Source of the DNA: Acidobacteriota bacterium
Lineage (GTDB): Bacteria; Acidobacteriota; UBA6911; RPQK01; JAJDTT01
Direction of reading: 5' to 3'
Length of the DNA: 64,000 nucleotides
Assembly: GCA_965263035.1 (NCBI GenBank)
Contig: OZ253580.1
Location: 5,024,001 to 5,088,000, forward strand
Shown: positions 1-64,000 of the stretch, piece by piece
Numbering within the stretch: position 1 is the first letter of the stretch
Layout of the letters: the number at the start of each line of letters is the position of its first letter
Position numbers and translations under genes: made by a program
The notes under the pieces: generated by a model
Told to the model about the DNA's origin: nothing
The model's input: the letters and a program-made list of their open reading frames with translations, nothing else
Databases searched by the model: none

Positions 1-227
1 GCCGGGAATCCCCCGCCACTCTTGGGTCCGGCTTTTTCGCCATGCGCCGATTCTAACCCGATTTGGCCGGCCCTGGGTAAACGACCGGTCCCAGAGCGTT
101 CGGCGAGACCTTGTCCGTTCTGATGCGGTTCAATTCGTGTCGGGTGAAACACCCTCCCAACCGTTGTGACAATTGGGAGGCCGTCGATAACCGGTGGTCA
201 CACGGACTTGACGAGAGGAGGCGTGAG

Positions 228-311
228 ATGGACTACAAGACGGAAGGTTGGGTGCATGGAACGGCGCTGTCGTGGGCCGTGTTCTTCGCGATCGTCAATA
301 TGAACAAGTAG
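228..311 (+). CDS. putative small hydrophobic peptide (27 aa)
   Basis: AGGAGG at 216-221 upstream of ATG 228; MDYKTEGWVHGTALSWAVFFAIVNMNK has a hydrophobic C-terminal half. Confidence 0.35.
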   Translation: MDYKTEGWVHGTALSWAVFFAIVNMNK

Positions 312-376
312 ATCCTCGTTATCCGCCTGCTTCATCGTGGGGATGGAATGTGCCATCCTGAGGGTGGAGGTGCGTT

Positions 377-1477
377 ATGAAGACAGGCGGGAACGCAGAA
401 ACGACAGTGGAAAGATTCCGGACAGCGAGAACTTCTTCCCACCGATGGGGACGCCGCACGTTTCTGGCTGCCGCGGCCGCGTCGGTTCCCGTCCTGGGCA
501 GGGAATACGGACCCTCGGCGCATCCGGTGCGCTATCCGGACCCCGACATCGTGGTGCTGGACCAACGCTTCGCCCGCTACAAGTTGGGCAATACGCCCAT
601 CCAGCGTCTTTACACCGGAACCCTCTGGGCGGAGGGACCCGCCTGGAGCGGAGTGGGGCGCTACCTGGTCTGGAGCGACATTCCCAACGACCGTCAACTT
701 CGCTGGCTGGACGAGGACGGACACGTGAGCGTCTTCCGGTCCCCCTCGGGAAACAGCAACGGGAATACGTTCGATTACCAGGGACGTCAGATCTCCTGCG
801 AACATGGAACCCGGCGGGTTGTGCGCTACGAGCCGGACGGCACGGCCACGGTGCTGGCCGGCGAGTGGGAAGGGAAACCGCTCAACGCTCCCAACGACGC
901 GGTGGTGCATCCGGACGACGGCGCCATCTGGTTCACCGATCCCGGATACGGGAGTCTCATGAACTACGAGGGGCACAAGGGGACGCTCCACATCAAGGAA
1001 GCCGTCTACCGGATCGACGCCGCGAGCGGCCGGATGGACAAGGTGACCGACGAGATCTTCAAGCCAAACGGGCTCTGCTTCTCTCCGGATTACAAGAAGC
1101 TCTACGTGGCCGACACCGGCGCCTCCCACTACCCGGAGGCTCCCAAGAACATCAAGGTCTGGGACGTGGTGGACGGAAAACGCTTGTCTGGCGGCCGCGA
1201 GTTCACCTCCATGGAGTTGAACGGAAAGGCGGGCTTCGCCGACGGAATCCGGGCGGACGTGGACGGCAACATCTGGGCCAGCGCCGGCTGGGTCGGAGAT
1301 GGATACGATGGAGTCCACATCTTCGCTCCGGACGGGGAACGCATCGGGCAGATCCGCCTCCCCGAGATCTGCGGCAACGTCTGCTTCGGCGGCCGGAAGC
1401 GCAACCGCCTCTTCATGACCGCCAGCCAGTCCCTCTACGCCGTTTACGTGGAGACCCAGGGCGCCCACATCTCCTGA
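377..1477 (+). CDS. SMP-30/gluconolactonase family protein, Tat-exported
   Basis: RRTFL Tat motif; WAEGPAW, LNAPND, PNGLCFSPD, ADGIRAD, GNVCFGG motifs; GGAGG RBS. Confidence 0.92.
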   Translation: MKTGGNAETTVERFRTARTSSHRWGRRTFLAAAAASVPVLGREYGPSAHPVRYPDPDIVVLDQRFARYKLGNTPIQRLYTGTLWAEGPAWSGVGRYLVWSDIPNDRQLRWLDEDGHVSVFRSPSGNSNGNTFDYQGRQISCEHGTRRVVRYEPDGTATVLAGEWEGKPLNAPNDAVVHPDDGAIWFTDPGYGSLMNYEGHKGTLHIKEAVYRIDAASGRMDKVTDEIFKPNGLCFSPDYKKLYVADTGASHYPEAPKNIKVWDVVDGKRLSGGREFTSMELNGKAGFADGIRADVDGNIWASAGWVGDGYDGVHIFAPDGERIGQIRLPEICGNVCFGGRKRNRLFMTASQSLYAVYVETQGAHIS

Positions 1478-1490
1478 CTTCGGGGATTCC

Positions 1491-3359
1491 ATGCCGCCGG
1501 TCCGGGTCGACCGAGAGCCGCCATTCAAGCTCTCCATGACGGTGGACTTCTTCGGTGACGGGGGCAGGGGGCTCTACACGCCTCAAACCCTCGACCTGAT
1601 GATGCGGGAGGCTCGCCGTCTGGGGGTCACCCGGGTGTATTGGCAGTACCTGGGAGACTTGGAACAGGACCGGTACGGCGCCGGAACCAACATGCTTCGC
1701 ACCCCTTGGGCGAAGTACGGGCCCCTCACGCTGGCGGCGATCGGGGAGCCTTTGGAGGCCGCCGTGCGAGCGGCTCACCGCCGGGGTCTGGAAATCTTCG
1801 GCGTCCTGAAGCCCTATCACACCGGGATGTCGGCCACCTATCCCGAAGGCTCGCCGGATTCGGATCCCGCAACGCCGATGCGTCGGATCGGGGGAAGTCT
1901 CCAGTGCTTCAACCCGTTCATGGAAAGGTTCCCACACACTCGGATCCAACGCCGTCCCGTGAAGGGTCCGCCGAACCTGCGGGACGTTCCGATCCGCCGG
2001 ATCCGGCTGATCAAGCGGGACGACTCCCCCACTCGAATCCGGGCACGGCATCTGGATATCTGGAGCAGTCCGGACAACTATCGGTACGGGTGCCGGCAGG
2101 TGGACTTCCAGCTTGAGGAGACGGTGGAACCATCCCTCCAGTAAAATCGAGATTATTATGGACAAATAGTTACCAAAAAAGGAGATCCAGTCCGGGTTCT
2201 CAGCCTCATCGGTCTCGATCTCCGAGATCGCTATCTGGTGGTGGCCACCAATTTCAGAGGTGGATCCACCGACTTCGAGAACACGGCTCTGGGCATGATC
2301 CAGGTCTTCGGTCCGGATCCCGAAGCCCTGCCCATTGTGCTGGCCACCCGGGACGCCACCTGGGTTCGGCCGCGAGACTTCCGGACTTACGGTCTGGAGT
2401 TCGACTCGGGTTACGGCACCCGTCTGCTTCATCTGGATGGGGTCTGGGGACCAGCGGCTGAAGGGTCGACGCCGAAAGAATCGCAGACCCGCTCCTGGCA
2501 TGAACATCGGGCCGAGCTGGGTCGGGGGTCCGGGGGCGGTTTCATCGCTTTTGCCCGGGGTAAGAACGAGTATCTTCCGGTAGCGCCGTGCGAGTTCTAT
2601 CCCGAGGTGCAACGGCTCTGGAGGTGGCGGGTCAAACGGATGTTGGAGAAGGGGGTCGACGGCGTCGTGCTCCGCGTCTCGGCCCATGGGACCCTCACCG
2701 ACGAGCCCTACGAATACGGTTTCAACCCTCCCGTGGTGGAGGCCTACAGGGAACGCCACGGAGTCGACATCCGGCGGGAGGAATTCGATCCGGACCTGCT
2801 GGGCGCTCTGCGCGGCGAGGCTTACACCCGATTCGTCCGCCATGCCAGCGCCATGACCCGGAGAGCCGGGAAGCTCTTCCAGCTGCAGGTCCACACCGAG
2901 GCCTTCCGTCCCGATCCCGTCTTCGGTCAGCTCATGGGTTTTCCGGCCAACATCCAATTCGCCTGGCGGCAGTGGCTGGAAGAGGGGCTGGCCGACGCCG
3001 TGACCCTGAGGTCCAGTTGGTATGAGGCCGCCGAGGATCCGTTGGATGGATCTCCACCCTGGAGGAGCAGACTGAGCAACGTTCTGGCCGACCCGGTGGT
3101 GGGAGAGGTCCTGGAGGTGGCGAAAGACCTGGAGCTTCCCGTCTACTTGAACCGTTACGTGGCCCGGGCCGTCCCGATCCGGGAATACGCGGACGATCTG
3201 GAGCGGATCTGGCGAGACCGCCGATTCGCCGGCTTCGATCTGTACGAGTTCTTTCACTTGACCCGCGCCACGCCCGACGGCTCGCGACTGGTTCCCGTAC
3301 AGGATCGGATGCGATACATCCGGCGGAAGGCCAGGGAACTGGGTCTGGCGGGGAATTGA
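1491..3359 (+). pseudogene. DUF187/GH10-like TIM-barrel protein with one in-frame TAA at 2142-2144
   Basis: ORFs 1491-2144 and 2238-3359 share a frame; the gap reads Q*NRDYYGQIVTKKGDPVRVLSL with no other stop; motifs GVTRVYW, GVDGVVLR, YGFNPPVVEAYRERHGVD. Confidence 0.7.
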
Positions 3360-3384
3360 GGTTGCCGGAACGAAGCGCCCCGAC

Positions 3385-4263
3385 TCAAAGGGAGCGGACG
3401 TCCGCCGAGTCTCTCAGGCCGTCCCCGATGAAATTGACGGCCAGCACCGTCACGGCGATGGCGGCTCCGGGCGCCATCCAGAGCCAGGGCATCCCGGCCA
3501 GCACCGTGGGCGACTGGGCCTCGTTGAGCATTCCTCCCCAACTCGGCGTGGGAGGGGGGACTCCCAGGCCCAGAAAGCTGAGAGCCGCTTCCAGCAGGAT
3601 GGCGTTGGCGAAGCCGAAGGTGGCGATCACGCTCAGTGGGCCCACGGTGTTGGGCAGGATGTGCCGCAGGATGACGCGCGCGTGGCCGTTGCCCAGGGAA
3701 CGTGCCGCCATGATGAACTCCTTCTCCCGCAGCACCAGGACCTCTCCCCGGACGACTCTGCAGGTGCTGGACCAGCCCAGCAGCCCGATGACCAGGGTGA
3801 CCGAGGTGAGGCTGGGCCCCAGGAGCGATACGAAGAGCATCACCATGAGCAGGACCGGGATGCTCATCATGACTTCGGTGGCCCTCATGACGGCCTGATC
3901 GACGGCGCCACCTGAATATCCCGCCAGCGCACCCAGAAGCGAGCCGACCAGCGTGGAGAGGACGACTGCCAGGATTCCCACGGTCAGAGAGGTGCGGCTG
4001 CCATGGATCACCCGGCTCCAGACGTCCCGTCCGATCAGATCCGTCCCCAGCCAATGGACGGCGTCGGGCGCCTGGTTGAGACTTTCCAGTTCGATCTGGA
4101 AGGGGTCGTGCCGGCCCACCCAGGGAGCCAGGAGAGCGGCCAGGATGATGATTCCCAGGAAGACCGCGCCACCGCAGGCGAGCCGGTGGCGGAGAAATCG
4201 AGCCCAGGGTCCGGGACCCCGGCGGAGTTTCGCCGGTCTCTCTTCGTCTCGGGTCAGATCCAT
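3385..4263 (-). CDS. ABC transporter permease, DppC/OppC type
   Basis: HWLGTDLIGRDVWSRVIHGSRTSL and EFIMAARSLG (EAA loop); start MDLTRD at 4263 overlaps the end of the upstream permease. Confidence 0.92.
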   Translation of the reverse strand: MDLTRDEERPAKLRRGPGPWARFLRHRLACGGAVFLGIIILAALLAPWVGRHDPFQIELESLNQAPDAVHWLGTDLIGRDVWSRVIHGSRTSLTVGILAVVLSTLVGSLLGALAGYSGGAVDQAVMRATEVMMSIPVLLMVMLFVSLLGPSLTSVTLVIGLLGWSSTCRVVRGEVLVLREKEFIMAARSLGNGHARVILRHILPNTVGPLSVIATFGFANAILLEAALSFLGLGVPPPTPSWGGMLNEAQSPTVLAGMPWLWMAPGAAIAVTVLAVNFIGDGLRDSADVRSL

Positions 4264-5237
4264 GTTCTCTGCTTTCGGGTGAAGCGGACCCTGGGGTCGG
4301 CAATGGCGTAGGAAATATCCGCCAGCAGTGAGCTCAGAAGGACTCCGACTCCCACCACCAGGACCACTCCCATGAGCATGGAGGGGTCGCGGTCCGCAGC
4401 CGCCCGAACGGCCATGAATCCCATTCCCGGCCAAGCGAAGACCTGTTCCGTGATCACCGCTCCCACCACCACTTCCGGCAGCAGGAAGCCCAGGACGCTG
4501 ATGATGGGGATGAGGGCGTTCCTCAGGACGTGACGCAGGAACACGACCCGCTGGGACAATCCCTTGCCCCGGGCCGTCGTCACGTGATCTTCCCGCAGGA
4601 CCTCCAACAGGCTGCTCCGGGTGTGGCGCATCAGCAGGGCAGCGTTCCGCAGTCCCAGGACCGTTGCCGGGAGCACCAGGTGCCGGATCTGATCGGTCAG
4701 GTTGGGGATGGTGCCCAGGGTCGCCATGCCACCCGTCGGCAGCAGCCTCAGATGGACTCCGAACAGATAGATGGCCAACAGTCCCAGGAAGAAGGTCGGG
4801 GTCGAGATCAGGAGCATGGTCAGGGAACTGAGGGCGTAGTCCAACCGCGAATGCTGCTTGAGCGCGGCCAGGGCGCCGCAGGGGATGCCGACGACGATGC
4901 CGAAGAACAGGGCCGCGCCCATGAGCTTCAGGCTGACCGGGAGCCGTGTCCGCAGCTCGTCACCCACCGAACGGCGCGTCGCCACCGAGTAACCCAGATC
5001 CCCCTGGACCAGGCCGGTGAGCCATTTCACGTATTGGACGGGAATCGGTTGATCCAGTCCCAGCTCGCGGCGGCGCTCCTCGATCCACTCCGGCGATTGC
5101 TGGGCCAGGATGCTGGGATCGATCCGGGCCAGGATCGGGTCTCCCGGTGCCAGGGCCAACGCCGTAAAGGCGACGAAGGTGATGCCCAGCAGGACCGGGA
5201 TCGCGATGAGCAGGCGGCGGAGCAGGTAACGGCCCAT
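4254..5237 (-). CDS. ABC transporter permease, DppB/OppB type
   Basis: LGLDQPIPVQY, GDLGYS, DHVTTARGKGL, TEQVFAWPGMG. Confidence 0.93.
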   Translation of the reverse strand: MGRYLLRRLLIAIPVLLGITFVAFTALALAPGDPILARIDPSILAQQSPEWIEERRRELGLDQPIPVQYVKWLTGLVQGDLGYSVATRRSVGDELRTRLPVSLKLMGAALFFGIVVGIPCGALAALKQHSRLDYALSSLTMLLISTPTFFLGLLAIYLFGVHLRLLPTGGMATLGTIPNLTDQIRHLVLPATVLGLRNAALLMRHTRSSLLEVLREDHVTTARGKGLSQRVVFLRHVLRNALIPIISVLGFLLPEVVVGAVITEQVFAWPGMGFMAVRAAADRDPSMLMGVVLVVGVGVLLSSLLADISYAIADPRVRFTRKQRTWI

Positions 5238-5252
5238 GGAGCGCCTTCCGGG

Positions 5253-6872
5253 CTAGGGATTGAGGGTCCAAGTCTCGATGTTGCCGAATGTCCGGCGTGC
5301 GTCCTGATGCAGTTCAAACCCGCCTCCCAGCCGCTGGTGACGCGCGTGGACCTCGTCGGGCGCCCAGAGGGGCAGGAGTGGCAGGTCCCGGTTCAGCAGG
5401 CGGGCGGCCTGGAAGTAGAGGTCCCGCCGCCGTTCCGGGTCCACGGTGGCCGTCGCTTCCGCAAAATAGCGATCCAGATCGCAATTGGTATAGCCATACT
5501 GCCAGTCGGGCCGCCGGCAGTTGAAGTAGGTGGAGGTCACGTGAGGCCCGAGACCGTAGGCTCCGCCATGGCTCCCCGACATCTCGTAGGTGTCCCGCTG
5601 CTCATAGCGGCGGGCGATGAACGCCGTCGACTCCATGGCCTCCAACTGCACCCTCAGTCCCAAGGCTCTCAACTGTTGTCCGATGATGGGGTAGATCTGG
5701 GCCGCGCTGGGATAAGTCTGGTCGTAGATGAGGCGCAGCGGAGTCGCCGGGTCGAAGCCCGATGCCTTCAGCAGCCTCTTGGCCCTTTCCAGGTCATGCC
5801 CGTAGGAGTCCAGCCTCGCGTCCGGATCCATGCCGAGCGGGATCCCCTCCATGGCCTCGGCACGGCCGCGGAAGAGGGTCCGGGCGACGGCCTTCCGATC
5901 GATGGCGCAGTAGATGGCTTGGCGCAGGCGCCGGTCCTGAACCACGGGGCGGTCCAGGGCAAACCCCACCGAGATCATGCCGATGCCGGGACGGGTCGTC
6001 GTCTCCAGATGGGACAGGGCCGCCAATCGGTCATAGTCCAGTAGTTGAAGCCGCATTCCCAGGTCCAGTTCACCGCTCTCCAGTTGCGCCACCGTCACCT
6101 CGGGCCGGAGACGTTTCATGTAGACCCTGCGAATCAAGGGGGCGCCCCGGAAGTAGTCCGGGTTCGACTCCAACTCCACGTAGAGGTCCGTCAAGTATTT
6201 CACGAAGCGAAAGGGACCGGTTCCCACGGGACGAGTGGTGGTGAAAGGCGCCGACTGCACGGCGTCGGGCTCGACTCCGGCCAGGAGGTGAGACGGTATG
6301 ATCACCATGGACGGCTCGGCGAGTTTCTGCAGGAACGTGACGTCGGTTCCCCCAAGCGTGATTCGAACCGTGAAGTCGTCGATCGCCTCCAGGCCCTCGA
6401 GCCTGTCGGAGCTTCCCTCCTCATAGGCTTCCGCTCCGGCGATTTCGCCGGCGTACTTGACGTAACGGTAGGGCTCCAGGAGCTGGCGGCTGAAGCTGAA
6501 CTCCACGTCCCGGGCGGTAAAGGGTTCGCCGTCGTGCCAGCGGACGTCCCGACGCAAACGGAACGTGAAGACGCGGGCGTCGGGGGAGACCTCCCAACTC
6601 TCGGCCAAGTCGGGAAGTATGGTGGTCAGGTCCGGACCCAGACGGACCAGCTTGTTGAAGAGGAGGAAAAACATCACCGCCTGGCTGAAGGTCTCGTATC
6701 CGGACGGATGCCACATGGGCGTCAGATCTCCCTGCCACGCGAAACGGAGGCTCTCGGATCGGTCGGTGTCGCCGGCGGGATCGACTCCGGCGTCGGTGGC
6801 GGGGGCGCACGACGAGGTCCACCCCAACAGAAAGATCAGCTTGGCGAGCAGGACACGGCGGTTACGAATCAT
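5253..6872 (-). CDS. ABC transporter substrate-binding lipoprotein, SBP family 5
   Basis: lipobox-like TSSC; PDLAESWEVS, FTFRLRRDVRWHDGEPFTARDVEFS, GTGPF. Confidence 0.92.
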   Translation of the reverse strand: MIRNRRVLLAKLIFLLGWTSSCAPATDAGVDPAGDTDRSESLRFAWQGDLTPMWHPSGYETFSQAVMFFLLFNKLVRLGPDLTTILPDLAESWEVSPDARVFTFRLRRDVRWHDGEPFTARDVEFSFSRQLLEPYRYVKYAGEIAGAEAYEEGSSDRLEGLEAIDDFTVRITLGGTDVTFLQKLAEPSMVIIPSHLLAGVEPDAVQSAPFTTTRPVGTGPFRFVKYLTDLYVELESNPDYFRGAPLIRRVYMKRLRPEVTVAQLESGELDLGMRLQLLDYDRLAALSHLETTTRPGIGMISVGFALDRPVVQDRRLRQAIYCAIDRKAVARTLFRGRAEAMEGIPLGMDPDARLDSYGHDLERAKRLLKASGFDPATPLRLIYDQTYPSAAQIYPIIGQQLRALGLRVQLEAMESTAFIARRYEQRDTYEMSGSHGGAYGLGPHVTSTYFNCRRPDWQYGYTNCDLDRYFAEATATVDPERRRDLYFQAARLLNRDLPLLPLWAPDEVHARHQRLGGGFELHQDARRTFGNIETWTLNP

Positions 6873-8004
6873 CGGGGCGTGGAGAACCGTCTCCTGCGGT
6901 CGTGCTGTAGAAGGTGGACCCGTCGGGATTCTGCCATTGGAACGGGGGCCTCATCTCCCGATCCTCCAACGGCAGCCGGACCTTGACGTTGCCTCTGCGG
7001 GAGGAGTCGTGGGTCGCCAGGATCAGTTCCAGGGCATTGCGGGCCGTGGTTCCGTTGGAGAGGGGCTCGCCGCCTTGTTCCACCGCCGCCAGCAGGTCTT
7101 CCAGCAGGTAAACCATGGGCGCGGTGTGGCGCATCATCTGGGGGAAAGGGTGCTCCAGGAGCTCCCGGAACACGCTCCCGGGATTGGTCTTCCAGAGCCG
7201 AACCGCGGTGGTTTCGATGCTGAGCACGCCCCGGGTCCCGTTGACCTCGACCCGGTAGCCGGCGTGACTGTCCCGGCCGTTGAAGAAGGCGCGGATCCCG
7301 TTCGGGTAGACGGCATAGGTGGTGCCGCCGAGATCCTGGCCCCGCTGGGTGGGAATGGCGACCATGGATGCTTCCGGGTCCTCGGAGTGCCCCACGATCC
7401 AGGAAGGGGGAGAGTCACCGGCCAGGTAGTTCACCAGATCGAACCAGTGGGTTCCGGAGAGGAAGAGGCGTCCGGGCCAGGTGGCGACGATGCTGAGGAC
7501 CTCTCCGATGCCCCCCTCATCCAAGAGCCGCCGTGTGCGCAGGATCAGGGGATCGCCTCTGCGGGTGTGGTTGACGGCCAGGCGAGTGCCGCTCTCGCGG
7601 CAAGACGCGATCATCCGGTCGGCCAGCGCCAGATTCGTGGTGAAAGGCTTCTCGCAGAAAATGCCCTGGACTCCGCTCCGGGCGCAGTCTTCGACCTGGG
7701 AGGCGTGGAAATCGGGGGGACTGGCGATGGCGACGATCTCGGGCCGCTCGGCTTCGAGCATCTCGCGGTGGTCCGAATAGAGGGCGTCGACTCCCCATCG
7801 TTTCCCGAAGTCCTCCAGCCGACCCCGGTCCGGGTCCGCCCCCGCCACCAGCCGGGTCCGAGGATGGGTCTTCAGGATTTCCGCATGTCCGTAGGGAAGC
7901 AGGATTCGGCCCGTCGCGTCCTGGAGCTCGTCCATGCAGTAGCTGCCCATGGAGCCGCAACCGATGAGGGCGGCGCGATAGATTTTGCCGGGGTCGTACA
8001 CCAT
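6862..8004 (-). CDS. Gfo/Idh/MocA family oxidoreductase
   Basis: IGCGSMG Rossmann motif, CEKP, GTHWFD. Confidence 0.9.
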   Translation of the reverse strand: MVYDPGKIYRAALIGCGSMGSYCMDELQDATGRILLPYGHAEILKTHPRTRLVAGADPDRGRLEDFGKRWGVDALYSDHREMLEAERPEIVAIASPPDFHASQVEDCARSGVQGIFCEKPFTTNLALADRMIASCRESGTRLAVNHTRRGDPLILRTRRLLDEGGIGEVLSIVATWPGRLFLSGTHWFDLVNYLAGDSPPSWIVGHSEDPEASMVAIPTQRGQDLGGTTYAVYPNGIRAFFNGRDSHAGYRVEVNGTRGVLSIETTAVRLWKTNPGSVFRELLEHPFPQMMRHTAPMVYLLEDLLAAVEQGGEPLSNGTTARNALELILATHDSSRRGNVKVRLPLEDREMRPPFQWQNPDGSTFYSTTAGDGSPRPDDS

Positions 8005-8233
8005 GTTCGTCGTGCTCGTTCCGTGAGAGGAGAAGCGTCCTTCTCAGGGCGCACCATCATATTGGATCGTGGTCCGCTTCGCGAGCACCGCCAGGAGACC
8101 CCGGCCCTTCCGGGTTCCCTCCACCGCGCATGTTGACCGGGCTCCGGAGGTTGGATATGTTTCGCTGCAAGGATCGGTTGAAGTTCTGCCTCGAGGGTTC
8201 GGAAAAGATTCAGGTAATTCAGGAGATAATAAG

Positions 8234-9595
8234 TTGCAAATAACGAATAATAAAGAGAATAAAAGAATATTGGGTCAGAAGATGTACGACCGGGCCCGGG
8301 AGCTCATCCCCGGTGCGACGCAGCTTTACGGAAAGCGCCAGGAAATGACCGCTCCGGGGCAGTGGCCGGCATACTTCGCCCAGGCCCAGGGCTGCGAGAC
8401 CGTGGACGTGGATGGAAACCACTACCTCGACATGTCCATGGCCGGCATTGGCGCCACTCTCCTGGGATATGCTGATCCCGACGTGACCGAGGCGGTCATC
8501 CGGCGGGTGCGCAACGGTTGCATGTCTTCCTTGAATCCCCCCGATGAGGTGGAGTTGGCCGAACTGATGCTGGAACTCCACCCTTGGGCTCAGATGGTGC
8601 GGTTCGGGCGGCTTGGCGGAGAGAGCATGACCATCGCGGTGCGGATCGCCCGGGCCTATACCGGGCGGGACGCGGTGGCCTTCTGCGGCTACCACGGATG
8701 GCACGACTGGTACCTGGCCGCCAATCTTCCCGTCGACCGTAGCGAGGAGACGGTGGACCGGTTGGGCGGGGGTCACCTGATGCCGGGGCTGGAGCCGGCA
8801 GGCGTGCCCAGCGGACTGGCCGGCACGGCCATGCCGTTCACCTACAACAAGATCGAGGAGCTCCGAGCCATCGTGGACCGGCACGGCCCGAGACTGGCCG
8901 CCATCGTGATGGAGCCGACGCGCAACTACGACCCCGATCCCGGCTTTCTGGAGGAGATCCGGGAACTCGCCACCCGTTGCGGCGCCTGCCTGATCATGGA
9001 TGAGATCACCATCGGCTGGAGGCTCTGGCTGGGAGGCGCCCACCTCAAGTACGGGTTGGAGCCGGACCTGGCCGTGTTCGCCAAGACCACCGGGAACGGG
9101 CATCCCATCTCCGCGGTGGTGGGCCGGCGCGAGATCATGCAGGCGGCCCAGAACAGCTTCATCTCCAGCGCGCTCTGGACGGAGGCGGTGGGCCCCACGG
9201 CCGCCCTGGCCACCATCCGCAAGTTTCAGAGGGAGGACGTTCGCTCACACGTGGCTCGGATCGGGGAAGCGGCCAGACAGGGCCTGAAGGAGTTGGGAGA
9301 CCGGTGCGGTGTTCCCTTCGGCGCCACCGGTCATCCGGCCCTCACCTTTTATCACTTCGACCACCCCCAAGCGGCGGCTCTCCAGACTCTTTGGACCGTG
9401 CGCATGCTGGACCGGGGATTCCTCGTGGCCGGCGGCTTCTATCCCACTTTTGCCCACCAGGAGACGCACGTGGAGCAGTTCCTGGAGGCCTGCGAGCCGG
9501 TGTTCCAAGAATTGGCTGAGGCAATTCAGAAGGGAGATATCGAGCCGCGAATCGGCGGCCCGGTGAAACACACCGGGTTCCGCCGGCTGGTGTAA
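8234..9595 (+). CDS. class III PLP aminotransferase (glutamate-1-semialdehyde aminomutase-like)
   Basis: DVDGNHYLD, GYHGWHDW, LIMDEITIGWR, PDLAVFAKTTGNG; AGGAG at 8221-8225 before TTG 8234 (alternative ATG 8282). Confidence 0.85.
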   Translation: MQITNNKENKRILGQKMYDRARELIPGATQLYGKRQEMTAPGQWPAYFAQAQGCETVDVDGNHYLDMSMAGIGATLLGYADPDVTEAVIRRVRNGCMSSLNPPDEVELAELMLELHPWAQMVRFGRLGGESMTIAVRIARAYTGRDAVAFCGYHGWHDWYLAANLPVDRSEETVDRLGGGHLMPGLEPAGVPSGLAGTAMPFTYNKIEELRAIVDRHGPRLAAIVMEPTRNYDPDPGFLEEIRELATRCGACLIMDEITIGWRLWLGGAHLKYGLEPDLAVFAKTTGNGHPISAVVGRREIMQAAQNSFISSALWTEAVGPTAALATIRKFQREDVRSHVARIGEAARQGLKELGDRCGVPFGATGHPALTFYHFDHPQAAALQTLWTVRMLDRGFLVAGGFYPTFAHQETHVEQFLEACEPVFQELAEAIQKGDIEPRIGGPVKHTGFRRLV

Positions 9596-9654
9596 ACTCC
9601 TTGGAATAATGTAGAAAGAGGGCGCCCCTTGTGGGCACCCTCTTTCGTCTTATC

Positions 9655-9723
9655 AGGAGGGGCGACTTCCAGTCGCCCCTCCTTGCTCCGGCCGGAGTTC
9701 GGCGGTTGGAAACCGCCGCTCCC
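9655..9723. repeat. inverted pair of REP-like hairpins between convergent genes
   Basis: AGGAGGGGCGAC-TTCCA-GTCGCCCCTCCT and GGCGGTTGGAAACCGCCGCTCCC; related pair at 60565-60627. Confidence 0.7.
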
Positions 9724-9739
9724 GCGTGTCGCTTGGCGC

Positions 9740-11059
9740 TCAGCCCGCCTGGATGGTCCGCTTCGCCGGATCGAAGGTCATGCGACGTCCGTTCCAGTAG
9801 GCGTCGTTGGACATGATGCAGGCGATGGAATGGGCGTAGCCAGCGTCGACCGTGCAGTAGAGACTCTTGGGATCCTGCCGCCGGACCGCATCGAGCCAGT
9901 TGGCCATGTGGCTGACTTCGCCCGGGGCATCGGGCACCCCGACCATATCGGCCACCTTCCCCTCGGCCTTGACGCCCTTGCCCGAGAATTGCCAACCGTG
10001 GGAAGGATCGGCGTTGGGCTCCTCCTTGCCCTGTTTCCAATCCATCCCGCCGCCGGGAGAGAAGCTGCCCAGGGTGCCGTGGACCTGCGTCGCCTTGCCG
10101 TAGCCGTTGATGAGATTGGTGGAGTAGACGGCCATGAGTTTATTGCCGTCCTTCTCGTACTCGAGAGCGACTTCCAAGGTGTCCGGATTCTCTCTCCAGT
10201 CCTTATACTTGTAGATGCCGCCGTGGGCCACGGCGCTCAACGGAGTCGTCACGCCGGCCAACATGTGGGCCAGGTCGATTCCGTGAGTCATCCACTGGTC
10301 GATGATGCCGCTGGAGAAGTCCTTCCAGAGGCGGAAGCAGCGGAAGATCCTGGGATCGAAGGGGCGGTGGGGTTTCCCCATGAGCCAGCTGTTCCAATCC
10401 ACGTCGCTCTCTTTGACCATGGAGCGCTGGTCGGCTCGCCCGGCCCAACGGTAGGGACTGTAGGCGTTCCATAGGATATCCACCTTGACCACGTCGCCGA
10501 TGATTCCGTCGGCGATCATCTTGGCGGCCTGCCGGTACTTGGGCCAGGAGCGCCTCTGGGTCCCGATCTGAACGATGGTTCCGGCCTTCCTCACCGCGTC
10601 CAGGGCGTCGTTGGCCTCCTCCAGGACGTTGGACATGGGCTTCTCGCAGTAGGCGTCCTTGCCGGCTTCGGCGGCCGCCTTCAGGATCTGGGCGTGGGCG
10701 TGGTCGGGAGTCGCGATGATGACGGCATCCAGATCGGCGTCGGCCAGGATCTCTTCGTGGTGACGGTACACCTTGGGAGCCTGCCCCTGCTTTTCCGTGA
10801 CGAACTTGGAGGATTCTTCACGCCGGTAGCTCCAGAGATCGGCGACCGCCGTCAGGTGAGCGTTGAAGCGATGGTTCTGGGCGAAGAAGTTCTTGAGAAG
10901 GGACGTGCCGCGGCCGCCCGGACCTATGATTCCCACGTTGATCCGATTGTTCACGTTGCGGGCGCTGGCGATTCCGGGGAACCCGGCGACGGCCAATCCT
11001 GCCCCCACTCCAGTGGAGCGAGACAGAAATCGACGGCGGCTGATGGATGACTTGCTCAT
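9740..11059 (-). CDS. Tat-exported Gfo/Idh/MocA family oxidoreductase
   Basis: SRRRFL Tat motif; IIGPGGRG, IATPDHAH, YCEKP, QIGTQRRS; AAGGAG RBS before ATG 11059. Confidence 0.92.
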   Translation of the reverse strand: MSKSSISRRRFLSRSTGVGAGLAVAGFPGIASARNVNNRINVGIIGPGGRGTSLLKNFFAQNHRFNAHLTAVADLWSYRREESSKFVTEKQGQAPKVYRHHEEILADADLDAVIIATPDHAHAQILKAAAEAGKDAYCEKPMSNVLEEANDALDAVRKAGTIVQIGTQRRSWPKYRQAAKMIADGIIGDVVKVDILWNAYSPYRWAGRADQRSMVKESDVDWNSWLMGKPHRPFDPRIFRCFRLWKDFSSGIIDQWMTHGIDLAHMLAGVTTPLSAVAHGGIYKYKDWRENPDTLEVALEYEKDGNKLMAVYSTNLINGYGKATQVHGTLGSFSPGGGMDWKQGKEEPNADPSHGWQFSGKGVKAEGKVADMVGVPDAPGEVSHMANWLDAVRRQDPKSLYCTVDAGYAHSIACIMSNDAYWNGRRMTFDPAKRTIQAG

Positions 11060-11184
11060 GACGACTCCTTTTTTCCGGTGCATGGCTCCCGGTCCGAGGG
11101 CGCTCGGAAACGGGAATGAGAAGATTATGGACGCCGGCCCCTGCGGTCGACTGCCGCCATATTAGCCGAATCTCCTCCGGCGGT

Positions 11185-12424
11185 TCAAGCATCCGCGGCC
11201 AGACGTGCCACCGTCGCCCACAGTCCCGAGGGGAGGTACTTGTCCCATCCCGACCAACTCTCGATGGACGTGGACTCCCAGAGGACGACCCCCTCGGCTC
11301 CCGCCTCCCGAGCCGCCCGAACGCCCGATTCCAGCCGTGCCGAGCCCTCCTGCAGTCCCAACTGGTCCAGGTTGTAGCAGTAGATTCCGGCCAGGATGCC
11401 GCCCCCGCCATCGGCCGACTGCCTGGCCTGGCGAATCTGCCGTGTCACGGCCTGCGGGTCCAGCCGCGCCAAGTTCCATTCGGGCAGCATGATGTGGGCC
11501 TCCTGGCAGAGTCCCTTGGCGAGCCACGAGGTCCAGTCCACCAGCGCGCCCTTCAGGGCGTCGGTTCGGATCCGCCAGAGGCTCGTCTCCTCCAGGAGCC
11601 CGTCACGGACGTAGCGGGGCCAGTCGGGAAGGACCTGACTCAAGGGACTCTCCGGCGACGCCAGCACGCTCACGGGATATTCGCCACTCTTGGTCCGCCG
11701 CTGCCGGTCCAGCTCTGCCATGAAACGGGTGACGTACGCGGCCCGGTGGCGAATCCAGGAATCGGCGTGGTTGGGTTGCTCCCTGGGATCGATCCCATGG
11801 TCCCGCCGGTAACTCTCCAGGGCCGGCGCCTCATAGCCGTAACGACAGACGCCCCACCGGTCCAGTTGCGGAGGCAGGTTCTCGTCGATCCGGGGCAGTT
11901 GGCGGACGAAGTCCAACAGGACGCCCCGGAAACCGTAGGACATGAGTTCCTCGACGACCGACAGCTTGTGGCGCCGCACTTCGGGATAGGCGAAGCTGAG
12001 CCGGGAGGACCTCCGGTGTCCGTCCCGGGCCACCGCATGGTACTGGGGATGCTCCCGGGCGAAACGGGTCAGCGAGACCTGGCCGTGGGACTCTTCGTAG
12101 AGGCTGTACCAGACCCAGGGCTCCAGGCCGGCTCCGAGAGTGCACTCCACGGCCTCCTCCAGCAGGTTCCAGGTCGAGTAGTCCGTTTCGGCCAGCGTGA
12201 CCTTCCAGTATTCGGGTGCCTCGCACGCTTCTCGGTCCTCGCCCCGATAAGGTGTTCTCGAGAGGGCTGGGGTAGAAGACTCGGGAGCCGCAGTTGGCTC
12301 TCCAGTAGATCCTGCGGATACCCCCCGCGGCGCAGGCGTCCGCGATCCTGCGGACCCCCACCCTCCCCCAATTGCCCCAGGCGGCGGCCCAGTCGGGGTG
12401 CGTGACCACGGTATCGATGACCAT
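11185..12424 (-). pseudogene. DUF187/GH10-like TIM-barrel protein with one frameshift near 12250
   Basis: N-terminus MVIDTVVTHPDW...GIRRIYWR...SPLENT lies in one frame and continues as YRGEDREA...LSFAYPEVR...GVLLDFVR...HGIDP in another; junction ACC-T-TAT-CGG suggests one extra T. Confidence 0.7.
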
Positions 12425-12428
12425 CGGT

Positions 12429-13490
12429 TCAAGTGAGCGCCGGGTCGGCTCCTAGGTCCCGGAAATCGTGGATCAGCGCGTCGACGTCCTCGTCCCGGGT
12501 GTCCCAGCTGCACATGAAGCGGGCGGCGCCGCCGGGCATGATTCCCACCGTCCAGCCCCGTTGCCTCAGGGCCGCTGCCAGCGCGGGCTCGAGACGGACG
12601 AATACGCCATTGGCTTCCCGCGGGTAGGGTATGGAGATGCCCTCCAACCGTCTCAAGCCCCGCTCCAACCGGGCGGCGCAGGCATTGGCGTGCCGGGCGT
12701 TGCGGAGCCAGGCGCCGCTCTTGAGAAGGGCCGTCCAGGGCGCCGACAGGAAACGCATCTTGGAAGCGACCTGGCCCGATTGCTTCCAACGATACTCGAA
12801 GCCCGAGGCCAGCTCCCGATCGAAGAAGACGATCGCCTCCCCCTGGTGGAGTCCATTCTTGGTGCAGCCGAAGGAGAGGACGTCGACACCCGCTCTCCAG
12901 GTCGTGTCGGCCGGCTCGCAGTCCAGGTGGATCAGGGCATTTGCCAGACGGGCCCCGTCCATGTGGACCCGGAGTCCCAATTCGCGGCTCAGGTTGGAGA
13001 TCTCCCGGAGCCGCTCCAGGCTGTAGACGGTTCCCATCTCCGTGGCCTGGGTCAGACTGACGAGCCGGGGGGCGGGATATTGGAAGTCGCGGGTTCGGGT
13101 CTCGACCGCGTACCGGATGCCGGCGGCGTCCAGTTTTCCGTGCTCTCCAGGTAGGGGCAGCACCTTGGAGCCGCCGCTGAAGAACTCCGGACCGCCGCAT
13201 TCCCCCAGGTCGAGATGAGCCGTCTCGTGACAGATGGCCAGCTCATAGCTCCGGCAGAGATGAGCCACCGCCAGCGAGTTGGCAGCCGAACCGGTGAAGA
13301 CGAAGTAGATTCGGCAATCGGTGGAGAAAACGTCCTGAATGGCGGCGCGCGCCTCCTGGGTATAGGAGTCGAAGCCGTAGGCGGGAGCGTGTCCCCGATT
13401 GGCACGATCCAATGCCTCCCACGCCTCGGGGCAGATGCCCGTATTCGTGTCGCTCGCGAACCCGCGAATCCGGCTATTCCGTATAACCAT
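12429..13490 (-). CDS. ltaE: low-specificity L-threonine aldolase
   Basis: FASDTN, TGSAANSL, TQATEMGTVY, HMDGARLANA, FGCTKNG. Confidence 0.88.
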   Translation of the reverse strand: MVIRNSRIRGFASDTNTGICPEAWEALDRANRGHAPAYGFDSYTQEARAAIQDVFSTDCRIYFVFTGSAANSLAVAHLCRSYELAICHETAHLDLGECGGPEFFSGGSKVLPLPGEHGKLDAAGIRYAVETRTRDFQYPAPRLVSLTQATEMGTVYSLERLREISNLSRELGLRVHMDGARLANALIHLDCEPADTTWRAGVDVLSFGCTKNGLHQGEAIVFFDRELASGFEYRWKQSGQVASKMRFLSAPWTALLKSGAWLRNARHANACAARLERGLRRLEGISIPYPREANGVFVRLEPALAAALRQRGWTVGIMPGGAARFMCSWDTRDEDVDALIHDFRDLGADPALT

Positions 13491-13641
13491 GTTTTCTCCG
13501 TGCGTTTCGTTTCAGGAGCGGTTTCAGCACGCTTCCCGAGGCTTCTTGACACTGCAAGTGGCTTGATAGAGCATTTGCGCAATTCGCATTCCCGAGACGG
13601 ACCGCGAAGACTTGGCACGCAGGCGCAGACGCCGAGGACTC

Positions 13642-14808
13642 ATGACCACAGGCATCGACTGGAATCCGAATCTGGCCCAGCTTCCGTTTTCTCCCATACG
13701 CAAGTATTTCAACACCGCCGCCGCCATGGAAGATGTGGTCCATCTCTCCATCGGCCAGCCCGATTTTCCGACTCCCTCCCATATCGTCGAGGCACACGTC
13801 CAAGCGCTTCGGGAGGGTAAGACGCGGTATGAGCTGGACGCCGGCCTGCCCCGGCTCCGGGAGGCCGTCGCCGACTGGTACAATCTCCGCTACGGCATCG
13901 ATCTCGGGCCCGACAACGTCCTCATCACCACCGGATGTTGCCAAGCCATGTTCATGGCTCTCACCGCCGCTGTCAAACCGGGCATGGAGGTGATCGTGGT
14001 GGAGCCGGTCTTCATCCTGGTCCACATCATTCGCATGGCCGGAGGCATCCCTCGGCCCCTGGTCACGACGGCCGGGGAAGGGTACCAGTTGGATCCGCAG
14101 GCGGTAATCGACGCCATCAACGAACGCACCTGCGCCATCATGATCAACTCCCCGGGGAATCCGACGGGAGCCATCTATCCCGCGGAGACGATCCGCGCCA
14201 TCAGCGAGGCGGCGGCCGAGCGGGGCTTGGCGCTGATCAGCGACGAGGTCTACGAGTGCCTCATTCTCGACGACGTGGAGTACGCCAGCGCCTTGACCTG
14301 CTCCCCGGCGCTGGATCATGTGATCGTGGCCAGCAGCGTGTCCAAGACCTATTCCATGGCCGGTCTGCGTCTGGGATGGGCCATCTCCAGCACCCGGAAC
14401 ATCGTGGACCTTCAGCGCTACCACATGTTCATCAGCACCACCGAGAACACGGCTTCCCAGTGGGCCGTCGTGGCGGCACTGGAAGGGGACCAGAGTTGCG
14501 TCGACGAGATGGTCCGGCAATACCGCAGGCGCCGGGACCGGATCGTGGAGCTGGTTAATCAGGCGCCCTCTCTGACCGGCTACAAGCCGGGGGGTGCGTT
14601 CTTCATCATGCCCTTCCTTCCCGAGGGAGCCGATGGATTCGACGTGGCCATGCAGATGCTCCGGGAGGCCCGTGTCTGCACCATCCCGGGAGGCGCGTTC
14701 GGCCGATCCTGCAACAACGCCCTGCGGATCAGCTTCGCCACCTCTATGGACGAAATCGAAAAGGCATTCGAAAGGATGATTCCATGGCTCGAGAAACAAT
14801 CATTCTGA
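13642..14808 (+). CDS. class I/II PLP aminotransferase
   Basis: LSIGQPDF, NSPGNPTG, SDEVY, SVSKTYSMAGLRLGW. Confidence 0.92.
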   Translation: MTTGIDWNPNLAQLPFSPIRKYFNTAAAMEDVVHLSIGQPDFPTPSHIVEAHVQALREGKTRYELDAGLPRLREAVADWYNLRYGIDLGPDNVLITTGCCQAMFMALTAAVKPGMEVIVVEPVFILVHIIRMAGGIPRPLVTTAGEGYQLDPQAVIDAINERTCAIMINSPGNPTGAIYPAETIRAISEAAAERGLALISDEVYECLILDDVEYASALTCSPALDHVIVASSVSKTYSMAGLRLGWAISSTRNIVDLQRYHMFISTTENTASQWAVVAALEGDQSCVDEMVRQYRRRRDRIVELVNQAPSLTGYKPGGAFFIMPFLPEGADGFDVAMQMLREARVCTIPGGAFGRSCNNALRISFATSMDEIEKAFERMIPWLEKQSF

Positions 14809-15779
14809 CCCGCAAGGACATCGGTTCCCGAATCGACATCAAGGCCGCCATCCCCGCCATCGAGCACGCCATGGGAGAGTTCGAGCGGGGTAATGATTTC
14901 CTCCCGCCCAAGGCCATCTATCCGTTGTCGATTCCCGGGACGAGCGGGGGCATGGCGGCCTGCATCACCGGCTATACCGAGGCCGCCGACCTGCTTTCCA
15001 TGAAGGTCGGCCAGGAACGGGCCGACAACCTGGAATGGGGTCTGCCCACCACCAACAGCTGGATCGCGGCATTCGATCCCCGGACCGGAGAGCTCCTGAT
15101 GATCTGCGACGGCACCCTGCCCACCATGTACCGGACCGGTGCGGCTGCGGCGGTGAGCGCGAAGCACTTGAGCCGTCCCGATTCGGCGACGCTGGCCGTG
15201 ATCGGCGCCGGACAGTTGGGACGCCAGTGCCTGCGGGCGGTCAGCTCGGTCCGGCCCTTCAGCCGGATCTACCTCCACGATATGCGCCGGGAAGCGGCCG
15301 AGCAGGTGAGCCGCGAACTCGCCGGTGAGGCGCCGGCGCCGATCCAGGTGGCGGAGGCCGAGGAGGCGTGCCGCGGGGCGGACGTCATCGTAACCGCGAC
15401 CACCAGCCGCCGGCCCATCGTCCAGTCCGATTGGGTGCGGCCCGGAACTCACCTCTGCTGCATGGGTTCGGATCTGGCGGAGAAGATCGAATGTGAAATG
15501 GAGTTGATGCCCCGCTGCCGGCTTTTCGCCGACTTTGTCGAGCATGCTCTGGTTCGGGGCGAGGTGAGTCAGGCGGTGGAGGCCGGAATCCTGGGCCAGG
15601 ACTGCTATGCCGGCTCGCTGGGCCAGGTCATCAACGGGGACGTCGCGGGCCGGACGGACGAGGATCAGATCACCCTCTATGACGGAGTGGGGATCGGCAT
15701 CCAGGACACCACGATCGCTCGCACCATTTTCCAGCAGGCCCGCGACCAGGATCTGGGCGTCCACATCGCCTTTTCCTGA
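14784..15779 (+). CDS. ornithine cyclodeaminase/mu-crystallin family imine reductase
   Basis: TMYRTGAAAAV, IGAGQLG, ADVIVTATTS, GRTDEDQITLYDGVGIGIQD. Confidence 0.9.
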   Translation: MARETIILTRKDIGSRIDIKAAIPAIEHAMGEFERGNDFLPPKAIYPLSIPGTSGGMAACITGYTEAADLLSMKVGQERADNLEWGLPTTNSWIAAFDPRTGELLMICDGTLPTMYRTGAAAAVSAKHLSRPDSATLAVIGAGQLGRQCLRAVSSVRPFSRIYLHDMRREAAEQVSRELAGEAPAPIQVAEAEEACRGADVIVTATTSRRPIVQSDWVRPGTHLCCMGSDLAEKIECEMELMPRCRLFADFVEHALVRGEVSQAVEAGILGQDCYAGSLGQVINGDVAGRTDEDQITLYDGVGIGIQDTTIARTIFQQARDQDLGVHIAFS

Positions 15780-15819
15780 GGGGGCCGGTGGAGGATAAAC
15801 ACGGGGGCATCGACGGGAG

Positions 15820-17202
15820 GTGCAAATGAAAGGCAGAAGTTGGTCGCGCCGTTTCTTTCTTGGCGCCTCGGCCGCGTTCGCAGGCGCCCGGCTTACGGGC
15901 CGGGCGGCCTCGGCGCCGCTGACAAAAACGACTCGAGACGATCGGCTGGCTCTGCTGGGAGGAACTCCGGTCCGGTCGCGGCCCTTCAGCTCGTGGCCGA
16001 TCCTCGAAGACGGCGACCGGAAGATCTGGAAAGAAGTGCTGGAAACGCGGCGCTGGAACCGCAGGGGCGGCAGCTACGTCGAGCGTTTCGAGGCGGAGTG
16101 GAAGGATCGGCTGGGTGCCAGGTACGTCGTCGCCACCTCCAGCGGGACCAGCGCCCTCTACACTTCATTGAAGGCCTTGGGCGTGGGACCCGGAGACGAG
16201 GTCATCGTCCCCCCATATACCTTCGTAGCCACCATCAACGTGGTTCTGCTCTGCCACGCTCTCCCCATTTTCGCGGACTCGGATCGGGAGACTTCCCAGA
16301 TGGATGCGTCACGAATCGAGGGCGCGGTGACCGGCCGGACCCGAGCCGTCATCCCGGTGCATCTGGGAGGCAACGTGTGTGACCTGGACCGGATCCTGGA
16401 GATTTCCCGGAATCGGGAGATTCGGGTAGTGGAAGACGCCTGTCAGGCCCATCTGGCGGAATGGAGAGGACGCCGGGTGGGAACCTTGGGAGATCTGGGT
16501 TGCTTCAGCTTTCAGGCGTCCAAGAATCTGAATTGCGGAGAGGGGGGAGCGATTACCGGTAACGACCCCGAACTGGTCGCGATCTGCACCAGCTTCCAGG
16601 ACGCCGGGCGGGGCTACCAGGCGACGTCCGAGGGACGCCTGGAGCGAGCGGCCGCACCGTTGGCCCACGTGCGAAGCGGCGACAACCGGCGCATGACCGA
16701 ATTTCAGGGGGCGCTGCTGGTGGCCCAATTGCAGCGCCTCGACGCCCAGACTCGACTTCGAAGGGAGAACGCTGCCTACCTGACTCGGCTGTTCCACGAG
16801 ATTCCCGGCATCGAGCCCTCGCGGCAATATGAGGGCTGCACCGGCAATGCTTATCACCTGTACATGTTCCGCTACCGGCCCGAGGCTTTTTCCGGTCTTC
16901 CGAGGAACCGTTTCCTGGAAGCGCTTCGGGCGGAGGGGTTTCGCTGTTCTCCCGGCTACCGTCCACTGAACCGGGAGCCGTTCCTGGAGCGGGCCGTCCA
17001 GTCCCGAGCCTTTCGGAGGATCTATCCGGAAAAGGTGCTCAAGGAGTGGCCCGAGCGGAATCGTTGCCCCGGGAACGATCTTCTTTGCGAAGAGGCCGTC
17101 TGGATGGGACAATCCGTCTTTCTGGGTTCGCGTTCCGATATGGAGGAGATCGCGGCGGCAGTCCGGAAAGTCAGGAGACTCGCGTCGACCCTGGTGGGGT
17201 AG
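15820..17202 (+). CDS. DegT/DnrJ/EryC1/StrS sugar aminotransferase with Tat signal
   Basis: SRRFFLG Tat motif; [39 protein letters not shown]. Confidence 0.92.
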
Positions 17203-17386
17203 GAGAATGCCCTATTGGTCGCTTGGAGAGAACCTCCGCAGCTTGGGGTCGAAACTTGTACAAGCAGGTCCGGCTCAAGTAAACTTGGTGTTTGAAATCC
17301 CTTAAGAGCATCCTCGAGTCGTTATTTTCTAGTTTGCGAACGGTGGCAAAGGGCCGACTAGCGGACCCTGAATCAAGGAAGCCTTC

Positions 17387-18910
17387 ATGAACATCTTGCT
17401 GTACAACCCCGACAACCAGGTGACGAAGAACTACATGCCGCATCTGTGGATGTTTGTCCTGCAGGCCGTGACGCCTCCGGGGCACAAGGTGTTCCTGATC
17501 GACGGGAACGCCCAGCCCATGACCCGGGCGGACATCATTGAATTCGTCAAGGAGAACGATATCAAGCTGGCCGGCATCGGGGCCATGACCCGCATGGCGG
17601 CGCGCGCGTACCAGATGGCCGACGCCATTCGGTCGGCGGGTGCCAAGGTCGTGATGGGGGGACCTCACGTGACCGAGGTTCCTGACGAGCCGATCGGAAG
17701 GAGCGGCGAACCTCGCCACGCCGACGCGGTGGCTCTGGGGGAAGCGGATAATCTCTGGGCCAAGATCGTGGCCGATGCGGAGGCGGGTCAGCTTCAAGAA
17801 GTCTACAAGCCAGTCGATGAAACGGGCCATGAGATCAAGCCCTCTTTGGACGACTACCCCCACATTCCATGGGAAGATCTGGACTTGAGTCAGTTCGACC
17901 TCATGTCCAAGATCCCCAACTGGGGCCGCTACCTGCTGACGAAAGCGGGAAACACTTGGACGAGCCTTTACATCGTACCCATCGAGTCCGGCAGGGGCTG
18001 TCCGTACGGATGCGACTTCTGCACCGTCACCGGGTTCTTCGGCGACTCCATTCGCTTCCGAAGCGATCAGAGCGTCGTTGACGAGATGCTGCGGCTCAAG
18101 GCCCGGGCCCGAAAGGAGGGCGGCAGAGTCGGCGTTTTCTTCATCGACGACAACTTCGCCCTCAACAAGCGGCGGACCAAATCGCTACTCCGGGCCATCA
18201 TCGCCCAGGGTGCCCAAATTCCGTGGGTGGCGCAGATCAGCGTGAATCTGCTGAAGGACGAAGAGCTGGTAGACCTGATCAAAGAGAGTGGTGGCCGATG
18301 GATTTTCATGGGTCTCGAGTCGGTTGACGACGAGAATCTCAAGGGAGTGAACAAGGGCTTCAATAATCCCACGCAATACGCGGAGGTCCTGGACCGCCTC
18401 GCCAGACGGGGAATTTACTCCATCACCTCCTTCATCTTCGGGATGGACGGCGATCGTCCGGGAGTGGCCCGGAAGACCCTGGACATCATCGACAGCTGGC
18501 CTCCGGGGCTACCCGTATTCGGCTTGCTGACGCCCTATCCCGCAACGCCGTTGTATGATCGTTTGCTGGCGCAGGATCGGCTGACCCGTCCCAAACACTG
18601 GCTCGATTTCAGGCCTTTCCGCATGGCTTTCACTCCCAAAAAAATCAGCATCAAGGCGGCCGAAGCCGAAGTTCACGAAGCCTGGAGCCGGTCTTACTCA
18701 CCCCAGACCACGGCCCAGGCATTGAAGAAAATAGAGGGGCGTCCCTTCCACGAACGAACGTTGATGTTCTTCACGCGGCTGGCGTTCCGGGGCATCTACT
18801 TTCCTCAGATGAAGAAGCGGCATTGGATCCTGTTGCTCTGGCAGAACCGGTCCAGTTTCATGCGCATTCTTTCCGAGGGCATCCGAGAACTTCGCCGGAC
18901 GAGAGCCTAG
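17387..18910 (+). CDS. B12-binding-domain radical SAM protein
   Basis: VMGGPHVT and GEAD in N-terminal domain; GRGCPYGCDFC CxxxCxxC; FIDDNF; MGLES. Confidence 0.9.
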   Translation: MNILLYNPDNQVTKNYMPHLWMFVLQAVTPPGHKVFLIDGNAQPMTRADIIEFVKENDIKLAGIGAMTRMAARAYQMADAIRSAGAKVVMGGPHVTEVPDEPIGRSGEPRHADAVALGEADNLWAKIVADAEAGQLQEVYKPVDETGHEIKPSLDDYPHIPWEDLDLSQFDLMSKIPNWGRYLLTKAGNTWTSLYIVPIESGRGCPYGCDFCTVTGFFGDSIRFRSDQSVVDEMLRLKARARKEGGRVGVFFIDDNFALNKRRTKSLLRAIIAQGAQIPWVAQISVNLLKDEELVDLIKESGGRWIFMGLESVDDENLKGVNKGFNNPTQYAEVLDRLARRGIYSITSFIFGMDGDRPGVARKTLDIIDSWPPGLPVFGLLTPYPATPLYDRLLAQDRLTRPKHWLDFRPFRMAFTPKKISIKAAEAEVHEAWSRSYSPQTTAQALKKIEGRPFHERTLMFFTRLAFRGIYFPQMKKRHWILLLWQNRSSFMRILSEGIRELRRTRA

Positions 18911-19239
18911 CTCGCGTTGCAATGTCGCCTCCTCCTGAACGGTGGCGGCGTTTCAGGGTCCCATGCCGCTCTTTTGTTGACGAGCGGCTGCGACCGCCAA
19001 TCTCCGGCACCAGCCTGGATCATCGTCCCGGTTGAACCTCAGACTCACGGAGGCTCTGTTCCAGTCCCTTTTTCGGGGTTTTGCGATGGGTGGCCGCCAG
19101 CGTCGGCGGGCGACTTTTTTTCGGGGGAGAAGGGTACAATAACGCCGTCCGAGCGAGAGTTGGCTGATCGACGGCTGTGGTGCCGGTGCAGAAGATCCGG
19201 TCGCCGGTACGGTTGTGTTTTTTCTAGTGTCTGGGAGTC

Positions 19240-21774
19240 ATGAGCAAAATGAAAACGGGGAATTCCGTCTCCGAACAATCCAATGTCACCATCGTTTCCG
19301 TAGATCTGGGCCGGTGGACCGCGGCGGAGACTCCGTCCGCCATCGTGCAGGCCGTTAGAGATGAAGTGGCCGCCTCGGTCCCCCGATCTGGTCTTCGCGG
19401 GTCCTGGGTTCAGGCCTTCGGCGGGGACATTCACATCCATCTCTCCAGCCTCAATGGAGACTTTTCCTATGAGGATGCCGTCGGGGTTTCGGCCAGGATC
19501 GGACTGCAAGGGGGACTGACGGCCCTGGAGCGCGCTTTAGCGGCCGGACTGGCGGGACCCGAGGCAGAAGGGGTCCTAACGCTGGCTGCGGACGCGCAGC
19601 GGGAGGCTCTGGGCGTTCGCCTATTGAACTTCCCCTATACCGAGCGAGGAGCCGAACCCATCTTCGTGGCCAAGGCCCTGGACGGCGCGTGGGGTTTCTT
19701 CAACCGTTCCCTCTTCAATCTCTTCTTCAATCCGGACAAGGGATCCGGGCGCAGGATCGAGGCCAATGACTATCTCGGAGTGGTCGAATCCATCGAAGAC
19801 CTGGCCGCGGGCCGGGATCGGGTCCGGACCTACGAGTTCGGACCGGGCCAGCTGAACGAGCTGGTGGCTCTCATCGCCGATGCCGAGCAATGGCGTCTGA
19901 GTCAGGTCTACGCGGTACGGGGCAGGTTCGCGGAGGGCGAGCTGCGGGATGAGCCGGCCGCGCTGGTGGGCGGAAGCTCCAATCCCATCCTGATCGGACG
20001 CTCCCAGTCGGGGCTTCCAGCCATCGGCGAATTCACTCAAGCTGCCGGAGAGTTTCATTTCGGTCCGGGTGGACACTGCGGGGAGTACCGGGTCGGACTG
20101 GTTCCGGTAGACTTTCCCGGAAGCCGTCCCCTCCGTTCCGGCGAGGGAGCCGCCCGGATTGTGGCCTACGCCTACCAGTCTTTCGATCGGGGCCGCATCC
20201 CCTCGGACACCGACGTCGTGGACATTTTCGGCCAGAATCGTCCCGAGACCCGCTGCCTGCAACGGGACGCCGCCGAACTGATCCGGCACCTGGTCGGTCA
20301 CGGCGAGTTCGAGCCCTATCTGAATCCCCATGCGTCGGAATCGAGGGCCGCGGCACTGGCCGGGCGACTCGCAAGTCGGCTCGAGGATATACCCGGCCAG
20401 GATTCCCTGATTGCAAGCGCCAACCAGCGGGCGCGTTTCACCATCTCGGACATCAAGGCCGACGGTGGAGGCAAAGTGGGACACACGACGCCGCCGAACC
20501 ATTTCCGGTTCGTGGCCAAGGCGAGTCTCCAGGAAGCGACCGAGCTGGGCCTCATCTCCTCGACCTCGGAGATCATCGAGGTGGGAGACGACGAGCACCT
20601 GCTCATGACCCATTCCCGCGGCGCCGACGACAACGCGGTCCACCTCTTCGCCTATCGGACCTTCTTTCGCCAGGTTTGGGTCGCCAGCACGCTGGGCTAC
20701 AAGTGGTACGGTCTGGGCCAGGATCTGGTGGGCGACGCCTCTGCCGGCCGCTCCACGGAGGAGCTGGCTCACCTCACCGATCGATTTCTCGAGCTGTTGG
20801 CCGATCACCTGCCCGAGGCCGAGTTGTCCCAGATTGGGGTTCTCGAGAAATCCTACCGGGACTGGAAGGCCGGGTTGGTCGAGGCCGGCGAGCCCGAACC
20901 GGTTTTCTCCGGCAACGTATCGGGGCAGGGGCCCGGCTTCGCCGAGCTGCCCCTCAACCGCACGCAACGGGTAGGCCTTCTGTCCATCGACAAGGCAGGA
21001 CCCTCGGCCTTCAACCTGCCCGTCTGGTGGAGCCTGAATCACGCCCGGACCAGCGGTTCATTGCAACGGCACCTCGAATCCATCGGCGGCGTGGGAGCCG
21101 TTCTGGAGGTCTGGGATGTGGAGCACCATCGCCGGATCTTCCTGGACCTGGACACCGAGTCGGGGCATTGCCAGACGCTGCTGGGCGCCGTGGAGAAGTT
21201 CAACGTCAAACGGGTCTGGAGCCGGAACGGGGAATTCGATCCGTCGCGGCCTCACCAGTGCCTGGACGAGGTCCTGCTGTCGGCTTCCACCGAAAAGCTG
21301 GCCGTCATTTCGGGGGGTGAGTATCTGGGCAAGGACGATCCGGTGCTGCTTTCGGTGGAGCCGCTGGCCGAGGGGCTCAATCTCTTCATGCGGGACCACT
21401 TCTACATGACTCAAGGGGACGGGCGGGGGTCCCACTACATGTTTCCGACGCCACTCTCTTTCCGGGACGCCATCGCCACCATCTCCAGCCGGGGAGTCGC
21501 CGTATCCGCCTGGATCCAGTTGGATGAATCGGGTCGAATGACGGAGTTCCGGGACGTGTTTGCGGACCCCTCTTACGAAGCGGCTCAAGTGCGTGCCTAC
21601 CGGGTGAACAAGGCCATCTGGGACGCTCAGGGCGGGAACTTCATCCCGGTGGGGGTCGGGGCTTCCAAGGTGGAGAGTTCGTATCCCCTGGCCAAGACTC
21701 TGGCTCGCATCACCCGGCCGAATTCCGAGTACGCGTCCAGCCGGGACCAGGACCTTGTCCTGGTCCGGTCCTGA
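19240..21774 (+). CDS. fructose-1,6-bisphosphate aldolase/phosphatase (class V FBPase) family protein with two tandem domains
   Basis: C-half has IKADGGGKVGH, VGDD, YGLGQDL, FSGNVSGQGPG, DK, EYLGKDDP, RGSH; N-half keeps ERGAEP, RSQSGLPAIGE, GEFEP but lacks catalytic motifs. Confidence 0.8.
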   Translation: MSKMKTGNSVSEQSNVTIVSVDLGRWTAAETPSAIVQAVRDEVAASVPRSGLRGSWVQAFGGDIHIHLSSLNGDFSYEDAVGVSARIGLQGGLTALERALAAGLAGPEAEGVLTLAADAQREALGVRLLNFPYTERGAEPIFVAKALDGAWGFFNRSLFNLFFNPDKGSGRRIEANDYLGVVESIEDLAAGRDRVRTYEFGPGQLNELVALIADAEQWRLSQVYAVRGRFAEGELRDEPAALVGGSSNPILIGRSQSGLPAIGEFTQAAGEFHFGPGGHCGEYRVGLVPVDFPGSRPLRSGEGAARIVAYAYQSFDRGRIPSDTDVVDIFGQNRPETRCLQRDAAELIRHLVGHGEFEPYLNPHASESRAAALAGRLASRLEDIPGQDSLIASANQRARFTISDIKADGGGKVGHTTPPNHFRFVAKASLQEATELGLISSTSEIIEVGDDEHLLMTHSRGADDNAVHLFAYRTFFRQVWVASTLGYKWYGLGQDLVGDASAGRSTEELAHLTDRFLELLADHLPEAELSQIGVLEKSYRDWKAGLVEAGEPEPVFSGNVSGQGPGFAELPLNRTQRVGLLSIDKAGPSAFNLPVWWSLNHARTSGSLQRHLESIGGVGAVLEVWDVEHHRRIFLDLDTESGHCQTLLGAVEKFNVKRVWSRNGEFDPSRPHQCLDEVLLSASTEKLAVISGGEYLGKDDPVLLSVEPLAEGLNLFMRDHFYMTQGDGRGSHYMFPTPLSFRDAIATISSRGVAVSAWIQLDESGRMTEFRDVFADPSYEAAQVRAYRVNKAIWDAQGGNFIPVGVGASKVESSYPLAKTLARITRPNSEYASSRDQDLVLVRS

Positions 21775-21856
21775 GACCGCAGGACGGGAAACATGGTCCC
21801 GGGACAAGAGCTCTCGCGAGGTTGGAAGGGCGCTGAATCGCGCCCCGGGGCGTTAT

Positions 21857-22014
21857 CAGCCCGTGGCAAAAGTCGTCACGGCATTCGACCGTCCCTGCAT
21901 CCCGGCGGACTGCGTTGCGACTCGTTCACATACTCCCGGTATGCTCCCTCATCGCGCCTTGTCCGGCGGGCGCAGGACCGGTTTCGGTGCTCGCGGGACT
22001 TTCACCACGGACTG
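21857..22014 (+). mobile_element. MITE-like non-autonomous element, copy 1
   Basis: imperfect 18-bp TIRs CAGCCCGTGGCAAAAGTC / GACTTTCACCACGGACTG; TTAT on both flanks; close inverted copy at 47263-47422. Confidence 0.8.
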
Positions 22015-22132
22015 TTATGCTCCGTTCACATTCCGCCGGATGGCGACGGGCGGGCACGAGAGTGCTCCTCCTCCGCGAGGGCTGGCGCATCATTCGTCCG
22101 GCTGGCATGCCGGACCTCCGGCACGGACCTCC

Positions 22133-22450
22133 ATGTCTCCTGACGTCATCCGAGCAGGGGGCATTTCCGTGGATCTGGAGCGATGTACGGCCCTGGCCGG
22201 ACGACGCGTGCTCCGTCTGACTCTCACCGAGTACAATCTTCTGGCTTGCCTGTTGCGAAACGCGGGACGGACTCTGAGCCGCCGTCAACTGCTGAATGCG
22301 GCCTGGGGAGAGCACTATCAGGGCGGCGAACGGACAGTGGATACCCACGTGGGACGGCTCCGGAAGAAGCTGGGCAAGGCGGGACAAAGGATCCAGACCT
22401 TGCGTGGGAGGGGCTACAAGCTGGATGCGATCCGGCGGCGGTCAAGTTGA
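22133..22450 (+). CDS. stand-alone OmpR/PhoB-type winged-helix DNA-binding domain
   Basis: LTLTEYNLL, LSRRQLLNAAWG, RTVDTHVGRLRKKL, IQTLRGRGY; no receiver domain upstream; start uncertain (22040 or 22133). Confidence 0.8.
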   Translation: MSPDVIRAGGISVDLERCTALAGRRVLRLTLTEYNLLACLLRNAGRTLSRRQLLNAAWGEHYQGGERTVDTHVGRLRKKLGKAGQRIQTLRGRGYKLDAIRRRSS

Positions 22451-22475
22451 CCTGCTGGTCTTCGAGGCTGAGAAT

Positions 22476-23135
22476 ATGCGGGCCGTGAGTTCCTTCGAGA
22501 TCGAGTCGGACGCAGTGGGGCCGTTCTTCAAGAACGGCTATATCCTGTCATGTCCGGCCACCGGAAACGCCATCTACATCGACCCCGGAGACGAGGCTTC
22601 TCGCCTTCTGGCCCGGATTCGGGAGCGCCGCCTCAACTTGATCGCCGTGGTGCTGACCCATGCCCACGTGGATCACATCACGGGAGTCGGACAAGTGGTG
22701 GAAGAGTGGGGCACCCCCATCTACCTGCACCCTGAGGATCGATCCATCTACGACGCTCTGCCCGAATGGGGCTATTGGTTCGGGCTCACTTGCGATCCTG
22801 CGCCGCCGCCGACCGATGTCCTGGAGGACGGACAAACCTTGAGCTTGGACTGCCTGCAGATCCGCGTGCATCACACGCCCGGCCACTCCCCCGGCAGCGT
22901 CTCGCTGGAAGTGGAGAATCACCTGTTCTGCGGAGACACGGTGTTTCAGGGATCCATCGGCCGGACCGATCTGCCCTCGTCGTCCTACGACGTCCTGATC
23001 GAGACCATTCGAACCCGGATCCTTCCCCTGGGAGACGACACTATTCTGTATCCGGGCCACGGACCCGTGACCACGGTGGGTGAGGAGCGACGCTACAACC
23101 CGTTCCTCACGGGTGCGGTCCGTCCCGTGGGCTAG
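22476..23135 (+). CDS. MBL-fold metallo-hydrolase (glyoxalase II/YcbL-like)
   Basis: THAHVDH, HTPGHSPG, GDTVFQGSIGRTDL, PGHGP. Confidence 0.92.
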   Translation: MRAVSSFEIESDAVGPFFKNGYILSCPATGNAIYIDPGDEASRLLARIRERRLNLIAVVLTHAHVDHITGVGQVVEEWGTPIYLHPEDRSIYDALPEWGYWFGLTCDPAPPPTDVLEDGQTLSLDCLQIRVHHTPGHSPGSVSLEVENHLFCGDTVFQGSIGRTDLPSSSYDVLIETIRTRILPLGDDTILYPGHGPVTTVGEERRYNPFLTGAVRPVG

Positions 23136-25601
23136 GACTGCCCTATACCCACAAATAGTGCTGGACAAACAAGAATGCCTGTCGTAGTCTTCACGACATG
23201 GTAGTTCAGAACCAGATCAAGCGCACCTTGAGCCGAGAGTTGGATCGTTTGCACGCCGTGATGAGGCGGGAGAAGTTCGCCCACCGGACGGCGCTGGCGG
23301 ACCGGGTCTGCTCGGAGTTTGGATTTCACGATGCCCGAGGGCGGGCGCAACGGAGCGGCTGCCTGAAGGCGCTCCGGGAGCTGGAGGCGGGCGGACGGAT
23401 TCGTCTGCCGACGCCGCGACGGCGGGTGAACCATTGCGGGCCCCGAGGACTGGGCCGTGCGGTGCCGGAGCCGGTGGAAGTGCCCGAGACGGTGGACGGC
23501 GTGCGGGAGCTGGAGTTGATTCTGGTGGAGACGGGTCCGCAACGAGCGCTCTGGAACGAGTTGATGGCGCGAGAGCATCCACGGGGCGCGGGGCCGTTGG
23601 TGGGTGCTCAACTACGCTATCTGGTGGGCTCGGCCCACGGCTGGCTGGGGGGCTTGGGGTTCGGGGCGGCGGCGTTGCGGTTGCGGGACCGGGACCGCTG
23701 GATCGGATGGGATGAGGAACAACGCCGGGCGCACCTGCACCGGGTGGTGGGGCTGAGCCGGTTTCTGATCCGTCCGTCAGTGAGGTGTCGTAATCTGGCC
23801 TCCCGGGTGCTGGGGGAGGTGTTGCGGCGGCTGGGTCCGGAGTTCCAGGCGCGCTACGGCTACCGTCCCTGGCTGGTGGAGACCTTCGTGGAGACGGCTC
23901 GCCACGATGGGGCCAGTTTGCGCGCCACGAACTGGAGGGTTCTGGGGCAGACGCAGGGTCGAGGCCGGCAAGATCGGGCGCACCGGGGTGCGGAGACGAG
24001 CAAGGCGATCTATGGGTATGAGTTGTGCCGGGATTGGCGTCGGCGGTTGGGGGTGGGACCGGCGCCGAGGCGGGGAGTGGAACCGATGTCGGAGGGCGAG
24101 GGACTGGAGGGAGAGGGCTGGGCTCAGCAGGAGTTGGGCGGGGCGCCGCTGGGAGACCGGCGCTTGAGTCGGCGACTGGTGGAGAGTGCGCACCGTCAGG
24201 CGCAGGAGCCGGGGCGGGCGTTCACGGGAGTGGCGCGGGGCGATCCGGCGGCGGTCAAGGGATACTACCGGCTGATCGACCAGCCGGAAGCCTCGGCGGT
24301 GACGGTGTCCAACATCCTGGCCCCGCACCGGGAGCGGACCCGGCAGCGGATGCAGGGGCAGCGGACGGTGCTGTGCATCCAGGACGGGAGCGATCTGAAC
24401 TTCACGCGGCACGGCCGGTGTGAGGGACTGGGGGTGATCGGGCGCAACCAGACGGGAGCGACGGCGCGGGGACTGCATCTGCACGCGACGCTGGTGGTGA
24501 GTGAGACGGGGCTGCCGCTGGGGGTGTTGCGGGCGAAGCTGGACGCGCCGAAGCCGGGACCGGTGGCCACGCGGAAAAAGAAGAAGACGTATCGCTGGAT
24601 CGAGGGACTTCGGGACTGCGCCGAGGTGTCGCGGTCCCTCGACGGGGTGCGGGTGGTCAGCGTGGTGGACCGGGAGGCGGATTTTTTCGCACTGTTCGCC
24701 GAGCAACGAGCGTCTCCGGAGGTGGAGTTGCTGGTGCGTGCGAAGCAGGATCGGGTGCTGAAGAGGAAGACCCCGGCGAAGGCGGCCGGGAAAAGCGCGG
24801 ATCCGGACCCGGAGCAGAAGCGGAAGCTGTTCGGGCGCCTGCGATCGGCGCCGGTGCGGGCCCGGATGCTGCTGGAGGTGAAGCGTCAGAGTGCGCGGAT
24901 CAAGGCCAGCAAGCAGGCGGCCCGCCCGCGGCGGCTGGCGCGGGTGGCTCGGATGGAACTGCGCTACGAGACCCTGACGATTCCGGCGCCGCGCGGGAAC
25001 CCAACCGGCATCCCGTCGCTGAGACTGTCGGTGGTGCACGCGCGGGAGGTCGCGCCGCCGGCGCAGGGGAAGCGCCTGGAATGGTTCCTGCTCACCACCC
25101 TGCCGGTGACCGATGTCGAGACGGCGCAGCAACTGCTGAGATGGTATGCGCTGCGCTGGCGGGTGGAGGATTATTTCCGGGTGCTCAAGACCGGATGCCG
25201 GGTACAACAGCTCCAGCACCAAACCGCCGAACGTCTGAAACGGGCCATCGCCATGCACGCCGTCATCGCCTGGCGGATCATGCTGATGACGCTGTTGGGG
25301 CGAGAGGACCCGGACCTGCCGGCGCAATTGTTGTTCTCGGATCTGGAAATTCGGGTCCTGGGGGCGTTTGCCGCGTCGCGAGGATTCCCAGCGCCGGAAG
25401 ACCTGGGGGCGGCCGTGCTCGTGCTGGCCCGCCTGGGAGGATATCTGGCTCGTAAACACGACTCCCCACCTGGGCATCAACTGATGTGGCAGGGCTACGT
25501 CACGCTCTACGGCATGTGTCTGGGCTTCGCTTTACGAGAAGAAACATGAATGAAACCGGACGGCTAATTTGCCCTGTGCAATATGTGGGTAAAGGGCAGT
25601 C
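23136..25601 (+). mobile_element. IS4-family (IS50/Tn5-like) insertion sequence
   Basis: TIRs GACTGCCCTATACCCACA / TGTGGGTAAAGGGCAGTC; flanked by CTAG at 23132-23135 and 25602-25605; exact tip could be 2 bp further in. Confidence 0.85.
23198..25549 (+). CDS. IS4/Tn5-like DDE transposase with N-terminal DUF4338 domain
   Basis: N-part GAQLRYLV, SRFLIRP, NLASRVL, LVETFV; C-part LGDRRLSRRL, IQDGS, DREAD, YALRWRVEDYFRVLKTGC (YREK), ARLGGYL. Confidence 0.9.
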   Translation: MVVQNQIKRTLSRELDRLHAVMRREKFAHRTALADRVCSEFGFHDARGRAQRSGCLKALRELEAGGRIRLPTPRRRVNHCGPRGLGRAVPEPVEVPETVDGVRELELILVETGPQRALWNELMAREHPRGAGPLVGAQLRYLVGSAHGWLGGLGFGAAALRLRDRDRWIGWDEEQRRAHLHRVVGLSRFLIRPSVRCRNLASRVLGEVLRRLGPEFQARYGYRPWLVETFVETARHDGASLRATNWRVLGQTQGRGRQDRAHRGAETSKAIYGYELCRDWRRRLGVGPAPRRGVEPMSEGEGLEGEGWAQQELGGAPLGDRRLSRRLVESAHRQAQEPGRAFTGVARGDPAAVKGYYRLIDQPEASAVTVSNILAPHRERTRQRMQGQRTVLCIQDGSDLNFTRHGRCEGLGVIGRNQTGATARGLHLHATLVVSETGLPLGVLRAKLDAPKPGPVATRKKKKTYRWIEGLRDCAEVSRSLDGVRVVSVVDREADFFALFAEQRASPEVELLVRAKQDRVLKRKTPAKAAGKSADPDPEQKRKLFGRLRSAPVRARMLLEVKRQSARIKASKQAARPRRLARVARMELRYETLTIPAPRGNPTGIPSLRLSVVHAREVAPPAQGKRLEWFLLTTLPVTDVETAQQLLRWYALRWRVEDYFRVLKTGCRVQQLQHQTAERLKRAIAMHAVIAWRIMLMTLLGREDPDLPAQLLFSDLEIRVLGAFAASRGFPAPEDLGAAVLVLARLGGYLARKHDSPPGHQLMWQGYVTLYGMCLGFALREET

Positions 25602-25618
25602 CTAGGTCTAGGAAACGG

Positions 25619-26701
25619 ATGATGGGAAACGAAAACAGAGATCCATCGTACTCCCGCCGGCAGTGGATGGGGCTGGCCGCACTGGGCGGCGTAACGGCAG
25701 TGTCCGCCGGAGCACGGCAGGCGGCCTCGGAAACACCGGCGAGTCCACACCGGCTCGCGTTGAGGGCGGGGGAGTTGGAGGCCCTGGTGGTGGACAACCA
25801 CGACGGGCTGGCCGGTGAAGAACAGAAACGCAGCCGAGCTTCGGTCCCCCAAGTGGCCGGGGGATTCGGACGCCTTACCGTCGCGGTCCCCTTTGAGAAT
25901 CGTCACAATGGCTACAACGGAGTCGCCCGCTTCAGTTACCGAGGTTCTCCACACCCCTTTCTTCCCGTTGCTTCGGGTCTGAATTGCGAGTTCTTCTTCG
26001 ACGGTACCGAGGGCACCTTCGAACCCCGCTGGAGTGACCTGGAGAACTTCCAGGCCCAGGCGTCGCGCCTGAAGCGAATTTCCGAGCAGGAGGCCTGGCT
26101 TCAGATCGACCCGGGCGAGCGTTGGGGCGTCCAGGTGGAGACCACGTTCCGATTGGTGGAACCGTGGTTCCTGGACGTGGAGCACGCCTTCACACCCACC
26201 CGGCTGGATAAGATCCGGACCCGGTATTTGGGCGTGTTCTGGGCCAGCTACATCCAGGCTCCCCGAAATCCGGGCTACTACGTCTGGGGCAGGCGGTCCA
26301 ACTTCGATTCGCCGGCTTGGCACGGTATCTTCGACGCCCTGGATCTGCACGAATCGGGAGCGATCCGGGCCGAGCGAGGTCCAGTAGGGGAGGGGTTGCG
26401 GGCCCAGGGAAGGCGTCTGCTCTACAGCTTCGGCTCGGTGCGCTACGTCGAACCCCTGATGGCCGGCAAGGTCCACGGCATGTTGTTAGCCTACTTGTTC
26501 CGCCCTTCGGAAGAGTTGGAAATCCGACCCGCCTTCAACGCCGGCGGGGGAGGAGTCGGCGGCCCCGCGTGGGACTACCAGGCGGTGGTCCCGGACCCGG
26601 AGGAAGGACGTCGGTACAGCTTTCGGCTGAGAGTCGTCTACAAACCCTTCGAAGCTCTGGACGAGGCCCTGGACCTGCACCGGGAGTGGGTCACAGGATA
26701 G
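25619..26701 (+). CDS. Tat-exported hypothetical protein, possibly galactose mutarotase-like
   Basis: SRRQWMG Tat motif; host-like codon usage; fold is a guess. Confidence 0.65.
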   Translation: MMGNENRDPSYSRRQWMGLAALGGVTAVSAGARQAASETPASPHRLALRAGELEALVVDNHDGLAGEEQKRSRASVPQVAGGFGRLTVAVPFENRHNGYNGVARFSYRGSPHPFLPVASGLNCEFFFDGTEGTFEPRWSDLENFQAQASRLKRISEQEAWLQIDPGERWGVQVETTFRLVEPWFLDVEHAFTPTRLDKIRTRYLGVFWASYIQAPRNPGYYVWGRRSNFDSPAWHGIFDALDLHESGAIRAERGPVGEGLRAQGRRLLYSFGSVRYVEPLMAGKVHGMLLAYLFRPSEELEIRPAFNAGGGGVGGPAWDYQAVVPDPEEGRRYSFRLRVVYKPFEALDEALDLHREWVTG

Positions 26702-26807
26702 TCTCAAACCGGAACCATCTTCTTCCTGGAAACGTGACGGGTACTCGAGACTCGCTTGGACGGTGGCGATATCCTAACGTCTAATACGGAGGAGGGGTGA
26801 TGAAATC

Positions 26808-27017
26808 ATGGCCCCGTACAACCGTCTGGAGGCAACCATCGCCAGCGGCGACGAAACCCGTCTTCGCATGCTTCACGTTTTGTTGTACGAGGCGTTGACA
26901 CCGAGCGTGGAGAAAATCCGACCGGATATACTCACGATCGCTCAGGAAGTGCCGGACAAACTGCCGAGACCACCCAAGAGTGCTGACCGAGCCAACCCTG
27001 ATCGGTATGTCACCTGA
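26808..27017 (+). CDS. small hypothetical ORF abutting the Avs-like gene
   Basis: GGAGG upstream; TGA directly followed by ATG of 27018; no recognisable motif. Confidence 0.3.
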   Translation: MAPYNRLEATIASGDETRLRMLHVLLYEALTPSVEKIRPDILTIAQEVPDKLPRPPKSADRANPDRYVT

Positions 27018-30000
27018 ATGAGCCTTCCAGACATCAATTTCGAGAAAATTCGTCCGTTTGACGGAAGCCGTCACGCAGGGTTCGAGGAAATGTGTTGCCA
27101 ACTCGTCTATTTGGAACCAGCATCCTCGGGCAAAACTTTCCACAGGAAAGGCCACGGTGGCGACGCAGGCGTCGAATGCTACCGTCGGCGTGCAGACGGG
27201 ACGGAAGTGGGATGGCAGGCCAAATATCTCTTTCACTGGAATGACGGTCTCAAGGCGCAGCTCGACAATTCGATACGCACGGCATTGGATAAGCACCCGC
27301 ATCTCGTTGAGTACGTCGTCTGCCTTCCGTTCAATCTTTCCGATTCTCGAACCGGCAAGGGCAAGACCGCACGAACGAAGTGGGACACTTGGTGCACGAA
27401 ATGGGAGGAGTTCACCGCTACGCAGCAGCGTCACCTGACAATCACTTTGTGGGGCAAGAGCGAATTCAGCGCTCGGTTGGCTCGCGAAGACCCCGCCTAC
27501 TCCGGTCGACTTCTCTATTGGTTCGGGACCGAAGCTGTCACGTCAGCTTGGTTCAATGAGAAGTTTGGAACGGCAAGGGCGTCTCTGGGCAGCCGATACA
27601 CTCCCGAGACAAACGTCGAACTCCCAATTCGACAGGACTTTGTCGCCTTCGCCCGCCATCCTGAGCTTCAGCGGCAGATTGACGGGTGGCTATTCCGGGT
27701 CACCAAGAAAGGAAGCGATGCCGTAGATGCCATACGCAGGACGGGTTCGGAGGCAGCCGAAATCTATTCCGAGCCTCTGGCCGAGGCAATTCGTGCTCTG
27801 ACGTCTTTACTTGACGGGGATCCAATCGGTCCCGACCAACCCTATCCTGTAGACGATTGGACGTCCGAAGTATCAAGCTGTCTCAATCTTGCCAGAAAGG
27901 CCCTTCGCTGGTCCTACGACCTTCCGCCTTCCAAGCCCGGACGCATGGGGATCAGGCCCGAACAGCAAGCGCAACATACCCTTCATGAGCTGATGGAAGT
28001 ATTGCATGAAATCAAGAGGGCTCTCGCTTCGAACCGTTGGCGACTGACCAACGCGAAGGCGGTTCTGTTACAGGGCCCGGCCGGCATCGGTAAGTCCCAT
28101 TTGCTTGCCGACATCGTGGAGCACCATCTTCACGAAGGTGGTCCGGCGCTGCTCCTTCTTGGAGGTGAGTTTGTCGACAATGCGCTGTGGCCGCAGATTC
28201 GCGACCAACTCGATTGCCCACCAACGGAGCAGTTCAAGCACTTCCTCGGGAGTCTGGACGCAGCAGCGCAGGCCGTGGGCATGAGAGCAATTGTGTGCAT
28301 CGATGCTCTGAACGAACGCAACGGCATTGATGTCTGGCCGGATCGTCTCTTAGGCTTCCTCAATAGTATCGAGGCTTTCCCGCGAGTCGGCGTAATCGTG
28401 TCATGCCGCTCGACCTATGTTCGGTATGTGATCCCGGATGACCTGGATGAAGATCGGCTCTTCCTTGTTGTTCACGAAGGCTTTGCCGCGGATGGCGGAG
28501 AAGCTGCGAGGGTCTATCTCGACAAACGAGGAATGGTTCGACCTGGGGCACCTAATCTCGTTCCCGAGTTTGAAAATCCGCTTTTCTTGAAGACGTGCTG
28601 CGACTCCCTGCAAAAGGAGGGGAAAACCGAATTCCCTAAAGGTCTACGCGGCGCCACATCGATCTTCGAGTTTTATTACGAGGCAGTGACTCGATCGTTG
28701 AACCGGCGAATGAAGCTTGATCCTAATCTGGAGATCGTGCCGCAAGCAATCACAGGCTTTGCGCAATTGCTGGTGGGAGCCGGCGAGGGATATGCCCGGA
28801 AGCGCGATGCAGTTGATTTATTTGAATCAGTCCTCGCCTCGAGCGGAAGCCTTGAAAAGAGTCTGCTAGCCTGCATTTCTCAGTGCGCCGTGGAAAGGCG
28901 CTGTTTCTCAGTGGGTGCGAATCCCACCCGGCAACTGTCGCTCCAGCCGGTAGCAGTCGGAGCGGTTCATAGAGGCAACGATATGGACTGAAGCACTCCG
29001 ATGTCAAAGGGTCGCTTTAGGCGACTCAGCGAGTCCGCAGGCCGCAACATGTGAACGCTGAGCAGGCCTCGAAACGGGTAATGCGGAAGCCGACCCGCCT
29101 GAGAAACGCACGAAGGCTGCCAGCGGTCGGGAAGCGAGCGACGCAAGCACCGGCCGGCTCCGCCGGGGTAATGGCGGTGGCATGTGGACAAGAGGGAGAC
29201 AGCAGCAACACGGGAAGCCCCGCCGGTGGCGTGGCACGCGTCAACCGGGAACCCGTGAGGGCCAGCCTGGGCCGTCGGGGTGGCGGAGAGGCCCGTAGTA
29301 CTGGAGAAGCCGGGTAACGCCGGTGGAGGGAAGGGGCCTTGGTTCGAGAACCGCGTTGGACGGGGAAAAGGACGTGAAGACTGGTGAGAACCTAGTAGCT
29401 TCAGAGAAAGTTCAGAGACTCCGGAAGACGCTCCATGCGAGCATCGAAGGAGGCTCCGGGCTTCCGGTTCTACTCGCTGTGCGACAAGGTGTGGCGGTTG
29501 GACGTGCTCCGTGTGGCCTGGCAGGAGGTCCGCCGCAACGGCGGGTCGGCCGGGGTGGACGGGGAGGCGATCGCCGACATCGAGTCGTCGGGGGTGGACG
29601 GGTGGCTCGGGGAACTGGCGCGGGACCTGAAGGAAGGGACCTACCGGCCCAACGCGGTGCGGCAGGTTCTGATCCCGAAGAAGCAACGCGGGAAGTTCCG
29701 GCCTTTGGGCATTCCGTGTGTGCGGGATCGGGTGGCGCAGACGGCGGCAATGTTGGTGTTGTCGCCGATCTTCGAAGCCGATCTGGCCCCGGAACAATAT
29801 GCCTATCGGCCGGGCCGGAGCGCGGGCGATGCCGTCAAGCACGTGCACCGACTGCTGAACCGGGGCCACCGCGAGGTGGTGGACGCCGACCTGACGGACT
29901 ACTTCGGCCAGATCCCCCATGCCCAACTGATCAAGTCCGTGGCCCGCCGCATCAGTGATGGGCGGGTGGTGGGTTGGATCAAGGCTTGGTTGGAGATGGC

Positions 30001-30087
30001 GGTGGAGGAAGAGGACGGCTGCGGCGGACGACGCCGAACGACCCGGGCGCGGCAAGAGAGGAAAGGGACCCCGCAAGGGGCGCCCAT

Positions 30088-31747
30088 TACGCCCCCAACG
30101 CAAAAGGCAACTTTGGGAAAAAGGGCTCGGCTGCGACGAATTCGGAGCCAGTTTGCCGGGCGAGGAACCGCCCGCTTCCGTCACCGGTATCGAATGGCGA
30201 ATCGTGATCTCCCCGTCGTCCACCAGGACTTCCTTCACCAGTGCGCGTAGCACCTTCTGCCGCTCCCTGACCCCCAGCGTCCCGGCGCCGGCCCGCAACC
30301 GTTCCCGGAAACTCTCCAGCGTCTCGGCGACCCGCAGGTGCCGCTCCCGTTCCTCGACGGCGCTCTCGACCGCTTCCAGTTCGGCCTCCACCGCCTGCGT
30401 CCGACTCCGTAGCGGCGGCATCCGCCGGCGCAACTCGTCCAGCCCGATCAATTCCTCCTGGTATGCCGTCACCAGCCGGGCGCCCGCTCGTTCCAACCGC
30501 TTCCGCTCCCCTCGCAGTTCCGCCACCCGCCGCTGTCGCGGATCCGTCCGGCGCCCCGCCTCCAGCCGACGCTCCAGCTCGGCCTCCAGTAGCGCCGGAT
30601 CTTCCAGCAACCTCACCAACTCGCCCCACACCACCGCGTCCAGCCGGTCCTGGCGCACCGGCCGGCTCGCGCAACGCGCGCCCCCCTCGTAGCGCCAGCC
30701 GTCCGTGCCCAGGCAGCGGTAGTAGTACAGCTTCCGCTTCGTCGTCCGCGTCGACGCCCGGTAGTACGCATATCCGCAGCGCCGGCACACCAACATGCCC
30801 TGCAGCAGCGTCGGCTCCTTCGTCCGTCGCGTTGAATGCCGCTTGTTCGCCTCCAACTGCTCGCGCGCCTGCTCGAACCGCTCCGCGCTCACCAGCGCCG
30901 GAACCGGGATCTCGATCCACTCCTCCCTCGGCCGCTCTTGCCCGGCCACCCGGCGGCTCGCGTATTTCCCCGGCCTCCGCAAGGGCCGCGTCACCCTCTG
31001 CCTCTCGCCGGTCCCGGTCTTGCCGTAACCGGCCCGCCCGGAGTAGGCCGGATTGCGCAGCATGGCCCAGATCACCGAGCGGTCCCAGCGTTGCTTGCCG
31101 GTCCGCGTCGGAATCCCCTGCTCCGTCAGCCGGCGCGCGATCTCCCCGATGCTGCAGGGATCCTGCGCATACCAGTCGAACACCTGCCGCACCACCTCCG
31201 CTTCCCGCGCCAAGACCTCGTAGCGCGCCTCCATTCCTTCGCTCCGCTTCACGTACCGGTACCCGTACGGCGCTCCCGAGAGCACGCTCGGCGAACCCTG
31301 GCGCGCCTTGTAGCGCTTGCCCCGCCGGCTGCGCTCCATGATTTGCGCCCGCTCGTACTCGGCGATCATGCCCTGCACCTGCACCAGCAGGCGCTGCTGG
31401 GGCGTCTCCGCCGCCGGCGTCTGCACGAACTCGCACGCCACCCCGCTCCGCTCGAACTCCTCCAGCAACAGCACCTGGTAGGCGTACTTGCGGCTGAGCC
31501 GGTCCGGCGACAGCACCAGCACCGCCTCGAGGCGCCCCTCCGCGGCCAGGTCGCGCACGGCCTCCAGGCCGGGCCGGTCCAGGCGCGCCCCGCTGAAGCC
31601 GTCGTCCTCGAACACCCACTCAGGCGGGACGACGTAACCGCGCTTGCAGGCGCGCTCTCGAAGGGCGGCCGTCTGGCTGGCGATCGTCCCGCTCTCCTTC
31701 TGGCGGTCCGAGGACACTCGGGCGTAGATGGCGGCGACTCTGGCCAT
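30088..31747 (-). CDS. large serine recombinase (resolvase + recombinase + zinc ribbon + coiled coil); no stop inside the element, frame continues to 28967
   Basis: YARVSS catalytic Ser, DDGFSGA, RPGLEA, SPDRLSR, MIAEYER, PYGY, LRNPAYSG, CRRCG...YYRC. Confidence 0.93.
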
Positions 31748-31889
31748 GGTTCAAGTCCTCCTCTCGCGCGAGCCGGACCGGCTGCTGCCGGACGGGGGCG
31801 AGTCGTTCGTAGGCGCCGGCCAGCCGGTCGGGCAGATGGCGGTCGAAGCGGTACTCGAAATGCACCGCCAACGGCCCATCCTCAGCCAT
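31620..31889 (-). CDS. small protein of the LSR element, overlapping the LSR start (candidate directionality factor)
   Basis: ATG overlaps the end of the upstream regulator; lies inside element boundaries; function inferred from position only. Confidence 0.45.
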   Translation of the reverse strand: MAEDGPLAVHFEYRFDRHLPDRLAGAYERLAPVRQQPVRLAREEDLNHGQSRRHLRPSVLGPPEGERDDRQPDGRPSRARLQARLRRPA

Positions 31890-32211
31890 GCGGCTCCCGG
31901 GAGGCGAGCCAAGCGCGCAGGGCCCGCGCCACCACTTCGCTGACGGCGGTGCCCGTCGCGGCCGAACGCTCCCGCAAGCGTCGGATCAGGCCGCGCGGCA
32001 ACCGTACGGAGAGCACTTGCTTGCCTTCGGAAACCGGAACCGGCTGCGTCAGCCGCTGGGCTTCGCGCAGGTAGCGATAGGCTTGGCGGGAGGAGAGCCC
32101 GAGCTGGGCGGAGAGCCGTTTGACGGCATGGGGCAGGTCGGGGGAGTCCTGCAGCAGAGAGCGGGCCAGATTGAGCCGCTCGGCCTTGCCGGCTTGGGTG
32201 ACACGCCCCAT
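31882..32211 (-). CDS. HTH + ribbon-helix-helix (CopG-like) DNA-binding protein of the LSR element
   Basis: LSAQLGLSSRQAYRYL HTH-like segment, then VLSVRLPRGLIRRLRERSAATGTAVSEVVARAL RHH pattern. Confidence 0.7.
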   Translation of the reverse strand: MGRVTQAGKAERLNLARSLLQDSPDLPHAVKRLSAQLGLSSRQAYRYLREAQRLTQPVPVSEGKQVLSVRLPRGLIRRLRERSAATGTAVSEVVARALRAWLASREPHG

Positions 32212-32220
32212 ATGACATAT

Positions 32221-32249
32221 AATATATACAGTACATGACTAGTAGTCAA
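32221..32249 (-). promoter_or_regulatory. sigma70 promoter of the LSR element with overlapping palindrome
   Basis: minus strand TTGACT-N17-TATATT, 9 nt before ATG 32211; TGACT-ACT-AGTCA palindrome overlaps -35. Confidence 0.7.
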
Positions 32250-33348
32250 CCCTTCCGACTGTACTTGCAGACGCGGTCAAACACGAAGTTACCTTTTGTG
32301 TTGGTGGAGTGCTCTCACCGCTGCTGAGCAACTTGTACATGCGACGCTTCATTCTGGGCTGGAAGGGACTGGGCTACGCTCGGCGCTTCAAGGCGGAAAT
32401 CGTCAACTACGCAGACGACTTTGTGGTCCTGGGCCAAGCTCCGGCCGCGATCATGCGGACGGCGGTCGAGGATCTGGTGAAGCGTCTGAAGCTGGCGTTG
32501 AACGCGGAGAAGACCCGAGAGGTGCGGGTGCCGGAGGAACCGCTGGAGTTCCTCGGCTACCGGATCGGGCGCAACTACCGCCGGGATACGGGGCGAGCCT
32601 ACATTGGGACGCGCCCGAGCCCGGCGAGCGTTCAGAGCCTCTGCCGCAGGGTGAGCGCGTTGACCGAGAGACGCTATGGACTCCTGGAACCCGAGCGAGT
32701 CGTGGGACGCCTCAACCGGCTTCTGAACGGTTGGGCGAACTACTTCTCGTTGGGTCAGGTGAGTCCCGCTTATGCGACGATCGATCGGCACGCGACCCGG
32801 CGGCTGCGCCAGTGGCTGAGCCGCAAGCACAAGGTGAGGGCCGGGAAGACGGTGCGCTTCCCGGACGAGCGACTCTGGAAGGAGTGGGAGCTCACTCGTC
32901 TTGGTCCGCGAACGGCCAGCTTTCCGTGGGCGCGCGTATGATCTCGTCCGAGAGCCGGATGCGTTAGTAGCGCACGTCCGGTTCGATGAGCGGGGAGAGG
33001 AAACGGGGTCACGGTGGAGATTGAGGCACCGGCATGAGGGCGAAAGCCGCCGGCAACAGCGACTCCCTTCGACCTACGGCCGTCGCGCCTCTCCTCGACT
33101 CTACTCAGTAGAACAATAAACGGAAGTTGAACCGTCGTCTGGGTGATTCTTTATCCATACGAGTTCAAGAGGCAGTTTTCGTGCTCGAACGTGCCGACCA
33201 ACGGCCAGATGCAGCGCTTCTCCAGAGCCTTTTGACGCCCATCCTGCGCTTCTGAGCGACGACTCTCGACCCGGTGCCCACTCCGGGGCGCAGTCCATCC
33301 TGGGGACTCCCAAGTCGCCATCGTCCAAAGAGTTCTTTCCATCCGTTG

Positions 33349-34761
33349 CTAACAGCGAAGCGGGAGGGCTTGCACTTGCGTCAGAGCCGTCCTCAACAGC
33401 GCCGCATACGGATAGCTCTCGGAAAAGGACAACCAGACCTTGCGGCTGGTGATTCGGACCTGTGCCCCGATCTTCAGCAATCTCACCCGCAGGGTCCAGC
33501 TCTGCGCCCGCGCCAGCTTCGTCCCCGCCAGTCCCACCCGTCGCAACGTCTCCATCATCACGTAGGCGAACGCCGAGAAATACAACCGCAGTTGATTCCC
33601 CGCCAGCTTCCGGGTCGACGTGCGGTCCGCAAACAGACCCAGCTGCTGTTCCTTTATCCGATTCTCCATGTCTCCCCGCGCGCAGTAGACCTCCTCGTAC
33701 AATCTGCGCCCATCGCATTCCTGGACCGGGACCGAAGTCACGATGAATCGCGGGTTCTTTCCCCGGGGCAGGTGCTCCACCTTCGCCACCACCCGACGCT
33801 CGCACGACCACGTGTCCCGCGTCTGGTAGCGTAGTTCCTGGAACTGCCTCACGGCCTTGCCCATCGCCTGCTGCAACTTCCGGACGGTCTCCATCCGGGT
33901 CGCGATCCTCCGCTTCAGCCGATCGTTCTGCGCCAACCCCAGGACGTAATCGATCCCTTCCTTCTCGCACCAGACCATCAACTCGTCGTTGGAGAAGGCA
34001 CTGTCCCCTCGAACCGTGATCCGGACCTGGGGCCACGCTTCACGCAGCCGCCTCACGATCGGTTCCAACTCCGCCACCACCCCGTGGGCCGCGCCTCGAT
34101 CCGCCGTGCGCAGCCGCGCACACAACAGATGTTCCCCACAGAAGACGTACAGCGGCAGGTAGCAGTAGCGTTTGTAATAGCCGTGGAAGAACCGTCCCTC
34201 CTGCTTCCCATGCAGCGGATCGTCCGTGGCGTCTACATCCAGGATCACCTCCTCCGGGGGCTCCGGATGCGCTTCCACAAACACCTCCAGCAGCAGCTCG
34301 TCCATCCCCGCCGGGTCGGCCACGATCTTCTTGTACGCGCCCTCCGGTCCCTCCAACGGAGTCCGCTCCAGTCGGTTCAGGGTGCTCTTGCCTGCCAGCG
34401 GCTTGCCTCGATCCGACTCCACGCGCCGGAACTCCCCCGTCAGATCATCTCGATCACACAACAGCGCCAAGAGCCGGTCCCGGCACAACTCGTCGTGGTC
34501 GTTGAGGTCCTCGTAGCCCAGGCACAGCCCCAGCACCCGCTGTTTGATCAACGCCTCCACCGGGTGTTCGACTCGATCCGAGTCTCGATAGTCGGTGAAG
34601 CATTCGCTCAGACGACCCAGAATCCGGGTCCGCTGCTCCACTTCGCGCAGGAGCACGCCACCGGCGTCGGAGGTGATCTCGCCGCCGTCGAACCGGCCCA
34701 CGACATCCCGTCCGTCCAGGCCCTGAAATCTGAGCTTTGTTCTGGTACACTCTGCGGTCAT
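33349..34761 (-). CDS. IS1380-family transposase
   Basis: FDGGEITSDAG, GYEDLNDH, LDVDATDDPLHGKQEG, RGDSAF, YCARGDMENRIKE. Confidence 0.95.
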   Translation of the reverse strand: MTAECTRTKLRFQGLDGRDVVGRFDGGEITSDAGGVLLREVEQRTRILGRLSECFTDYRDSDRVEHPVEALIKQRVLGLCLGYEDLNDHDELCRDRLLALLCDRDDLTGEFRRVESDRGKPLAGKSTLNRLERTPLEGPEGAYKKIVADPAGMDELLLEVFVEAHPEPPEEVILDVDATDDPLHGKQEGRFFHGYYKRYCYLPLYVFCGEHLLCARLRTADRGAAHGVVAELEPIVRRLREAWPQVRITVRGDSAFSNDELMVWCEKEGIDYVLGLAQNDRLKRRIATRMETVRKLQQAMGKAVRQFQELRYQTRDTWSCERRVVAKVEHLPRGKNPRFIVTSVPVQECDGRRLYEEVYCARGDMENRIKEQQLGLFADRTSTRKLAGNQLRLYFSAFAYVMMETLRRVGLAGTKLARAQSWTLRVRLLKIGAQVRITSRKVWLSFSESYPYAALLRTALTQVQALPLRC

Positions 34762-37700
34762 AAGGTCGCGTCCCTTCTGCTTTGTAAGTTATTGATTACA
34801 CAACACTTATAGCAGAATACGCGGCCTTTATCAATCTTTCTGTTGAGATATCCGGGCTAGCGCAGCTGGAAAGCGAAGGTCTTCTCACCGTCGAACCCTT
34901 GCGGCAGGATGACGGATCGCTTGCTGAAATGGTTCGCTTCACCTTCGAGCGTTTCAGCGATCATGCTATAGCCTCGCGTTTGCTCGATGACCACCTCAAT
35001 ACCAACGATGTGGCTAGTTCCTTTCGAGCCGGGCAGCCTCTCCATAATTGTGTTTTTGGGTCGAAAAATTATGAACGCGCCGGAATCATCGAAGCGGTGG
35101 CCATTCAACTCCCGGAACGGACCGGCGCTGAGATATTGGATGTTGGATCTGAGACTTCGTATACAGTGCAGGAAGCTTTTCTGGATAGCCTTCTCTGGCG
35201 TGAGCAGTCTCAATTCACAGATCGCACGTTCGAACTGGTTCGAGGCTTGATGCAGACGGACGAGTTGAACGACCTGCTAATCTCAATCACCACCGAGCCA
35301 TCCAACAAATTCAATGCGGTCTTCGTCCATGAGCGGCTCATGAAAATGACGATGCCGGAACGCGATGCACGTTGGTCGGTCTACTTGGCACTGCGTGGCT
35401 TCGACGGGCCTGTCGAGACATTGATTTCCTGGGCGCTTCACAATGATCTCAAGCACATGGACCAGGATCGTGCGTACCTGGCTGCGACAATGCTCACTTG
35501 GTTCCTCACCACGTCGCATCGAGAGGTCAGGGATAAGGGCACCAAGGCCCTTGCCAGCGTGTTGAGCCGGCGGCTTCCACTTGCGGCTCGTTTGCTGGGG
35601 GACTTCGTGAGTGTGAATGATCTCTACGTTCTTGAGCGTCTGTTGGCTGCTTGCTACGGTGCCGCTCTTCAAGGAAAGGGGGAAGCGGGGCTCGGAAAAC
35701 TCGCCCAAGTGGTTTTCGACACGATCTTTGCCAGCGGGAGACCACCGGCACACGCGCTTCTACGCGACCATGCCCAAGGCATTGTTGAGTACGCAGCGTG
35801 GTGCGGCGTACTGAATAACTCAATCGACCTTGCGCTTGCACGTCCGCCATTTCAAAGTCCCTGGCCTATCGAAACGGTACCGGACGAATTGATCGATAGT
35901 TATACCGAGGATCGTGGGCGCGGAGCCGTTGGTGACGCGATTGTCTTCTCCACCGTCCATGAGGGCGACTTTGCACGGTATGTAGTTGATCCGAAAGTAG
36001 GCAGGTGGAGCCCCGCAAAACTCGGGACAACGCCGGTTCCGACTTCGCTCGACATTTGCAGAATCTGGATGCAGGAATTTATTGCCAATGCAACTGAAGA
36101 CCAACGGGAGGCCTTTAACGCGTACGTTGTCGCTGCCGAGGGTGTCGAGGATTTACAGGGCCATCAGTCCAGTCCAGAGACGGAACGGTTGGCCTCCGCC
36201 GAGATTGCCCTTCAGCAAACGATGACGTCGGACCAATGGGAAGACTTTCGAGTTCGAGCAAAGGACTTCATCTGCCGGATATTCTCCACGGATCACTTCC
36301 AAAAACGGACCGCGCACTTCGACGTCCATTGGGGTCGTAGATGGATCTGCAAGCGAGCCCATGAACTCGGTTGGACATCGGAACGCTTTGGAGATTTCGA
36401 CAATCGTTCCCAAGGCTACGGCCGGAACGACCACAAGGTCGAACGCATCGGCAAGAAATACCAATGGCTCGCGCTCCACGAACTTATCGCCCGCATGGGA
36501 GACAATCTGGCTTCCTTAGGTAATCACTGGTCAGAAGAAAATGACGAATTGCCGCTATATCAAGGAGCCCGTGAGGTCGGATTACGCGATATCGATCCGT
36601 CCTTCTTGACCACTCAGACCCATTACGACGGCTGGGGCGAGTGGGGCAGAACGTGGTGGGTCCCTTTCAATCCTCAATTTCGCGCGATGGCTCCTCACGA
36701 GCGTTTTGCCTGGCTGCAAAGCGACCGCGATATCATCAACGACAGAGCTCTGATCGATTTACGTAATCCAAAGACAGGCCGCAGGTGGCTGGCCCTCTCT
36801 GGATCTTCGGGTTGGAAGGGTGGTGGCATACGGGATGGGAAGAAGGAGTTTCAGCGTGAGACGTGGTTTCGTCTCACCTGCATCGTTGTTCACCGCGAGG
36901 ATCAAACGAAGATGGTCGAGAGCCTCCGAGACAAGATTCTGACAAATCCTGGCTCATTTCCACAGATCGAACTTGATTCTCACCACTATTACCTTGGTGA
37001 ATATCATTGGCGCCCTGAGATTAGTGAGTTCGACCGCTGGAGTTCGCACGATGATTGGCAGGCTTTCGCCGTGCCAATACGCCCGACGGTCGCCTCCTAC
37101 GTGTGCGAGAGCGGGGGCTATGACCTCTCGATCGATCGGACGACTAGAGTAAAAATCCCTGTCCCCTGGCTGTCCAAGGAAATGGGGCTTCGGCTGTCGA
37201 GTGGGAGATCTTTGATTCTTGTCAACTCAGACGGGCGAGACACATTCTATGATCCGTCCGTTGTCGAATCTGGCCCCGCTGCGGCCCTTGTTGATTACGA
37301 CGACTTCCTTCAGGTTCTCAATCAGAAAGATCTTTCTGCAATCTGGGTGATCGCCGGTGAAAAGAGCGCCTACGGTGGGAGTACCGTAGGCTCAGGGTTT
37401 GGTGGCCGCTTGCATCACACTACGATCTATCGCCTTGACGGGGATGTCTTTACACCGTACCTCTACAAGGATCGGATACATCCGACCGAGCGTCAGCTTG
37501 AGATATTTTTCGGAGATGACCCCGTACCTCCTGGGATTGCTACTCGGACTGTGGTCTCGGAGACTTGACCCTCGGCGAAGCGGTCGTTGTTACAAAGAGA
37601 TCGTGAAGGTGCGGCATGCGAGTCTCATTCCGTCGGGTGAGGCGGTGAGCTTATCCCGCATTTTCCTCCACGCCGCTGAGCGTATGAGGACGAAGACCTT

Positions 37701-37899
37701 ATGGTCAGGCATTTACGCATTTTTTATCCAAGTCCCCCGGGACACAGACTGCGCTTGGGGCGCGCTCGCTGGTAACTCTCGACTCCAGCGCACGAATGAC
37801 CCCTTAAACGCAGTTCCCTGCTACGCTCTCGATTACGAGCAGGCGCTGATAGCGATAATCCCGCGCGATCATCGCGCCCCCCGGTGAGAAATACGGGCT

Positions 37900-38214
37900 C
37901 TAAGCGGCCACGCCAGGTTGGGGCGTCACTTCTTTGTCGAGTCGATCCTTGAGGACAGCTTTCGCTGTTTCAAGCTCGTAGCGAGACTGCAAATTCATCC
38001 AGAATCGAGCGGAGTTTCCAAAGTACCTGCTTAACCGGAGCGCCGTGTCTGCCGTGATGGCGCGCTTCTCGTGAAAGATCTCATTGATCCGGCGGGGTGG
38101 CACCGAGATGTCCTTGGCCAGCCGGTATTGGGTCAGGCCCATCGGCTTCATGAACTCCTCCCGCAGAATTTCTCCTGGATGGATGGGTTTAAGGGTCTGG
38201 TCTCTCTGATCCAT
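37900..38214 (-). CDS. higA: HigA antitoxin (Xre HTH)
   Basis: PIHPGEILREEF, RRINEI, AITADTALRLSRYFG, FWMNLQSRYEL. Confidence 0.95.
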   Translation of the reverse strand: MDQRDQTLKPIHPGEILREEFMKPMGLTQYRLAKDISVPPRRINEIFHEKRAITADTALRLSRYFGNSARFWMNLQSRYELETAKAVLKDRLDKEVTPQPGVAA

Positions 38215-38239
38215 TGATCAGTCTCCTTCTACCCTCCTG

Positions 38240-38521
38240 CTAGTGGTAGTCCACCACCTCCACGTCAAACGCGTCGCCGGTCTCCCAGTGAAAGCAGATC
38301 CGCCATTGTCGATTGATCCGGACGCTATATTGGCCTTTGCGGTTGCCCGAGAGCGCCTCCAGCCGGCTGGAGGGTATCACCTTGAGGTCCCTGAGCGATT
38401 CGGCTGCGTCCAGCATTTCCAGCTTCCTGAGTGCAACTTTCTTCAAACCCGGCGGAAACTTCCGTTGAAGTCGCCTGTTGAAGAGCTTTTCGGTGTCCTT
38501 GCAGTGGAAGCTCTTGATCAG
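38240..38521 (-). CDS. higB: HigB toxin (RelE/ParE superfamily), apparent CTG start
   Basis: frame extends upstream of 38446 as (M)IKSFHCKDTEKLF; RLEALSGNRKGQYSVRINRQWRICF...VDYH. Confidence 0.9.
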   Translation of the reverse strand: MIKSFHCKDTEKLFNRRLQRKFPPGLKKVALRKLEMLDAAESLRDLKVIPSSRLEALSGNRKGQYSVRINRQWRICFHWETGDAFDVEVVDYH

Positions 38522-38527
38522 GGAAGG

Positions 38528-38556
38528 ATAATAACTTGGCGCGTTAAGGTTGTCAA
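38528..38556 (-). promoter_or_regulatory. higBA promoter with operator-like palindrome
   Basis: minus strand TTGACA-N17-TATTAT, 6 nt before the higB first codon; TAAC-N7-GTTA spanning the spacer. Confidence 0.8.
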
Positions 38557-38630
38557 GCGTTATGGTCTGGAAGTTCCCGGAAAAATAAGGTGGAATCGCC
38601 TTAAGTCATTTGTCGCCGACCTTCGGGCCG

Positions 38631-40115
38631 TCAGCGGAACCGCAGCGAGTAGAGGTCCGCGTCCTTCATCACGAAACGCAACCGCACCGGCTGCCCCGAG
38701 ATACGCGCCAGAGGCTTGGACGTGTCGGCCTGGGTGTGACTTCGTTCCCACCGGACCGTGTGCTCGATCTCGTCGCCCCAGATCAACGGAGACTCCTCCA
38801 GAGCGAATCCGGCCAGGGGCCGTCCGCCGGCGTCCTGGATCTCCACCCGAATGCTTCCCGCCGCCGAGGTCGCGAAGTTCAACGCCAGGTTCTCTCCCCG
38901 AAAGGTCAGCGGCCGGGTGATCAGTTCACCTCCTGCCGGGCCCGCATGCACCGACATGAATCCGTCGGTCCGGACCACCATCCGTTCCAGATAGTTGGTG
39001 GGGAACGTGTAGTGGCGTTGGACGAACAGGGAGATTTCGTCCGGCGCCGTGGCCAGCAGGCCCCAGGCGGGGGTGTTGGAGCGATGGGACCAGTTGCGCA
39101 TTTCGCGCCCCGGTCGGATGAAGGCGTCCAGTTGGCGGTTCCAGTGGATCGCGTCGCGGCTGGACATGAAGATGGCGTCGGAGCAACCGCCGGCATGAGC
39201 CTGATTGAAGGGACCCCGCGTCTTCCAGGGGTGGAAACGCCGCGGGAAAGCAAAATAGATGTGGGGCGCTCTGAAATAAGGCCGGGTCGCGTTCGTGTAG
39301 AGGTGCTCGGCAGGCGCATCCCCGAACTCGCCCCATTGTCCCGGCGTCCAGTTCCTGAAGTCGGTGGAGGTGGCGATCTTGATGGTCCGTACTCCGAGCT
39401 TGAAATCGCGGTAGACGGAGACGTACCGCTCGCGGACCGTGTCCCAGAAGGCCAGATTGGGAGAGTCGAAGGCCCCGTCCGTGATGATGGGTTCCTCTCT
39501 CAACTCCTTCCAATGGATCCCGTCCGGAGAGGTGAAAGCGTACAGCGCCCCTCGATCCGGACCCACGGCTTTGTAGAGTTCGGAGGCGGGCGCCTGTGGG
39601 TTCGAGTCCTTGAAGGGGAGAAAGGCCCCTGTACCCCTTCCCATCCAGACGATGTTGTTGTCCCTGGATCCTTCGTACTCGTATAGCCCCAGCGAGGGCC
39701 GGGACCAGTGGATCCCGTCTCGACTCTCGGCGTAGCACGCGGTGTGGGGGTGCTCGGGGATCACCTCTTCGGAGGGCTCCAGCAGCGACTCCAGGGCGTA
39801 TCCGCGATGACTACTGCCCCGGTAGTACATTCGGTAGAGATCGCCGTCCTGGAAGACTACGGTAGTGCTGCCACTGGTCACTCCCTCCCAGGGACGGTCG
39901 AAGACCATCACCTTTCCGGCGGACCGAGGGGAGTGGAGCTTGAGTTCCAGATCGCTCATGGTGTCGATGAGGTAGTCGTCGACGAAGAGCTCCAGCCGGG
40001 AATCCAGTTCCCGGACCTCGCCGGTAGCCTTCAGTTTCTTGTGCTGCCCGCCTACGAGGGCTGGGGACGAGATCAGGATCAAGACGAGTAATGGGCAAGG
40101 GAATCGAAATCTCAA
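38631..40115 (-). CDS. secreted beta-propeller glycoside hydrolase-like protein
   Basis: signal peptide; ELFVDDYLI; repeated Asp-box-like SxDGIHW motifs; RTDGF and DADLYSLRF C-terminus. Confidence 0.7.
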   Translation of the reverse strand: MRFRFPCPLLVLILISSPALVGGQHKKLKATGEVRELDSRLELFVDDYLIDTMSDLELKLHSPRSAGKVMVFDRPWEGVTSGSTTVVFQDGDLYRMYYRGSSHRGYALESLLEPSEEVIPEHPHTACYAESRDGIHWSRPSLGLYEYEGSRDNNIVWMGRGTGAFLPFKDSNPQAPASELYKAVGPDRGALYAFTSPDGIHWKELREEPIITDGAFDSPNLAFWDTVRERYVSVYRDFKLGVRTIKIATSTDFRNWTPGQWGEFGDAPAEHLYTNATRPYFRAPHIYFAFPRRFHPWKTRGPFNQAHAGGCSDAIFMSSRDAIHWNRQLDAFIRPGREMRNWSHRSNTPAWGLLATAPDEISLFVQRHYTFPTNYLERMVVRTDGFMSVHAGPAGGELITRPLTFRGENLALNFATSAAGSIRVEIQDAGGRPLAGFALEESPLIWGDEIEHTVRWERSHTQADTSKPLARISGQPVRLRFVMKDADLYSLRFR

Positions 40116-40669
40116 GGGTGCTTCTCCCCGTTGGTTTCTCCATTGACGGCGGCGCCGTACAGCTCGAAACGAGCCCGGACCGTGCCGCCGGGGTGGTTCT
40201 CGTGAAATAGGATGGAAACTATTCCTGTTGGGTCCTCGCTACGGTACAGCCGAAGCGTGGCGTTCCAGAATCGGCGTGTCTCCAGGTATTGGGGCATGCC
40301 GGTCTTGCTCTTGTGGCGCTCGGCGTCGGTTCCGATGGGGACGGCGGTGGGGTGCAGGTGCACCGTTCCCACAAGAGGCGACCCGGCCGGGGTGGCCCAA
40401 TCGTTCGCCTCCATGGGATCAGCTCGGAGGGCGACCGGCGCGCCCGACGGAGGGAGGAAACGCAGCCAGAAGGCTCCTGCTTCGGACCGGACCTCCAAAT
40501 CGAAGGGACCCTTCTCCAGAACGCTCCCGTCAGCCGTTCGAAGACTCGAAGGCAGTCGGACCTTCCCGACAAAAGGGGCGGCGCTCTGGGGCAGGGGACC
40601 CGCCGCCGCTGCGGAAATCAATCCCAGGAAGGCCAGGACCCGCCACGCCGTCTCACGCCGAATGGCCAA
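40112..40669 (-). CDS. hypothetical secreted protein
   Basis: N-terminal signal peptide; overlaps both neighbours in an operon. Confidence 0.6.
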   Translation of the reverse strand: MAIRRETAWRVLAFLGLISAAAAGPLPQSAAPFVGKVRLPSSLRTADGSVLEKGPFDLEVRSEAGAFWLRFLPPSGAPVALRADPMEANDWATPAGSPLVGTVHLHPTAVPIGTDAERHKSKTGMPQYLETRRFWNATLRLYRSEDPTGIVSILFHENHPGGTVRARFELYGAAVNGETNGEKHP

Positions 40670-42125
40670 ACGACCTCCCAGTCAGCTGCCGGTACAGATC
40701 CTCGCCCGCCTCTCCCGCTTCGCCGACACCGCTGAGGCGCCGGTCCAGGCCCTGGAAGAAGTAGGTCAACCTGCGGTGGTCCAGTCCCATCAGCCCCAGC
40801 ATGGCGGAGTGGAGGTCGTTGACGTGCATCTTGTCCTCCATGGCTACGAAACCCAGATCGTCGGTGGCGCCGATGGTCTGGCCTCCGCGAACACCGCCTC
40901 CTGCCATCCAGGCGCTGAAGCCGAATGGATTGTGATCGCGCCCCTCCTTGCCCTGCATGACCGGAGTCCGGCCGAACTCGCCCGTGGAAACGACCAGGGT
41001 GCTCTCCAGCAGACCCCGCTGTTTGAGATCTTCCAGCAGAGCGGCCATGGGCTGGTCCGTCTTCCACGAGTTCTTCATGTGGTTCTTGTCGCACTCGCCG
41101 TGAGCGTCCCAGCCGCCGCTGTAGAGATGGACGAAGCGGACTCCCCGCTCCACCATTCGCCGGGCCAGCAGACACATGCGGCCGAACTTATGGGTCTGAT
41201 CCTGATCCAGTCCGTACATTCGCTTCACGTGCTCCGGCTCTCCCGAGAGGTCGATGAGCTCGGGCGCCGCCATCTGCATGCGGAAAGCCAACTCGTAGTT
41301 CCGGATTCTCGCCTCCAGGCGGCTGTCCCCGGGCCGGGTCTGCAGATGCGTCCGGTTCCATCCCCCGATTCTCTCGAGCAGAGCCCGCTGCCGGTTCAGG
41401 TCCATCTGGGAAGGGGGCCGCAGGTTCTGGAAGGGCTGGCCCTCCGTATTGATGAGCGTCCCCTGGTAGATCGCCGGGAGGAAGCCGGTGCTGAAGTTGG
41501 AGGTGCTGGACCGAAAGATGCTGTCGGTCATCACGATGTAGGAGGGCAGGTTGTCCGTGTCGCTCCCCAAGCCGTACAGGACCCAGGAGCCCATGCTCGG
41601 ACTGCCCAACTGCAGGCTCCCCGTGTGCAGGTAGGTGAGAGCCGGACCGTGGACGAACGACTCGTGGTGACAGGACCGGATGACGGCCATGTCGTCCGCG
41701 TGTTTCGCGAGTCCTTCGAAGAGATCGGAAACCTCGATGCCGGATTGCCCCCGCTTCTTGAAGGTCCGGCGACTGGCCATGAGCTTGGACTCGTAGGGAT
41801 TGATCTGGGCCAGTTCCAGGTCCGTCCGGAAGCTGGAGGGAAGAGGTTGGCCGTCGTAGCGCTCCAAGACGGGCTTGGGGTCGAAGCTGTCCACCTGGCT
41901 CAAGCCGCCCTGCATGAAGAGGAAGATGACGCTCTTGGCCTGGGACGGAAAGTGGGGTTCTTTGGGAGCGAGAGGATAAACGGGCCGGTCGATGCCGGCG
42001 AGGAGTCGGCCCTCCTGTTCCAAAAGACCGCCCAGGGCCAGCGAGCCGAACCCGAAGGAGGAGGCCTTCAGAAAATCGCGCCGTGAACCGACCTGAACGG
42101 CGCCCTGGCAAGCGTTGGTAATCAA
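40653..42125 (-). CDS. DUF1501 domain-containing protein (Tat)
   Basis: SRRDFLK; AKSVIFLFMQGGLSQVDSFDPKP; LLARRMVERGVRFV; GEFGRTP; GRDHNP. Confidence 0.92.
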   Translation of the reverse strand: MITNACQGAVQVGSRRDFLKASSFGFGSLALGGLLEQEGRLLAGIDRPVYPLAPKEPHFPSQAKSVIFLFMQGGLSQVDSFDPKPVLERYDGQPLPSSFRTDLELAQINPYESKLMASRRTFKKRGQSGIEVSDLFEGLAKHADDMAVIRSCHHESFVHGPALTYLHTGSLQLGSPSMGSWVLYGLGSDTDNLPSYIVMTDSIFRSSTSNFSTGFLPAIYQGTLINTEGQPFQNLRPPSQMDLNRQRALLERIGGWNRTHLQTRPGDSRLEARIRNYELAFRMQMAAPELIDLSGEPEHVKRMYGLDQDQTHKFGRMCLLARRMVERGVRFVHLYSGGWDAHGECDKNHMKNSWKTDQPMAALLEDLKQRGLLESTLVVSTGEFGRTPVMQGKEGRDHNPFGFSAWMAGGGVRGGQTIGATDDLGFVAMEDKMHVNDLHSAMLGLMGLDHRRLTYFFQGLDRRLSGVGEAGEAGEDLYRQLTGRSFGHSA

Positions 42126-42184
42126 GTTCCTCTCCTTGAATCGATGTTCCTATTGAAGCCCTGCGGACACGGCACCGTCAAGAT

Positions 42185-42269
42185 AGGAGGGGGGACATCT
42201 TGTCCCCCACTGGGAAGGGGGACACCCCTGTCCCCCAAAACCCAAGATTCGCGGGTTGCAAAACCCGCG
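42185..42269. repeat. cluster of REP-like hairpins
   Basis: AGGAGGGGGGACATCTTGTCCCCC, GGGAAGGGGGACACCCCTGTCCCCC, CGCGGGTTGCAAAACCCGCG in an intergenic gap. Confidence 0.6.
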
Positions 42270-42352
42270 TTGCTATCCCAAACCAATCCACATCCTCCGA
42301 CGATTCTCCGGGTCCGGCGTTATCCAACACGGATTCTCCCATGTTTCGGCAA

Positions 42353-45010
42353 TCAGTCGACGAAGAGGAACTCATTGAGGTTGAAGACGGCCAGACAGAG
42401 TTCCGTCAGTCCCTGGGCCTGACTCCGCTCGATGGTCTTCAGCTCGGGGGGAGTGCCCTCCGGCAACTCCTCCCACTTCTCGCCCCCGGCGGACGCCAAG
42501 GTCTCGAGGGCGCCCCGGGTCTCCCCATCGGTGGGCGGCCGCCCCAGGGCGGTCCGCCAGGCCCGGTCCACCCATCGGCTCGGCTCGGAACCCCCCTCCC
42601 GGACAAGACGACCCGCGAAGGCCAGGGCCTGCCGGAATACGGCATCGTTGTTGAGGAGCCAAAGGGATTGGGGCGCCACCGTGGTCACGGAGCGCTCGGG
42701 ACAGCTGACCGCCGGATCGGGAGTATCGAACTTCTCGAACATGGGGAAGACGAAGTTCCGACGAGAGAGGATATAGATGCCTCTGCGGCTGTGCTCTGCA
42801 GGGTCCGCCGGCACGGTCCACGCCCACTTGAGCCGGAAGCCGGCCAGTTCATCCTCCGACAGCGGCGGAACGAAAGGCCGGCCGTACATCTTGGAGTTCA
42901 GGGTGCCGGCCACGGCATGGATGCTGTCCCACAAGACCTCGGCCTCGACCCGTCTCCGATTGGCCCGCCAGAGGTAGGCGTTGTCCGGGTCGACGGCGGC
43001 GTTGTGAGGATCGTCGAACCGGCTGGTGAGCCGGTAGGTCGAGGATTGGACAATCAGCCGGTGCATCGCCTTGAGGCTCCAGCCCTGGCGGACGAACTCG
43101 GTGGCCAGCCAGTCCAGCAGCTTCGGATGGGACGGGGGTTGGCCCTGGAGTCCGAAGTCGTTGGAGGTGGACACGATCCCCCGCCCGAAATGCCACTGCC
43201 AGAGGCGATTCGCCATGACCCGCGCGGTCAGCGGATGGTCGGGACGGGTCAGCCACAGGGCCAGTTGCTTCCGGTACCGGGGGCCATGGCCTTCGTTGGT
43301 GTCGAAGTCGACTCCGTCTTCCAGAATCCGGGGCAGTCCGGCCTCCACGAGCTTCCCGGGGCGGTCCAGATCGCCCCGCTCCAGGATCCGGGTCTCCGGG
43401 ATCAACTCCCCCTGAATGTGACCCAGGACGGTGGCCGAAGGCGGGTCGTAGAATCCGTCCCATCGGACGTTGTGGGAGGCGTCCTTGACGGGGATCTCCA
43501 GTACCTTCTCGGCAATGGCCAGCAGCAGGCGGGTGCTTGTTTCCTTCTCCTCTTCCGTCAGGTGCTCCTTGAGCTTGAAGGTCGTTGGGCTGAAGAAGTC
43601 CGCCAAGGCCTCCTGAAGGGGCGCCGCCAGCCTCTTCTCCTCCTCCGAGCGTTCCCCCTCCGGCTTCTCGTAGGCCCGGCGCACCTCTGCCGGGAAACGG
43701 GCTTTCCGTTCCTCGGTCAAACGCTGCCGGACCTTGGCCTCGAACATCCCGTGGGCCCGGCGCCGTTCGTCCAGGGCGATGGTCCGGGGGTAGTACTCGT
43801 TCCGGTGGAACATGCTCATGGCCGTGATCACCGGAAGCGTCACCGGATGGGAGGGAGCGAAGATGGCCTGCACCCGGAAATAGTCTTCCTGGCTGATGGG
43901 ATCGAACTTGTGGTCGTGGCAGCGGGCGCAGGCCAGGGTCAGACCCATGAAGGCCGCTCCCGTCATGTCGACCCAATCGGTCAGACGTTCGTAGCGGAGC
44001 TTGGGGGCGTCCAGGGTGGACTCGCCGATGGAGGGTCCAAACCCGTAGAGGCTGGTGCCGACGCGGGCTTCCAGGTGAGCCACCTTTGCGGGCCGAATGG
44101 CGTAGCTGGTGTCGTAGAGGTCCAGGTTGTCGGGCCACAGCTCGTCGGCCGCGACCTGTTCCTGGATGAAGCGGTCGTACGGTTTGTCTTCGTTGAACGA
44201 CTTGATCACGTAGTCCCGGTAGCGCCAGGCGTTGGGATAATACTCGTCCGTCTCGAACCCGCCGCTATCGGCGTAGCGCACCACGTCGAGCCAATGCCGG
44301 GCCCAGCGCTCGCCATAGGCGGGCGACTCCAGCAGCTGGTCCACGAGCTTCTCGAACGCCTTGGGGGACTCGTCCCGGAGGAAGGACTCCACTTGATCCG
44401 GCGAGGGCGGCAGTCCGATCAGGTCGATGTAGACTCTACGGACCAACTCCGGCCGGCTCGCTTCGGGAGCCGGTTTCAGGCCCTGGGCATGGAGCCGGGC
44501 CAGCACGAAGTTGTCGATGGGATTGCGAACCCGGCGGGTCGCTTCGAGGACTTGGGGAGACTCGGGACGAACCGGTGCGCGAAAGGACCACCAAGTGGGG
44601 CCGCCGGCTTCCGTAGCGGCAGAGTCGGGCCAGGACGCCCCGGCCTCGATCCAGGCCTTGAGGGTTTCCAGGTCCTGCTCGGGAAGCCGTTTCTCTCCGG
44701 GAGGCATCTCCAGATCGCCCATGTGGGCGACGGCCTGGTAGAGCAGGCTGGAGCCGGCCCGGCCCGGCTCCACTGCCGGACCGCGGTTGCCGCCACGCAG
44801 CATACCCTCCCGGGATCGGAGATCCAGGCCCGAGGCGCGGATGGAGCCGTGGCAGCTCAGGCACTCGTGCTTGAGGATCTCCGAGACGCGATCGGCGTGG
44901 CCGGACCCGGAAGGCGCCGGCCAGCCCGTCGCCCCGCTGAGGACGGCGACGGCGAGGACCACCCGAAGACAGCGTGCCTGCATGGCGGGGGTGGGCTGCG
45001 AAATGTTCAC
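42353..45010 (-). CDS. planctomycete cytochrome c / DUF1549 / DUF1553 (PSD1) protein
   Basis: CLSCH and CARCHDHKFDPI CxxCH motifs; NPIDNFV, YGERWARHWLDVVRYADS, HPLTARVMANRLWQWHFGRG; start may be 44983. Confidence 0.92.
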   Translation of the reverse strand: MNISQPTPAMQARCLRVVLAVAVLSGATGWPAPSGSGHADRVSEILKHECLSCHGSIRASGLDLRSREGMLRGGNRGPAVEPGRAGSSLLYQAVAHMGDLEMPPGEKRLPEQDLETLKAWIEAGASWPDSAATEAGGPTWWSFRAPVRPESPQVLEATRRVRNPIDNFVLARLHAQGLKPAPEASRPELVRRVYIDLIGLPPSPDQVESFLRDESPKAFEKLVDQLLESPAYGERWARHWLDVVRYADSGGFETDEYYPNAWRYRDYVIKSFNEDKPYDRFIQEQVAADELWPDNLDLYDTSYAIRPAKVAHLEARVGTSLYGFGPSIGESTLDAPKLRYERLTDWVDMTGAAFMGLTLACARCHDHKFDPISQEDYFRVQAIFAPSHPVTLPVITAMSMFHRNEYYPRTIALDERRRAHGMFEAKVRQRLTEERKARFPAEVRRAYEKPEGERSEEEKRLAAPLQEALADFFSPTTFKLKEHLTEEEKETSTRLLLAIAEKVLEIPVKDASHNVRWDGFYDPPSATVLGHIQGELIPETRILERGDLDRPGKLVEAGLPRILEDGVDFDTNEGHGPRYRKQLALWLTRPDHPLTARVMANRLWQWHFGRGIVSTSNDFGLQGQPPSHPKLLDWLATEFVRQGWSLKAMHRLIVQSSTYRLTSRFDDPHNAAVDPDNAYLWRANRRRVEAEVLWDSIHAVAGTLNSKMYGRPFVPPLSEDELAGFRLKWAWTVPADPAEHSRRGIYILSRRNFVFPMFEKFDTPDPAVSCPERSVTTVAPQSLWLLNNDAVFRQALAFAGRLVREGGSEPSRWVDRAWRTALGRPPTDGETRGALETLASAGGEKWEELPEGTPPELKTIERSQAQGLTELCLAVFNLNEFLFVD

Positions 45011-45061
45011 GGCGCGATCCGATCGATTAGCTTCGATCTTAGCAGCCGTCGGCGACTCTTG

Positions 45062-47245
45062 TCATGGACGTGCGGCGTTGGAATCGCCACCCGCTTCGGC
45101 TGCGCCGCCGCGGCCCGGACCGGATTTCCGGGACCATTTGAGCCGCTCCCGATAGATTCTCTCCGCTTCGGCCAGTTGACCTAGAACCTCCCGTTGCTGG
45201 TGCAGGCTCTCGAAGGAGCCACCGGCGAGAGAGGTCTGGCGCATCTCGTCGAACCTCTCCAGGAAGAACTGCAGGGCTTCGGGGTCGGCGTAGGGCCGTC
45301 CGCCCACGGTGACGTAGACCGGAGTGGTGTGGGCAAAGAGATCGGGATTGTTGACCACCAATGGATGCTCTCCGCCGCGGACCCGAGCGGCCATCCAACC
45401 GCTGGACGGAACCCGGATGGTCCCCCGGTGAATCAAACTGGTCTCGTCCTTGAGCGGGATCTCCTGCAGGACCTCGCTGTTGAACAGAATCTCCACCCTC
45501 TCCATGGGAACCTGGGAATGCGCCTCCAACTCCAGCTCCACCGGTCCCGGCTCGTCCAGGGCGATCTCGCTTCCGGGAAGACGGCCCTGGACCCGGAAGT
45601 AGAGGAGAGGTCCGTTGCTGACGAAGGTCTTCCCCTGCTGCAGGGCCCGAACCCAGGACTCGTACGACAAACTGTCTCCGGTGTAGGCGTAGACTCGATC
45701 GCCGCCCAGGACCTTGTGGCGGCGGACGTTGTTGAAGGTGTCCGTTCCGGCCACTGCGCTCAGGCGCCATCCGCAATCCAGCAACAGGCGGTAGAGAGCG
45801 TTGGAACTCTCGGTGCTGGATAGGCCCAGGATCTCCATGCCGTCGACGGTTCCCAGGGCGGCGTCCACGGGGATCCAGCGTTGCCGGCCCAGAGAGGGGT
45901 GGACGTAGAAGACGGCGGCTCCTTCCTTGCGGACCTCCCGGACGGCGGTGGCGTTGGACGGGTAGTCAAAGGGGAAGAAACTGGCGGGGAACCCGTTGTA
46001 GGGGGGCTCCAGAAAACGCTTCAGGTTCAGGACGCCGATGTGTCCGTAGAGAGCGGGGCGGATCTCCTGGCTCCAGTAGAGGATATGCCGCGGCGTGCTC
46101 AGGGGATGGGGAGCCCCGGTGAAGTGCTGCCGGTCGTAGAGGACGGGTCCCTGCGAGTTGCAGACCAGGAGGTTGGCCACGTTCAAGTCCTCGGCCTCCA
46201 CCTGGAGGCGGACGTCGGTGGGGTTGACGATCTGGTCCATGGTCTTGTGGACCAGGTTGGGATGGATGTGGATGTCTCCCGAGTACCAGCCGCGGGAGGC
46301 CGCGTCGTGGAAGCGCTCCAATCGAAACTCCAGCGAGTTGGGGCCGGAAGGCTGCAGGTCGACGACCCGTTCCTGGTAGCGGTGCTCGAATCCCCGGACC
46401 ACGCGGATTCGGGTCTTGCCTGCCGGGAGGACCAAGCTGCTGGTTCCCCGCGTGTGAAAGTAGGCGCCCGCCCGGATCGGCGTATAGCGGAGATAAGTGC
46501 CCGAAGGGGCCCGCCCCAGGCCGTCGGAACCGACCACTTCTACCCGCGCGGGGACCATCCGGCCGTTTTCATCCAGAATCCGTATCTGGAGACGGCAGGA
46601 GGGGTTCCAAGCCAGGGGAAGACTCACACGGCGAATCCGGCCGTTGGTCCCAACCTGCAGGTCCAGATTCCTACTGCCCTCTCCCCAGACCCGGGCGATG
46701 ACGGCATGGACTTCCTGAGGGGCCAAGCGGACTTGTCGAGGCCGGAAATACAGCGGTCCCTCCGCCGGTTCCAGACTCACGCTCTGGGAACGGCGGGACA
46801 GGTTCCGAAGCAGGATCAATACCCGATTCTCCAATCCCCGAGTGAACTCCAGGCGGGATGGACGGGACTGGACCACCGGCGGGGCGACCTCGATCTTGAG
46901 CAGCTCAGGGGAGGAGAGGTTCCAGAGGGAGACGCTGATCTGGGACCTCACAACCGGAGCCGGTAGGACAGTGCGGTCACCGTAGACGTTTCTCTGGAGC
47001 ATGGTGAGAGGGCGGAACTGACCGTAAACGCTGAAGGCCGCCTCCCGATTCACCCGTTGGTTCAGGAGCAGTGCCGAGAAGAATTCGACGACGAGCCGGT
47101 GGCGGGGGTCCCGCATCTGAAGGCCGTCGAGGGTGTCTTCGGTCAGGCCGTAGGGATTGAAGAGCGGCTCCCCCGACTGACCGGGAAGGCTCGTCGACAG
47201 AAGTACCGCCAGAACGGGGACGAGCCACCATGATACTCGATTCAA
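45062..47245 (-). CDS. CehA/McbA-like PHP metallohydrolase, secreted
   Basis: GWYSGDIHIH, YGHIG, YVHP, AGTDT, GKTFVSNGP, AHTTPVYV. Confidence 0.82.
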   Translation of the reverse strand: MNRVSWWLVPVLAVLLSTSLPGQSGEPLFNPYGLTEDTLDGLQMRDPRHRLVVEFFSALLLNQRVNREAAFSVYGQFRPLTMLQRNVYGDRTVLPAPVVRSQISVSLWNLSSPELLKIEVAPPVVQSRPSRLEFTRGLENRVLILLRNLSRRSQSVSLEPAEGPLYFRPRQVRLAPQEVHAVIARVWGEGSRNLDLQVGTNGRIRRVSLPLAWNPSCRLQIRILDENGRMVPARVEVVGSDGLGRAPSGTYLRYTPIRAGAYFHTRGTSSLVLPAGKTRIRVVRGFEHRYQERVVDLQPSGPNSLEFRLERFHDAASRGWYSGDIHIHPNLVHKTMDQIVNPTDVRLQVEAEDLNVANLLVCNSQGPVLYDRQHFTGAPHPLSTPRHILYWSQEIRPALYGHIGVLNLKRFLEPPYNGFPASFFPFDYPSNATAVREVRKEGAAVFYVHPSLGRQRWIPVDAALGTVDGMEILGLSSTESSNALYRLLLDCGWRLSAVAGTDTFNNVRRHKVLGGDRVYAYTGDSLSYESWVRALQQGKTFVSNGPLLYFRVQGRLPGSEIALDEPGPVELELEAHSQVPMERVEILFNSEVLQEIPLKDETSLIHRGTIRVPSSGWMAARVRGGEHPLVVNNPDLFAHTTPVYVTVGGRPYADPEALQFFLERFDEMRQTSLAGGSFESLHQQREVLGQLAEAERIYRERLKWSRKSGPGRGGAAEAGGDSNAARP

Positions 47246-47262
47246 GGGTTTCTCCTCCTAAA

Positions 47263-47422
47263 CAGTCCGTGGTGAAAGTCGCGCGAGCACCGAGACCGGT
47301 CCTGCGCCCGCCGGACCAGGCACGATGCAGGGAGCATACCGGGAGTATGTGACCGAGTCGCAACGCAGTCCGCGCACGATGCAGGGACGGTCGAATGCCG
47401 TGACGACTTTTGCCACGGGCTG
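47263..47422 (-). mobile_element. MITE-like non-autonomous element, copy 2
   Basis: reverse complement of 21857-22014 with few differences; flanks TAAA/TCAA (one mismatch). Confidence 0.8.
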
Positions 47423-47443
47423 TCAACGTGAGCTGCGACGCCG

Positions 47444-49237
47444 TCATTCGGGGAAATAGCTCAGGTCCCACTCTCCCAGCTTCCACAATGGACTGGAAGT
47501 CGGTTCGGGTTCGGGCCGGCCGGCCATGATCCAGGCGGCAATCTCCTCATGGTGACCCAGACGGGCCAGCGTCTCGGAGGCCTGGCCGCCGGCGATGGCG
47601 GTGTCCCAGAAGGCCAGATGCTCGACTCCCATGGAGTAGAGCTGGCCGGCCTTGTTCCGGTATTGAGCGGCGTCCAGATTTCGGGGCATCACATTGAGCG
47701 CCAGACGGCAATCCCCCGCGCGGGCCAGGCGAACCCAATAGGTGACGTCGGCGGGGTCTTCCCAAGCGGTCTGAAAGCTGAACAGGCTCCGGGCCGAGGT
47801 GTAGGGGATCAGCGTGTCCACCAGACCCTCCTGAACCCACCGCTCGACGTCAATCCCGTAAAGCAGATTCTCCTCGCGGGAGCCGAACAGCCAGGCGGTG
47901 ACCGGGAGGGGCGCGGACGCGCCCTGTTCCTGGGCGGCCTCCGCCAGTTCGGCCTTGAGGTCCTCCATGAAACCGGTGAGGACCCGGCTCTTGTAGGCCA
48001 GCCAGCGGGGATCCGTTTCGGGCAGGCGCCGGGGGTCTACTCCGAACTCCTCCTGGAAGCCCTCCACCAGCGGCCTTTCGTACTCCAGGAAGGGGGGCTG
48101 CCGGTTGTAGAGAATGGCGATGCCGTCGATGGGATGCCCGGTCATCTCCCGGATCAACGAGAGGACGTAGCGGCGAGTTTCGGGAAAGGCATACGACAAC
48201 CCGAGCGAGGGCCGGCCGTCGCGGCCCACGCAACGGAGCTCGGGGCGCTGGTCGTAGAGTCCGCCGCGATTGAATTCGTCGAACGGCGGAGGCCAGTAGA
48301 AGGGTCGCCAGCCGATTCGGTAACAGGCGTGGAACTCCATCCCCAGTTCGTGAGCGAAGTCGGCGGCGACGCGAAAGGGATCGATTCCGCGTTCGACGTA
48401 GCCGTCCCAGGCTTCCCGGGCCAGACGGTCGTAGCGCCTGGGGGGATCCTGGGTCCGGATGCCCCGGTGGTCCCAGACCCGCCCGATGCGGGTCAGGTAG
48501 TTGCAGATGTCCCCGTGGGCGCCGTCCCAGTAGATGCGTCCGAAATCGGTGTGACGGTAGGGTTCCAGTTGGGCCTGAATGGCCGTCTCTTGGGACCGGC
48601 CTCCCGGCATTCGGTATCCCCGGTCGCCGTCGAACCAGGAGTCGTTGTAGGCGAACAGCCGGCGATGGGTCGGGTCGGACCGGTCATGTTCCAGGTTTCG
48701 GACCTCTTCGCCGGTGAGGGGGACCAGCTTGATGTAGGCGAGCCAGACCTTGCCGCTGATGTTGCCGAAGGCCTGTTCGTCGGGCACCGCCCGCTGGCAC
48801 GGTTGCCGGAACGCCAGGGTCTGGCCCGACAGGTCGGCGGTTTTCCAGAAGACGTCCTGGATTCTGGGGCCCTGTTTCTGATCATTTGCCGGGACGCCCC
48901 AGGGGCGTTCGCTGGGGACGGGAAGATAGATGAGCGAGAACGCCGGATCTCCGCTGAGCCGGGCGAAGACCCGTTGAGCCTCATAGGGCCGCCACGCATT
49001 GTTGAAGAGGCCGACATAGACGTCATGCCACCCCTGGACCTCGAGCGGGTAGGTGATCTCCGCCGCCTCGGTCTCTTCCCCGGCGAAGAGGAGCGTTCCC
49101 GCGGCAGTATCGGTCTCGAACTCCATCATTCGCCAGGCAAACCGGCGGGCCGTGCGACTGAGGGCGGTCGCCGGCTGGCAGCGGTCCAGATCGGCCCGGT
49201 AGACGGGATCGTTCTGCCTCCGGAATCGATCGAGCAT
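47444..49237 (-). CDS. DUF187/GH10-like TIM-barrel protein with N-terminal domain
   Basis: GGAG RBS before MLDRFRR; GRIYWDG, LSYAFPETR, IDGIAILYNR, FQEEFGVDPRRLPETDPRW. Confidence 0.7.
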   Translation of the reverse strand: MLDRFRRQNDPVYRADLDRCQPATALSRTARRFAWRMMEFETDTAAGTLLFAGEETEAAEITYPLEVQGWHDVYVGLFNNAWRPYEAQRVFARLSGDPAFSLIYLPVPSERPWGVPANDQKQGPRIQDVFWKTADLSGQTLAFRQPCQRAVPDEQAFGNISGKVWLAYIKLVPLTGEEVRNLEHDRSDPTHRRLFAYNDSWFDGDRGYRMPGGRSQETAIQAQLEPYRHTDFGRIYWDGAHGDICNYLTRIGRVWDHRGIRTQDPPRRYDRLAREAWDGYVERGIDPFRVAADFAHELGMEFHACYRIGWRPFYWPPPFDEFNRGGLYDQRPELRCVGRDGRPSLGLSYAFPETRRYVLSLIREMTGHPIDGIAILYNRQPPFLEYERPLVEGFQEEFGVDPRRLPETDPRWLAYKSRVLTGFMEDLKAELAEAAQEQGASAPLPVTAWLFGSREENLLYGIDVERWVQEGLVDTLIPYTSARSLFSFQTAWEDPADVTYWVRLARAGDCRLALNVMPRNLDAAQYRNKAGQLYSMGVEHLAFWDTAIAGGQASETLARLGHHEEIAAWIMAGRPEPEPTSSPLWKLGEWDLSYFPE

Positions 49238-49375
49238 AGCAGCGGCTCCAGGAGGCGCCTGCGCCGGTCTCGGGGGCTCCTCCTTGGGACACCGGATTGT
49301 ATCCAGCCGCAATCGGGGGGATCAAGCGGTCTCTTTGAACCGGACAACACGGCTTGTATAGTGGGCGGCGCCAAC

Positions 49376-52300
49376 ATGATCCCTCCCCTTGTACACACCT
49401 TCCATCTGGACGAAGGAGCCGCCTTTCGCTGGCGCTTCGCGGGGCTGGTCCTGGGGGGCCTGCTCCTGGTGGCCTACTGGCAGGAGTGGATCGTCTCCCC
49501 CTTTCCCTGGGACCTGGGCCTCATCCTGACCTTCCTCTACGGGTACAGCACCTTCCACCGAGCGTTCCAGGACGTGATCTCCCGGCGGATCAGCGCCGAG
49601 CAGGCGGTGACTCTGGCAGCCTTGGCCGCGCTCTACGTGGGCGAGTATCTGGCCGCCGCCGAGGTGGTTTACATCATGCTCGTGGGCGAGACCCTGGAGG
49701 CCTACGCCTCCAGGAGGTTCCACACCGATTTGACGCAGCTTCTCTCGATGCTGCCCCAGGAGGCCCACCGCTGGGGAGACGACGGCGAAGAACACGTGGC
49801 GCTGGGAGAACTCCGGCCGGAAGACCGGGTGGTGGTCTATCCGGGCGAGAGGGTCCCGGTGGACGGCGTGATCGTGGAAGGGGAATCGCTCCTGGACGAG
49901 AGTTCCATCACGGGAGAATCGGTGCCCCGGGAGCGGTCAATCCGCGACGAGGTCTACGCCGGGAGCGTGAACCAGACCGCCCGGCTCCTGATCCGGGCCC
50001 GCCATGTGGGCGAAACCACGGTGTTGAACCGGATCGTGGAACTGGTGCGCCAGGCCCGGGAGAGCAAGGCTCCCATTCAGCGGACTGCGGACCGCTACGC
50101 CCAATGGTTCCTGCCCCTGGTGCTGGGAATCGCGGTCCTCTGTTACGTGGTGACGGGTGACTGGATGCGCTCGGTGGCGATCCTGATCGTGGCCTGCCCC
50201 TGCGCCATGGTCCTGGCGACACCGGCGGCCGTGCTGGCCACCATCAGCGCCCTGGCCCGGAAGGGCATCGTCGTTAGGGGCGGGGTCCAGATCGAGGAGC
50301 TCTCCAAGATCGACTGCTTTGCCTTCGACAAGACTGGGACCCTCACCCGGGGCCGGCCCGAGCTGGTCCGGGTGATCCCCTTCGGAGAGTTTCGGCCCGA
50401 CGCGATCCTGGGTTGGGCGGCATCCCTTGAGTTCTTTTCCGAGCATCTCCTGGCCAAGGCCATCCGGGAAGCGGCGGAAACCCGGGGTCTCGACGTTTCT
50501 CCCGGGGAATCGGTCCAAAGGCACGCCGGTCTGGGTCTGGAGGGAACGCTGCCCTCCACCGGCGTTGAGGCGGGTCCGACCGTACTGGTGGGCAGCGCCC
50601 GGTTCCTAGAGCAGCGGGGAGTGACCCTCTCCAAGCCGGAGCAGGATGCCCTGGATCAGGCCGCGTCCGAGGGAGGCATCGCCGTCCTGGTGGGGTGGGA
50701 AGGGCAAGCCGCCGGAGTCCTCCTCCTGCGGGATCAACCCCGCGAGGAGGCGGGCCGGGCAGTGGCCGAGCTGCGTCAGCTGGGGATCCGGAAATCGCTG
50801 CTCTTGACGGGGGACAACGAGAAGGCGGCGCTGCGGGTGGCCCGGGAGGTGTCGATCGCCCAGGTCCACGCCGGCCTGCTCCCGGAGGAGAAGCTGGCCC
50901 ACCTGGAGGATCTCAAGCTCCAGGGCCTCCGCGTGGCGATGGTGGGAGACGGAGTCAACGACTCGCCGTCACTGGCCGCCGCCCATGTGGGCATCGCCAT
51001 GGGGGATACGGGGACCGACATCGCAGCCGAAGCGTCGGGCGTGGTGCTGGTCGGAGATGGCGGACTGGATCGCCTGAAGCCGTTGCTCCTAATGAGCCGC
51101 CGCGCCGTCAAGACCATCCACGACAACATCTTCTGGTTCGGTCTGGTCTTCAATCTGGCCGCGGTCATGGCCGCCTTCTGGGGGTACCTGAGCGCGGTGG
51201 GCGCCGCCGTGGTCCACCAGGGGTCCTCGTTCCTGGTCCTGATGAATTCCCTCAAGTTGCTGGACCGCCGGCCGTCGGAGTTTCTTCCCCACGGGCTTGG
51301 TCACCGGCTTCACCATCTCCAGCACCGGTTCCACCACCTTCAGCACGATCTTCAGCATCTTCAGCACGACTTCCTCCACTGGTTGGACCATCGGAATCCG
51401 GCCCATCTTTTCCATCATTTTCTCCACTGGGCGGGCCATCGCAAGATGTCCCTCCTGCGCTGGGCCGGGACCGCGGCCGCCTTGGCGTATCTGATCTCCG
51501 GAGTCCGGATGCTGGCCCCGGAGGAGGTGGGTGTGGTCCAGCGTCTGGGCCGGCTCCTCGAGGGGTCGTTGGACCCGGGCCTTCACTACGTGGCTCCTTG
51601 GCCCGTGGAGACCCTCCACCGGCTCCGGCCCGCGCAGGTCCGCACCGTGGAGCTGGGTTTCCGGATCTCCGACTCGGCGCCCGAGGCCGAAGTGGGGCCG
51701 GCCGCCTACGAGTGGAACATTCAACATCGCCAGGGGCGCTATCTGCGGAGGGAAGACGAGGCGCTCATGCTCACGGGAGATGAGTATCTGGTGGAGGTCA
51801 ATGCGGTAGTCCACTACTCCATCTCCGATTTCCACCAGTACCTCTTCGCCAGTTCGAACCTGGAGTCCACCTTGCAGTTCCTGTGCGAGAGCGCCTTGCG
51901 GCAGGTGGCTGCCACGATGGAGTTGGATCGGATTCTGGCCCTGGACCGGCGGACCATCGAGAGCGCGGCGATGGAGATGGTCCGAGCGGAGGCGGACCGC
52001 CTGGGCCTGGGGGTCCGAGTCCAGGCGTTCCACCTCCAGGACGTACATCCGGCGCTGGAGGTGGTGGGGGCGTTCCGGGACGTGGCCAGCGCCCTGGAGC
52101 AGAAGAGCCGTATGATCAACGAAGCGCATGCCTACGCCAACGAGCGGGTGCCCATTGCGGCGGGCGAAGCCCAGGGACGCCAGATCCAGGCCCGGTCCTA
52201 TGCGCTTTCCCGGGTCAGGCGCTCCGAGGGCGAGTCCCGCCGTTTCGATTTGCTCTACGGCGCCTACCGGCAGTCTCCGGAAACGACGCGCATCCGGATC

Positions 52301-52447
52301 TACCTGGAAGCCGTCGAAGCGGGCTTGGCGGGTAAGAAGAAATACATCCTGGACCAGAGTTCGGGACGACGGAAGATGCTCCTGTTTCGTAATTCGGTGT
52401 TCAATTTCGGAGACTTCGAGAAGGCGGTCGCCGGCCGCGGGCAATGA
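49376..52447 (+). CDS. P1B heavy-metal ATPase fused to a C-terminal HflK-like SPFH domain via a His-rich linker (1023 aa)
   Basis: TGES, ACPCAMVLATP, DKTGTLT, SEH, TGDN, MVGDGVNDSP; His heptads; then GVVQRLGR, PGLHYVAPWP, MLTGDEYLV, AFRDVASA, RIRIYLEAVE. Confidence 0.9.
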   Translation: MIPPLVHTFHLDEGAAFRWRFAGLVLGGLLLVAYWQEWIVSPFPWDLGLILTFLYGYSTFHRAFQDVISRRISAEQAVTLAALAALYVGEYLAAAEVVYIMLVGETLEAYASRRFHTDLTQLLSMLPQEAHRWGDDGEEHVALGELRPEDRVVVYPGERVPVDGVIVEGESLLDESSITGESVPRERSIRDEVYAGSVNQTARLLIRARHVGETTVLNRIVELVRQARESKAPIQRTADRYAQWFLPLVLGIAVLCYVVTGDWMRSVAILIVACPCAMVLATPAAVLATISALARKGIVVRGGVQIEELSKIDCFAFDKTGTLTRGRPELVRVIPFGEFRPDAILGWAASLEFFSEHLLAKAIREAAETRGLDVSPGESVQRHAGLGLEGTLPSTGVEAGPTVLVGSARFLEQRGVTLSKPEQDALDQAASEGGIAVLVGWEGQAAGVLLLRDQPREEAGRAVAELRQLGIRKSLLLTGDNEKAALRVAREVSIAQVHAGLLPEEKLAHLEDLKLQGLRVAMVGDGVNDSPSLAAAHVGIAMGDTGTDIAAEASGVVLVGDGGLDRLKPLLLMSRRAVKTIHDNIFWFGLVFNLAAVMAAFWGYLSAVGAAVVHQGSSFLVLMNSLKLLDRRPSEFLPHGLGHRLHHLQHRFHHLQHDLQHLQHDFLHWLDHRNPAHLFHHFLHWAGHRKMSLLRWAGTAAALAYLISGVRMLAPEEVGVVQRLGRLLEGSLDPGLHYVAPWPVETLHRLRPAQVRTVELGFRISDSAPEAEVGPAAYEWNIQHRQGRYLRREDEALMLTGDEYLVEVNAVVHYSISDFHQYLFASSNLESTLQFLCESALRQVAATMELDRILALDRRTIESAAMEMVRAEADRLGLGVRVQAFHLQDVHPALEVVGAFRDVASALEQKSRMINEAHAYANERVPIAAGEAQGRQIQARSYALSRVRRSEGESRRFDLLYGAYRQSPETTRIRIYLEAVEAGLAGKKKYILDQSSGRRKMLLFRNSVFNFGDFEKAVAGRGQ
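51302..51385 (+). repeat. 4 x 21-bp imperfect tandem repeat encoding His heptads
   Basis: CACCGGCTTCACCATCTCCAG / CACCGGTTCCACCACCTTCAG / CACGATCTTCAGCATCTTCAG / CACGACTTCCTCCACTGGTTG. Confidence 0.8.
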
Positions 52448-52511
52448 TCCGGAGGCGCTGTCCGTGTTGGCGCCGCCCGGCGGCGGACGTCAATCGATGG
52501 AGAACAAGTAG

Positions 52512-53411
52512 ATGACCCGAACTCGGAAAATAATCCGGAACCGGTTCTTCTGGATCCTGATCATATTGATCCTGTCCTTTCGGAGCCTGTTCTTGGTGAA
52601 CGAACAGGAGATGGTCCTGGTCACCCAGTTCGGCCGGCCTGTCGCCCAATACAAGGATGCGGGGCCCCGCCTCAAATGGTTCTTCCAGGGGCTTACACGC
52701 ATCGACAAACGTCTCCACCTGTACAATCCGCGGCCCTCCGAATATCTGACCCGGGACAAGAAGAATCTCCTGGTGGAGACCTACGTGATCTGGCAGGTGG
52801 AGGATCCGCTCCAATATCTGCGGACCGTCGGAGATCGCTCCGGTGCCGAAATGCGCTTGCACGACATCGTGTGGTCGTCGGTCTCCGCCGATCTGGGCCG
52901 GACCGAGCTTTCCGAATTGGTGGCTACGGACCCGGACCAGGTTCGCCTGGAGCCCTTGATGGAGAAGCTCACACACGAGTGCGATGAGACCTCCCGCCAA
53001 CGTTATGGAATTCGGATCGCGTCCGTGGACGTGAAGCGGATCAATCTGCCCACCCAGAACCGAGAGAGCGTCTATGCCCGGATGCGGGCCGAGCGGGACC
53101 GCATCGCCAAGAAATATCGAGCCGAAGGGGAGGAGGAGGCCCGCAAGATCCGGGCCGAGGCGGACCGCCAAGCCGAGGAGCTGCTGTCGGCGGCCTACAA
53201 GCAGACGGAGATCATCCGGGGCGAGGCGGACGCCCAAGCCACCCGGATCTACGGAAGGGCCTATTCCCGGGACCCCGAGTTCTACCAGATGGTACGGACG
53301 CTGGAAGCATACCAACGAATCCTGGACGACAAGACCACCGCGGTCCTCTCAGCGGACTCCGAGTTGCTCAAGCTGCTGACCAAGGGGAGAAACGGAAAGT
53401 TTGCCCGGTGA
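52512..53411 (+). CDS. hflC: HflC-like SPFH protein
   Basis: VTQFGRP, LTRDKKNLLVETY, VYARMRAER, GEADAQATRIY, DPEFY...RTLEAY. Confidence 0.88.
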   Translation: MTRTRKIIRNRFFWILIILILSFRSLFLVNEQEMVLVTQFGRPVAQYKDAGPRLKWFFQGLTRIDKRLHLYNPRPSEYLTRDKKNLLVETYVIWQVEDPLQYLRTVGDRSGAEMRLHDIVWSSVSADLGRTELSELVATDPDQVRLEPLMEKLTHECDETSRQRYGIRIASVDVKRINLPTQNRESVYARMRAERDRIAKKYRAEGEEEARKIRAEADRQAEELLSAAYKQTEIIRGEADAQATRIYGRAYSRDPEFYQMVRTLEAYQRILDDKTTAVLSADSELLKLLTKGRNGKFAR

Positions 53412-54331
53412 ATAACTGGTTGCGAGAAAATGTCCTGCTGCTGCTGGCGGTGCTCATCGCCCTGTATCTGGCTTCCGGGATCTACTATGTCCCCGCAGAT
53501 CAGCAGGCGGTCACGGTGCGCCTGGGCCGGCTTATTCCGGAGCGGATCCAACCGGGTCTCCAGTATGCCTGGCCCTATCCGCTGGAGCAGGTGATCCTCT
53601 TGAAGACCAGCGAAGCCCAGCGACTCACCATCGGGGGCACCGATCTGGACCGGGCGTTGGGTGTACGGGCCCTGGTGGAGGACGACTCGCTTCTGAGCGG
53701 TGACCAGAACCTGGTCCACTTCCGCGCTTCCATTCAGTACTTCATCCAGGATGCGGGCCCCTATCTGTTCCGGTCTCGGAGTCTTTTCCGGGTTCTGGAA
53801 GCTCTTCTCTACCGGACCCTCTCCCGAGCCGTTTCCGTCCGGGGGGTCGACGACGTGCTCACCACAGGCCGGATCGAGATTCAGAATCGGGTCCGGGAAG
53901 ATCTGCAACGGGAGTCGGACCGGTTGGATTTAGGCGTGGCCGTGACTGGCGTGGCCCTGGAACAGGTCCTTCCACCCCAACAGGTTCGAGACGCGTTTCT
54001 GGAGGTGGCCAACGCCAGGGAGGACCGGAACCGGATCGTGCAGGAGGCGAGGGGCTACTCCAGCGAGCTGCTGCCCAGGACCCGGGGCCAGGCGCAGGAA
54101 AACCTCCAGCAGGCTCGCATCTATGGACGTGAAGTGGTGGACCGGGCCCAAGGCGAGTCCCAGCATTTCCTGAGCCTGTGGGGAGAGTACCGGCGCCATC
54201 CCACCGTCACCACGGTCCGGCTCTTTCTGGAGGCCATGGAGGAGATCCTCCCGCGCACCCGCAAGATCATTCTGGACGACGCGGGAAGCAAACAGGGTCT
54301 GGACCTGGATATCTTCGCCCTGGAGGAGTGA
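53408..54331 (+). CDS. hflK: HflK-like SPFH protein
   Basis: PGLQYAWPYP, LSGDQNLV, PPQQVRDAFLEVANAREDR, ARGY...LPRTRG, VRLFLEAMEEIL. Confidence 0.85.
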   Translation: MNNWLRENVLLLLAVLIALYLASGIYYVPADQQAVTVRLGRLIPERIQPGLQYAWPYPLEQVILLKTSEAQRLTIGGTDLDRALGVRALVEDDSLLSGDQNLVHFRASIQYFIQDAGPYLFRSRSLFRVLEALLYRTLSRAVSVRGVDDVLTTGRIEIQNRVREDLQRESDRLDLGVAVTGVALEQVLPPQQVRDAFLEVANAREDRNRIVQEARGYSSELLPRTRGQAQENLQQARIYGREVVDRAQGESQHFLSLWGEYRRHPTVTTVRLFLEAMEEILPRTRKIILDDAGSKQGLDLDIFALEE

Positions 54332-54367
54332 CGGAAGCCGGCGAGGGGGAACTTCGGGTAAACGGAG

Positions 54368-54841
54368 ATGGAACCGAGAAAATGGGTCTCCCTGCTGGCG
54401 ATCCTGGGCTGCTTCCTCTATTTCGCCTCCCGCGATCCGCCCATCAGGGAAACAGGAAGGGAAGAGAGTCCCGACGACGTCCTGATCGCCATGGTCCAGG
54501 CCATGGAGCGCGGTGACGTGCAAGCGCTCCAGGAGTGCTTCGGGGGAGACTTGAGGCGGCGCCTCGAGAACCTGTTGGCGCGGGAATCAGGACCCCGGCT
54601 GGGCGAGTGGCTCCGGAGACGGGGAGCCGCAGTCAAGGGGCTCGCCATTCTGGACCAGGAGGAGCTGGGTCCGGATCAGGTCCGGGTCCTGACCGAGACG
54701 GTCTACAACGACCGCAACACCCGGCAGTCCTTCCGGTTGGAGCGGGAGAACGGATCCTGGAGGGTGACCCAGAGCGATTTCGAGATGGTCAGCGACTGGG
54801 AAAACGATTTTGGGAAGTCGATTCGCGATGTGGAGCGTTAG
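54368..54841 (+). CDS. small membrane-anchored protein, possibly NTF2-like
   Basis: N-terminal TM helix; AMERGDVQAL...FRLERENGSWRV pattern. Confidence 0.6.
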   Translation: MEPRKWVSLLAILGCFLYFASRDPPIRETGREESPDDVLIAMVQAMERGDVQALQECFGGDLRRRLENLLARESGPRLGEWLRRRGAAVKGLAILDQEELGPDQVRVLTETVYNDRNTRQSFRLERENGSWRVTQSDFEMVSDWENDFGKSIRDVER

Positions 54842-55001
54842 TGACTCTGGAGAGTCAGCAGTGGGAGCATCTCGCGCCGCCGTCGGCTCAATAATGCGTG
54901 GTGTTGGAATCCATTCCGGATCGGCCACGATTGTCCTACCGTGGGGGACGCCTCGTGAGCCTTAGCGATGTGAACTCTTCGTACCTTGATTAGCGCTCGA
55001 C

Positions 55002-57455
55002 GTGCGAGATCTTCTCAAGAAACACTTCGGCTTTGACAATTTTCTGCCCCTCCAGGAGGAGATCGTCTCGAGTGTCCTGGATGGGCAGGACACGTTGGTG
55101 CTCATGCCGACGGGCGGGGGCAAGTCCCTCTGCTATCAGCTTCCCGCGTTGCGACTGGACGGGTTGACGTTGGTGATCTCGCCCTTGATCGCCCTCATGA
55201 AGGACCAGGTGGATGCCCTGAAGGCCAACGGCATCGCCGCGGGTTTCATCAACAGCGCCCTTACCCGGAGCGAGATCAGTCGGGTTGAGAAACAGGTCCG
55301 GCGAGGCTCCCTCAAGATCCTGTACGTCGCCCCCGAAAGATTGGCCCTACCTCAATTCAGGGACTTTTTGAAACCTCTGAGGATCGGCCTCGTAGCCGTG
55401 GACGAGGCCCACTGTATCTCCGAGTGGGGTCACGACTTCCGGCCGGATTACCGCCGCCTCGGCAACCTGCGTCGCGATCTGTCCGGAGTTCCCTTCATTG
55501 CCTTGACCGCCACTGCCACCAAACGGGTCCGCTGGGACATCGCGCAGCAGCTCGGACTGAAACAGCCTGCAAGATTCATTGCCAGCTTCAACCGCGCCAA
55601 CCTCAACTACGCGGTGCGGCCGAAACGAAATGCCTTCGACGGACTTGTGGAATTGCTGGAGAAATACGATGGGGAGTCCGCTATCGTGTACTGCTTCTCC
55701 CGCAAAGGGACTGAGGAAGTGGCGGCGAGTCTACGCGATGATGGTTTCAAGGCACAGCCCTACCATGCCGGGCTCGAGAGTCAAGTGCGGCGGGAGACGC
55801 AAGACAAGTTCATCAAGGATGAGGTGCCCATCATCGTGGCCACCATCGCCTTTGGCATGGGCATCGACAAGTCGAACATCCGTCTGGTGGTCCACTACGA
55901 CCTGCCCAAGTCCTTGGAGAGCTACTACCAGGAGACCGGCCGGGCTGGACGCGACGGTCTCTCCAGCGACTGCGTCCTCTTCTACACCTACGGCGACAAG
56001 GTGAAACAGGATTATTTCATCGACCAGATCGAAGACGAGATCGAACGGCGCCGATCGCGGGACAAGCTGGCAAAGGTAGTCGGGTTCTGCGAGTTGCAGA
56101 GTTGCCGCAGGAGCTACCTGCTGCGCTACTTCGGCGAAGCTTGGGAGCAGGAAGATTGCCAAGCCTGCGACGTCTGTCTCACGCCCCGGGAGGAGTTCGA
56201 TGCCACGGAGATCGCCCAGAAGATCCTGTCGGCGGTGGTGCGTACGGGCGAGCGGTTCGGTGCTGGCCACGTCATTCGGGTGCTACGGGGATCCGGAGCC
56301 AAACGGATCAAGGAACTGGGACACGACCGTCTCAGTGTCTACGGAATTGTTGACGATTTTCCCGAGGTCGAACTCATTGAGGTTTCCAGGCAGTTGGTGA
56401 CCAGGGGTCTTCTGTTCAACAACGGACGCGATTACCCGACGTTGGGGATCACGCCGGGCGGGTGGAAGTTCCTGAAAAAACGGGAAAAGCTGACCCTTTC
56501 CAGGCCCCAGAGCCAGGAGGACCGCACGGACTCCCCGGACCGGAGGACTCGGGAATACGACCGCACCCTCTTCGAGAAGCTACGCGGACTGCGCGGCCGG
56601 ATTGCCACCCGGCTGGGCGTGCCGCCCTATGTCGTATTCAGCGACGCGACGCTCCAGCAGATGGCGCAGTGGATTCCCCAGAGCCGCGAGACCCTGTCAC
56701 GCATTTCCGGCGTGGGCTCCGCGAAACTGGAACAGTTGGGCGGTGAGTTCCTCGAGGCCATTCGGTCTCACGCCCGTGAACACGGTCTGGAGGACCGCAC
56801 GCCTCCATCCCGAAATCGCGACGCGAGCGGCGGATCAAAGCGTGGAGACAAAAACGGAAAACCGGCCTACAGCGTCGATGAGATCCGTCAAGAACACGCC
56901 CGAGCCTATGAGAAGTGGTCTCCGGAAGAAGACGAGGAGCTGGTTCGGAAACATGGCACGGGAACGAATGTTTCGGATCTGGCCGAAGATTTCGGGAGAC
57001 GGCCCAGCGCGATCCGGTCCCGCTTGAAAAATCTCGGTCTCAGGAAGCCCGGCACCAAGGACCGAAGTCCCACCTACGATCAGACGGGGCGGCTGTTTCG
57101 CCAGGGACTGTCCATCGAGGAGGTGGCGCGGCGGCGCGGCCTGACGCAGGGCACGATCGTCAGCCACCTGGAGTTTCTGGCAACGGCCGGCGAGCAACTC
57201 GACCTGGACCGGCACCTGCCGCCGGCGGAGAGCACGGAGAAGATCGTTGCGGCCTTCCGGGAATTGAGCAACTTGTACACGGCCCTGAAACCGGTCAAGG
57301 AGATGGTTGGAGAGGATTGTTCCTACGAGGAAATAAGATTGGTGCGAATCTTCTTGCGGCAGCAAGGTTCATTGGCGGCCACTGACGAAGGGACGGGGCG
57401 CGAGGGGGCGGCGCTGGTTGATCCTGAATCGCGGGACGATCGCCCTGAACGGTGA
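55002..57455 (+). CDS. recQ: ATP-dependent DNA helicase RecQ with HRDC and extra C-terminal HTH domains
   Basis: MPTGGGKSLCYQLP, VDEAHCISEWGHDFRPDY, ATIAFGMGIDK, QETGRAGRDG, CRR...CQACDVC, HRDC VPPYVVFSDATL. Confidence 0.96.
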   Translation: MRDLLKKHFGFDNFLPLQEEIVSSVLDGQDTLVLMPTGGGKSLCYQLPALRLDGLTLVISPLIALMKDQVDALKANGIAAGFINSALTRSEISRVEKQVRRGSLKILYVAPERLALPQFRDFLKPLRIGLVAVDEAHCISEWGHDFRPDYRRLGNLRRDLSGVPFIALTATATKRVRWDIAQQLGLKQPARFIASFNRANLNYAVRPKRNAFDGLVELLEKYDGESAIVYCFSRKGTEEVAASLRDDGFKAQPYHAGLESQVRRETQDKFIKDEVPIIVATIAFGMGIDKSNIRLVVHYDLPKSLESYYQETGRAGRDGLSSDCVLFYTYGDKVKQDYFIDQIEDEIERRRSRDKLAKVVGFCELQSCRRSYLLRYFGEAWEQEDCQACDVCLTPREEFDATEIAQKILSAVVRTGERFGAGHVIRVLRGSGAKRIKELGHDRLSVYGIVDDFPEVELIEVSRQLVTRGLLFNNGRDYPTLGITPGGWKFLKKREKLTLSRPQSQEDRTDSPDRRTREYDRTLFEKLRGLRGRIATRLGVPPYVVFSDATLQQMAQWIPQSRETLSRISGVGSAKLEQLGGEFLEAIRSHAREHGLEDRTPPSRNRDASGGSKRGDKNGKPAYSVDEIRQEHARAYEKWSPEEDEELVRKHGTGTNVSDLAEDFGRRPSAIRSRLKNLGLRKPGTKDRSPTYDQTGRLFRQGLSIEEVARRRGLTQGTIVSHLEFLATAGEQLDLDRHLPPAESTEKIVAAFRELSNLYTALKPVKEMVGEDCSYEEIRLVRIFLRQQGSLAATDEGTGREGAALVDPESRDDRPER

Positions 57456-57465
57456 ACTGACACGG

Positions 57466-59979
57466 ATGTGGAAGTACTTCCTGCACCTGGCTGCGCTCGC
57501 CAGTCTGTCGCTGGCTCAACCGATCTTTGATCTCCTCTCTCAATTCCCCCAGTTTCTCGTCGCGCATCACGCCGGACTCTTGGAGGTGCTGCTGCTCGTC
57601 CTCCTCCTGACCCTCCTCGTGCCGGGATCGGTGGTGGCCTTGGAATCATTCCAGGACCGGATCATGGGCGCCCGTTACAGGCTTCCAGGCACGGGTATCG
57701 CTCTGTTTGTATTTCCTCTCGCCCTGCTCATCCTGAAACTCCTCGAAGGGATTCCGGGAACGCTGCTGGTCGGCGCTGCAGTGCTGCTGGCGTGGCTCAG
57801 TCGCCGCGCCTATCTTCGTATTCGGCCTGTTCGGGTGTACCTGACGATTCTGTCGCCGGCGATTCTCATCGTGCCGATCCTGTTCCTGACCGGACCCTCG
57901 GTTCAAAGAATCATCACTCCCGCCAAGCCGCAGGGCGTCGCGCTCGCGAATGGACAGACAGATACCCCGATCGTCATGGTTGTCTTCGACGAACTGCCCC
58001 TTCGATCTCTCCTTGATCGCCGGGGTGCCATCGATTCGGTACGTTTTCCCAATTTCGCCGATCTGGCCGGTCGAGCCAACTGGTACCGGCGCACGACCTC
58101 CGTTTCCTACTCTACCCAATACGCTTTACCGGCCATCCTGACCGGAAATCTCCCGCAGGCAGACCATTCGTTTCTCCCTACCCTGGCCCACTATCCGGAC
58201 AATCTCTTCACTTGGCTTCGAAACTCTCACCGGCTCAATATTTCCGAGTCGATCACTCACCTCTGCCCCGACTGTCCGGAGTCCAAACCCGATCACCTGC
58301 GAAGAGCGTTTCGGCTGCTGGTGGATCTCCCGGTGATTTATCTTCATCTCGTTCTGCCCGAGGATCTCACGACGGGGTTGCCCGACATCCGTTATGGCTG
58401 GACCGTGCCGAATCAGCAGAGATGGCGGTTGGGCCACCCCGTCCGACAGTTCGAAGCCTTTTTGGAGTCTCTTCCGGAAAAGGGCGAGCCCAGTCTGAAT
58501 TTCATCCATGTGCAGATTCCTCATCTGCCCTGGATCTACCTTCCTTCGGGTAAGCGCTATCTATCGGGAGGGGACATGAGCTTGTTCACGAAGAGGGATA
58601 TCTGGACCCGAGACGAAACGCTGGTGACGCTGGCGTTCCAGCGCCATCTGCTACAGGTAGGTTTGGCCGACCGGCTCCTGGGCCAGCTGCTCCGGAAGCT
58701 GAAAGTTGAACGTCTCTACGACCGGAGCCTTATTATCGTCGTATCGGACCATGGAGTCGATTTCCAGCCCGGTGGGAACCGGAGAAAAATAACCGAGGCC
58801 AACTTCAAGGACCTTCTGACGGTGCCGCTTCTGATCAAAACTCCTTATCAGAAACTGGGCCGGGTATCGGATCGGCCCACACGCACCACCGACATCTTCC
58901 CCAGCATTGCCGAGATCCTGCGAGTTCCGACGCCGTGGCCGACCGATGGAATCTCGGTCAACGAAACTGCGATGACCAAGGAAAGAGATCAGGCGCCGAC
59001 TTCCCTCATCACGGTTCCTCCGTCCAAGTTTCTACATTATCGAACGACCGTTTGTTTGGAAGGAATGACGTTCGAAGTAAGGCAGGACGGGGCTTGGGCC
59101 CATTTGGGGCAAGTGATAGAACGCGGAGACAAGATCATTTTTTGGGGCTGGGCGGCAGACATGGAGACCTTGGAACCGGCCGAATCCATCCTAGTGTTCG
59201 TCAATGATGAACTGATCTTCCAAGGGATGACCCGGCACCCACGGCCGGATGTGGCCAAGTCCTTCAAAGCAGCGGAGCTGGAGGATTCCGGATTCTATCT
59301 CGAGCTTGGCCGGGACCTCTTCCAGGGAAGCCCGACAGTGCGTTGCTTTGCCGTTCTTGGGGATCGAATCCGCGAGGTGCAATATCCGCTCAGTTTCCCA
59401 TGGCCTATAGAACCGAAGCCGAATCGGGAAGAAACTCACTCCTCCAATTTCGATGGGACCTGTTGCATCGATCAGAAGCCGGCGCATTCTTTTCTGATCA
59501 CTCGCTCGCTGAGCCCGGAGACCCTGCGGGAAAGCCCTGGTTCCAGTGAATTTGAGACGGGTCTTCGCGAACTGGCCTGGGATTCGGGTCCGGACGGCGT
59601 GTTTACAATGGGCCCTGCTGACTCACTGCTCGGGAAGCCGCTGGATCAGTTGCGTGTGACCGTACGGACGGGACTGAGAATCGAATTGGATCAGCCCTCA
59701 CTCTACGAGAGGGTTCGACTCGATGATGACTTCATTCCGGCGGCGATCGAAGGTTGGGTCTCGGCAACGGATGCCAAATATGTGGCTATTGGCTTAAACG
59801 GAACTCTCAGGGCCGTTGCCCCGACGTTCGAGGGTCCCGACGGCCGGCATCGTTTCCAGGCTATCGTGCCGGAATCCGCCTTTCTGAATGGCGCCAACCG
59901 GGTTCGGATGTACGTGGTGGTACAGAAGGAGGGGAAAGTGGTACTGCTTTCCCCTCCCGAGAGCCGCGAGGCACTTTAA
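57466..59979 (+). CDS. multi-TM membrane protein with sulfatase/LtaS-like (alkaline phosphatase superfamily) domain
   Basis: several N-terminal TM helices; VFDEL, STQYALPAILTG, PHLPW, SDHG, RTTDIFPSI. Confidence 0.8.
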   Translation: MWKYFLHLAALASLSLAQPIFDLLSQFPQFLVAHHAGLLEVLLLVLLLTLLVPGSVVALESFQDRIMGARYRLPGTGIALFVFPLALLILKLLEGIPGTLLVGAAVLLAWLSRRAYLRIRPVRVYLTILSPAILIVPILFLTGPSVQRIITPAKPQGVALANGQTDTPIVMVVFDELPLRSLLDRRGAIDSVRFPNFADLAGRANWYRRTTSVSYSTQYALPAILTGNLPQADHSFLPTLAHYPDNLFTWLRNSHRLNISESITHLCPDCPESKPDHLRRAFRLLVDLPVIYLHLVLPEDLTTGLPDIRYGWTVPNQQRWRLGHPVRQFEAFLESLPEKGEPSLNFIHVQIPHLPWIYLPSGKRYLSGGDMSLFTKRDIWTRDETLVTLAFQRHLLQVGLADRLLGQLLRKLKVERLYDRSLIIVVSDHGVDFQPGGNRRKITEANFKDLLTVPLLIKTPYQKLGRVSDRPTRTTDIFPSIAEILRVPTPWPTDGISVNETAMTKERDQAPTSLITVPPSKFLHYRTTVCLEGMTFEVRQDGAWAHLGQVIERGDKIIFWGWAADMETLEPAESILVFVNDELIFQGMTRHPRPDVAKSFKAAELEDSGFYLELGRDLFQGSPTVRCFAVLGDRIREVQYPLSFPWPIEPKPNREETHSSNFDGTCCIDQKPAHSFLITRSLSPETLRESPGSSEFETGLRELAWDSGPDGVFTMGPADSLLGKPLDQLRVTVRTGLRIELDQPSLYERVRLDDDFIPAAIEGWVSATDAKYVAIGLNGTLRAVAPTFEGPDGRHRFQAIVPESAFLNGANRVRMYVVVQKEGKVVLLSPPESREAL

Positions 59980-60024
59980 TCCGGTGTGGAAGTGGCGACC
60001 GGCGAGACAATCTGGGTGTCGAAC

Positions 60025-60519
60025 ATGAAATCCAAAAAGATTCTTTACCTGGCCAATCCGTACGGCTTTTCCCGGCAACTGCAAGAAGGCCCGCTGGCCG
60101 GTCTGGTGGCTGCGCTGGAAGGGATCGGCGCCGAGGTGTGGGAGCCGTTTGCCCGCAACAACCAGATTGACCAATCGAATTCGGGTTGGGCCTACCGGAT
60201 CGGTCAGGCCGATGTCCGAGACGTGAGGGAGGCCGATGGCATCTTCGCCGTGGTCAACGGCTGCCCCCCGGATGAGGGGGTGATGGTGGAACTGGGACTG
60301 GCCATCGCTTGGCAGAAGCCGGTGTTCCTGTTCCGGGACGACTTCCGCCGATGCACCGACAGCGAGACTTACCCTCTCAACCTGATGTTGTTCGCGGGCC
60401 TGCCGGAGACGGGCTGGGAGCACTACTGGTACGAGTCCATTGAAGAAATCGCCGATCCAGGCAAGGCGTTGGTCCAGTGGCTGGAGGGAGTAGAATTTCC
60501 TCCGCCAGCAGCGCGTTGA
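60025..60519 (+). CDS. nucleoside 2-deoxyribosyltransferase family protein
   Basis: YLANPYGFS, DEGVMVELG, YPLNLM. Confidence 0.88.
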   Translation: MKSKKILYLANPYGFSRQLQEGPLAGLVAALEGIGAEVWEPFARNNQIDQSNSGWAYRIGQADVRDVREADGIFAVVNGCPPDEGVMVELGLAIAWQKPVFLFRDDFRRCTDSETYPLNLMLFAGLPETGWEHYWYESIEEIADPGKALVQWLEGVEFPPPAAR

Positions 60520-60564
60520 GCCGCGATGGCGGTGGGGCGCCGGCTCCTGGCAAGTGGGGGACTC

Positions 60565-60627
60565 GGTGGGGGGACTTCCAGTCCCCCTTACCCCCCCCTT
60601 ATCGGCGACTGGAAAGTCGCCGCTCCC
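60565..60627. repeat. inverted pair of REP-like hairpins between convergent genes
   Basis: GGTGGGGGGACTTCCAGTCCCCC and GGCGACTGGAAAGTCGCCGCTCCC; same core as 9655-9723. Confidence 0.7.
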
Positions 60628-60679
60628 AAGCAGAGAAAGAACCGCCGGACGCACTCGTATTCCATGAGAGGAGCTTGGA

Positions 60680-63532
60680 TTACCGGCGGGTGACCCAGAT
60701 CGCCGAGGACCAGGCCATCATCTCGTCTTCCTGGATCACTCTCACGTAGTAGTAGCTGGTTCCCGGTCTGGAGTCCTGGTCCAGGTAGGTCACCGCGGCC
60801 TCACGCTGGTGGGGCCGGGTCTGGTAGACGAATGTGTTGTCCTTGACCACGTCGATCTGGCGGATGGGTCCGGTCCCGATGGCCTTGATTTCCAGCTTCG
60901 GGGTGTCGGAGAGGGTCGTTTCGTCGCCCATGAAGGCGTCGCCGATACGGAAGTCGATGACGATGTTGTCGGTGGAGGCCAGGGTATGGCGCTGTTTCAG
61001 GCCCTGGAAGATCCCTTCCCGCGTGAACTCCGTGGCCCAGACTCCCGCGTAGGACATGTGGGTGGATTCATGGTCGGAACTGGCGATGACGCCGATGCGG
61101 TGTCCGCGGGCCAGGGCGTCCCACAACATGTGGGGTCCTTCGGGCCGGTTCCCCAGGGGACCCCGGCTCTCTTCGGGAAGTGCGTCCGAATGCTCGTAGG
61201 ATCGTCGAAAACCCTGGTACATTTCCAGCACCGGCTGGCTGACCGGATCATGCCATTTCCAGCTCACCCGGGGGCCCAGGGGAGAGTGGGGGATGGAGAT
61301 TCCGTCCGTCCCCTTGAGCCTTTCCCACAGGCCCAGGGGAATGTTGTCCGAAGGGATGCCGACATCGCCGGGGATCAGCTCGCCCCGCCGCTCGGGCCAG
61401 ATCAGGTTGCGGTGTCCCCCCGGATAATTCATGCTCCGCTCGTATCCGAACAGAGACACGAATCGCCCCGGAAACAGGTACATGTCCGCCACCTTCTGGG
61501 TTCGCCACCAGCCATACTCGCCCAGCGCGTCCTCCTTGCCGACGTTCATGGCTCCTTTGGCCACCATGTTGTAGGTCTGGTTGTGGTCCGTGGTGGCCAT
61601 GAAATCCAGTTCCGCCCCGTCCAGCGCGTAGCGGTACTGACCCGAGATGGAGAGGTCGGTCCAACCGTGGCCCACGATGTCGGTGTGGCGATGCAGGTCG
61701 CCGTAATAGAGGCGATAGGTCTTGCCTCCCACCGTGGTCTCGTAGAGCTTGTTGGGCGTGGGCGAGTAACTCGTCTCGGGCGCCGGAGCCGGTACCGGAC
61801 GCAGGTCGCCGGCCCCGCCGGCGGCCGGCGGCGAGGCCAGGCGCGAGGACCAGAGGTCCCACTGTCCCAGGCGCCGGTTTCCGCCCGCGCGGTAGTCGGT
61901 GGAATAGAGCACCCAGACGCTTCCGTCCGGGTGCGCCGCCGCGGGAAACTCCTGAGTCAAGCGCCCGCTGCTGAAGGCCAGTTCCTGCGGCCGGGACCAC
62001 TGCTCTCCGTTGAAATGGACGGCGTACAGGTTCCAAACCTCGTCCGGGTACATGCGGCTGGTCCACTGGCGAAAGATGAGCCAGAGGTTGCCATTCCGCC
62101 CCATCAGGAGCCGCGGCTGTTCCTGGAAGTTCAGAGGCAGATCCAGGAAGCGGCTTCCCGGATCCTGTCCCATCCGGTGCCAGCTCCCCTGACTGCGGCA
62201 ACGGATCCGAATCTTGCGGTCGGAGTGGAGCAGAGTTGCCGCGAAATTGCTCTCCTGAGCGTAGTCCTTGCCCCATTCGGGACCGGATTCTTCCCAGGCA
62301 ACCCAGAGCCGGTCCCGGGAATCGAAGGTAACCGAAGCATTGGCTTCGTAATAACGTGTGGCCGTGACCGGTTCGACGGTTCCTAGACGGCCCCGGGATC
62401 CGATGGTCCTCAGATAGATGTCGTAGTCGCCGTTCCGGTAGGTGTCCCAGACGACGGCGGCCCCCCCCGAGGAATCGACGGCCACGGCTGGGTGCCAGTC
62501 GGTGCCGGGATGCTCGGTGACGCGGATCTCATGCGGCAGCCGCCCGAAATCGGCGATGGAAAGAGCATAGATGTCGGAGTTTCCCTCCCTCAAGCCCTGC
62601 CAGACCAGCCAGTTCCTCCCCCGGCCGTCGGAAGCGGTCACCGGGTTGATGTCGTTGCCCGGGTGCCGGGTGAGCTGTACGGGATTTCCGAGCGACGGTC
62701 TTATCCGGCGGGCCCAGAGGTCGAACTGGTCCTCCGCGAGCTGGTTGTAGATAAGCCAGAGACTCTCGCCAGGCCCCTCGGTGATCAGGGCCGTCCCGTA
62801 GATGGGGTTCCCGCCTGCGTGTGGGATTCGGTGAGGTGGACCCCAGCCGTGCTGACCCAGGGTGGTGGTGTAGAGGTGATCCCCCCCGTCCTGGTATTGG
62901 ATCCAGGCCGCGTGAAGGTGACCGTCCGGACCGACGACGACGGAAGGATAGTCCTCTTCGCCGGATGAGCGAGAAACCGGGAGGGCCGCTGGGGATCTCT
63001 CCACCGAAGCCGCGCCGTCCAGGAACCATGCGGGATCCGTGTCCGGAAGCTGGTCCAGGTCGACCTGGAAATCTCCCTGCACCGTGTTCACGTCCATCCG
63101 AGCCCCAGGAAGCGAGTCCAGCTGCAGCCAGACGCCTACGGGGCGGGTGAGCTTGAAGCCATAGTGGGGCCGTGAGTTCCCGAGTCCCTTGACGGTCCAA
63201 CTCGTGTCCACGTCCGGGCGCTTGGTCCGGACCCTCCAGGCGATCTTCGGTTCCTGGACCACCTCGGAGCCCTCCTCGTTGAAGTTCCAACCCTGGATCC
63301 GGTGGAAATCGCCCCGGTTCAGGTGGGCGATTCCGTTCCAGTCCCGGAGCTCCGCGTCCTTCAGGCCAAGTGAGACCTTCACCGTGAGGGGCAACTGCGA
63401 CGGTTCGAAGGCGGGCGCTGGAGATGAGGCCTGTGCTTGCTTCCCCGCGAACGGAAGCCACTCGGATCCGAAACGGATAACTGCGGCCGCCGCCAGAGCC
63501 AGAATGAGCAGAGCCGAGAGGCGTCGAGTCAT
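60680..63532 (-). CDS. secreted beta-propeller + PHP (DUF3604-like) protein
   Basis: signal peptide; repeated P-x-V/A...W blades; YYGDLHRHT, ATTDH, GGHRN, SIPHS, IASSDHES, YYYVRVIQ. Confidence 0.8.
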   Translation of the reverse strand: MTRRLSALLILALAAAAVIRFGSEWLPFAGKQAQASSPAPAFEPSQLPLTVKVSLGLKDAELRDWNGIAHLNRGDFHRIQGWNFNEEGSEVVQEPKIAWRVRTKRPDVDTSWTVKGLGNSRPHYGFKLTRPVGVWLQLDSLPGARMDVNTVQGDFQVDLDQLPDTDPAWFLDGAASVERSPAALPVSRSSGEEDYPSVVVGPDGHLHAAWIQYQDGGDHLYTTTLGQHGWGPPHRIPHAGGNPIYGTALITEGPGESLWLIYNQLAEDQFDLWARRIRPSLGNPVQLTRHPGNDINPVTASDGRGRNWLVWQGLREGNSDIYALSIADFGRLPHEIRVTEHPGTDWHPAVAVDSSGGAAVVWDTYRNGDYDIYLRTIGSRGRLGTVEPVTATRYYEANASVTFDSRDRLWVAWEESGPEWGKDYAQESNFAATLLHSDRKIRIRCRSQGSWHRMGQDPGSRFLDLPLNFQEQPRLLMGRNGNLWLIFRQWTSRMYPDEVWNLYAVHFNGEQWSRPQELAFSSGRLTQEFPAAAHPDGSVWVLYSTDYRAGGNRRLGQWDLWSSRLASPPAAGGAGDLRPVPAPAPETSYSPTPNKLYETTVGGKTYRLYYGDLHRHTDIVGHGWTDLSISGQYRYALDGAELDFMATTDHNQTYNMVAKGAMNVGKEDALGEYGWWRTQKVADMYLFPGRFVSLFGYERSMNYPGGHRNLIWPERRGELIPGDVGIPSDNIPLGLWERLKGTDGISIPHSPLGPRVSWKWHDPVSQPVLEMYQGFRRSYEHSDALPEESRGPLGNRPEGPHMLWDALARGHRIGVIASSDHESTHMSYAGVWATEFTREGIFQGLKQRHTLASTDNIVIDFRIGDAFMGDETTLSDTPKLEIKAIGTGPIRQIDVVKDNTFVYQTRPHQREAAVTYLDQDSRPGTSYYYVRVIQEDEMMAWSSAIWVTRR

Positions 63533-63972
63533 GGGAAGATCGCTTGAACGAGGCTATTCGGTCGCGGCAGGCAGTGTCAAGGAGGCGCCAAGCCCAACGT
63601 TGCCTGTTCGGGATGGTTCCGAGACCGCCTGTTTTTCTTTTGGATCTTCTCCTCAGAGTTCATGGCTGGCGGCAGGCAGTCGTTTAATCCCAGATTATTC
63701 ACCACGCAAACATAAAATGAGCAAGCGTGCCCGTCATGTCGAGTCGGATCAGAGGGTTACCGGATACCCACAGAAAACGGCTGAGACCCGACCTGGGTGA
63801 AACGCTATCTTTGTTTTCAACGTCGGTTTAAACTCAGGATTCAAGGGGGGCCGAAAGCCAAGAAATTCCACGGTTTTCGTCCCCTCCAAGGGCGGCATAA
63901 AGAGGCGGCGTGCCCGTCATTTGTGGTATAGTTATGGTGTTACAAAAACAACCACAATAAACGGAGCACGCC

Positions 63973-64000
63973 ATGCCTGAGACGATACCGCAGATCCGGC
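63973..64000 (+). CDS. 5' end of a gene truncated by the window edge
   Basis: GGAG at 63963-63966 before ATG CCT GAG ACG; TGnTATAGT extended -10 near 63924-63932. Confidence 0.45.

Follow-up and report, generated by a model that had tools for sequence, protein, structure and literature searches.

How does a defence gene come to hold three mobile elements, one inside the other, and does each of these elements seek out the one that it has entered? The question is raised by a window of 64,000 nucleotides from an Acidobacteriota genome (contig OZ253580.1), in which an Avs2 gene is interrupted by an IS1380-family insertion sequence (IS), the IS by a group II intron, and the intron by a small element that encodes a large serine recombinase (LSR). 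This four-layer nest is real and is confirmed here: the boundary of each layer is resolved at the single-base level, excision of each layer in silico yields a sequence that is found uninterrupted elsewhere, and the junctions are far beyond chance. The nesting order had been proposed in a sequence-only reading of the same DNA. All four layers were found at the positions that it gave, with small corrections, and the three nested chemistries that it had recognized (a DDE transposase, a group II intron with an RT/maturase, and a large serine recombinase) were matched by domains and profiles. The features are the following.

27018..28869, plus strand: N-terminal part of Avs2, 617 codons and 1 base, with an effector-like N-terminal region and a P-loop NTPase
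28866..28869, no strand: left copy of the target duplication, CTAG, read directly, with matching 4-bp repeats at the 12 uninterrupted IS copies
28870..28882, minus strand: outer 13 nt of the IS, the tip downstream of the transposase gene, doubling as the 5' exon recognition sequence of the intron (IBS2-IBS1)
28883..30087, plus strand: 5' segment of the intron, with ribozyme domains I-III and the N-terminal part of the RT (ATG at 29435)
30088..32312, minus strand: LSR mini-element of 2225 bp, its boundaries set by the uninterrupted intron copies, with one shared base
30088..31747, minus strand: LSR gene, 553 codons within the element, the frame continuing to 28967 (926 aa) through the antisense of the intron
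31882..32211, minus strand: small gene of 109 aa upstream of the LSR gene, with an HTH-like N part and a ribbon-helix-helix C part
32221..32249, minus strand: promoter-like site (TTGACT, 17 nt, TATATT) before the small gene, within the element
32313..33104, plus strand: 3' segment of the intron, with the C-terminal part of the RT including the maturase domain (stop at 32939-32941) and domains V-VI
33105..34856, minus strand: IS body with an intact transposase gene (470 aa, 34761 to 33349)
34857..34860, no strand: right copy of the target duplication, CTAG, read directly
34861..37568, plus strand: C-terminal part of Avs2 (sensor region), open to its own stop codon

The outermost layer had been described as an Avs-like anti-phage gene that is disrupted, and it can now be named Avs2, both halves matching profiles of that family. 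The N-terminal half (27018-28868) aligns with positions 2-613 of the PADLOC profile PDLC02164 (711 bits, E 9e-214) and the C-terminal half (34863-37568) with positions 615-1499 of its 1504 (982.5 bits, E 1e-295), together covering 2-1499, a full-length match to a curated Avs2 profile. On the NCBIfam Avs2 model NF041813, the halves scored apart reach 313.8 (N) and 616.3 bits (C), a sum below the 1000-bit cut-off set for the whole protein; AAA_16/NACHT P-loop matches at residues 345-394 lie below cut-off. Removal of 28870-34860 restores, as had been claimed, an in-frame gene of 4560 nt, 27018-28869 and 34861-37568 giving 1519 stop-free codons. An intact orthologue of 1499 aa, from a genome of another family in the same order, shares 78% protein identity with this joined frame, and its N and C parts abut exactly. 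Empty copies of Avs2 are also found in the public runs X16, X18, and X1, whose contigs join 28864 to 34856 with at least 97% likeness. As the 1519-codon frame is split after codon 617, the gene is presumably inactivated in the window; for the host, this would mean that a defence gene has been lost in this strain and kept intact in sister populations.

The IS that splits Avs2 measures 1765 bp (28870-34856 minus the inner elements). The sequence-only reading had drawn it from 28870 to 34860; the location stands, but the IS proper ends at 34856, and the last four bases are the target duplication. Its transposase matches the NCBIfam IS1380 model NF033539 with 387 bits (cut-off 180) and PF13701 with 496.9 bits. 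Both tips start with CC, and the terminal repeats are imperfect. There are 14 full-length copies in the genome, the 13 others being 97.3-98.8% identical to the window copy, which has no private differences. A 4-bp repeat flanks all 14 of them: 12 uninterrupted copies, the window copy, and a copy that also carries the intron (copy D). In the window, the IS would have transposed into a CTAG within Avs2 and duplicated these 4 bp.

The intron (28883-33104) starts with GTGCG, ends with CTAC, and sits 13 nt inside the tip of the IS. Its removal restores the end of the IS, as had been proposed: the same 13 nt stand directly before the equivalent of 33105 in the 12 uninterrupted IS copies. The Rfam model RF02003 (group-II-D1D4-4) matches at 28909-29052 with 92 bits (gathering 49), and RF00029 (domain 5/6) at 32950-33104 over the full model length (E 7e-4), with 35.2 bits against a gathering threshold of 40; the domain V/VI sequence is common to the uninterrupted copies of the intron. 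The two RT halves in the window cover positions 3-184 and 187-353 of TIGR04416, and the RT of an uninterrupted copy (copy B) scores 116.5 bits with RVT_1 and 58.4 bits with GIIM. An endonuclease domain is absent from the intron RT.

Four copies of the intron are present in the genome, and the three others (B, C, and D) are uninterrupted by the LSR element. They are 98.5-99.6% identical to the window copy in the 5' segment and 99.4-99.7% in the 3' segment. Copy D sits in a copy of the IS at the very base used in the window and lacks the LSR element. Copy B has entered another kind of IS1380-family IS, again 13 nt in from its tip. A tip of CC and 11 nt precedes copy C and also each of the three copies from two sister species, and CTAG or TTAG stands before two of these tips. 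All seven full-length copies from this genome and the two sister species thus adjoin an IS1380-type tip. That the intron is mobile is suggested by the 98.5-99.7% identity of its four copies and by the tip-like sites of all of them. A 7-mer at 29100-29106, which occurs once in the intron and is complementary to the last 7 exon bases, is a candidate EBS1; judging by it, the exon-binding sites would read the IS tip itself, and the intron would have reverse-spliced, 13 nt within that tip, into the DNA strand bearing Avs2. Against such targeting count 12 perfect homing sites in the genome that lack the intron. Since the intron cuts the terminal repeat of the IS in two, this IS copy is probably immobilized, and the intron lineage would in the same way, through the IS1380-family terminal repeat, disable each IS copy that it enters.

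The innermost layer is single-copy in the genome. The uninterrupted intron copies match the window up to 30087 and resume at 32313, which bears out the claim that removal of the LSR element restores the RT junction. The element ends in an inverted repeat of about 20-25 nt (30089-30113 and 32286-32310, 84% complementary). Its recombinase carries Resolvase (109.7 bits), Recombinase (80.3), and Zn_ribbon_recom (41.5) domains, all above the Pfam cut-offs, and the small gene an RHH_1 domain at residues 67-103 (21.2 bits, cut-off 20.5), so that its product is a candidate regulator or directionality factor. The promoter-like site has 10 of 12 matches, and two such sites occur in the region, where shuffled sequences would give 0.2. 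Within the element, the LSR frame meets no stop codon; when the element is circularly permuted, the frame closes at 561 aa. Because the last conserved LSR residues are encoded in the terminal repeat and the element holds no stop, the protein would acquire its proper end only on a circle, and the integrated gene would make a protein with a junk tail (926 aa in the window). No circle junction of the element was found in the public-run contigs compared with the window.

In the window, the element is flanked by GTPQGAP and (I/L)SPLLSN of the RT. It would have entered the RT gene by conservative serine recombination, with the crossover on bases 1 and 2 of an Ile/Val/Leu codon that separates the PQG block from the SPLL block. 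Codons for QGG and for SPL are complementary, which gives the target DNA a natural dyad symmetry, as would suit an element that can insert either way round. Against this mode of entry, the central dinucleotides at the two junctions differ, being AT on the left and CT on the right, and canonical serine integrases are not known to tolerate such a difference. We propose that mismatched cores and excision scars would be neutral to the RT because the crossover falls on the two wobble-tolerant leading bases of this Ile/Val/Leu codon.

The element belongs to a family that was compared across 80 related loci from Acidobacteriota, Alpha-, Gamma-, and Deltaproteobacteria, Gemmatimonadota, and Verrucomicrobiota; no paper describing this family was found in the literature. 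The family pattern is an element of 2.2 kb with YCTTTTGYGT...GGNGT terminal repeats, a small gene and an LSR gene, placed in an intron RT between its PQG block and its SPLL block, and the window element shows it in its 2225 bp, terminal repeats, small gene, and RT flanks. Related elements have the same architecture over 2.19-2.30 kb, with a homologue of the small gene in the same place and on the same strand in 77 of the 80 loci. One PQG-type and one SPLL-type flank are found in 47/80 loci and at least one such flank in 66/80; when the RT of this genome is used in tblastn, RT halves end near residue 232 or start near residue 230 beside the element ends at many loci. The LSR lies in the same sense as the RT in 29 of the 47 two-flank loci and antisense in 18. 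No RT-type flank is present at 14/80 loci, some of which are in ordinary genes (MacB/FtsX, CheB-CheR, a tyrosine integrase, TruB). The central dinucleotide is the same at both junctions in 30/47 loci and different in 17/47, and its second base is the same in 42/47. The family would thus appear to use the natural dyad symmetry of RT coding DNA as its attachment site.

The LSR relatives range from 546 to 827 aa, the difference lying only in the read-out tails, and the YxRVSSDRQ block, with its serine, is invariant in all 17 aligned members. Three different tails occur on proteins with 100% identity across the 553 LSR residues, and the same element recurs in runs X16 and X18 with another RT on its flanks. 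Such identical copies at different sites point to recent mobility; together with the closure of the frame in the circular permutation, they are indirect evidence that the LSR alone may excise the element as a circle and insert it.

It had been suggested that each element targets the previous parasite. For the intron, this is borne out by the IS1380-type tips beside all its full-length copies, and for the LSR family by the RT block in most loci. It does not extend to the IS, which prefers YTAR 4-bp targets only and has its 12 other copies in unrelated places; moreover, Avs2 is a host defence gene. As far as sequence tells, the intron and the LSR element are each specialized on their own carrier, and the IS is not.

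Three successive insertions, of the IS, then the intron, then the LSR element, very probably made the nest. The intermediate states that the sequence-only reading had pointed to (empty gene, IS only, IS with intron, and intron without the LSR element) were all found. In the same genome, the intron is absent from 12 IS copies and present without the LSR element in one, and two further introns also lack that element. Every state of the chain, including the empty gene of the relatives and introns with or without the LSR element, can thus be set side by side, which makes the order of events and the target rules directly readable and testable. In a different account, the intron already bore the LSR element on entering the IS, and the 4.2-kb composite retrohomed as a unit with RT supplied in trans from the three intact copies. 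Such a composite does exist elsewhere: a protein with 100% identity across the 553 LSR residues (P0001, a cluster of 31 member sequences) has a read-out tail encoded antisense to this same intron. Moreover, the three RT-competent copies in the genome are 98-100% identical in protein, and the ribozyme parts of the window intron are 99.6-99.7% identical to copy B. However, the junction codon is Lys in P0001 and Asn in the window, which implies a different central dinucleotide and fits independent insertion or later change; the composite has a single copy in this genome; and the element seen in another RT in X16 and X18 moves by itself. Entry of a pre-assembled composite is held to be the less likely course, and successive insertion is preferred.

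The repetitive nature of the layers also raises the question of whether the nest is a chimera, misassembled from the 14 full-length IS copies and the four intron copies. The evidence from public runs consists of short-word contigs, and none of the listed contigs spans the whole stretch. Against a chimera, the genome is one closed contig of 6.2 Mb, the 4-bp duplication flanks exactly this IS, and removal of the IS restores a frame that is matched base for base by the intact orthologue. The window IS also has its own combination of variants, only partly common to two other copies. In run X15, word depths of about 10 for the LSR element and about 33-35 for the intron agree with one copy and four copies, respectively. 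Contigs of this run (30058-31072 and 31682-32342) cross both ends of the unique LSR element into the intron, though they extend only 30 nt into it, a single nucleotide less than the criterion for a bridge. Misassembly is unlikely, with next to no weight left to it.

Taken more broadly, the locus would represent target-specialized parasitism three levels deep in a host immune gene: apparently undescribed, widespread minimal LSR transposons on the RT block of introns, and endonuclease-less introns on IS1380 repeats, each disabling the mobility of its carrier. This reading is considered fairly probable. The LSR element would then be a candidate natural antagonist of group II introns. Its short, conserved, symmetric site, its presence in many phyla, and its size of about 2.2 kb also make it a candidate compact integration tool.

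With respect to known systems, the Avs2 copy resembles the AVAST type 2 STAND NTPases in its near-complete profile coverage and differs from them in being split by the IS. The IS is an ordinary member of the IS1380 family in its transposase, 4-bp duplication, and CC-starting repeats, the only difference being the terminal repeat split by the intron. For the intron, the closest precedent is RmInt1 of Sinorhizobium meliloti, which retrohomes into the insertion sequence ISRm2011-2 (PMC1802570). By contrast, the window intron targets the terminal 13 nt of IS1380-family elements, in at least two family members. This tip preference would be a second example, after RmInt1, of an IS-dwelling intron, and a possible natural brake on IS expansion.

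The LSR element shares with XisF/fdxN-type excision elements and serine-integrase prophages its Resolvase, Recombinase, and zinc ribbon domains, as well as precise, frame-restoring insertion in a coding sequence. The best NCBIfam match of its recombinase is indeed XisF (NF041201), the fdxN element excision recombinase, and since the crossover falls on positions 1 and 2 of an Ile/Val/Leu codon, the RT frame would be regained upon conservative excision. The element could on these grounds be a domesticated, host-controlled switch that holds the intron RT off until excision, as do the sigK and fdxN elements for their genes. Yet its XisF score of 111.6 bits is far under the cut-off of 375. The family is also multi-copy, occurs in either orientation, is spread over many phyla and unrelated introns with some copies in ordinary genes, and targets a mobile element without carrying phage genes; its identical copies at different sites are the behaviour of a transposon. 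A switch is therefore very improbable, and a mobile element is the preferred reading.

As a mobile element, it can be compared with the clostridial transposons Tn4451/Tn4453 and Tn5397, which are moved by the large serine recombinases TnpX and TndX, respectively. As in these transposons, the LSR would be the sole recombinase, a circular intermediate is implied, and insertion would occur at a short central dinucleotide, at sites resembling the joined ends. In Tn4451, a promoter is formed on the circular form; the state of the recombinase gene likewise depends on the circle in the window element, through closure of the frame. The differences are in size and cargo (2.2 kb and cargo-free, against several kb with resistance or conjugation genes), in the target of the LSR family, which is one conserved RT coding block of group II introns in either orientation, and in the C-terminus of the recombinase, which in the window element is encoded by the terminal repeat.

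The window holds an Avs2 defence gene interrupted by an insertion sequence (IS) of the IS1380 family, which carries a group II intron, itself host to an element with a large serine recombinase (LSR). The outer layers lie as follows.

27018–28991: ORF, N-terminal half of Avs2; residues encoded by 27018–28868 match positions 2–613 of PADLOC PDLC02164
28883–33104: group II intron, starting with GTGCG and ending with CTAC
34761→33349, minus strand: IS1380-family transposase gene, 470 aa, 387 bits against a cut-off of 180
Ending at 37568: ORF, C-terminal half of Avs2; residues encoded by 34863–37568 match positions 615–1499 of the 1504 of PDLC02164

By sequence, the two ORFs are halves of a single Avs2 gene. 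Scored apart, they reach 313.8 (N) and 616.3 (C) bits for NCBIfam Avs2, and in silico fusion of 27018–28869 to 34861–37568 gives 4560 nt, or 1519 codons with no stop, reproducing the junction peptide of the sequence-only reading. The four-layer nesting proposed in that reading was upheld, each carrier being exactly restored to an uninterrupted state on removal of its insert. The intermediate states for which it had advised a search were also found: the empty gene as intact Avs2 in a related genome (G029) and in contigs of the public sequencing runs X16, X18, and X1, the IS-only state in 12 uninterrupted IS copies of the source genome, the IS-plus-intron state without LSR element in one further copy (copy D), and the intron without LSR element in two further uninterrupted copies (B and C).

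G029 belongs to the same order and another family. Its gene is 85–88% identical, with the N and C parts abutting exactly, and forms an intact ORF of 1499 aa that shares 78% protein identity with the joined frame of the window. In each of the three runs, a near-identical Avs2 is continuous from 28864 to 34856, unlike in the contigs of run X15, where no uninterrupted Avs2 was seen. G029 is the only one of the 40 other relatives' genomes searched with a full-length match; none was found in the eight same-genus genomes searched, one of which (G008) has just a 32-nt match. The G+C content is 0.621 for the genome, 0.53–0.57 for the Avs2 segments, and up to 0.74 for the inserted block. The low G+C of Avs2, together with the lack of a full-length match in the same genus and the presence of a similar gene in another family, suggests that Avs2 was acquired horizontally. 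Directly upstream, at 23198–25549 (+), a 783-aa ORF bears both a DruA (Druantia) domain (109 bits) and Tn5-type transposase domains (DNA-binding, DDE, and dimerisation).

The source genome is a closed single contig of 6.198 Mb, of which the window represents bases 5,024,001–5,088,000, and its assembly was looked at via short-word contigs of public runs. None of the contigs listed for these runs spans the whole stretch. Those of X15 start in the unique LSR element and cross both of its junctions, reaching 30 letters into the intron; word depths in this run are consistent with a single LSR copy and four copies of the intron. A chimeric assembly is strongly disfavoured by the target duplication and by each carrier being restored exactly.

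The IS is arranged as CTAG, a 13-nt tip, the intron, 33105–34856, and CTAG again. Its genome harbors 14 full-length copies (97.3–100% identity) and two partial ones (94%). In 12 copies, the tip is uninterrupted and the flanking 4-bp repeats match (CTAG in 8, CTAT in 2, CTAA in 1, and TTAG in 1), from which the apparent target preference is YTAR only; nothing suggests that the IS was aimed at Avs2. The window copy retains an intact transposase frame and has no private differences, its variants being common to two other copies. Ten IS copies in the source genome differ little from one another, which indicates a recent burst. The intron is missing from all 12 uninterrupted copies, although each presents the exact homing site, i.e. 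the tip junction that the intron enters.

With Rfam, the intron scores 92 bits for group-II-D1D4-4; for domain V/VI it reaches 35.2 bits, short of the gathering score (40). The three uninterrupted copies (B, C, and D) measure 1996–1998 bp and encode a reverse transcriptase (RT) of 426 aa, with an RVT_1 and a maturase domain and nothing after the latter. Two of them occupy an identifiable IS:

G000:C1:981742–985505 (locus L083): copy D, in another copy of the window's IS, inserted at the identical base
G000:C1:5536892–5542634 (locus L081, 3393–9134): copy B, forming a second nest in a different IS1380-family IS

Copy D is free of LSR element. In the IS hosting it, 23 differences are private, the transposase frame is shifted and continues into the intron (552 aa), and the variant tip perfectly mirrors the opposite end. 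The insertion point of copy B is 13 nt within the tip of its IS, whose transposase gene begins 283 nt downstream. This transposase covers only profile positions 3–336 of 435, and after the IS comes a variant (94%) of the IS in the window. A similar tip of 13 nt precedes copy C, which has no transposase in its vicinity. In two sister species, three full-length copies of about 92% identity each follow a tip made up of CC and 11 nt, with CTAG or TTAG in front of it in two of the three. Taken with the window copy and copies B, C, and D, an IS1380-type tip is thus found at all seven full-length intron copies examined.

The final seven exon bases have a single complementary 7-mer in the intron, at 29100–29106, which is probably EBS1. 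For EBS2, no convincing complement to the variable tip bases −13 to −8 was found. Cumulative GC skew of the genome has its minimum at about 2.87 Mb and its maximum at about 5.54 Mb; read by hand, about 3/4 of the intron copies are fork-co-directional versus 7/12 of the empty IS sites, which gives no usable signal of a replication-strand bias. Between domains V and VI, contigs of X1, X16, and X15 have 25 other letters in place of 77 nt (33006–33084), which marks a variant intron lineage in these samples.

Alignment of the uninterrupted introns to the window breaks off after 30087 and resumes at 32313, the two segments sharing one base, which puts the LSR insert at 2225 bp. It ends in 25-nt terminal inverted repeats and splits the RT between ..GTPQGAP and (I)SPLLSN. 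All three Pfam domains were found in the LSR gene, and a second gene, preceded by a promoter-like site, encodes a 109-aa ribbon-helix-helix protein. The recombinase locus has its nearest named relatives in Bryobacterales (Acidobacteriota) genomes. Within the element, the LSR frame meets no stop codon. The terminal repeat encodes the last conserved residues, after which 373 further codons are read from the antisense strand of the intron. When the element is circularly permuted, with the 2-nt core counted once, the frame ends at 561 aa. No circle junction was found among the contigs listed for public runs, and contigs drop rare forms. The central dinucleotides at the two window junctions are AT and CT, a mismatch that departs from the known behaviour of phage serine integrases. 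Such a pattern would be expected if ligation had joined a core with a single mismatch, later resolved by replication.

A protein search with the window LSR gave at least 8000 matches. The best 120 of these (identity at least 59%, 546–827 aa) differ only in their read-out tails. In a scan limited to one genome per species, 583 of the 600 stretches matched were confirmed, and the best 80 loci were retained. Their elements measure 2.19–2.30 kb and end in YCTTTTGYGT....GGNGT., with the small gene present in 77 of 80. With the RT of this genome as tblastn query, RT halves directly abut the element ends, stopping near residue 232 or beginning near residue 230.

Flanks of the LSR element in the best 80 loci (PQG-type and SPLL-type, the two sides of the split RT block)
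One PQG-type and one SPLL-type flank: 47 (LSR in RT sense 29, antisense 18)
Both flanks of the same RT type: 4
Single readable end, RT-type: 10
One RT-type flank and one other: 5
No RT-type flank: 14 (both flanks other 7; ends missing or short 7)

The suggestion that each element targets the previous parasite thus stands for the intron, with its seven IS1380-type tips, and for the LSR element, with its 47 of 80 split RTs, and fails for the IS, which follows YTAR only. The two inner layers may have come together at this site or have arrived already combined. Some of the 14 non-RT loci lie in ordinary genes (MacB/FtsX, CheB-CheR, tyrosine integrase, and TruB). In RT sense, the central dinucleotide reads NT and makes up the first two positions of the Ile/Val/Leu codon; among the 47 loci, the core is equal at both junctions in 30 and its second base in 42. 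Because the QGG and SPL codons are mutually complementary, the RT site has a built-in dyad symmetry, which would fit insertion of the LSR element in both orientations.

Four loci with both flanks PQG-type or both SPLL-type (L020, L023, L046, and L062) may reflect rearrangement between copies in inverted orientation or, on short contigs, chimeric assembly. Within one metagenome-assembled genome, L007 and L008 carry the same LSR element with RT flanks swapped; likewise, L038 and L039 from one such genome share the element and one flank and differ in the other. Both pairs suggest inversion or recombination between copies. A sub-group (L058, L071, L073, and L078) has different ends and inner repeat bases, a TA or AA core, and another flank type in common, for which a Pfam search gave no match.

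Three proteins are 100% identical over 553 LSR residues and carry three different tails, read from the antisense strand of the window's intron, from its sense strand in a shifted frame, and from the antisense strand of another RT. In X16 and X18, the same LSR element stands beside different RT sequence. Together, these comparisons are sequence-level evidence that the LSR element moves now. Among the 40 relatives' genomes, no close copy was found, just distant matches (67–76% nucleotide identity) in five.

Full-text literature searches, supplements apart, turned up no published account of LSR elements that sit in the RT genes of introns. In the main text of the LSR-discovery preprint of Durrant et al., neither 'reverse transcriptase' nor 'intron' occurs, and its supplements may list such attB sites. 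The intron itself has a known parallel in RmInt1, which the abstract of PMC1802570 describes as homing into ISRm2011-2.

Follow-up and report, generated by a model that had tools for sequence, protein, structure and literature searches.

A family of minimal serine recombinase elements that very probably targets the reverse transcriptase gene of group II introns

Why does a small piece of DNA with its own recombinase gene sit in the middle of the reverse transcriptase (RT) gene of a group II intron? Is the RT gene a chance landing place, or is it the target? The window, by which we mean the whole stretch of 64,000 nucleotides that was analysed, contains an intron with a group II ribozyme domain match (Rfam group-II-D1D4-4, RF02003, at 28909–29052, 92 bits), an RT domain (RVT_1) and a maturase domain (GIIM), and thus all that a group II intron is required to have. 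According to the Rfam match and a comparison of copies, it extends from 28883 to 33104 on the forward strand. These ends are approximate: the 5' end is GTGCG, and the 3' end is the point where four copies cease to agree. The RT gene comes in two pieces on the forward strand. The N-terminal part (29435–30087) runs to GTPQGAP plus two bases of the next codon; the C-terminal part (32314–32941) contains SPLLSNLYM, what remains of RVT_1 and the maturase domain. The RVT_1 profile stops after its positions 1–124 at 30085, and positions 125–205 together with GIIM restart at 32312. In a sister copy of the intron the same gene is intact and encodes an RT of 427 aa.

Compared with uninterrupted copies of the intron, the RT gene carries an insert of 2226 bp at 30088–32313. 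Three uninterrupted copies exist in the same genome, 98.5–99.7% identical (blastn of the flanks), and all three have the same empty site: ...GGGGCGCCC AT CTCACCG... Hence, the insert measures 2226 bp, shares a single T with its target and has not duplicated it. The sister introns prove that the insertion is precise and without duplication, which goes beyond joining the ends on paper. The empty sites also tell us that precise excision would restore the RT reading frame exactly. The element is single-copy in its genome (blastn), which leaves one interrupted intron and three empty ones.

At each junction of the element there is a dinucleotide. On the recombinase side (attL in the sense of the RT gene) it is AT, at 30086–30087, identical to the dinucleotide of the empty sites. 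On the other side (attR) it is CT, at 32312–32313, one base off the AT of the target. Near-identical inverted arms of 26 nt follow towards the inside. The recombinase-side arm (30088–30113) consists of a 7-nt inner segment and a 19-nt inverted repeat, a consensus that is kept across 44 loci; the opposite arm (32286–32311), identified by arm comparison, consists of the 19-nt repeat and the 7-nt segment. The two repeats (30095–30113 and 32286–32304) agree at 17/19 positions and each lies 7 nt from its dinucleotide. A first-pass annotation had proposed most of this architecture: a 2.2-kb element with a large serine recombinase that splits the RT gene, 17/19 inverted arms 7 bp from AT and CT, no target duplication, and joined ends that restore the RT frame. 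The sequence and the two RVT_1 halves, the recombinase domains described below and the empty sister sites bear all of it out. Absent from that annotation were both insertion orientations, the variable and often mismatched core, the stop-less recombinase gene and the nesting on four levels.

Between the arms lies one operon: a promoter, a ribbon-helix-helix (RHH) protein, a small open reading frame and the gene of a large serine recombinase (LSR), all on the reverse strand. The LSR gene has 553 codons within the element (30089–31747) and no stop codon of its own. Its frame crosses the left arm into the flank and continues to 28967, an open reading frame of 926 aa in the integrated state. With the ends joined the predicted read-through would give 575 aa. 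The LSR-side arm therefore doubles as coding DNA for the C-terminal end of the protein (...CLLRWGR).

The protein has the domains expected of a serine integrase. There is a resolvase-type N-terminal catalytic domain (Pfam PF00239 Resolvase, 7e-32, residues 5–151), then a Recombinase domain (PF07508, 5e-23) and a zinc ribbon with an inserted coiled coil (PF13408 Zn_ribbon_recom, 3e-11). In an alignment of 27 sequences Y8, R10, V11, S12, S13 and Q16, which form the catalytic motif YxRVSS..Q, are invariant, and so are all four cysteines (Cys321, 324, 345 and 359). A PHROG integrase profile matches as well (8e-96). Relatives in the PDB are SprA/YokA and the A118 integrase, whose C-terminal domain (4kis) matches residues 285–517.

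Directly upstream of the RHH gene a scan finds a sigma-70-like promoter (TTGACT, 17 nt, TATATT; 32221–32249); the scan returned 2 sites compared to 0.1 expected from shuffles. A scan of 29900–32500 found no terminator-like sites. The RHH gene (32211 to 31882) encodes 109 aa, with the ribbon-helix-helix in the C-terminal half (Pfam RHH_1, 21.2 bits, cut-off 20.5). In Pfam, PHROGs and NCBIfam only weak RHH or CopG matches are found for it. Its homologues fall into 361 clusters (50% identity, E≤1e-10) and are labelled CopG family by PGAP. The protein is presumed to be the regulator of the operon. The first-pass annotation had called it an HTH-RHH regulator; the RHH part stands, while the N-terminal HTH part is matched by no library.

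The small open reading frame (31620–31889, 89 aa) overlaps the RHH stop with its start and the LSR start with its end. It has no family in Pfam, PHROGs or NCBIfam. Its core, LEYxFDRLLxxKLxQVYxxLVP, is present in 49 of 56 elements. The overlap with the LSR start is not distinguishable from a chance open frame in GC-rich DNA. Modelled as a complex with the LSR, the small protein scores 0.70, compared to 0.01 for the best of three controls. In a calibration, 58 of 80 solved complexes but only 2 of 110 mismatched pairs came up to the mark. The predicted contacts are at LSR residues 368–394, 475–505 and 512–522. At least 63% of the contacts are common between runs, and the pLDDT of the partner is at least 64. 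Directionality factors bind the base of the LSR coiled coil. This is where the model places the small protein, a prediction only, which makes it a candidate recombination directionality factor or LSR partner. The alignments behind the model were made for this analysis, and complexes of LSRs with their directionality factors have been solved before, so that resemblance to these may have contributed to the good score.

An operon with a regulator and a candidate directionality factor, at a site that excision would repair exactly, could be a reversible switch like skin or fdxN. Conditional excision would restore the RT, and the element would regulate the mobility of the intron. The best NCBIfam match of the LSR is indeed XisF, although with 111.6 it falls far short of the cut-off (375). 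The distribution speaks against a switch: the elements are multi-copy and patchy, and occur across phyla and in unrelated introns, the signature of a selfish element. The RHH gene was detected in 3 of the 401 genomes sampled from the phylum. This was done with one protein query and a first-look filter that scored few candidates, and the prevalence is a lower bound. Besides, an intron is no gene of the host, and there is no timing of its expression that would have to be right. We regard the switch as the least credible of the alternatives, hardly worth entertaining.

If the RT gene is a dedicated target, then relatives of the element should sit in other RT genes. Relatives were found in 588 stretches of the genome contig collection, confirmed by tblastn, and the best 80 of these 588 were surveyed. 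The intact RT matches (tblastn) in 61 of the 80 loci, and the query breaks at residues 215–220 at the edges of the element. Both ends could be located for 56 elements, which are 2195–2305 bp long, and the flanks could be assessed on both sides in 53 loci, the window included. Twelve loci were dropped since their variant arm motif was missed by the regular expression; in four loci with a missed arm motif (L019, L022, L039, L061) the RT halves still adjoin the LSR. In 10 further loci no second arm was found, 5 with a short contig flank and 5 with a full flank that has no match. Three loci (L014–L016) were mislocated and left out.

The flanks give a clear answer. In 45/53 loci the element is flanked by GTPQGxx at one end and by xSPLLxN at the opposite end, in either orientation: the regular expression finds 29 elements co-oriented with the RT gene and 14 antisense to it, and 2 more were recognised by eye. 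Four further loci have RT flanks that are rearranged. The remaining four (L032, L038, L041, L067) have flanks unlike RT. Around the element, group II ribozyme domains (D1–D4 and/or D5–D6, at gathering score) were found in 13 of the 15 loci scanned. The surrounding introns belong to six Rfam D1–D4 classes and share little DNA identity outside the RT motif. The LSRs of the fetched genome loci are 55–82% identical to that of the window, and those on actinomycete plasmids about 50%. Insertions in the same codon occur in Acidobacteriota, Alpha-, Beta-, Gamma- and Deltaproteobacteria, Gemmatimonadota and Actinomycetota. The stop-less reading frame also records the flank: in 120 homologues, the LSR tail beyond the element reads the antisense of PQG in 46 and SPLL in the +1 frame in 38.

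The survey shows that the same RT site is used in dozens of unrelated introns and that both orientations occur. It was the check that the first-pass annotation had asked for, and the idea that intron RT genes serve as attB is supported by it. Two observations would have refuted that idea, homologous elements at unrelated sites with target duplications and misassembled junctions. Neither was made, and more than 50 independent assemblies show these junctions. A recombinase element whose relatives sit at exactly the same spot of intron RT genes is a parasite of a parasite. Thus we are confident, short of certainty, that the window contains a member of a sizeable, multi-phylum family of minimal LSR-moved elements of 2.2–2.3 kb, whose dedicated attB is the DNA of intron RT motif 4 (..GTPQGxx|xSPLLxN..).

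Could the LSR simply be promiscuous? A 'multi-targeting' serine recombinase with a short, degenerate target might hit RT genes because these are abundant and repetitive. Such an enzyme would account for the four loci with non-RT flanks, for a public contig (X15, see below) in which the window's element has flanks that are not obviously RT, and for the variation of the core dinucleotide. It does not account for RT flanks in 49 of 53 loci (4 of them rearranged), at the same codon and to the base. The target consensus reaches at least 15 nt to each side of the centre. Introns of six ribozyme classes with little DNA identity outside the motif are hit, and in any genome only a tiny part of the DNA codes for group II RTs. 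We judge a promiscuous recombinase to be very improbable and keep to the dedicated RT target.

How do the elements get there? The insertion lies within the RT reading frame in domain IV, and hence leaves the ribozyme core untouched. The element could then be passive cargo, spread mainly by retrohoming of the composite intron, with a recombinase that is a relic or rarely active. Three intact sister RTs in the same genome could act in trans. Copies within genomes tell otherwise. Among 12 genome groups, 11 have at least one pair of copies whose identity, complete or nearly so, does not reach beyond the arms; the majority of these copies are in different introns or orientations. The twelfth (L001/L004) contains a rearranged or truncated copy and is uninformative. 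Two copies in Nitrococcus mobilis (L039/L040) are 100% identical over 2245 bp, with the identity confined to the element, and the same holds for L043 compared with each of L048, L049 and L057 (100%). A sequence in common that extends past the element, as cargo would have it, is seen for L005, L006 and L007.

Since copies within a genome have only the element in common, the recombinase is what moves them. A retrohomed composite would carry the whole intron and keep one orientation, whereas both orientations are found at the same site, and the window's own genome has one interrupted intron next to three empty ones. We dropped the ride with the intron as main mode because homology stops at the arms in nearly all pairs from the 12 genomes. 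The first-pass annotation had suggested that the element could ride along with the intron; no such case was seen, as the copies share the element only, but it is not excluded. Cargo as the main explanation is about as improbable as a promiscuous recombinase, and movement by the LSR remains the preferred reading.

The window's element itself turns up, with 0–1 differences, in contigs of four public runs. In X1 it lies beside another RT, X2 has it in the same RT site but inverted, and X15 gives a third context. Contigs of these runs also show the empty-site joint, which skips the 2226 bp. The X15 contigs come from RNA libraries; that they cover the element is no demonstration of transcription. 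A circle junction of this element is not found in the contigs of the four runs. Contigs are blind to rare forms, so the missing back-joint says nothing either way.

For other elements of the family, joined ends do exist. Seven metagenome contigs contain arm-core-arm junctions of the attP type, and two of them (L084 and L081) join both ends of one element, although only 23 nt of the second arm are visible in L081. The other five were rejected as attP: in L082, L083 and L087 the element abuts other DNA, and in L085 and L086 two different family members abut. The attP pattern has no match in the viral contig collection and none in the 80 genome loci. One protein of 575 aa (P0019) has a tail that fits the read-through predicted for joined ends. 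The absence of any circle junction or recombination would have counted against the first-pass annotation; attP-type junctions do exist, if only in metagenome contigs and of other elements. No recombination has been observed directly; the evidence for movement is a comparison of sequences.

The junction dinucleotides are where the family may depart from expectation. In 43 loci, the two dinucleotides are identical in 26 and one base apart in 17. The cores are AT (the commonest), GT, CT, GC, AC, AG and AA. GA is seen at one junction only (L063, where the flank is too short to assess) and never at both ends. Ligation across mismatched cores would be unexpected for a canonical LSR. The one-base disagreement in 17/43 loci suggests a crossover that tolerates a mismatch, as far as alignments of junctions can tell. 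Mismatched cores could instead reflect later mutation or another cut geometry; the crossover position is inferred from symmetry alone, without cleavage data. All four half-sites have GG.G in common at positions 6–3 from the centre. The reason is a chance quasi-palindrome, formed by the codons for Gly-Gly-Val and the reverse complement of those for Ser-Pro.

We propose the following mechanism. The ends of the element would join into a nearly palindromic attP. There an LSR dimer would bind and pair with a second dimer on the RT site. Strand exchange would take place at the central 2 nt, with which an Ile, Leu or Val codon begins. As AT is its own reverse complement, an AT core imposes no orientation. 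A single-base mismatch between the core of the element and the core of the target is apparently tolerated. Such a mismatch leaves one junction of each version (AT and CT in the window), and the core of the element can then change with each move. The small protein probably attaches to the LSR at the foot of the coiled coil, like a directionality factor, and so permits excision, and the RHH protein probably represses the operon. The insertion destroys the RT of the intron. What the element gains is a target that is free of cost to the host, multi-copy, often plasmid-borne and available in almost any bacterium.

A stronger version is conceivable. The family may consist of obligate hyperparasites of introns bacteria-wide, with an LSR that, against the rule for serine integrases, exchanges strands at a central dinucleotide that does not have to match, and a core that is rewritten by the last host site. 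We consider this version open to real doubt and somewhat more likely to fail than to hold. If it is true, then each move leaves one target-core and one element-core junction. Polarity is lost, so that an element could insert, or invert in place, either way. Antiparallel exchanges would maintain the symmetry of the arms, which is near-perfect even where one element differs from the next. The destruction of RTs would make the family a natural brake on the spread of introns. It would also be a source of a compact system, an LSR with its partner in about 2 kb, for which a natural target of about 30 bp is defined.

Mobile elements inside other mobile elements are known. A recombinase family with an evolved landing site in the catalytic motif of another selfish element is absent from the literature covered by our full-text searches, in which no recombinase element with intron RT genes as its target is described. 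The main text of a systematic LSR survey (PMC10083194) contains 'reverse transcriptase' 0 times, and its supplementary target-gene tables, which this count does not cover, could hold cases; in PMC4853749 the passages matched by the search are irrelevant.

As a target, the RT motif does not change, exists in many copies, does no harm to the host when hit and is present on plasmids in nearly every phylum. With such a target one type of 2.2-kb element can reach Acidobacteriota, Proteobacteria and Actinomycetota. In public annotation, many intron RTs that are 'split' or a 'pseudogene' lie beside a 'recombinase family protein', and RT-targeting elements give a concrete reason for these labels. Group II intron biology gains an antagonist. 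The frequent one-base disagreement of the cores and the free orientation are a testable challenge to the matching-dinucleotide rule of serine integrases. A small system with a predicted partner protein and with carriers in culture is open to direct tests. Such carriers are Nitrococcus mobilis Nb-231, with its two identical copies, Bradyrhizobium elkanii USDA 76 (pUSDA76), Sinorhizobium psoraleae CCBAU 65732, Rhodococcus sp. ZPP and Streptomyces sp. NBC_00271.

Phage-type large serine integrases (Bxb1, phiC31, A118, SPbeta SprA) have the same domain order as our LSR. They perform a conservative attP x attB exchange at a central dinucleotide without duplication, as is inferred here, and have a small separate partner at the base of the coiled coil, as predicted here. 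Unlike them, the element comes without a phage and is 2.2 kb as a whole. Its target is a motif of a selfish intron family instead of one host gene, its attP is nearly palindromic, both orientations are used, its junction dinucleotides vary and are often one base apart, and its LSR is stop-less, with the last residues encoded by an att arm.

In elements with TnpX (Tn4451/Tn4453) or TndX (Tn5397), an LSR is the sole transposase of a small-to-medium element, which is excised as a circle and inserts at sites that resemble the joined ends. The N-terminal domain of TnpX (2mhc) matches our LSR at 2.4e-7. Tn4451-type and Tn5397 elements carry cargo, have GA as their dinucleotide and are not strict about their targets. 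Here AT is the commonest core, and a specific coding motif of at least 30 bp serves as target. The element does not belong to the Tn4451 type, as GA is never found at both ends.

IS607 elements are likewise about 2 kb long, use a serine recombinase as transposase and make no target duplication. Their TnpA is small, with an N-terminal DNA-binding domain and low target specificity, and usually comes with TnpB. The IS607 family was rejected: the catalytic domain of our LSR is N-terminal, the protein has at least 553 residues, and the element has no TnpB-like reading frame. The NCBIfam model for IS607 (NF033518) scores 28.8 at a cut-off of 110. The cassettes skin (SpoIVCA), fdxN (XisF) and SCC (CcrA/B/C) bear LSRs and interrupt coding sequences precisely, restorable on excision, as the element does. 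They are single-locus and serve the host or carry cargo, unlike the element, and all NCBIfam equivalog scores are far under their cut-offs, that of CcrB (85.6 compared to 900) like that of XisF.

A parallel in strategy comes from selfish elements that home into conserved motifs or other mobile elements: inteins and homing endonucleases in polymerase motifs, and group II introns such as RmInt1 that home into insertion sequences (ISs). They too use a target that is safe from drift, exists in several copies and can be hit without cost to the host. The element differs in its use of serine recombination and in its victim, a retroelement's own catalytic gene. The window's intron is itself in the terminal repeat of an IS, 17 nt inside the terminal inverted repeat. 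The nesting at this locus thus has four levels: an Avs2 gene holds the IS, the IS holds the intron and the intron holds the element.

The 2226-bp element at 30088-32313 belongs to a real, active and widespread family of minimal elements, each built around a serine recombinase, that home to motif-4 codons in the reverse transcriptase (RT) genes of group II introns; recombination itself has not been observed directly. The plus-strand ORFs that flank it are the two halves of one RT (Pfam): the first covers positions 1-124 of the RVT_1 profile and stops at 30085, and the second takes up positions 125-205 from 32312 and goes on into the group II maturase domain. The Rfam model group-II-D1D4-4 matches at 28909-29052. 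The host intron is present in four copies in the genome (98.5-99.7% identical, blastn), and in the other three both flanks lie exactly 2 nt apart, all reading ...GGGGCGCCC AT CTCACCG.... These empty sites set the length of the insert at 2226 bp and confirm the first-pass annotation, which had seen an element splitting the intron RT; the arms (inverted ends), spacers and dinucleotides that it described are likewise all present in the window sequence. The dinucleotide is AT, as in the target, at the left junction and CT at the right. Since the junctions have only one T in common, there is no target duplication. The element is single copy in its own genome (blastn of the element and its flanks against the whole genome).

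Three minus-strand ORFs lie between 30088 and 32313 (ORF listing of 28000-34500). The first (32211 to 31882) encodes a 109-aa ribbon-helix-helix (RHH) protein, with Pfam RHH_1 at residues 67-103 barely over threshold, and has a sigma-70-like promoter directly upstream (TTGACT, 17 nt, TATATT). An 89-aa small ORF (31889 to 31620) follows, its start overlapping the stop of the RHH gene and its end overlapping the start of the large serine recombinase (LSR) gene at 31747. The LSR matches Pfam Resolvase (7e-32), Recombinase (5e-23) and Zn_ribbon_recom (3e-11). No stop codon ends its ORF within the element: it runs through the left arm into RT antisense for a total of 926 aa, and is predicted to measure 575 aa when the element's ends are joined. 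A scan of 29900-32500 gave no terminator-like site. Among solved structures, it is most like SPbeta SprA/YokA (4e-11) and the C-terminal domain of the A118 integrase. Identification of the LSR as XisF, CcrA/B/C or an IS607 recombinase was rejected, all NCBIfam equivalog scores being far under their cut-offs.

The intron itself is part of a larger nest. An Avs2 (STAND antiphage) gene, placed by PADLOC at 27018-28880 (profile positions 2-614 of 1504) and 34899-37568 (positions 629-1499 of 1504), with ORF halves at 27018-28865 and 34861-37568, is interrupted by an intron-carrying IS of about 1.77 kb (28866-28882 plus 33105-34860; DDE_Tnp_1_4 transposase at 33349-34761, minus strand). The terminal inverted repeat of the IS runs from 28866, beginning CTAGCC, and the genome holds about 15 near-full-length IS copies. 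The group II intron sits 17 nt inside the left IS repeat; in another copy of the IS, the right repeat holds a sister intron at the corresponding point, so that the IS end appears to be the intron's homing site. Hence there are four levels: Avs2 gene, IS, group II intron and recombinase element.

A protein search with the LSR matched at least 8000 scored candidates. The best 120 of these are nearly all 59-100% identical to it and range from 454 to 827 aa. When their ends are aligned, a common arm-encoded C terminus, ..YLLRSG(S/R), is followed by the translation of DNA outside the element; length varies because the ORF continues past the arm into whatever DNA flanks it. Sorted by strict patterns, the tails of these 120 are the antisense translation of P-Q-G (46) or S-P-L-L in the +1 frame (38), with 29 others, many resembling codon variants of the S-P-L-L class. 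Four are too short for judgement, one lacks the arm motif, and two resemble the other arm. One of these two, P0019 (575 aa), has a tail homologous to the predicted joined-end read-through of the window's element.

Genome contigs scanned with an alignment of 27 LSRs gave 588 confirmed stretches. The best 80 come from Bryobacterales and other Acidobacteriota, Alpha-, Beta-, Gamma- and Deltaproteobacteria, Gemmatimonadota and Binataceae, and include the isolates Nitrococcus mobilis Nb-231, Sinorhizobium psoraleae, Bradyrhizobium erythrophlei, Mesorhizobium tianshanense, Rhizobium sp. and Caballeronia catudaia. The intact sister RT matches 61 of the 80 (tblastn), usually interrupted at residues 215-220, precisely at the element edges and on either strand. 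A script located the LSR-side arm in 68 loci and missed 12 with variant motifs; three of the 68 (L014-L016) were misplaced and left out. A second arm turned up in 55 loci but not in another ten. Together with the window this makes 56 two-arm elements, 2195-2305 bp in size, 25 of them with 24-nt arms that are perfect inverted repeats.

Three of the 56 have flanks too short to assess. Among the remaining 53, GTPQGxx lies upstream and xSPLLxN downstream of the LSR strand in 29, and the arrangement is reversed in 14, the window among them. Two more are RT-type by eye (L028, with Ala for Ser, and L033, with a one-base indel). In four (L034, L037, L068, L069) both flanks are the same half of the RT, two SPLL or two PQG sides, as expected if two inverted copies recombined and flipped the DNA between them. 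The last four (L032, L038, L041, L067) have flanks that are not typical RT. Group II ribozyme domains surround 13 of 15 loci tested (Rfam, gathering score; exceptions L003 and L019). They fall into D1-D4 classes 1, 2, 3, 4, 6 and 7, hence many intron lineages are targeted. In PLSDB (tblastn) the same pattern recurs at about 50% LSR identity, on Bradyrhizobium elkanii USDA 76 pUSDA76, Rhodococcus sp. ZPP pRZP1 and a Streptomyces plasmid. There PGAP places an RHH/CopG or hypothetical protein and a 'recombinase family protein' between RT-gene fragments named 'reverse transcriptase domain-containing' or 'group II intron maturase-specific domain-containing'. Relatives at the same RT site thus support the main interpretation of the first-pass annotation, a serine-integrase element with intron RT genes as its target. 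The RHH profile finds 361 clusters (50% identity, E<=1e-10) among 1.84 billion representatives; in a sample of the window's phylum the RHH protein is rare (3 of 401 genomes with this query).

Copies compared inside 12 genomes are identical only between the arms: 100% over 2245 bp for L039/L040, 100% over 2244-2245 bp for L043 against each of L048, L049 and L057, and 99.9% for L029/L030/L032. Most same-genome copies occupy different introns, or opposite orientations in the same intron family (L010/L011). It had also been suggested that the element could ride along with its intron. Retrohoming of the composite intron is rejected as the main mode, because same-genome copies share only the element; therefore it is the recombinase that moves it. 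Contigs from four public runs carry the window's own element at other places with 0-1 differences, and the empty site is also present in all four. In one contig (X1) the element lies beside a different RT (…GTPQGGP, core CT). In another (X2) its LSR end is joined to the reverse complement of the same RT's SPLL side, so that the element occupies this site in inverted orientation. In a third (X15) the flanks are not obviously RT. The atypical flanks of X15 and of the four atypical genome loci keep a faint site likeness, for example ..FPQPSV and ..ITPILHN, and may be pseudo-sites or degenerate RT relics.

The core, the dinucleotide at each junction, corresponds to the first two bases of the Ile, Leu, Val or Ala codon after PQGxx. 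Both dinucleotides are identical in 26 of the 43 loci that a script classed cleanly (AT in 16, GT in four, GC in three, CT in two, AC in one). The other 17 have a single-base difference between the two junctions, as in the window, where the target's AT stands beside GTPQGAP and CT on the other side. The same element also has different cores within one genome (L031, L033 and L035; L043 and L053). Serine integrases normally need matched cores. We infer, without cleavage data, that strand exchange would occur across the central dinucleotide with a single mismatch tolerated, and that, after replication, each daughter would have one junction with the target's core and one with the element's. Insertion in both orientations would be accounted for by the cores AT and GC, each of which equals its own reverse complement. 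In the half-site consensus of 44 loci, counting outwards from the core, position 3 is G and positions 5-6 are GG in both arms of the joined-end site (attP) and in both RT-site halves. Within the RT site, the Gly-Gly-Val codons, together with the Ser-Pro codons in reverse complement, make up a natural quasi-palindrome that a dimeric recombinase could use.

The recombination chemistry is of a known kind. What is new in this family is that it targets RT genes, inserts in either orientation, has a core that varies and is often mismatched, and encodes its recombinase without a stop codon. The family is apparently undescribed so far: a full-text literature search, which did not cover the supplements of a large LSR survey, returned no description of a recombinase element targeting intron RT genes.

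Joined-end forms exist, and evidence for free circles is modest. An arm-core-arm scan of the metagenome collection gave seven contigs. In L084 an RT half is followed by a whole element, after which the element's start appears again for 98 nt (100% identity); as assembled this reads as a tandem or a circle. L081 starts with 23 nt of one arm, followed by the core and the other arm. Two different family members abut head to tail in L086 (78-3094, 80% identical) and head to head in L085 (2-1213, 70% identical); the junctions or attP of one element may therefore also serve another as a target. L082 (2639-5978), L083 and L087 are one locus, where a perfect 54-nt two-arm palindrome joins an element to other DNA of more than 3 kb. 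This unit, with the same arm at its boundary, may be a relative that carries cargo or is non-autonomous. The adjoining DNA holds frameshifted MmeI-like restriction-methylase domains (MmeI_N, MmeI_hel, MmeI_Mtase).

The small ORF matches no Pfam, PHROGs or NCBIfam family, and its alignment shows a conserved core, LEYxFDRLLxxKLxQVYxxLVP, in 49 of the 56 elements. We modelled its residues 1-50 with the full LSR, using our own alignments. The complex scored 0.70 in each of three runs, against 0.01 for the best of three controls, with at least 63% of contacts common to the runs and a partner pLDDT of at least 64; in calibration, 58 of 80 solved complexes and 2 of 110 mismatched pairs attained the mark. 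Modelled contacts fall on LSR residues 368-394, 475-505 and 512-522, the coiled-coil base and the following strand. The coiled-coil base is where known directionality factors act. The model supports, but does not show, that the small ORF binds the LSR. The pass is only supportive because the alignments were our own and solved complexes of LSRs with directionality factors exist (e.g. the SprA entries). In 15 of 16 related loci inspected, the small ORF stays open over 71-155 nt of the LSR gene, whose reading frame differs from its own. This overlap (31620-31747 in the window), which may or may not be coding, is also open in loci that look AT-richer by eye.

Follow-up and report, generated by a model that had tools for sequence, protein, structure and literature searches.

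What the rings formed by SPFH proteins (HflK/C, prohibitins, stomatins and flotillins) do for the membrane proteins that they surround is a long-standing question, and their clients are usually loosely bound and disputed. In Escherichia coli, hflK and hflC reside in an operon with hflX. The corresponding proteins assemble into a cage that holds FtsH (7vhp, 7wi3, 9cz1, 9cz2 and 9paw), in which HflK- and HflC-type subunits are paired and built alike, from an N-terminal helix followed by an SPFH domain and a coiled coil. Other SPFH scaffolds known to modulate transporters, among them stomatin and flotillin, form homo-oligomeric rings with non-covalent clients, and SPFH rings are reported to associate with channels and transporters (PMC13724742). 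Scaffolding of a metal pump has been described for the PacL-CtpC "effluxosomes" of mycobacteria, in which a P1B ATPase requires a co-encoded membrane scaffold and clusters in platforms (PMC9374683, PMC13460109).

Here, we describe a locus of an Acidobacteriota bacterium, found within a 64,000-nucleotide stretch (hereafter, the window), in which a P1B ATPase and an HflK-type SPFH subunit (K1) are encoded by a single gene, followed by an hflC-like gene, a second hflK-like gene (K2) and a gene for a small protein (Table 1). The cassette resembles the E. coli system in the pairing and layout of its HflK- and HflC-type subunits and in the adjacency and overlap of their genes, but differs in having three subunit types rather than two, with one covalently joined to a metal pump, in an extra invariant loop within K1, in the lack of ftsH or hflX nearby and in the presence of a separate standard pair in the genome. 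With PacL-CtpC it shares a P1B ATPase with a dedicated, co-encoded membrane scaffold; the CPC motif and His-Gln-x-Ser of its pump are close to the CPC and His-Asn-x-Ser/Thr helix signature of CtpC, as known from a review description, and the His-rich linker of this clade recalls the His-rich metal-binding tail of PacL1. However, PacL is a small, cytoplasm-facing protein of the DUF1490 type that forms foci without flotillin, whereas the scaffold described here is predicted to be periplasmic, of the SPFH type and covalently attached; none of the four cassette proteins matched the DUF1490/DUF6110 scaffold domain in Pfam at E <= 0.01. In contrast to stomatin and flotillin, the cassette carries its client as a fusion and would form a hetero-oligomeric ring of the HflK/C type. 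The preliminary description of the locus knew of no characterised example, and our literature search likewise found no paper describing an SPFH-fused metal exporter with partner SPFH subunits.

Gene structure and conservation of the cassette

Table 1. Features of the cassette, in positions of the window.
Feature	Position	Strand	Basis
Sigma-70-like promoter match (TTGAAC, 16 nt, TATAGT), ending 13 nt upstream of ATG	49335..49362	+	Consensus match only
Fusion gene, 1023 residues: P1B ATPase, linker, membrane helix and HflK-type SPFH subunit (K1)	49376..52447	+	Translation, Pfam, NCBIfam
ATPase part, residues 1-629, without N-terminal metal-binding domain	49376..51262	+	TIGR01525
CPC motif, fourth core membrane helix, residues 274-276	50195..50203	+	108/108 family members
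Last ATPase helix HQGSSFLVLMNS, residues 614-625	51215..51250	+	Family alignment
Linker, predicted to be cytoplasmic, residues 630-688, 17 His in 59 residues	51263..51439	+	Sequence
Single membrane helix of the HflK part, about residues 692-710	51449..51505	+	Sequence read
HflK-type body of K1, predicted to be periplasmic, with SPFH domain, coiled coil and C-terminal part	51506..52444	+	TIGR01933, alignment to 7vhp
K1-specific loop PAAYEWNIQHRQGR, residues 775-788	51698..51739	+	Family alignment
hflC-like gene, 299 residues	52512..53411	+	TIGR01932, 193.7 bits (cut-off 134.4)
Second hflK-like gene (K2), 307 residues, GTG start	53408..54331	+	TIGR01933, 190.4 bits (cut-off 159.4)
157-residue protein, N-terminal anchor helix and NTF2-like domain (predicted)	54368..54841	+	Alignment, AF2 model, Foldseek

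The fusion gene translates without an internal stop, and Pfam places E1-E2_ATPase at residues 124-296, Hydrolase at 312-537 and Band_7 at 715-920 of its product. The protein scores 540 bits over residues 78-628 on the P1B ATPase model TIGR01525 (cut-off 346) and 183.5 bits over residues 711-1001 on the HflK model TIGR01933, above the curated equivalog cut-off of 159.4, bearing out the initial view that an intact P1B ATPase continues in frame into a full HflK-like SPFH protein. The membrane helix between the two is preceded by HRK, followed by PEE and weakly aligned to helix 84-103 of E. coli HflK. The His-rich linker reported at the outset is real, but not a trait of the family, in which linkers of 20 to 62 residues contain a median of 1 His, with at least 5 in 22 of 108 members; it is specific to the clade of this locus, and we dropped its interpretation as a family-wide metal-binding domain because the His content is not conserved.

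A search with residues 600-1023 returned 154 relatives at E <= 1e-3, and all 120 listed, which reach down to 38% identity, carry both PF00702 and PF01145. Retention of the fusion extends from 93% identity to as low as 37%. Among 45 related loci, 41 encode it in one open frame; a frame change separates the two parts in L034, the contig start truncates L053, and L054 and L055 are ordinary hflKC loci. The four-gene order recurs in at least 4 phyla (Acidobacteriota, Armatimonadota, Verrucomicrobiota and Planctomycetota), and among 43 cassette loci the hflC-like gene is present in 40, K2 in 37 and the small gene in 35, with all misses at contig ends. Independent assemblies from 9 studies contain the stretch, contigs assembled from the RNA libraries of two studies and from another run span the junction with 0 gaps or indels, and none of the 28 listed substitutions within the genes creates a stop. 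The preliminary description's operon of fusion, hflC, second hflK and 157-residue gene is conserved, and the two observations that it had considered damaging, a stop at the junction or a lack of operon conservation, were both looked for, with the results just given. The fusion is real and old. In a quick tree, which does not resolve deep relations among K1, K2 and housekeeping HflK, the K1, HflC-like and K2 proteins each form one group (support of 96, 84 and 96%, respectively) with matching subtrees; the three are co-inherited.

Motifs and subclass of the ATPase

The pump carries TGE at residue 179, CPC at 274, DKTGT at 318, GDGVND at 524 and HQGSS at 614, in agreement with P1B-type membership. 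Across the 108 members of the ATPase-fusion family, TGE is kept in 107-108, DKTGT in all and GDGxND in 104-108, and none has a CxxC ahead of TGE; in the last helix, H614 is invariant, and Q615, S617, S618 and N624 occur in 107, 98, 96 and 101 members, respectively. From these kept motifs, the ATPase is predicted to be catalytically intact and not of the copper type.

Cu(I) pumps of subclass P1B-1 carry Tyr-Asn on the fifth helix and, on the sixth, Met-x-x-Ser-Ser, both visible in 3rfu. In the alignment to 3rfu, F592 takes the place of the Tyr and H614 lies opposite the Met of MALSS; within the family, 69 of 108 members have Val and 19 have Phe at position 592, and all have His at position 614. 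Subclass P1B-2 (Zn/Cd/Pb) combines CPC with a fifth-helix Lys and a sixth-helix Asp-x-Gly. Despite the CPC, there is no Asp-x-Gly in residues 606-625, K579 is found in 20 of 108 members, and the ZntA model NF033775 yields 340 bits versus a cut-off of 1240. The earlier observation that the last helix, HQGSS..V..NS, is atypical of Cu(I) or Zn/Cd pumps stands, and its His-Gln pair extends to all but one member of the family. The nearest match to this helix is in P1B-4 (Co/Zn/Cd), which has SPC in the fourth helix according to a review (PMC13460109) and a sixth-helix His-Glu-Gly-x-Thr visible in the sCoaT structure 7qbz: the last helix aligns to HEGSTLVVVANA of 7qbz (VHQGSSFLVLMNSLKLL here versus VHEGSTLVVVANALRLL), and both lack a classical N-terminal CxxC domain. 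However, CPC replaces SPC, 107 of 108 members have Gln in place of Glu following the His, and the overall score of 297 bits is no better than that for CopA (320) and near that for ZntA (280). In the same review, SCA in the fourth helix together with N-x18-H-N-x-(S/T), located between helices five and six, defines subclass P1B-6, and CtpC, which likewise has CPC, is placed with it (PMC13460109); the pump of this locus has CPC and N593-x20-H614-Q-x-S, similar in kind but with other spacing and Gln for Asn. Judging from the motifs, no described P1B subclass fits the family exactly. The combination of CPC and HQxSS, closest to P1B-4, points to a divalent metal rather than Cu(I), and Zn(II), Co(II) or Cd(II) is the more likely substrate. 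The only other P1B ATPase of the genome is of the standard CopA type.

Scaffold proteins and their genomic setting

The HflC-like protein, which is 48-97% identical among related loci, matches E. coli HflC of 7vhp with 145 bits over HflC residues 8-326; the K1 body aligns to E. coli HflK residues 147-358 of the same structure and K2 to residues 83-349. The stop of hflC and the start of K2 share GTGA, the overlap of separate hflC and hflK genes pointed out from the start. All three SPFH proteins align to the cage subunits through the coiled coil, sharing their N-terminal helix, SPFH domain and long coiled coil as well as the C-terminal segment, and only the first SPFH half of K1, the site of the extra loop, is weakly aligned. 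They are full-length relatives of HflK and HflC, and their sequence matches to stomatin and QmcA are weak. The matched E. coli entries hold 12 chains per subunit (48 chains in 4 entries).

The canonical hflKC that the preliminary description had proposed to look for exists: a separate standard hflK-hflC pair lies 14 kb from the locus and scores 280 and 258 bits on TIGR01933 and TIGR01932, versus 183-194 bits for the cassette proteins on the same models. The cassette is therefore an extra, dedicated set. No ftsH homologue is present in the window or in 47 related loci; the sole true ftsH of the genome lies 1.5 Mb from the locus, at position 3.55 Mb, and hflX some 0.9 Mb from it, at position 5.98 Mb, which agrees with the initial report that neither is adjacent. 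The genomic link to FtsH and hflX expected of FtsH modulators is thus not found at this locus. Among the flanking genes of 20 diverse loci, there is no conserved periplasmic metalloenzyme or chaperone, the widest flanking family occurring in 5 loci. Kinship of the upstream gene at 45062-47245 with the DUF3604-type proteins that precede the fusion in other loci (L033, L035 and L042) is not supported, BLASTP giving only short matches (E 0.002-0.007).

The same HflK type recurs on other exporters. A domain scan covered 74 of the 150 best representatives, those of 449-810 or >1040 residues, and revealed 39 CDF+Band_7, 25 ATPase+Band_7 and 1 ArsP_1/SO_0444+Band_7 proteins, as well as 9 with Band_7 and a short unassigned N-terminus. 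The gene order is fusion, hflC and K2 in two CDF loci, a thin sample of this cassette type obtained with a single-protein query (P0161). Given its fusion to CDF and SO_0444-type exporters too, the module serves metal exporters generally and not this ATPase particularly. The K1 loop provides a marker of this association: each of P775, Y778, E779, W780, H784, G787 and R788 is shared by 106-108 of the 108 ATPase fusions, and the pattern W-x3-H-x2-G is present in 107 of 108 ATPase and 22 of 38 CDF fusions (30 of 38 for the looser W-x3-H), but in none of 23 K2 and none of 22 HflC-like proteins. Housekeeping HflK also lacks the loop, which marks exporter-fused subunits only.

The 157-residue protein is predicted to be an anchored, NTF2-like protein. 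Its AF2 model (pLDDT 79.3) has four helices followed by four strands, the alpha+beta cone expected of this fold, and Foldseek matched 70 PDB chains at E <= 0.001, nearly all of those listed being NTF2-like, with E about 1e-5. SgcJ (4ovm), 3k7c and the DUF4783 protein 4orl share the predicted fold (TM 0.4-0.6), but at 10-21% identity, and differ from the cassette protein, which is membrane-anchored, lies beside K2 and is outside Pfam families: 22 of 23 members had no Pfam match and one matched DUF6459 weakly (E 0.0014). Leads from an atlas search to DUF4864 and DUF4878 (0.90-0.91, among otherwise unnamed clusters) were not confirmed by Pfam. An HMM of the protein matches in all 35 loci that continue past K2, always beside K2; no match was found in the two CDF-type loci examined. 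The family alignment contains no invariant Cys, His or Met, and assignment as a lipoprotein was abandoned as only this clade has the Cys of "ILGC". A complex prediction for K2 and the HflC-like protein, in which the small protein was the partner, gave a score of 0.02 and a mark of 0.32, speaking neither for nor against binding.

A proposed tethered exporter and competing readings

We propose, with a probability of roughly 55%, that the four genes specify a scaffolded, self-sufficient module for metal export, with the pump tethered to an HflK/C-like ring. The intact P1B ATPase would export a divalent transition metal, its cytoplasmic C-terminus leading through the linker and one membrane helix to the periplasmic K1. 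As suggested by homology and co-inheritance, K1, the HflC-type protein and the pump-free K2 may form a ring or cage of alternating subunits on the periplasmic side of the membrane, holding several pumps in one fenced membrane patch, with K2 diluting the pump number per ring. The anchored NTF2-like protein would be a fourth, ATPase-cassette-specific component on the periplasmic side. Clustering and stabilisation of the exporters is the likely benefit, and the K1 loop may act at their periplasmic outlet.

The subunits could instead serve proteolytic control, the ring recruiting or fencing the single FtsH so that the tethered pump is shielded or delivered and its abundance set by regulated turnover. 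Enterobacterial FtsH has a P-type ATPase, MgtA, among its substrates, and at this locus all three subunits pass NCBIfam models named "FtsH protease activity modulator" and align to an FtsH-holding cage, in a genome with one FtsH; scaffold proteins may also protect metal pumps from degradation, according to a review (PMC13460109). Nevertheless, we consider this explanation unlikely, given that ftsH homologues are missing from the window and the 47 related loci, that a better-scoring pair is kept for FtsH and that the K1 loop is absent from housekeeping HflK. The FtsH-contact residue given as Arg191 of HflK (PMC12048511) met, by its numbering, no Arg in the alignment of K2 and E. coli HflK. A further reading, that the HflK part is an inert leftover of gene-boundary loss or an assembly error, finds support in L034, which has the two parts in different frames, but is close to refuted by retention down to 37% identity in at least 4 phyla, by the gapless junction in independent assemblies and by family signatures kept in both halves.

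The preliminary description envisaged an SPFH cage dedicated to a metal pump. The extra, conserved set of cage-type SPFH subunits bears this out in part, but the scaffold also serves CDF and SO_0444-type exporters, so that dedication to this ATPase specifically does not hold. The chamber function suggested along with it, whereby metal is discharged under a closed cage and either handed to an acceptor or client enzyme or kept from the remaining periplasm, seems to us quite improbable. Periplasmic metal release is the common point of the three unrelated exporter families on one scaffold, the invariant loop with its Glu and His sits in the periplasmic SPFH part of K1, and a conserved periplasmic NTF2-like protein is co-encoded. 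On the other hand, the small protein lacks a conserved metal-binding signature, the flanks of the 20 loci compared share no conserved periplasmic metalloenzyme or chaperone, and we know of no protein-helix wall that retains ions. It is likewise a long shot that the portable K1/HflC-like/K2 cage is a general periplasmic receiving chamber, with the W-x3-H loop as metal acceptor or gate where the exporter releases its metal, K2 setting the pump number and the NTF2-like protein as fourth subunit; if true, this would be the first SPFH assembly with client, stoichiometry and chemical function readable from the genes, and SPFH cages would gain a role beyond protease control.

Under the tethered-exporter model, the fusion represents a natural example of a scaffold ring with a built-in client. 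Such welding of client to scaffold subunit has taken place with three unrelated metal exporters, and two partner subunits and a marker loop have been retained alongside. It offers a defined, expressible system in which ring assembly, client number, placement inside or outside the ring and the effect on transport become measurable, and suggests that scaffolded metal-efflux platforms, so far represented only by mycobacterial PacL-Ctp pairs, arose independently in other phyla on a different scaffold.

At the upstream border, contigs of two RNA libraries from one study (X15 and X16) stop at 49383 and 49386, where a DNA run (X5) continues; such contigs may contain DNA and are no proof of transcription, nor do they give strand, level or transcript ends with confidence. 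Together with the promoter match, matches to this consensus numbering 2 versus 0.5 expected in shuffles, these ends give a weak hint of a very short leader.

The fusion gene and its independent recovery

As the preliminary description had read it, the P1B ATPase runs in frame into a full HflK-type SPFH part (hereafter K1). The single open frame carries the Pfam domains E1-E2_ATPase (residues 124-296), HAD hydrolase (312-537) and Band_7/SPFH (715-920), and NCBIfam assigns to it both the P1B ATPase model TIGR01525 (540 bits, residues 78-628) and the HflK equivalog TIGR01933 (183.5 bits, cut-off 159.4, residues 711-1001). An hflC-like gene, a second, pump-free HflK-type gene (K2) and a small gene complete the cassette, and the GTGA described earlier is indeed the overlap of the hflC stop with the GTG start of K2. 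A long 5' extension of the fusion frame is antisense to the neighbouring gene, and a start at the MIPPL/MFFPL position is common to the fusion and its relatives. A sigma-70-like match, by consensus only, ends 13 nt 5' of this ATG. RNA-library contigs of two runs from one study stop at 49383-49386, 7-10 nt into the fusion gene and directly after the promoter-like match, and a DNA run reads on past them; these ends hint weakly at a transcript with almost no leader.

Genes of the cassette and related features (window coordinates unless stated otherwise)
Feature	Position	Strand	Remarks
Fusion gene, P1B ATPase + HflK	49376-52447	+	single open frame, 1023 residues
HflC-type gene	52512-53411	+ (strand of fusion)	TIGR01932, 193.7 bits
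Second HflK-type gene (K2)	53408-54331	+ (strand of fusion)	TIGR01933, 190.4 bits
157-residue gene	54368-54841	+ (strand of fusion)	downstream of K2
RecQ helicase, 817 residues	55002-57455	+	C-terminal HTH_40 after RQC and HRDC
Standard hflK (336 aa) + hflC (309 aa)	window's own genome (G000) 5093099-5095035 (locus L004, 1384-3320)		ATGA overlap; 280 and 258 bits

The stretch, or part of it, is contained in 20 public sequencing runs from 9 studies, four of which were aligned to 49300-54900; their contigs attest to the presence and continuity of the stretch, not to its transcription. Two metatranscriptomic runs of one study (X15 and X16) each yield one contig of ~5.7 kb that begins at 49383 or 49386, reaches 54900 and aligns to the window without gaps, differing by 32 substitutions. 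A metatranscriptomic run of another study (X18) yields a 1348-nt contig (50842-52189) that spans the ATPase-HflK junction, likewise ungapped and with 2 substitutions, and a run of a further study (X5, library kind not on record) covers 49300-54900 in full without a single difference. The sole indel reported among the aligned runs falls in the spacer at 54351. Beside 23 further differences, 28 substitutions inside genes are listed, and no stop arises from any of these 28. X18 and X20, RNA-library runs with about half of the stretch, bear the organism label 'sponge metagenome'.

Conservation of the fusion and of its gene neighbourhood

A search for relatives with residues 600-1023, among proteins of 562-1791 residues, returned 154 clusters at E <= 1e-3. 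PF00702 and PF01145 occur together in all 120 of the best 120 of these clusters, in most cases with PF00122 as well, and identity to the query among the 120 listed goes down to 38%. Named clusters among those listed are called 'cadmium-translocating P-type ATPase' or 'HflK' and come from Acidobacteriota, Bryobacterales and Armatimonadota. Species-representative genomes were also scanned, and the open frames of the 45 loci returned were compared with the window's parts. In 41 of these loci, some clipped by contig ends, ATPase and HflK lie within one open frame. One locus (L053) begins within the HflK part, and two from Hyphomicrobiales (L054 and L055) are ordinary, pump-free hflK-hflC pairs. 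In one further locus (L034, an Acidobacteriota chromosome assembly) the two parts occupy two overlapping frames (4105-7255), which reflects a genuine frameshift or else an error of sequencing close to the junction.

The operon is conserved along with the fusion. Among the 43 cassette loci, the hflC-like gene is present in 40, K2 in 37 and the small gene, detected with an HMM from its family alignment (A1), in 35, every miss falling where a contig ends. L031 has the small gene on the opposite strand, L033 has it upstream of the fusion, and in L041, from a Bryobacterales assembly, an IS110-family transposase (7546-9039, minus strand) lies between fusion and hflC; an intact second cassette (L043) is found in the same assembly. 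By record title, cassette loci belong to Acidobacteriota, Armatimonadota (including Abditibacteriales and 'Zipacnadia'), Verrucomicrobiia, Planctomycetota and Lentisphaeria, and one bin among the scanned loci is labelled Clostridia. Within the window's phylum, a tally of 401 sampled genomes, which takes in an unpublished one (G049), counted 30 genomes, from 12 of 227 genera, that have a cassette-type HflC (E <= 1e-60, identity 41-100%); the 4 other genomes of the window's genus are all among them, as are 6/6 of its family. Weaker HflC matches in this tally may represent cassettes with another exporter.

The pump, its linker and the small protein

The ATPase is intact, as first described, and its hallmarks persist across the 108 full-length family members: DKTGT in 108, TGE in 107-108 and GDGxND in 104-108. 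The membrane site consists of CPC, N593 and H614 (each in 108/108), Q615 (107/108), S617 (98/108), S618 (96/108) and N624 (101/108), and no CxxC precedes TGE in any of the 108. Overall scores against solved structures give no clear winner as to subclass (Legionella CopA, 3rfu, 320 bits; the P1B-4 pump 7qbz, 297; ZntA, 4umv, 280). In the CopA alignment, F592-N593 stand opposite Tyr-Asn and H614 opposite the Met of MALSS, and the last two helices alone match well only 7qbz (VHQGSSFLVLMNSLKLL here versus VHEGSTLVVVANALRLL). According to a 2026 review (PMC13460109), P1B-4 pumps have SPC and P1B-6 pumps SCA with N-x18-H-N-x-(S/T), and mycobacterial CtpC has CPC, yet is grouped with P1B-6. The family pattern, CPC with N-x20-H-Q-x-S-S, fits none of these descriptions exactly, and the last helix, HQGSS..V..NS, was rightly singled out as atypical. 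By sequence, the family is an undescribed variant nearest the P1B-4 and P1B-6 kind. Because His replaces the copper Met and there is no CxxC domain, the comparison points to a divalent metal as the putative substrate. The only other P1B ATPase in the genome is of the standard CopA type (TIGR01511, 561 bits; three CxxC, YN and MALSS).

The His-rich linker reported between pump and K1 is real in the window protein, with 17 His in residues 630-688, but it is not a family trait, 65 of the 108 members having none or one. It may bind metal in the window's clade; with a family median of 1 His, it can have no central part in the module.

The start of the small gene abuts or overlaps the K2 stop in many loci. 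In its product, Arg-Lys precedes an N-terminal helix, and ~115 residues follow that contain the seven invariant positions P35, G49, G60, G91, A93, E110 and W131; alignment A1 has no invariant Cys, His or Met, and outside the window's clade the C-terminus is P-Y-G-T-P-V. No Pfam family was found in 22 of 23 members, the other having one weak DUF6459 match (E 0.0014). An AF2 model (pLDDT 79.3, pTM 0.67) predicts four helices followed by a four-stranded sheet and resembles NTF2-like proteins.

Exporter-bearing subunits and the proposed scaffold

Residues 640-1023, searched against the full library, had 7205 matches at E <= 1e-3, 618 of them at E <= 1e-30. A Pfam scan of 74 of the best 150 representatives, those of 449-810 or >1040 residues, found Band_7 joined to Cation_efflux (CDF) in 39, to an ATPase or HAD domain in 25 and to ArsP_1, by NCBIfam an SO_0444-family Cu/Zn efflux transporter, in one; the other 9, Band_7 proteins whose 110-170-residue starts have no Pfam match, are probably cut fusions. 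The CDF part comprises the membrane domain only (positions 2-193 of 285), with two invariant or nearly invariant H-x3-D pairs (H40, D44, H141 and D145), a quartet that is typical of Zn-type CDFs. In the two related CDF loci compared, the order is fusion, hflC-like gene, K2 and then a peptidase-like gene, and the small protein has no homologue in either.

In the first SPFH half, K1 has an insertion (residues 775-788, PAAYEWNIQHRQGR in the window) that is absent from E. coli HflK and housekeeping HflK. P775, Y778, E779, W780, H784, G787 and R788 are each found in 106-108 of the 108 ATPase fusions. The pattern W-x3-H-x2-G occurs in 107/108 ATPase and 22/38 CDF fusions (the looser W-x3-H in 30/38 of the latter) and in 0/23 K2 and 0/22 HflC-like proteins; the loop thus marks the subunits that carry an exporter, of whichever kind.

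K1 aligns to residues 147-358 and K2 to 83-349 of E. coli HflK, and the HflC-like protein to 8-326 of HflC, all three alignments taking in the second half of the SPFH domain, the coiled coil and the C-terminal segment; the matched E. coli cage entries in the PDB, 4 in number with 48 chains, have 12 chains per subunit. In a quick maximum-likelihood tree of 79 SPFH proteins, C-type and K-type part with 100% support, and the cassette HflC-like proteins share a branch (84%) away from housekeeping HflC. K2, including that of CDF-type cassettes, forms a clade (96%), as does ATPase-fused K1 (96%), which branches from among K1 fused to CDF or SO_0444-type exporters; the deep order of K1, K2 and housekeeping HflK is not settled by this tree. 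Loci group alike in the K1, HflC-like and K2 subtrees, and the genes therefore travel together. Seven Band_7 genes are present in the genome: three in the cassette, two elsewhere (L001 and L002) and a canonical hflK-hflC pair, which starts 14.3 kb past the cassette and 5 kb beyond the window's end and scores 280 and 258 bits on the same HflK/HflC models.

Because P1B ATPases end, and HflK starts, in the cytoplasm, HflK continuing with one helix and a periplasmic body, the fusion is topologically natural. The pump would take the place of the cytoplasmic N-terminal tail of HflK, and in the arrangement that we infer, an HflK/C-like ring, HflC-like subunits alternate with K1 and K2. The number of K1 subunits would then set the pumps per ring, and K2, which every cassette retains, those of the CDF type among them, would limit their crowding. 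The ring could offer the pump stability, clustering, a special lipid patch or, via the K1 loop, an outlet function.

We rank first, with a probability of roughly 0.55, that the ring serves as a scaffold or platform. Its closest structural counterpart is the E. coli HflK/C cage, and its closest functional parallel the mycobacterial PacL-CtpC efflux platform, in which, according to PMC9374683 and PMC13460109, a P1B pump depends on a scaffold encoded with it and flotillin is dispensable. FtsH-linked turnover of the pump ranks second and seems unlikely. The genome has a single true FtsH, 1.5 Mb from the cassette, and hflX lies 0.9 Mb away, in line with the initial observation that neither is adjacent; no FtsH homologue was found within the window or 47 related loci. 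A periplasmic metal chamber, close to the cage originally proposed to enclose the pump, ranks third and is somewhat more doubtful still. As to precedent, no description of an SPFH-exporter fusion or of this operon was found in the full-text literature searched, in which subscription journals are largely outside coverage, consistent with the earlier remark that no characterised example was known; the single paper there that mentions both HflK and P1B deals with type VII secretion.

Among the neighbouring genes, the RecQ helicase starts 160 nt past the cassette and is not conserved beside it in other phyla. Sulfatase/alkaline-phosphatase-superfamily genes lie a few kb downstream of the cassette (57418-59979, plus strand) and also downstream of it in the diverse loci L027, L031, L033 and L036, which may be chance, such genes being very common in these phyla. 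In L033 (1031-4132), L035 (1098-3683) and L042 (1605-4229), the fusion is immediately preceded on its own strand by a large gene with a DUF3604 match (862-1034 aa); a 1171-aa upstream frame in L051 (673-4185), with no Pfam match, groups with these by BLAST only, and no counterpart was confirmed in the window. In the window, two large divergent genes lie upstream of the fusion (47444-49312 and 45062-47245, both on the minus strand), one with a weak, below-cut-off GHL10 glycosyl-hydrolase-like match and the other (727 aa) with no Pfam match and a GDIHIH motif. Finally, window positions 30001-32000 have a G+C content of 0.707 and a GC skew of -0.16, against ~0.62-0.66 and positive skew in the surroundings.
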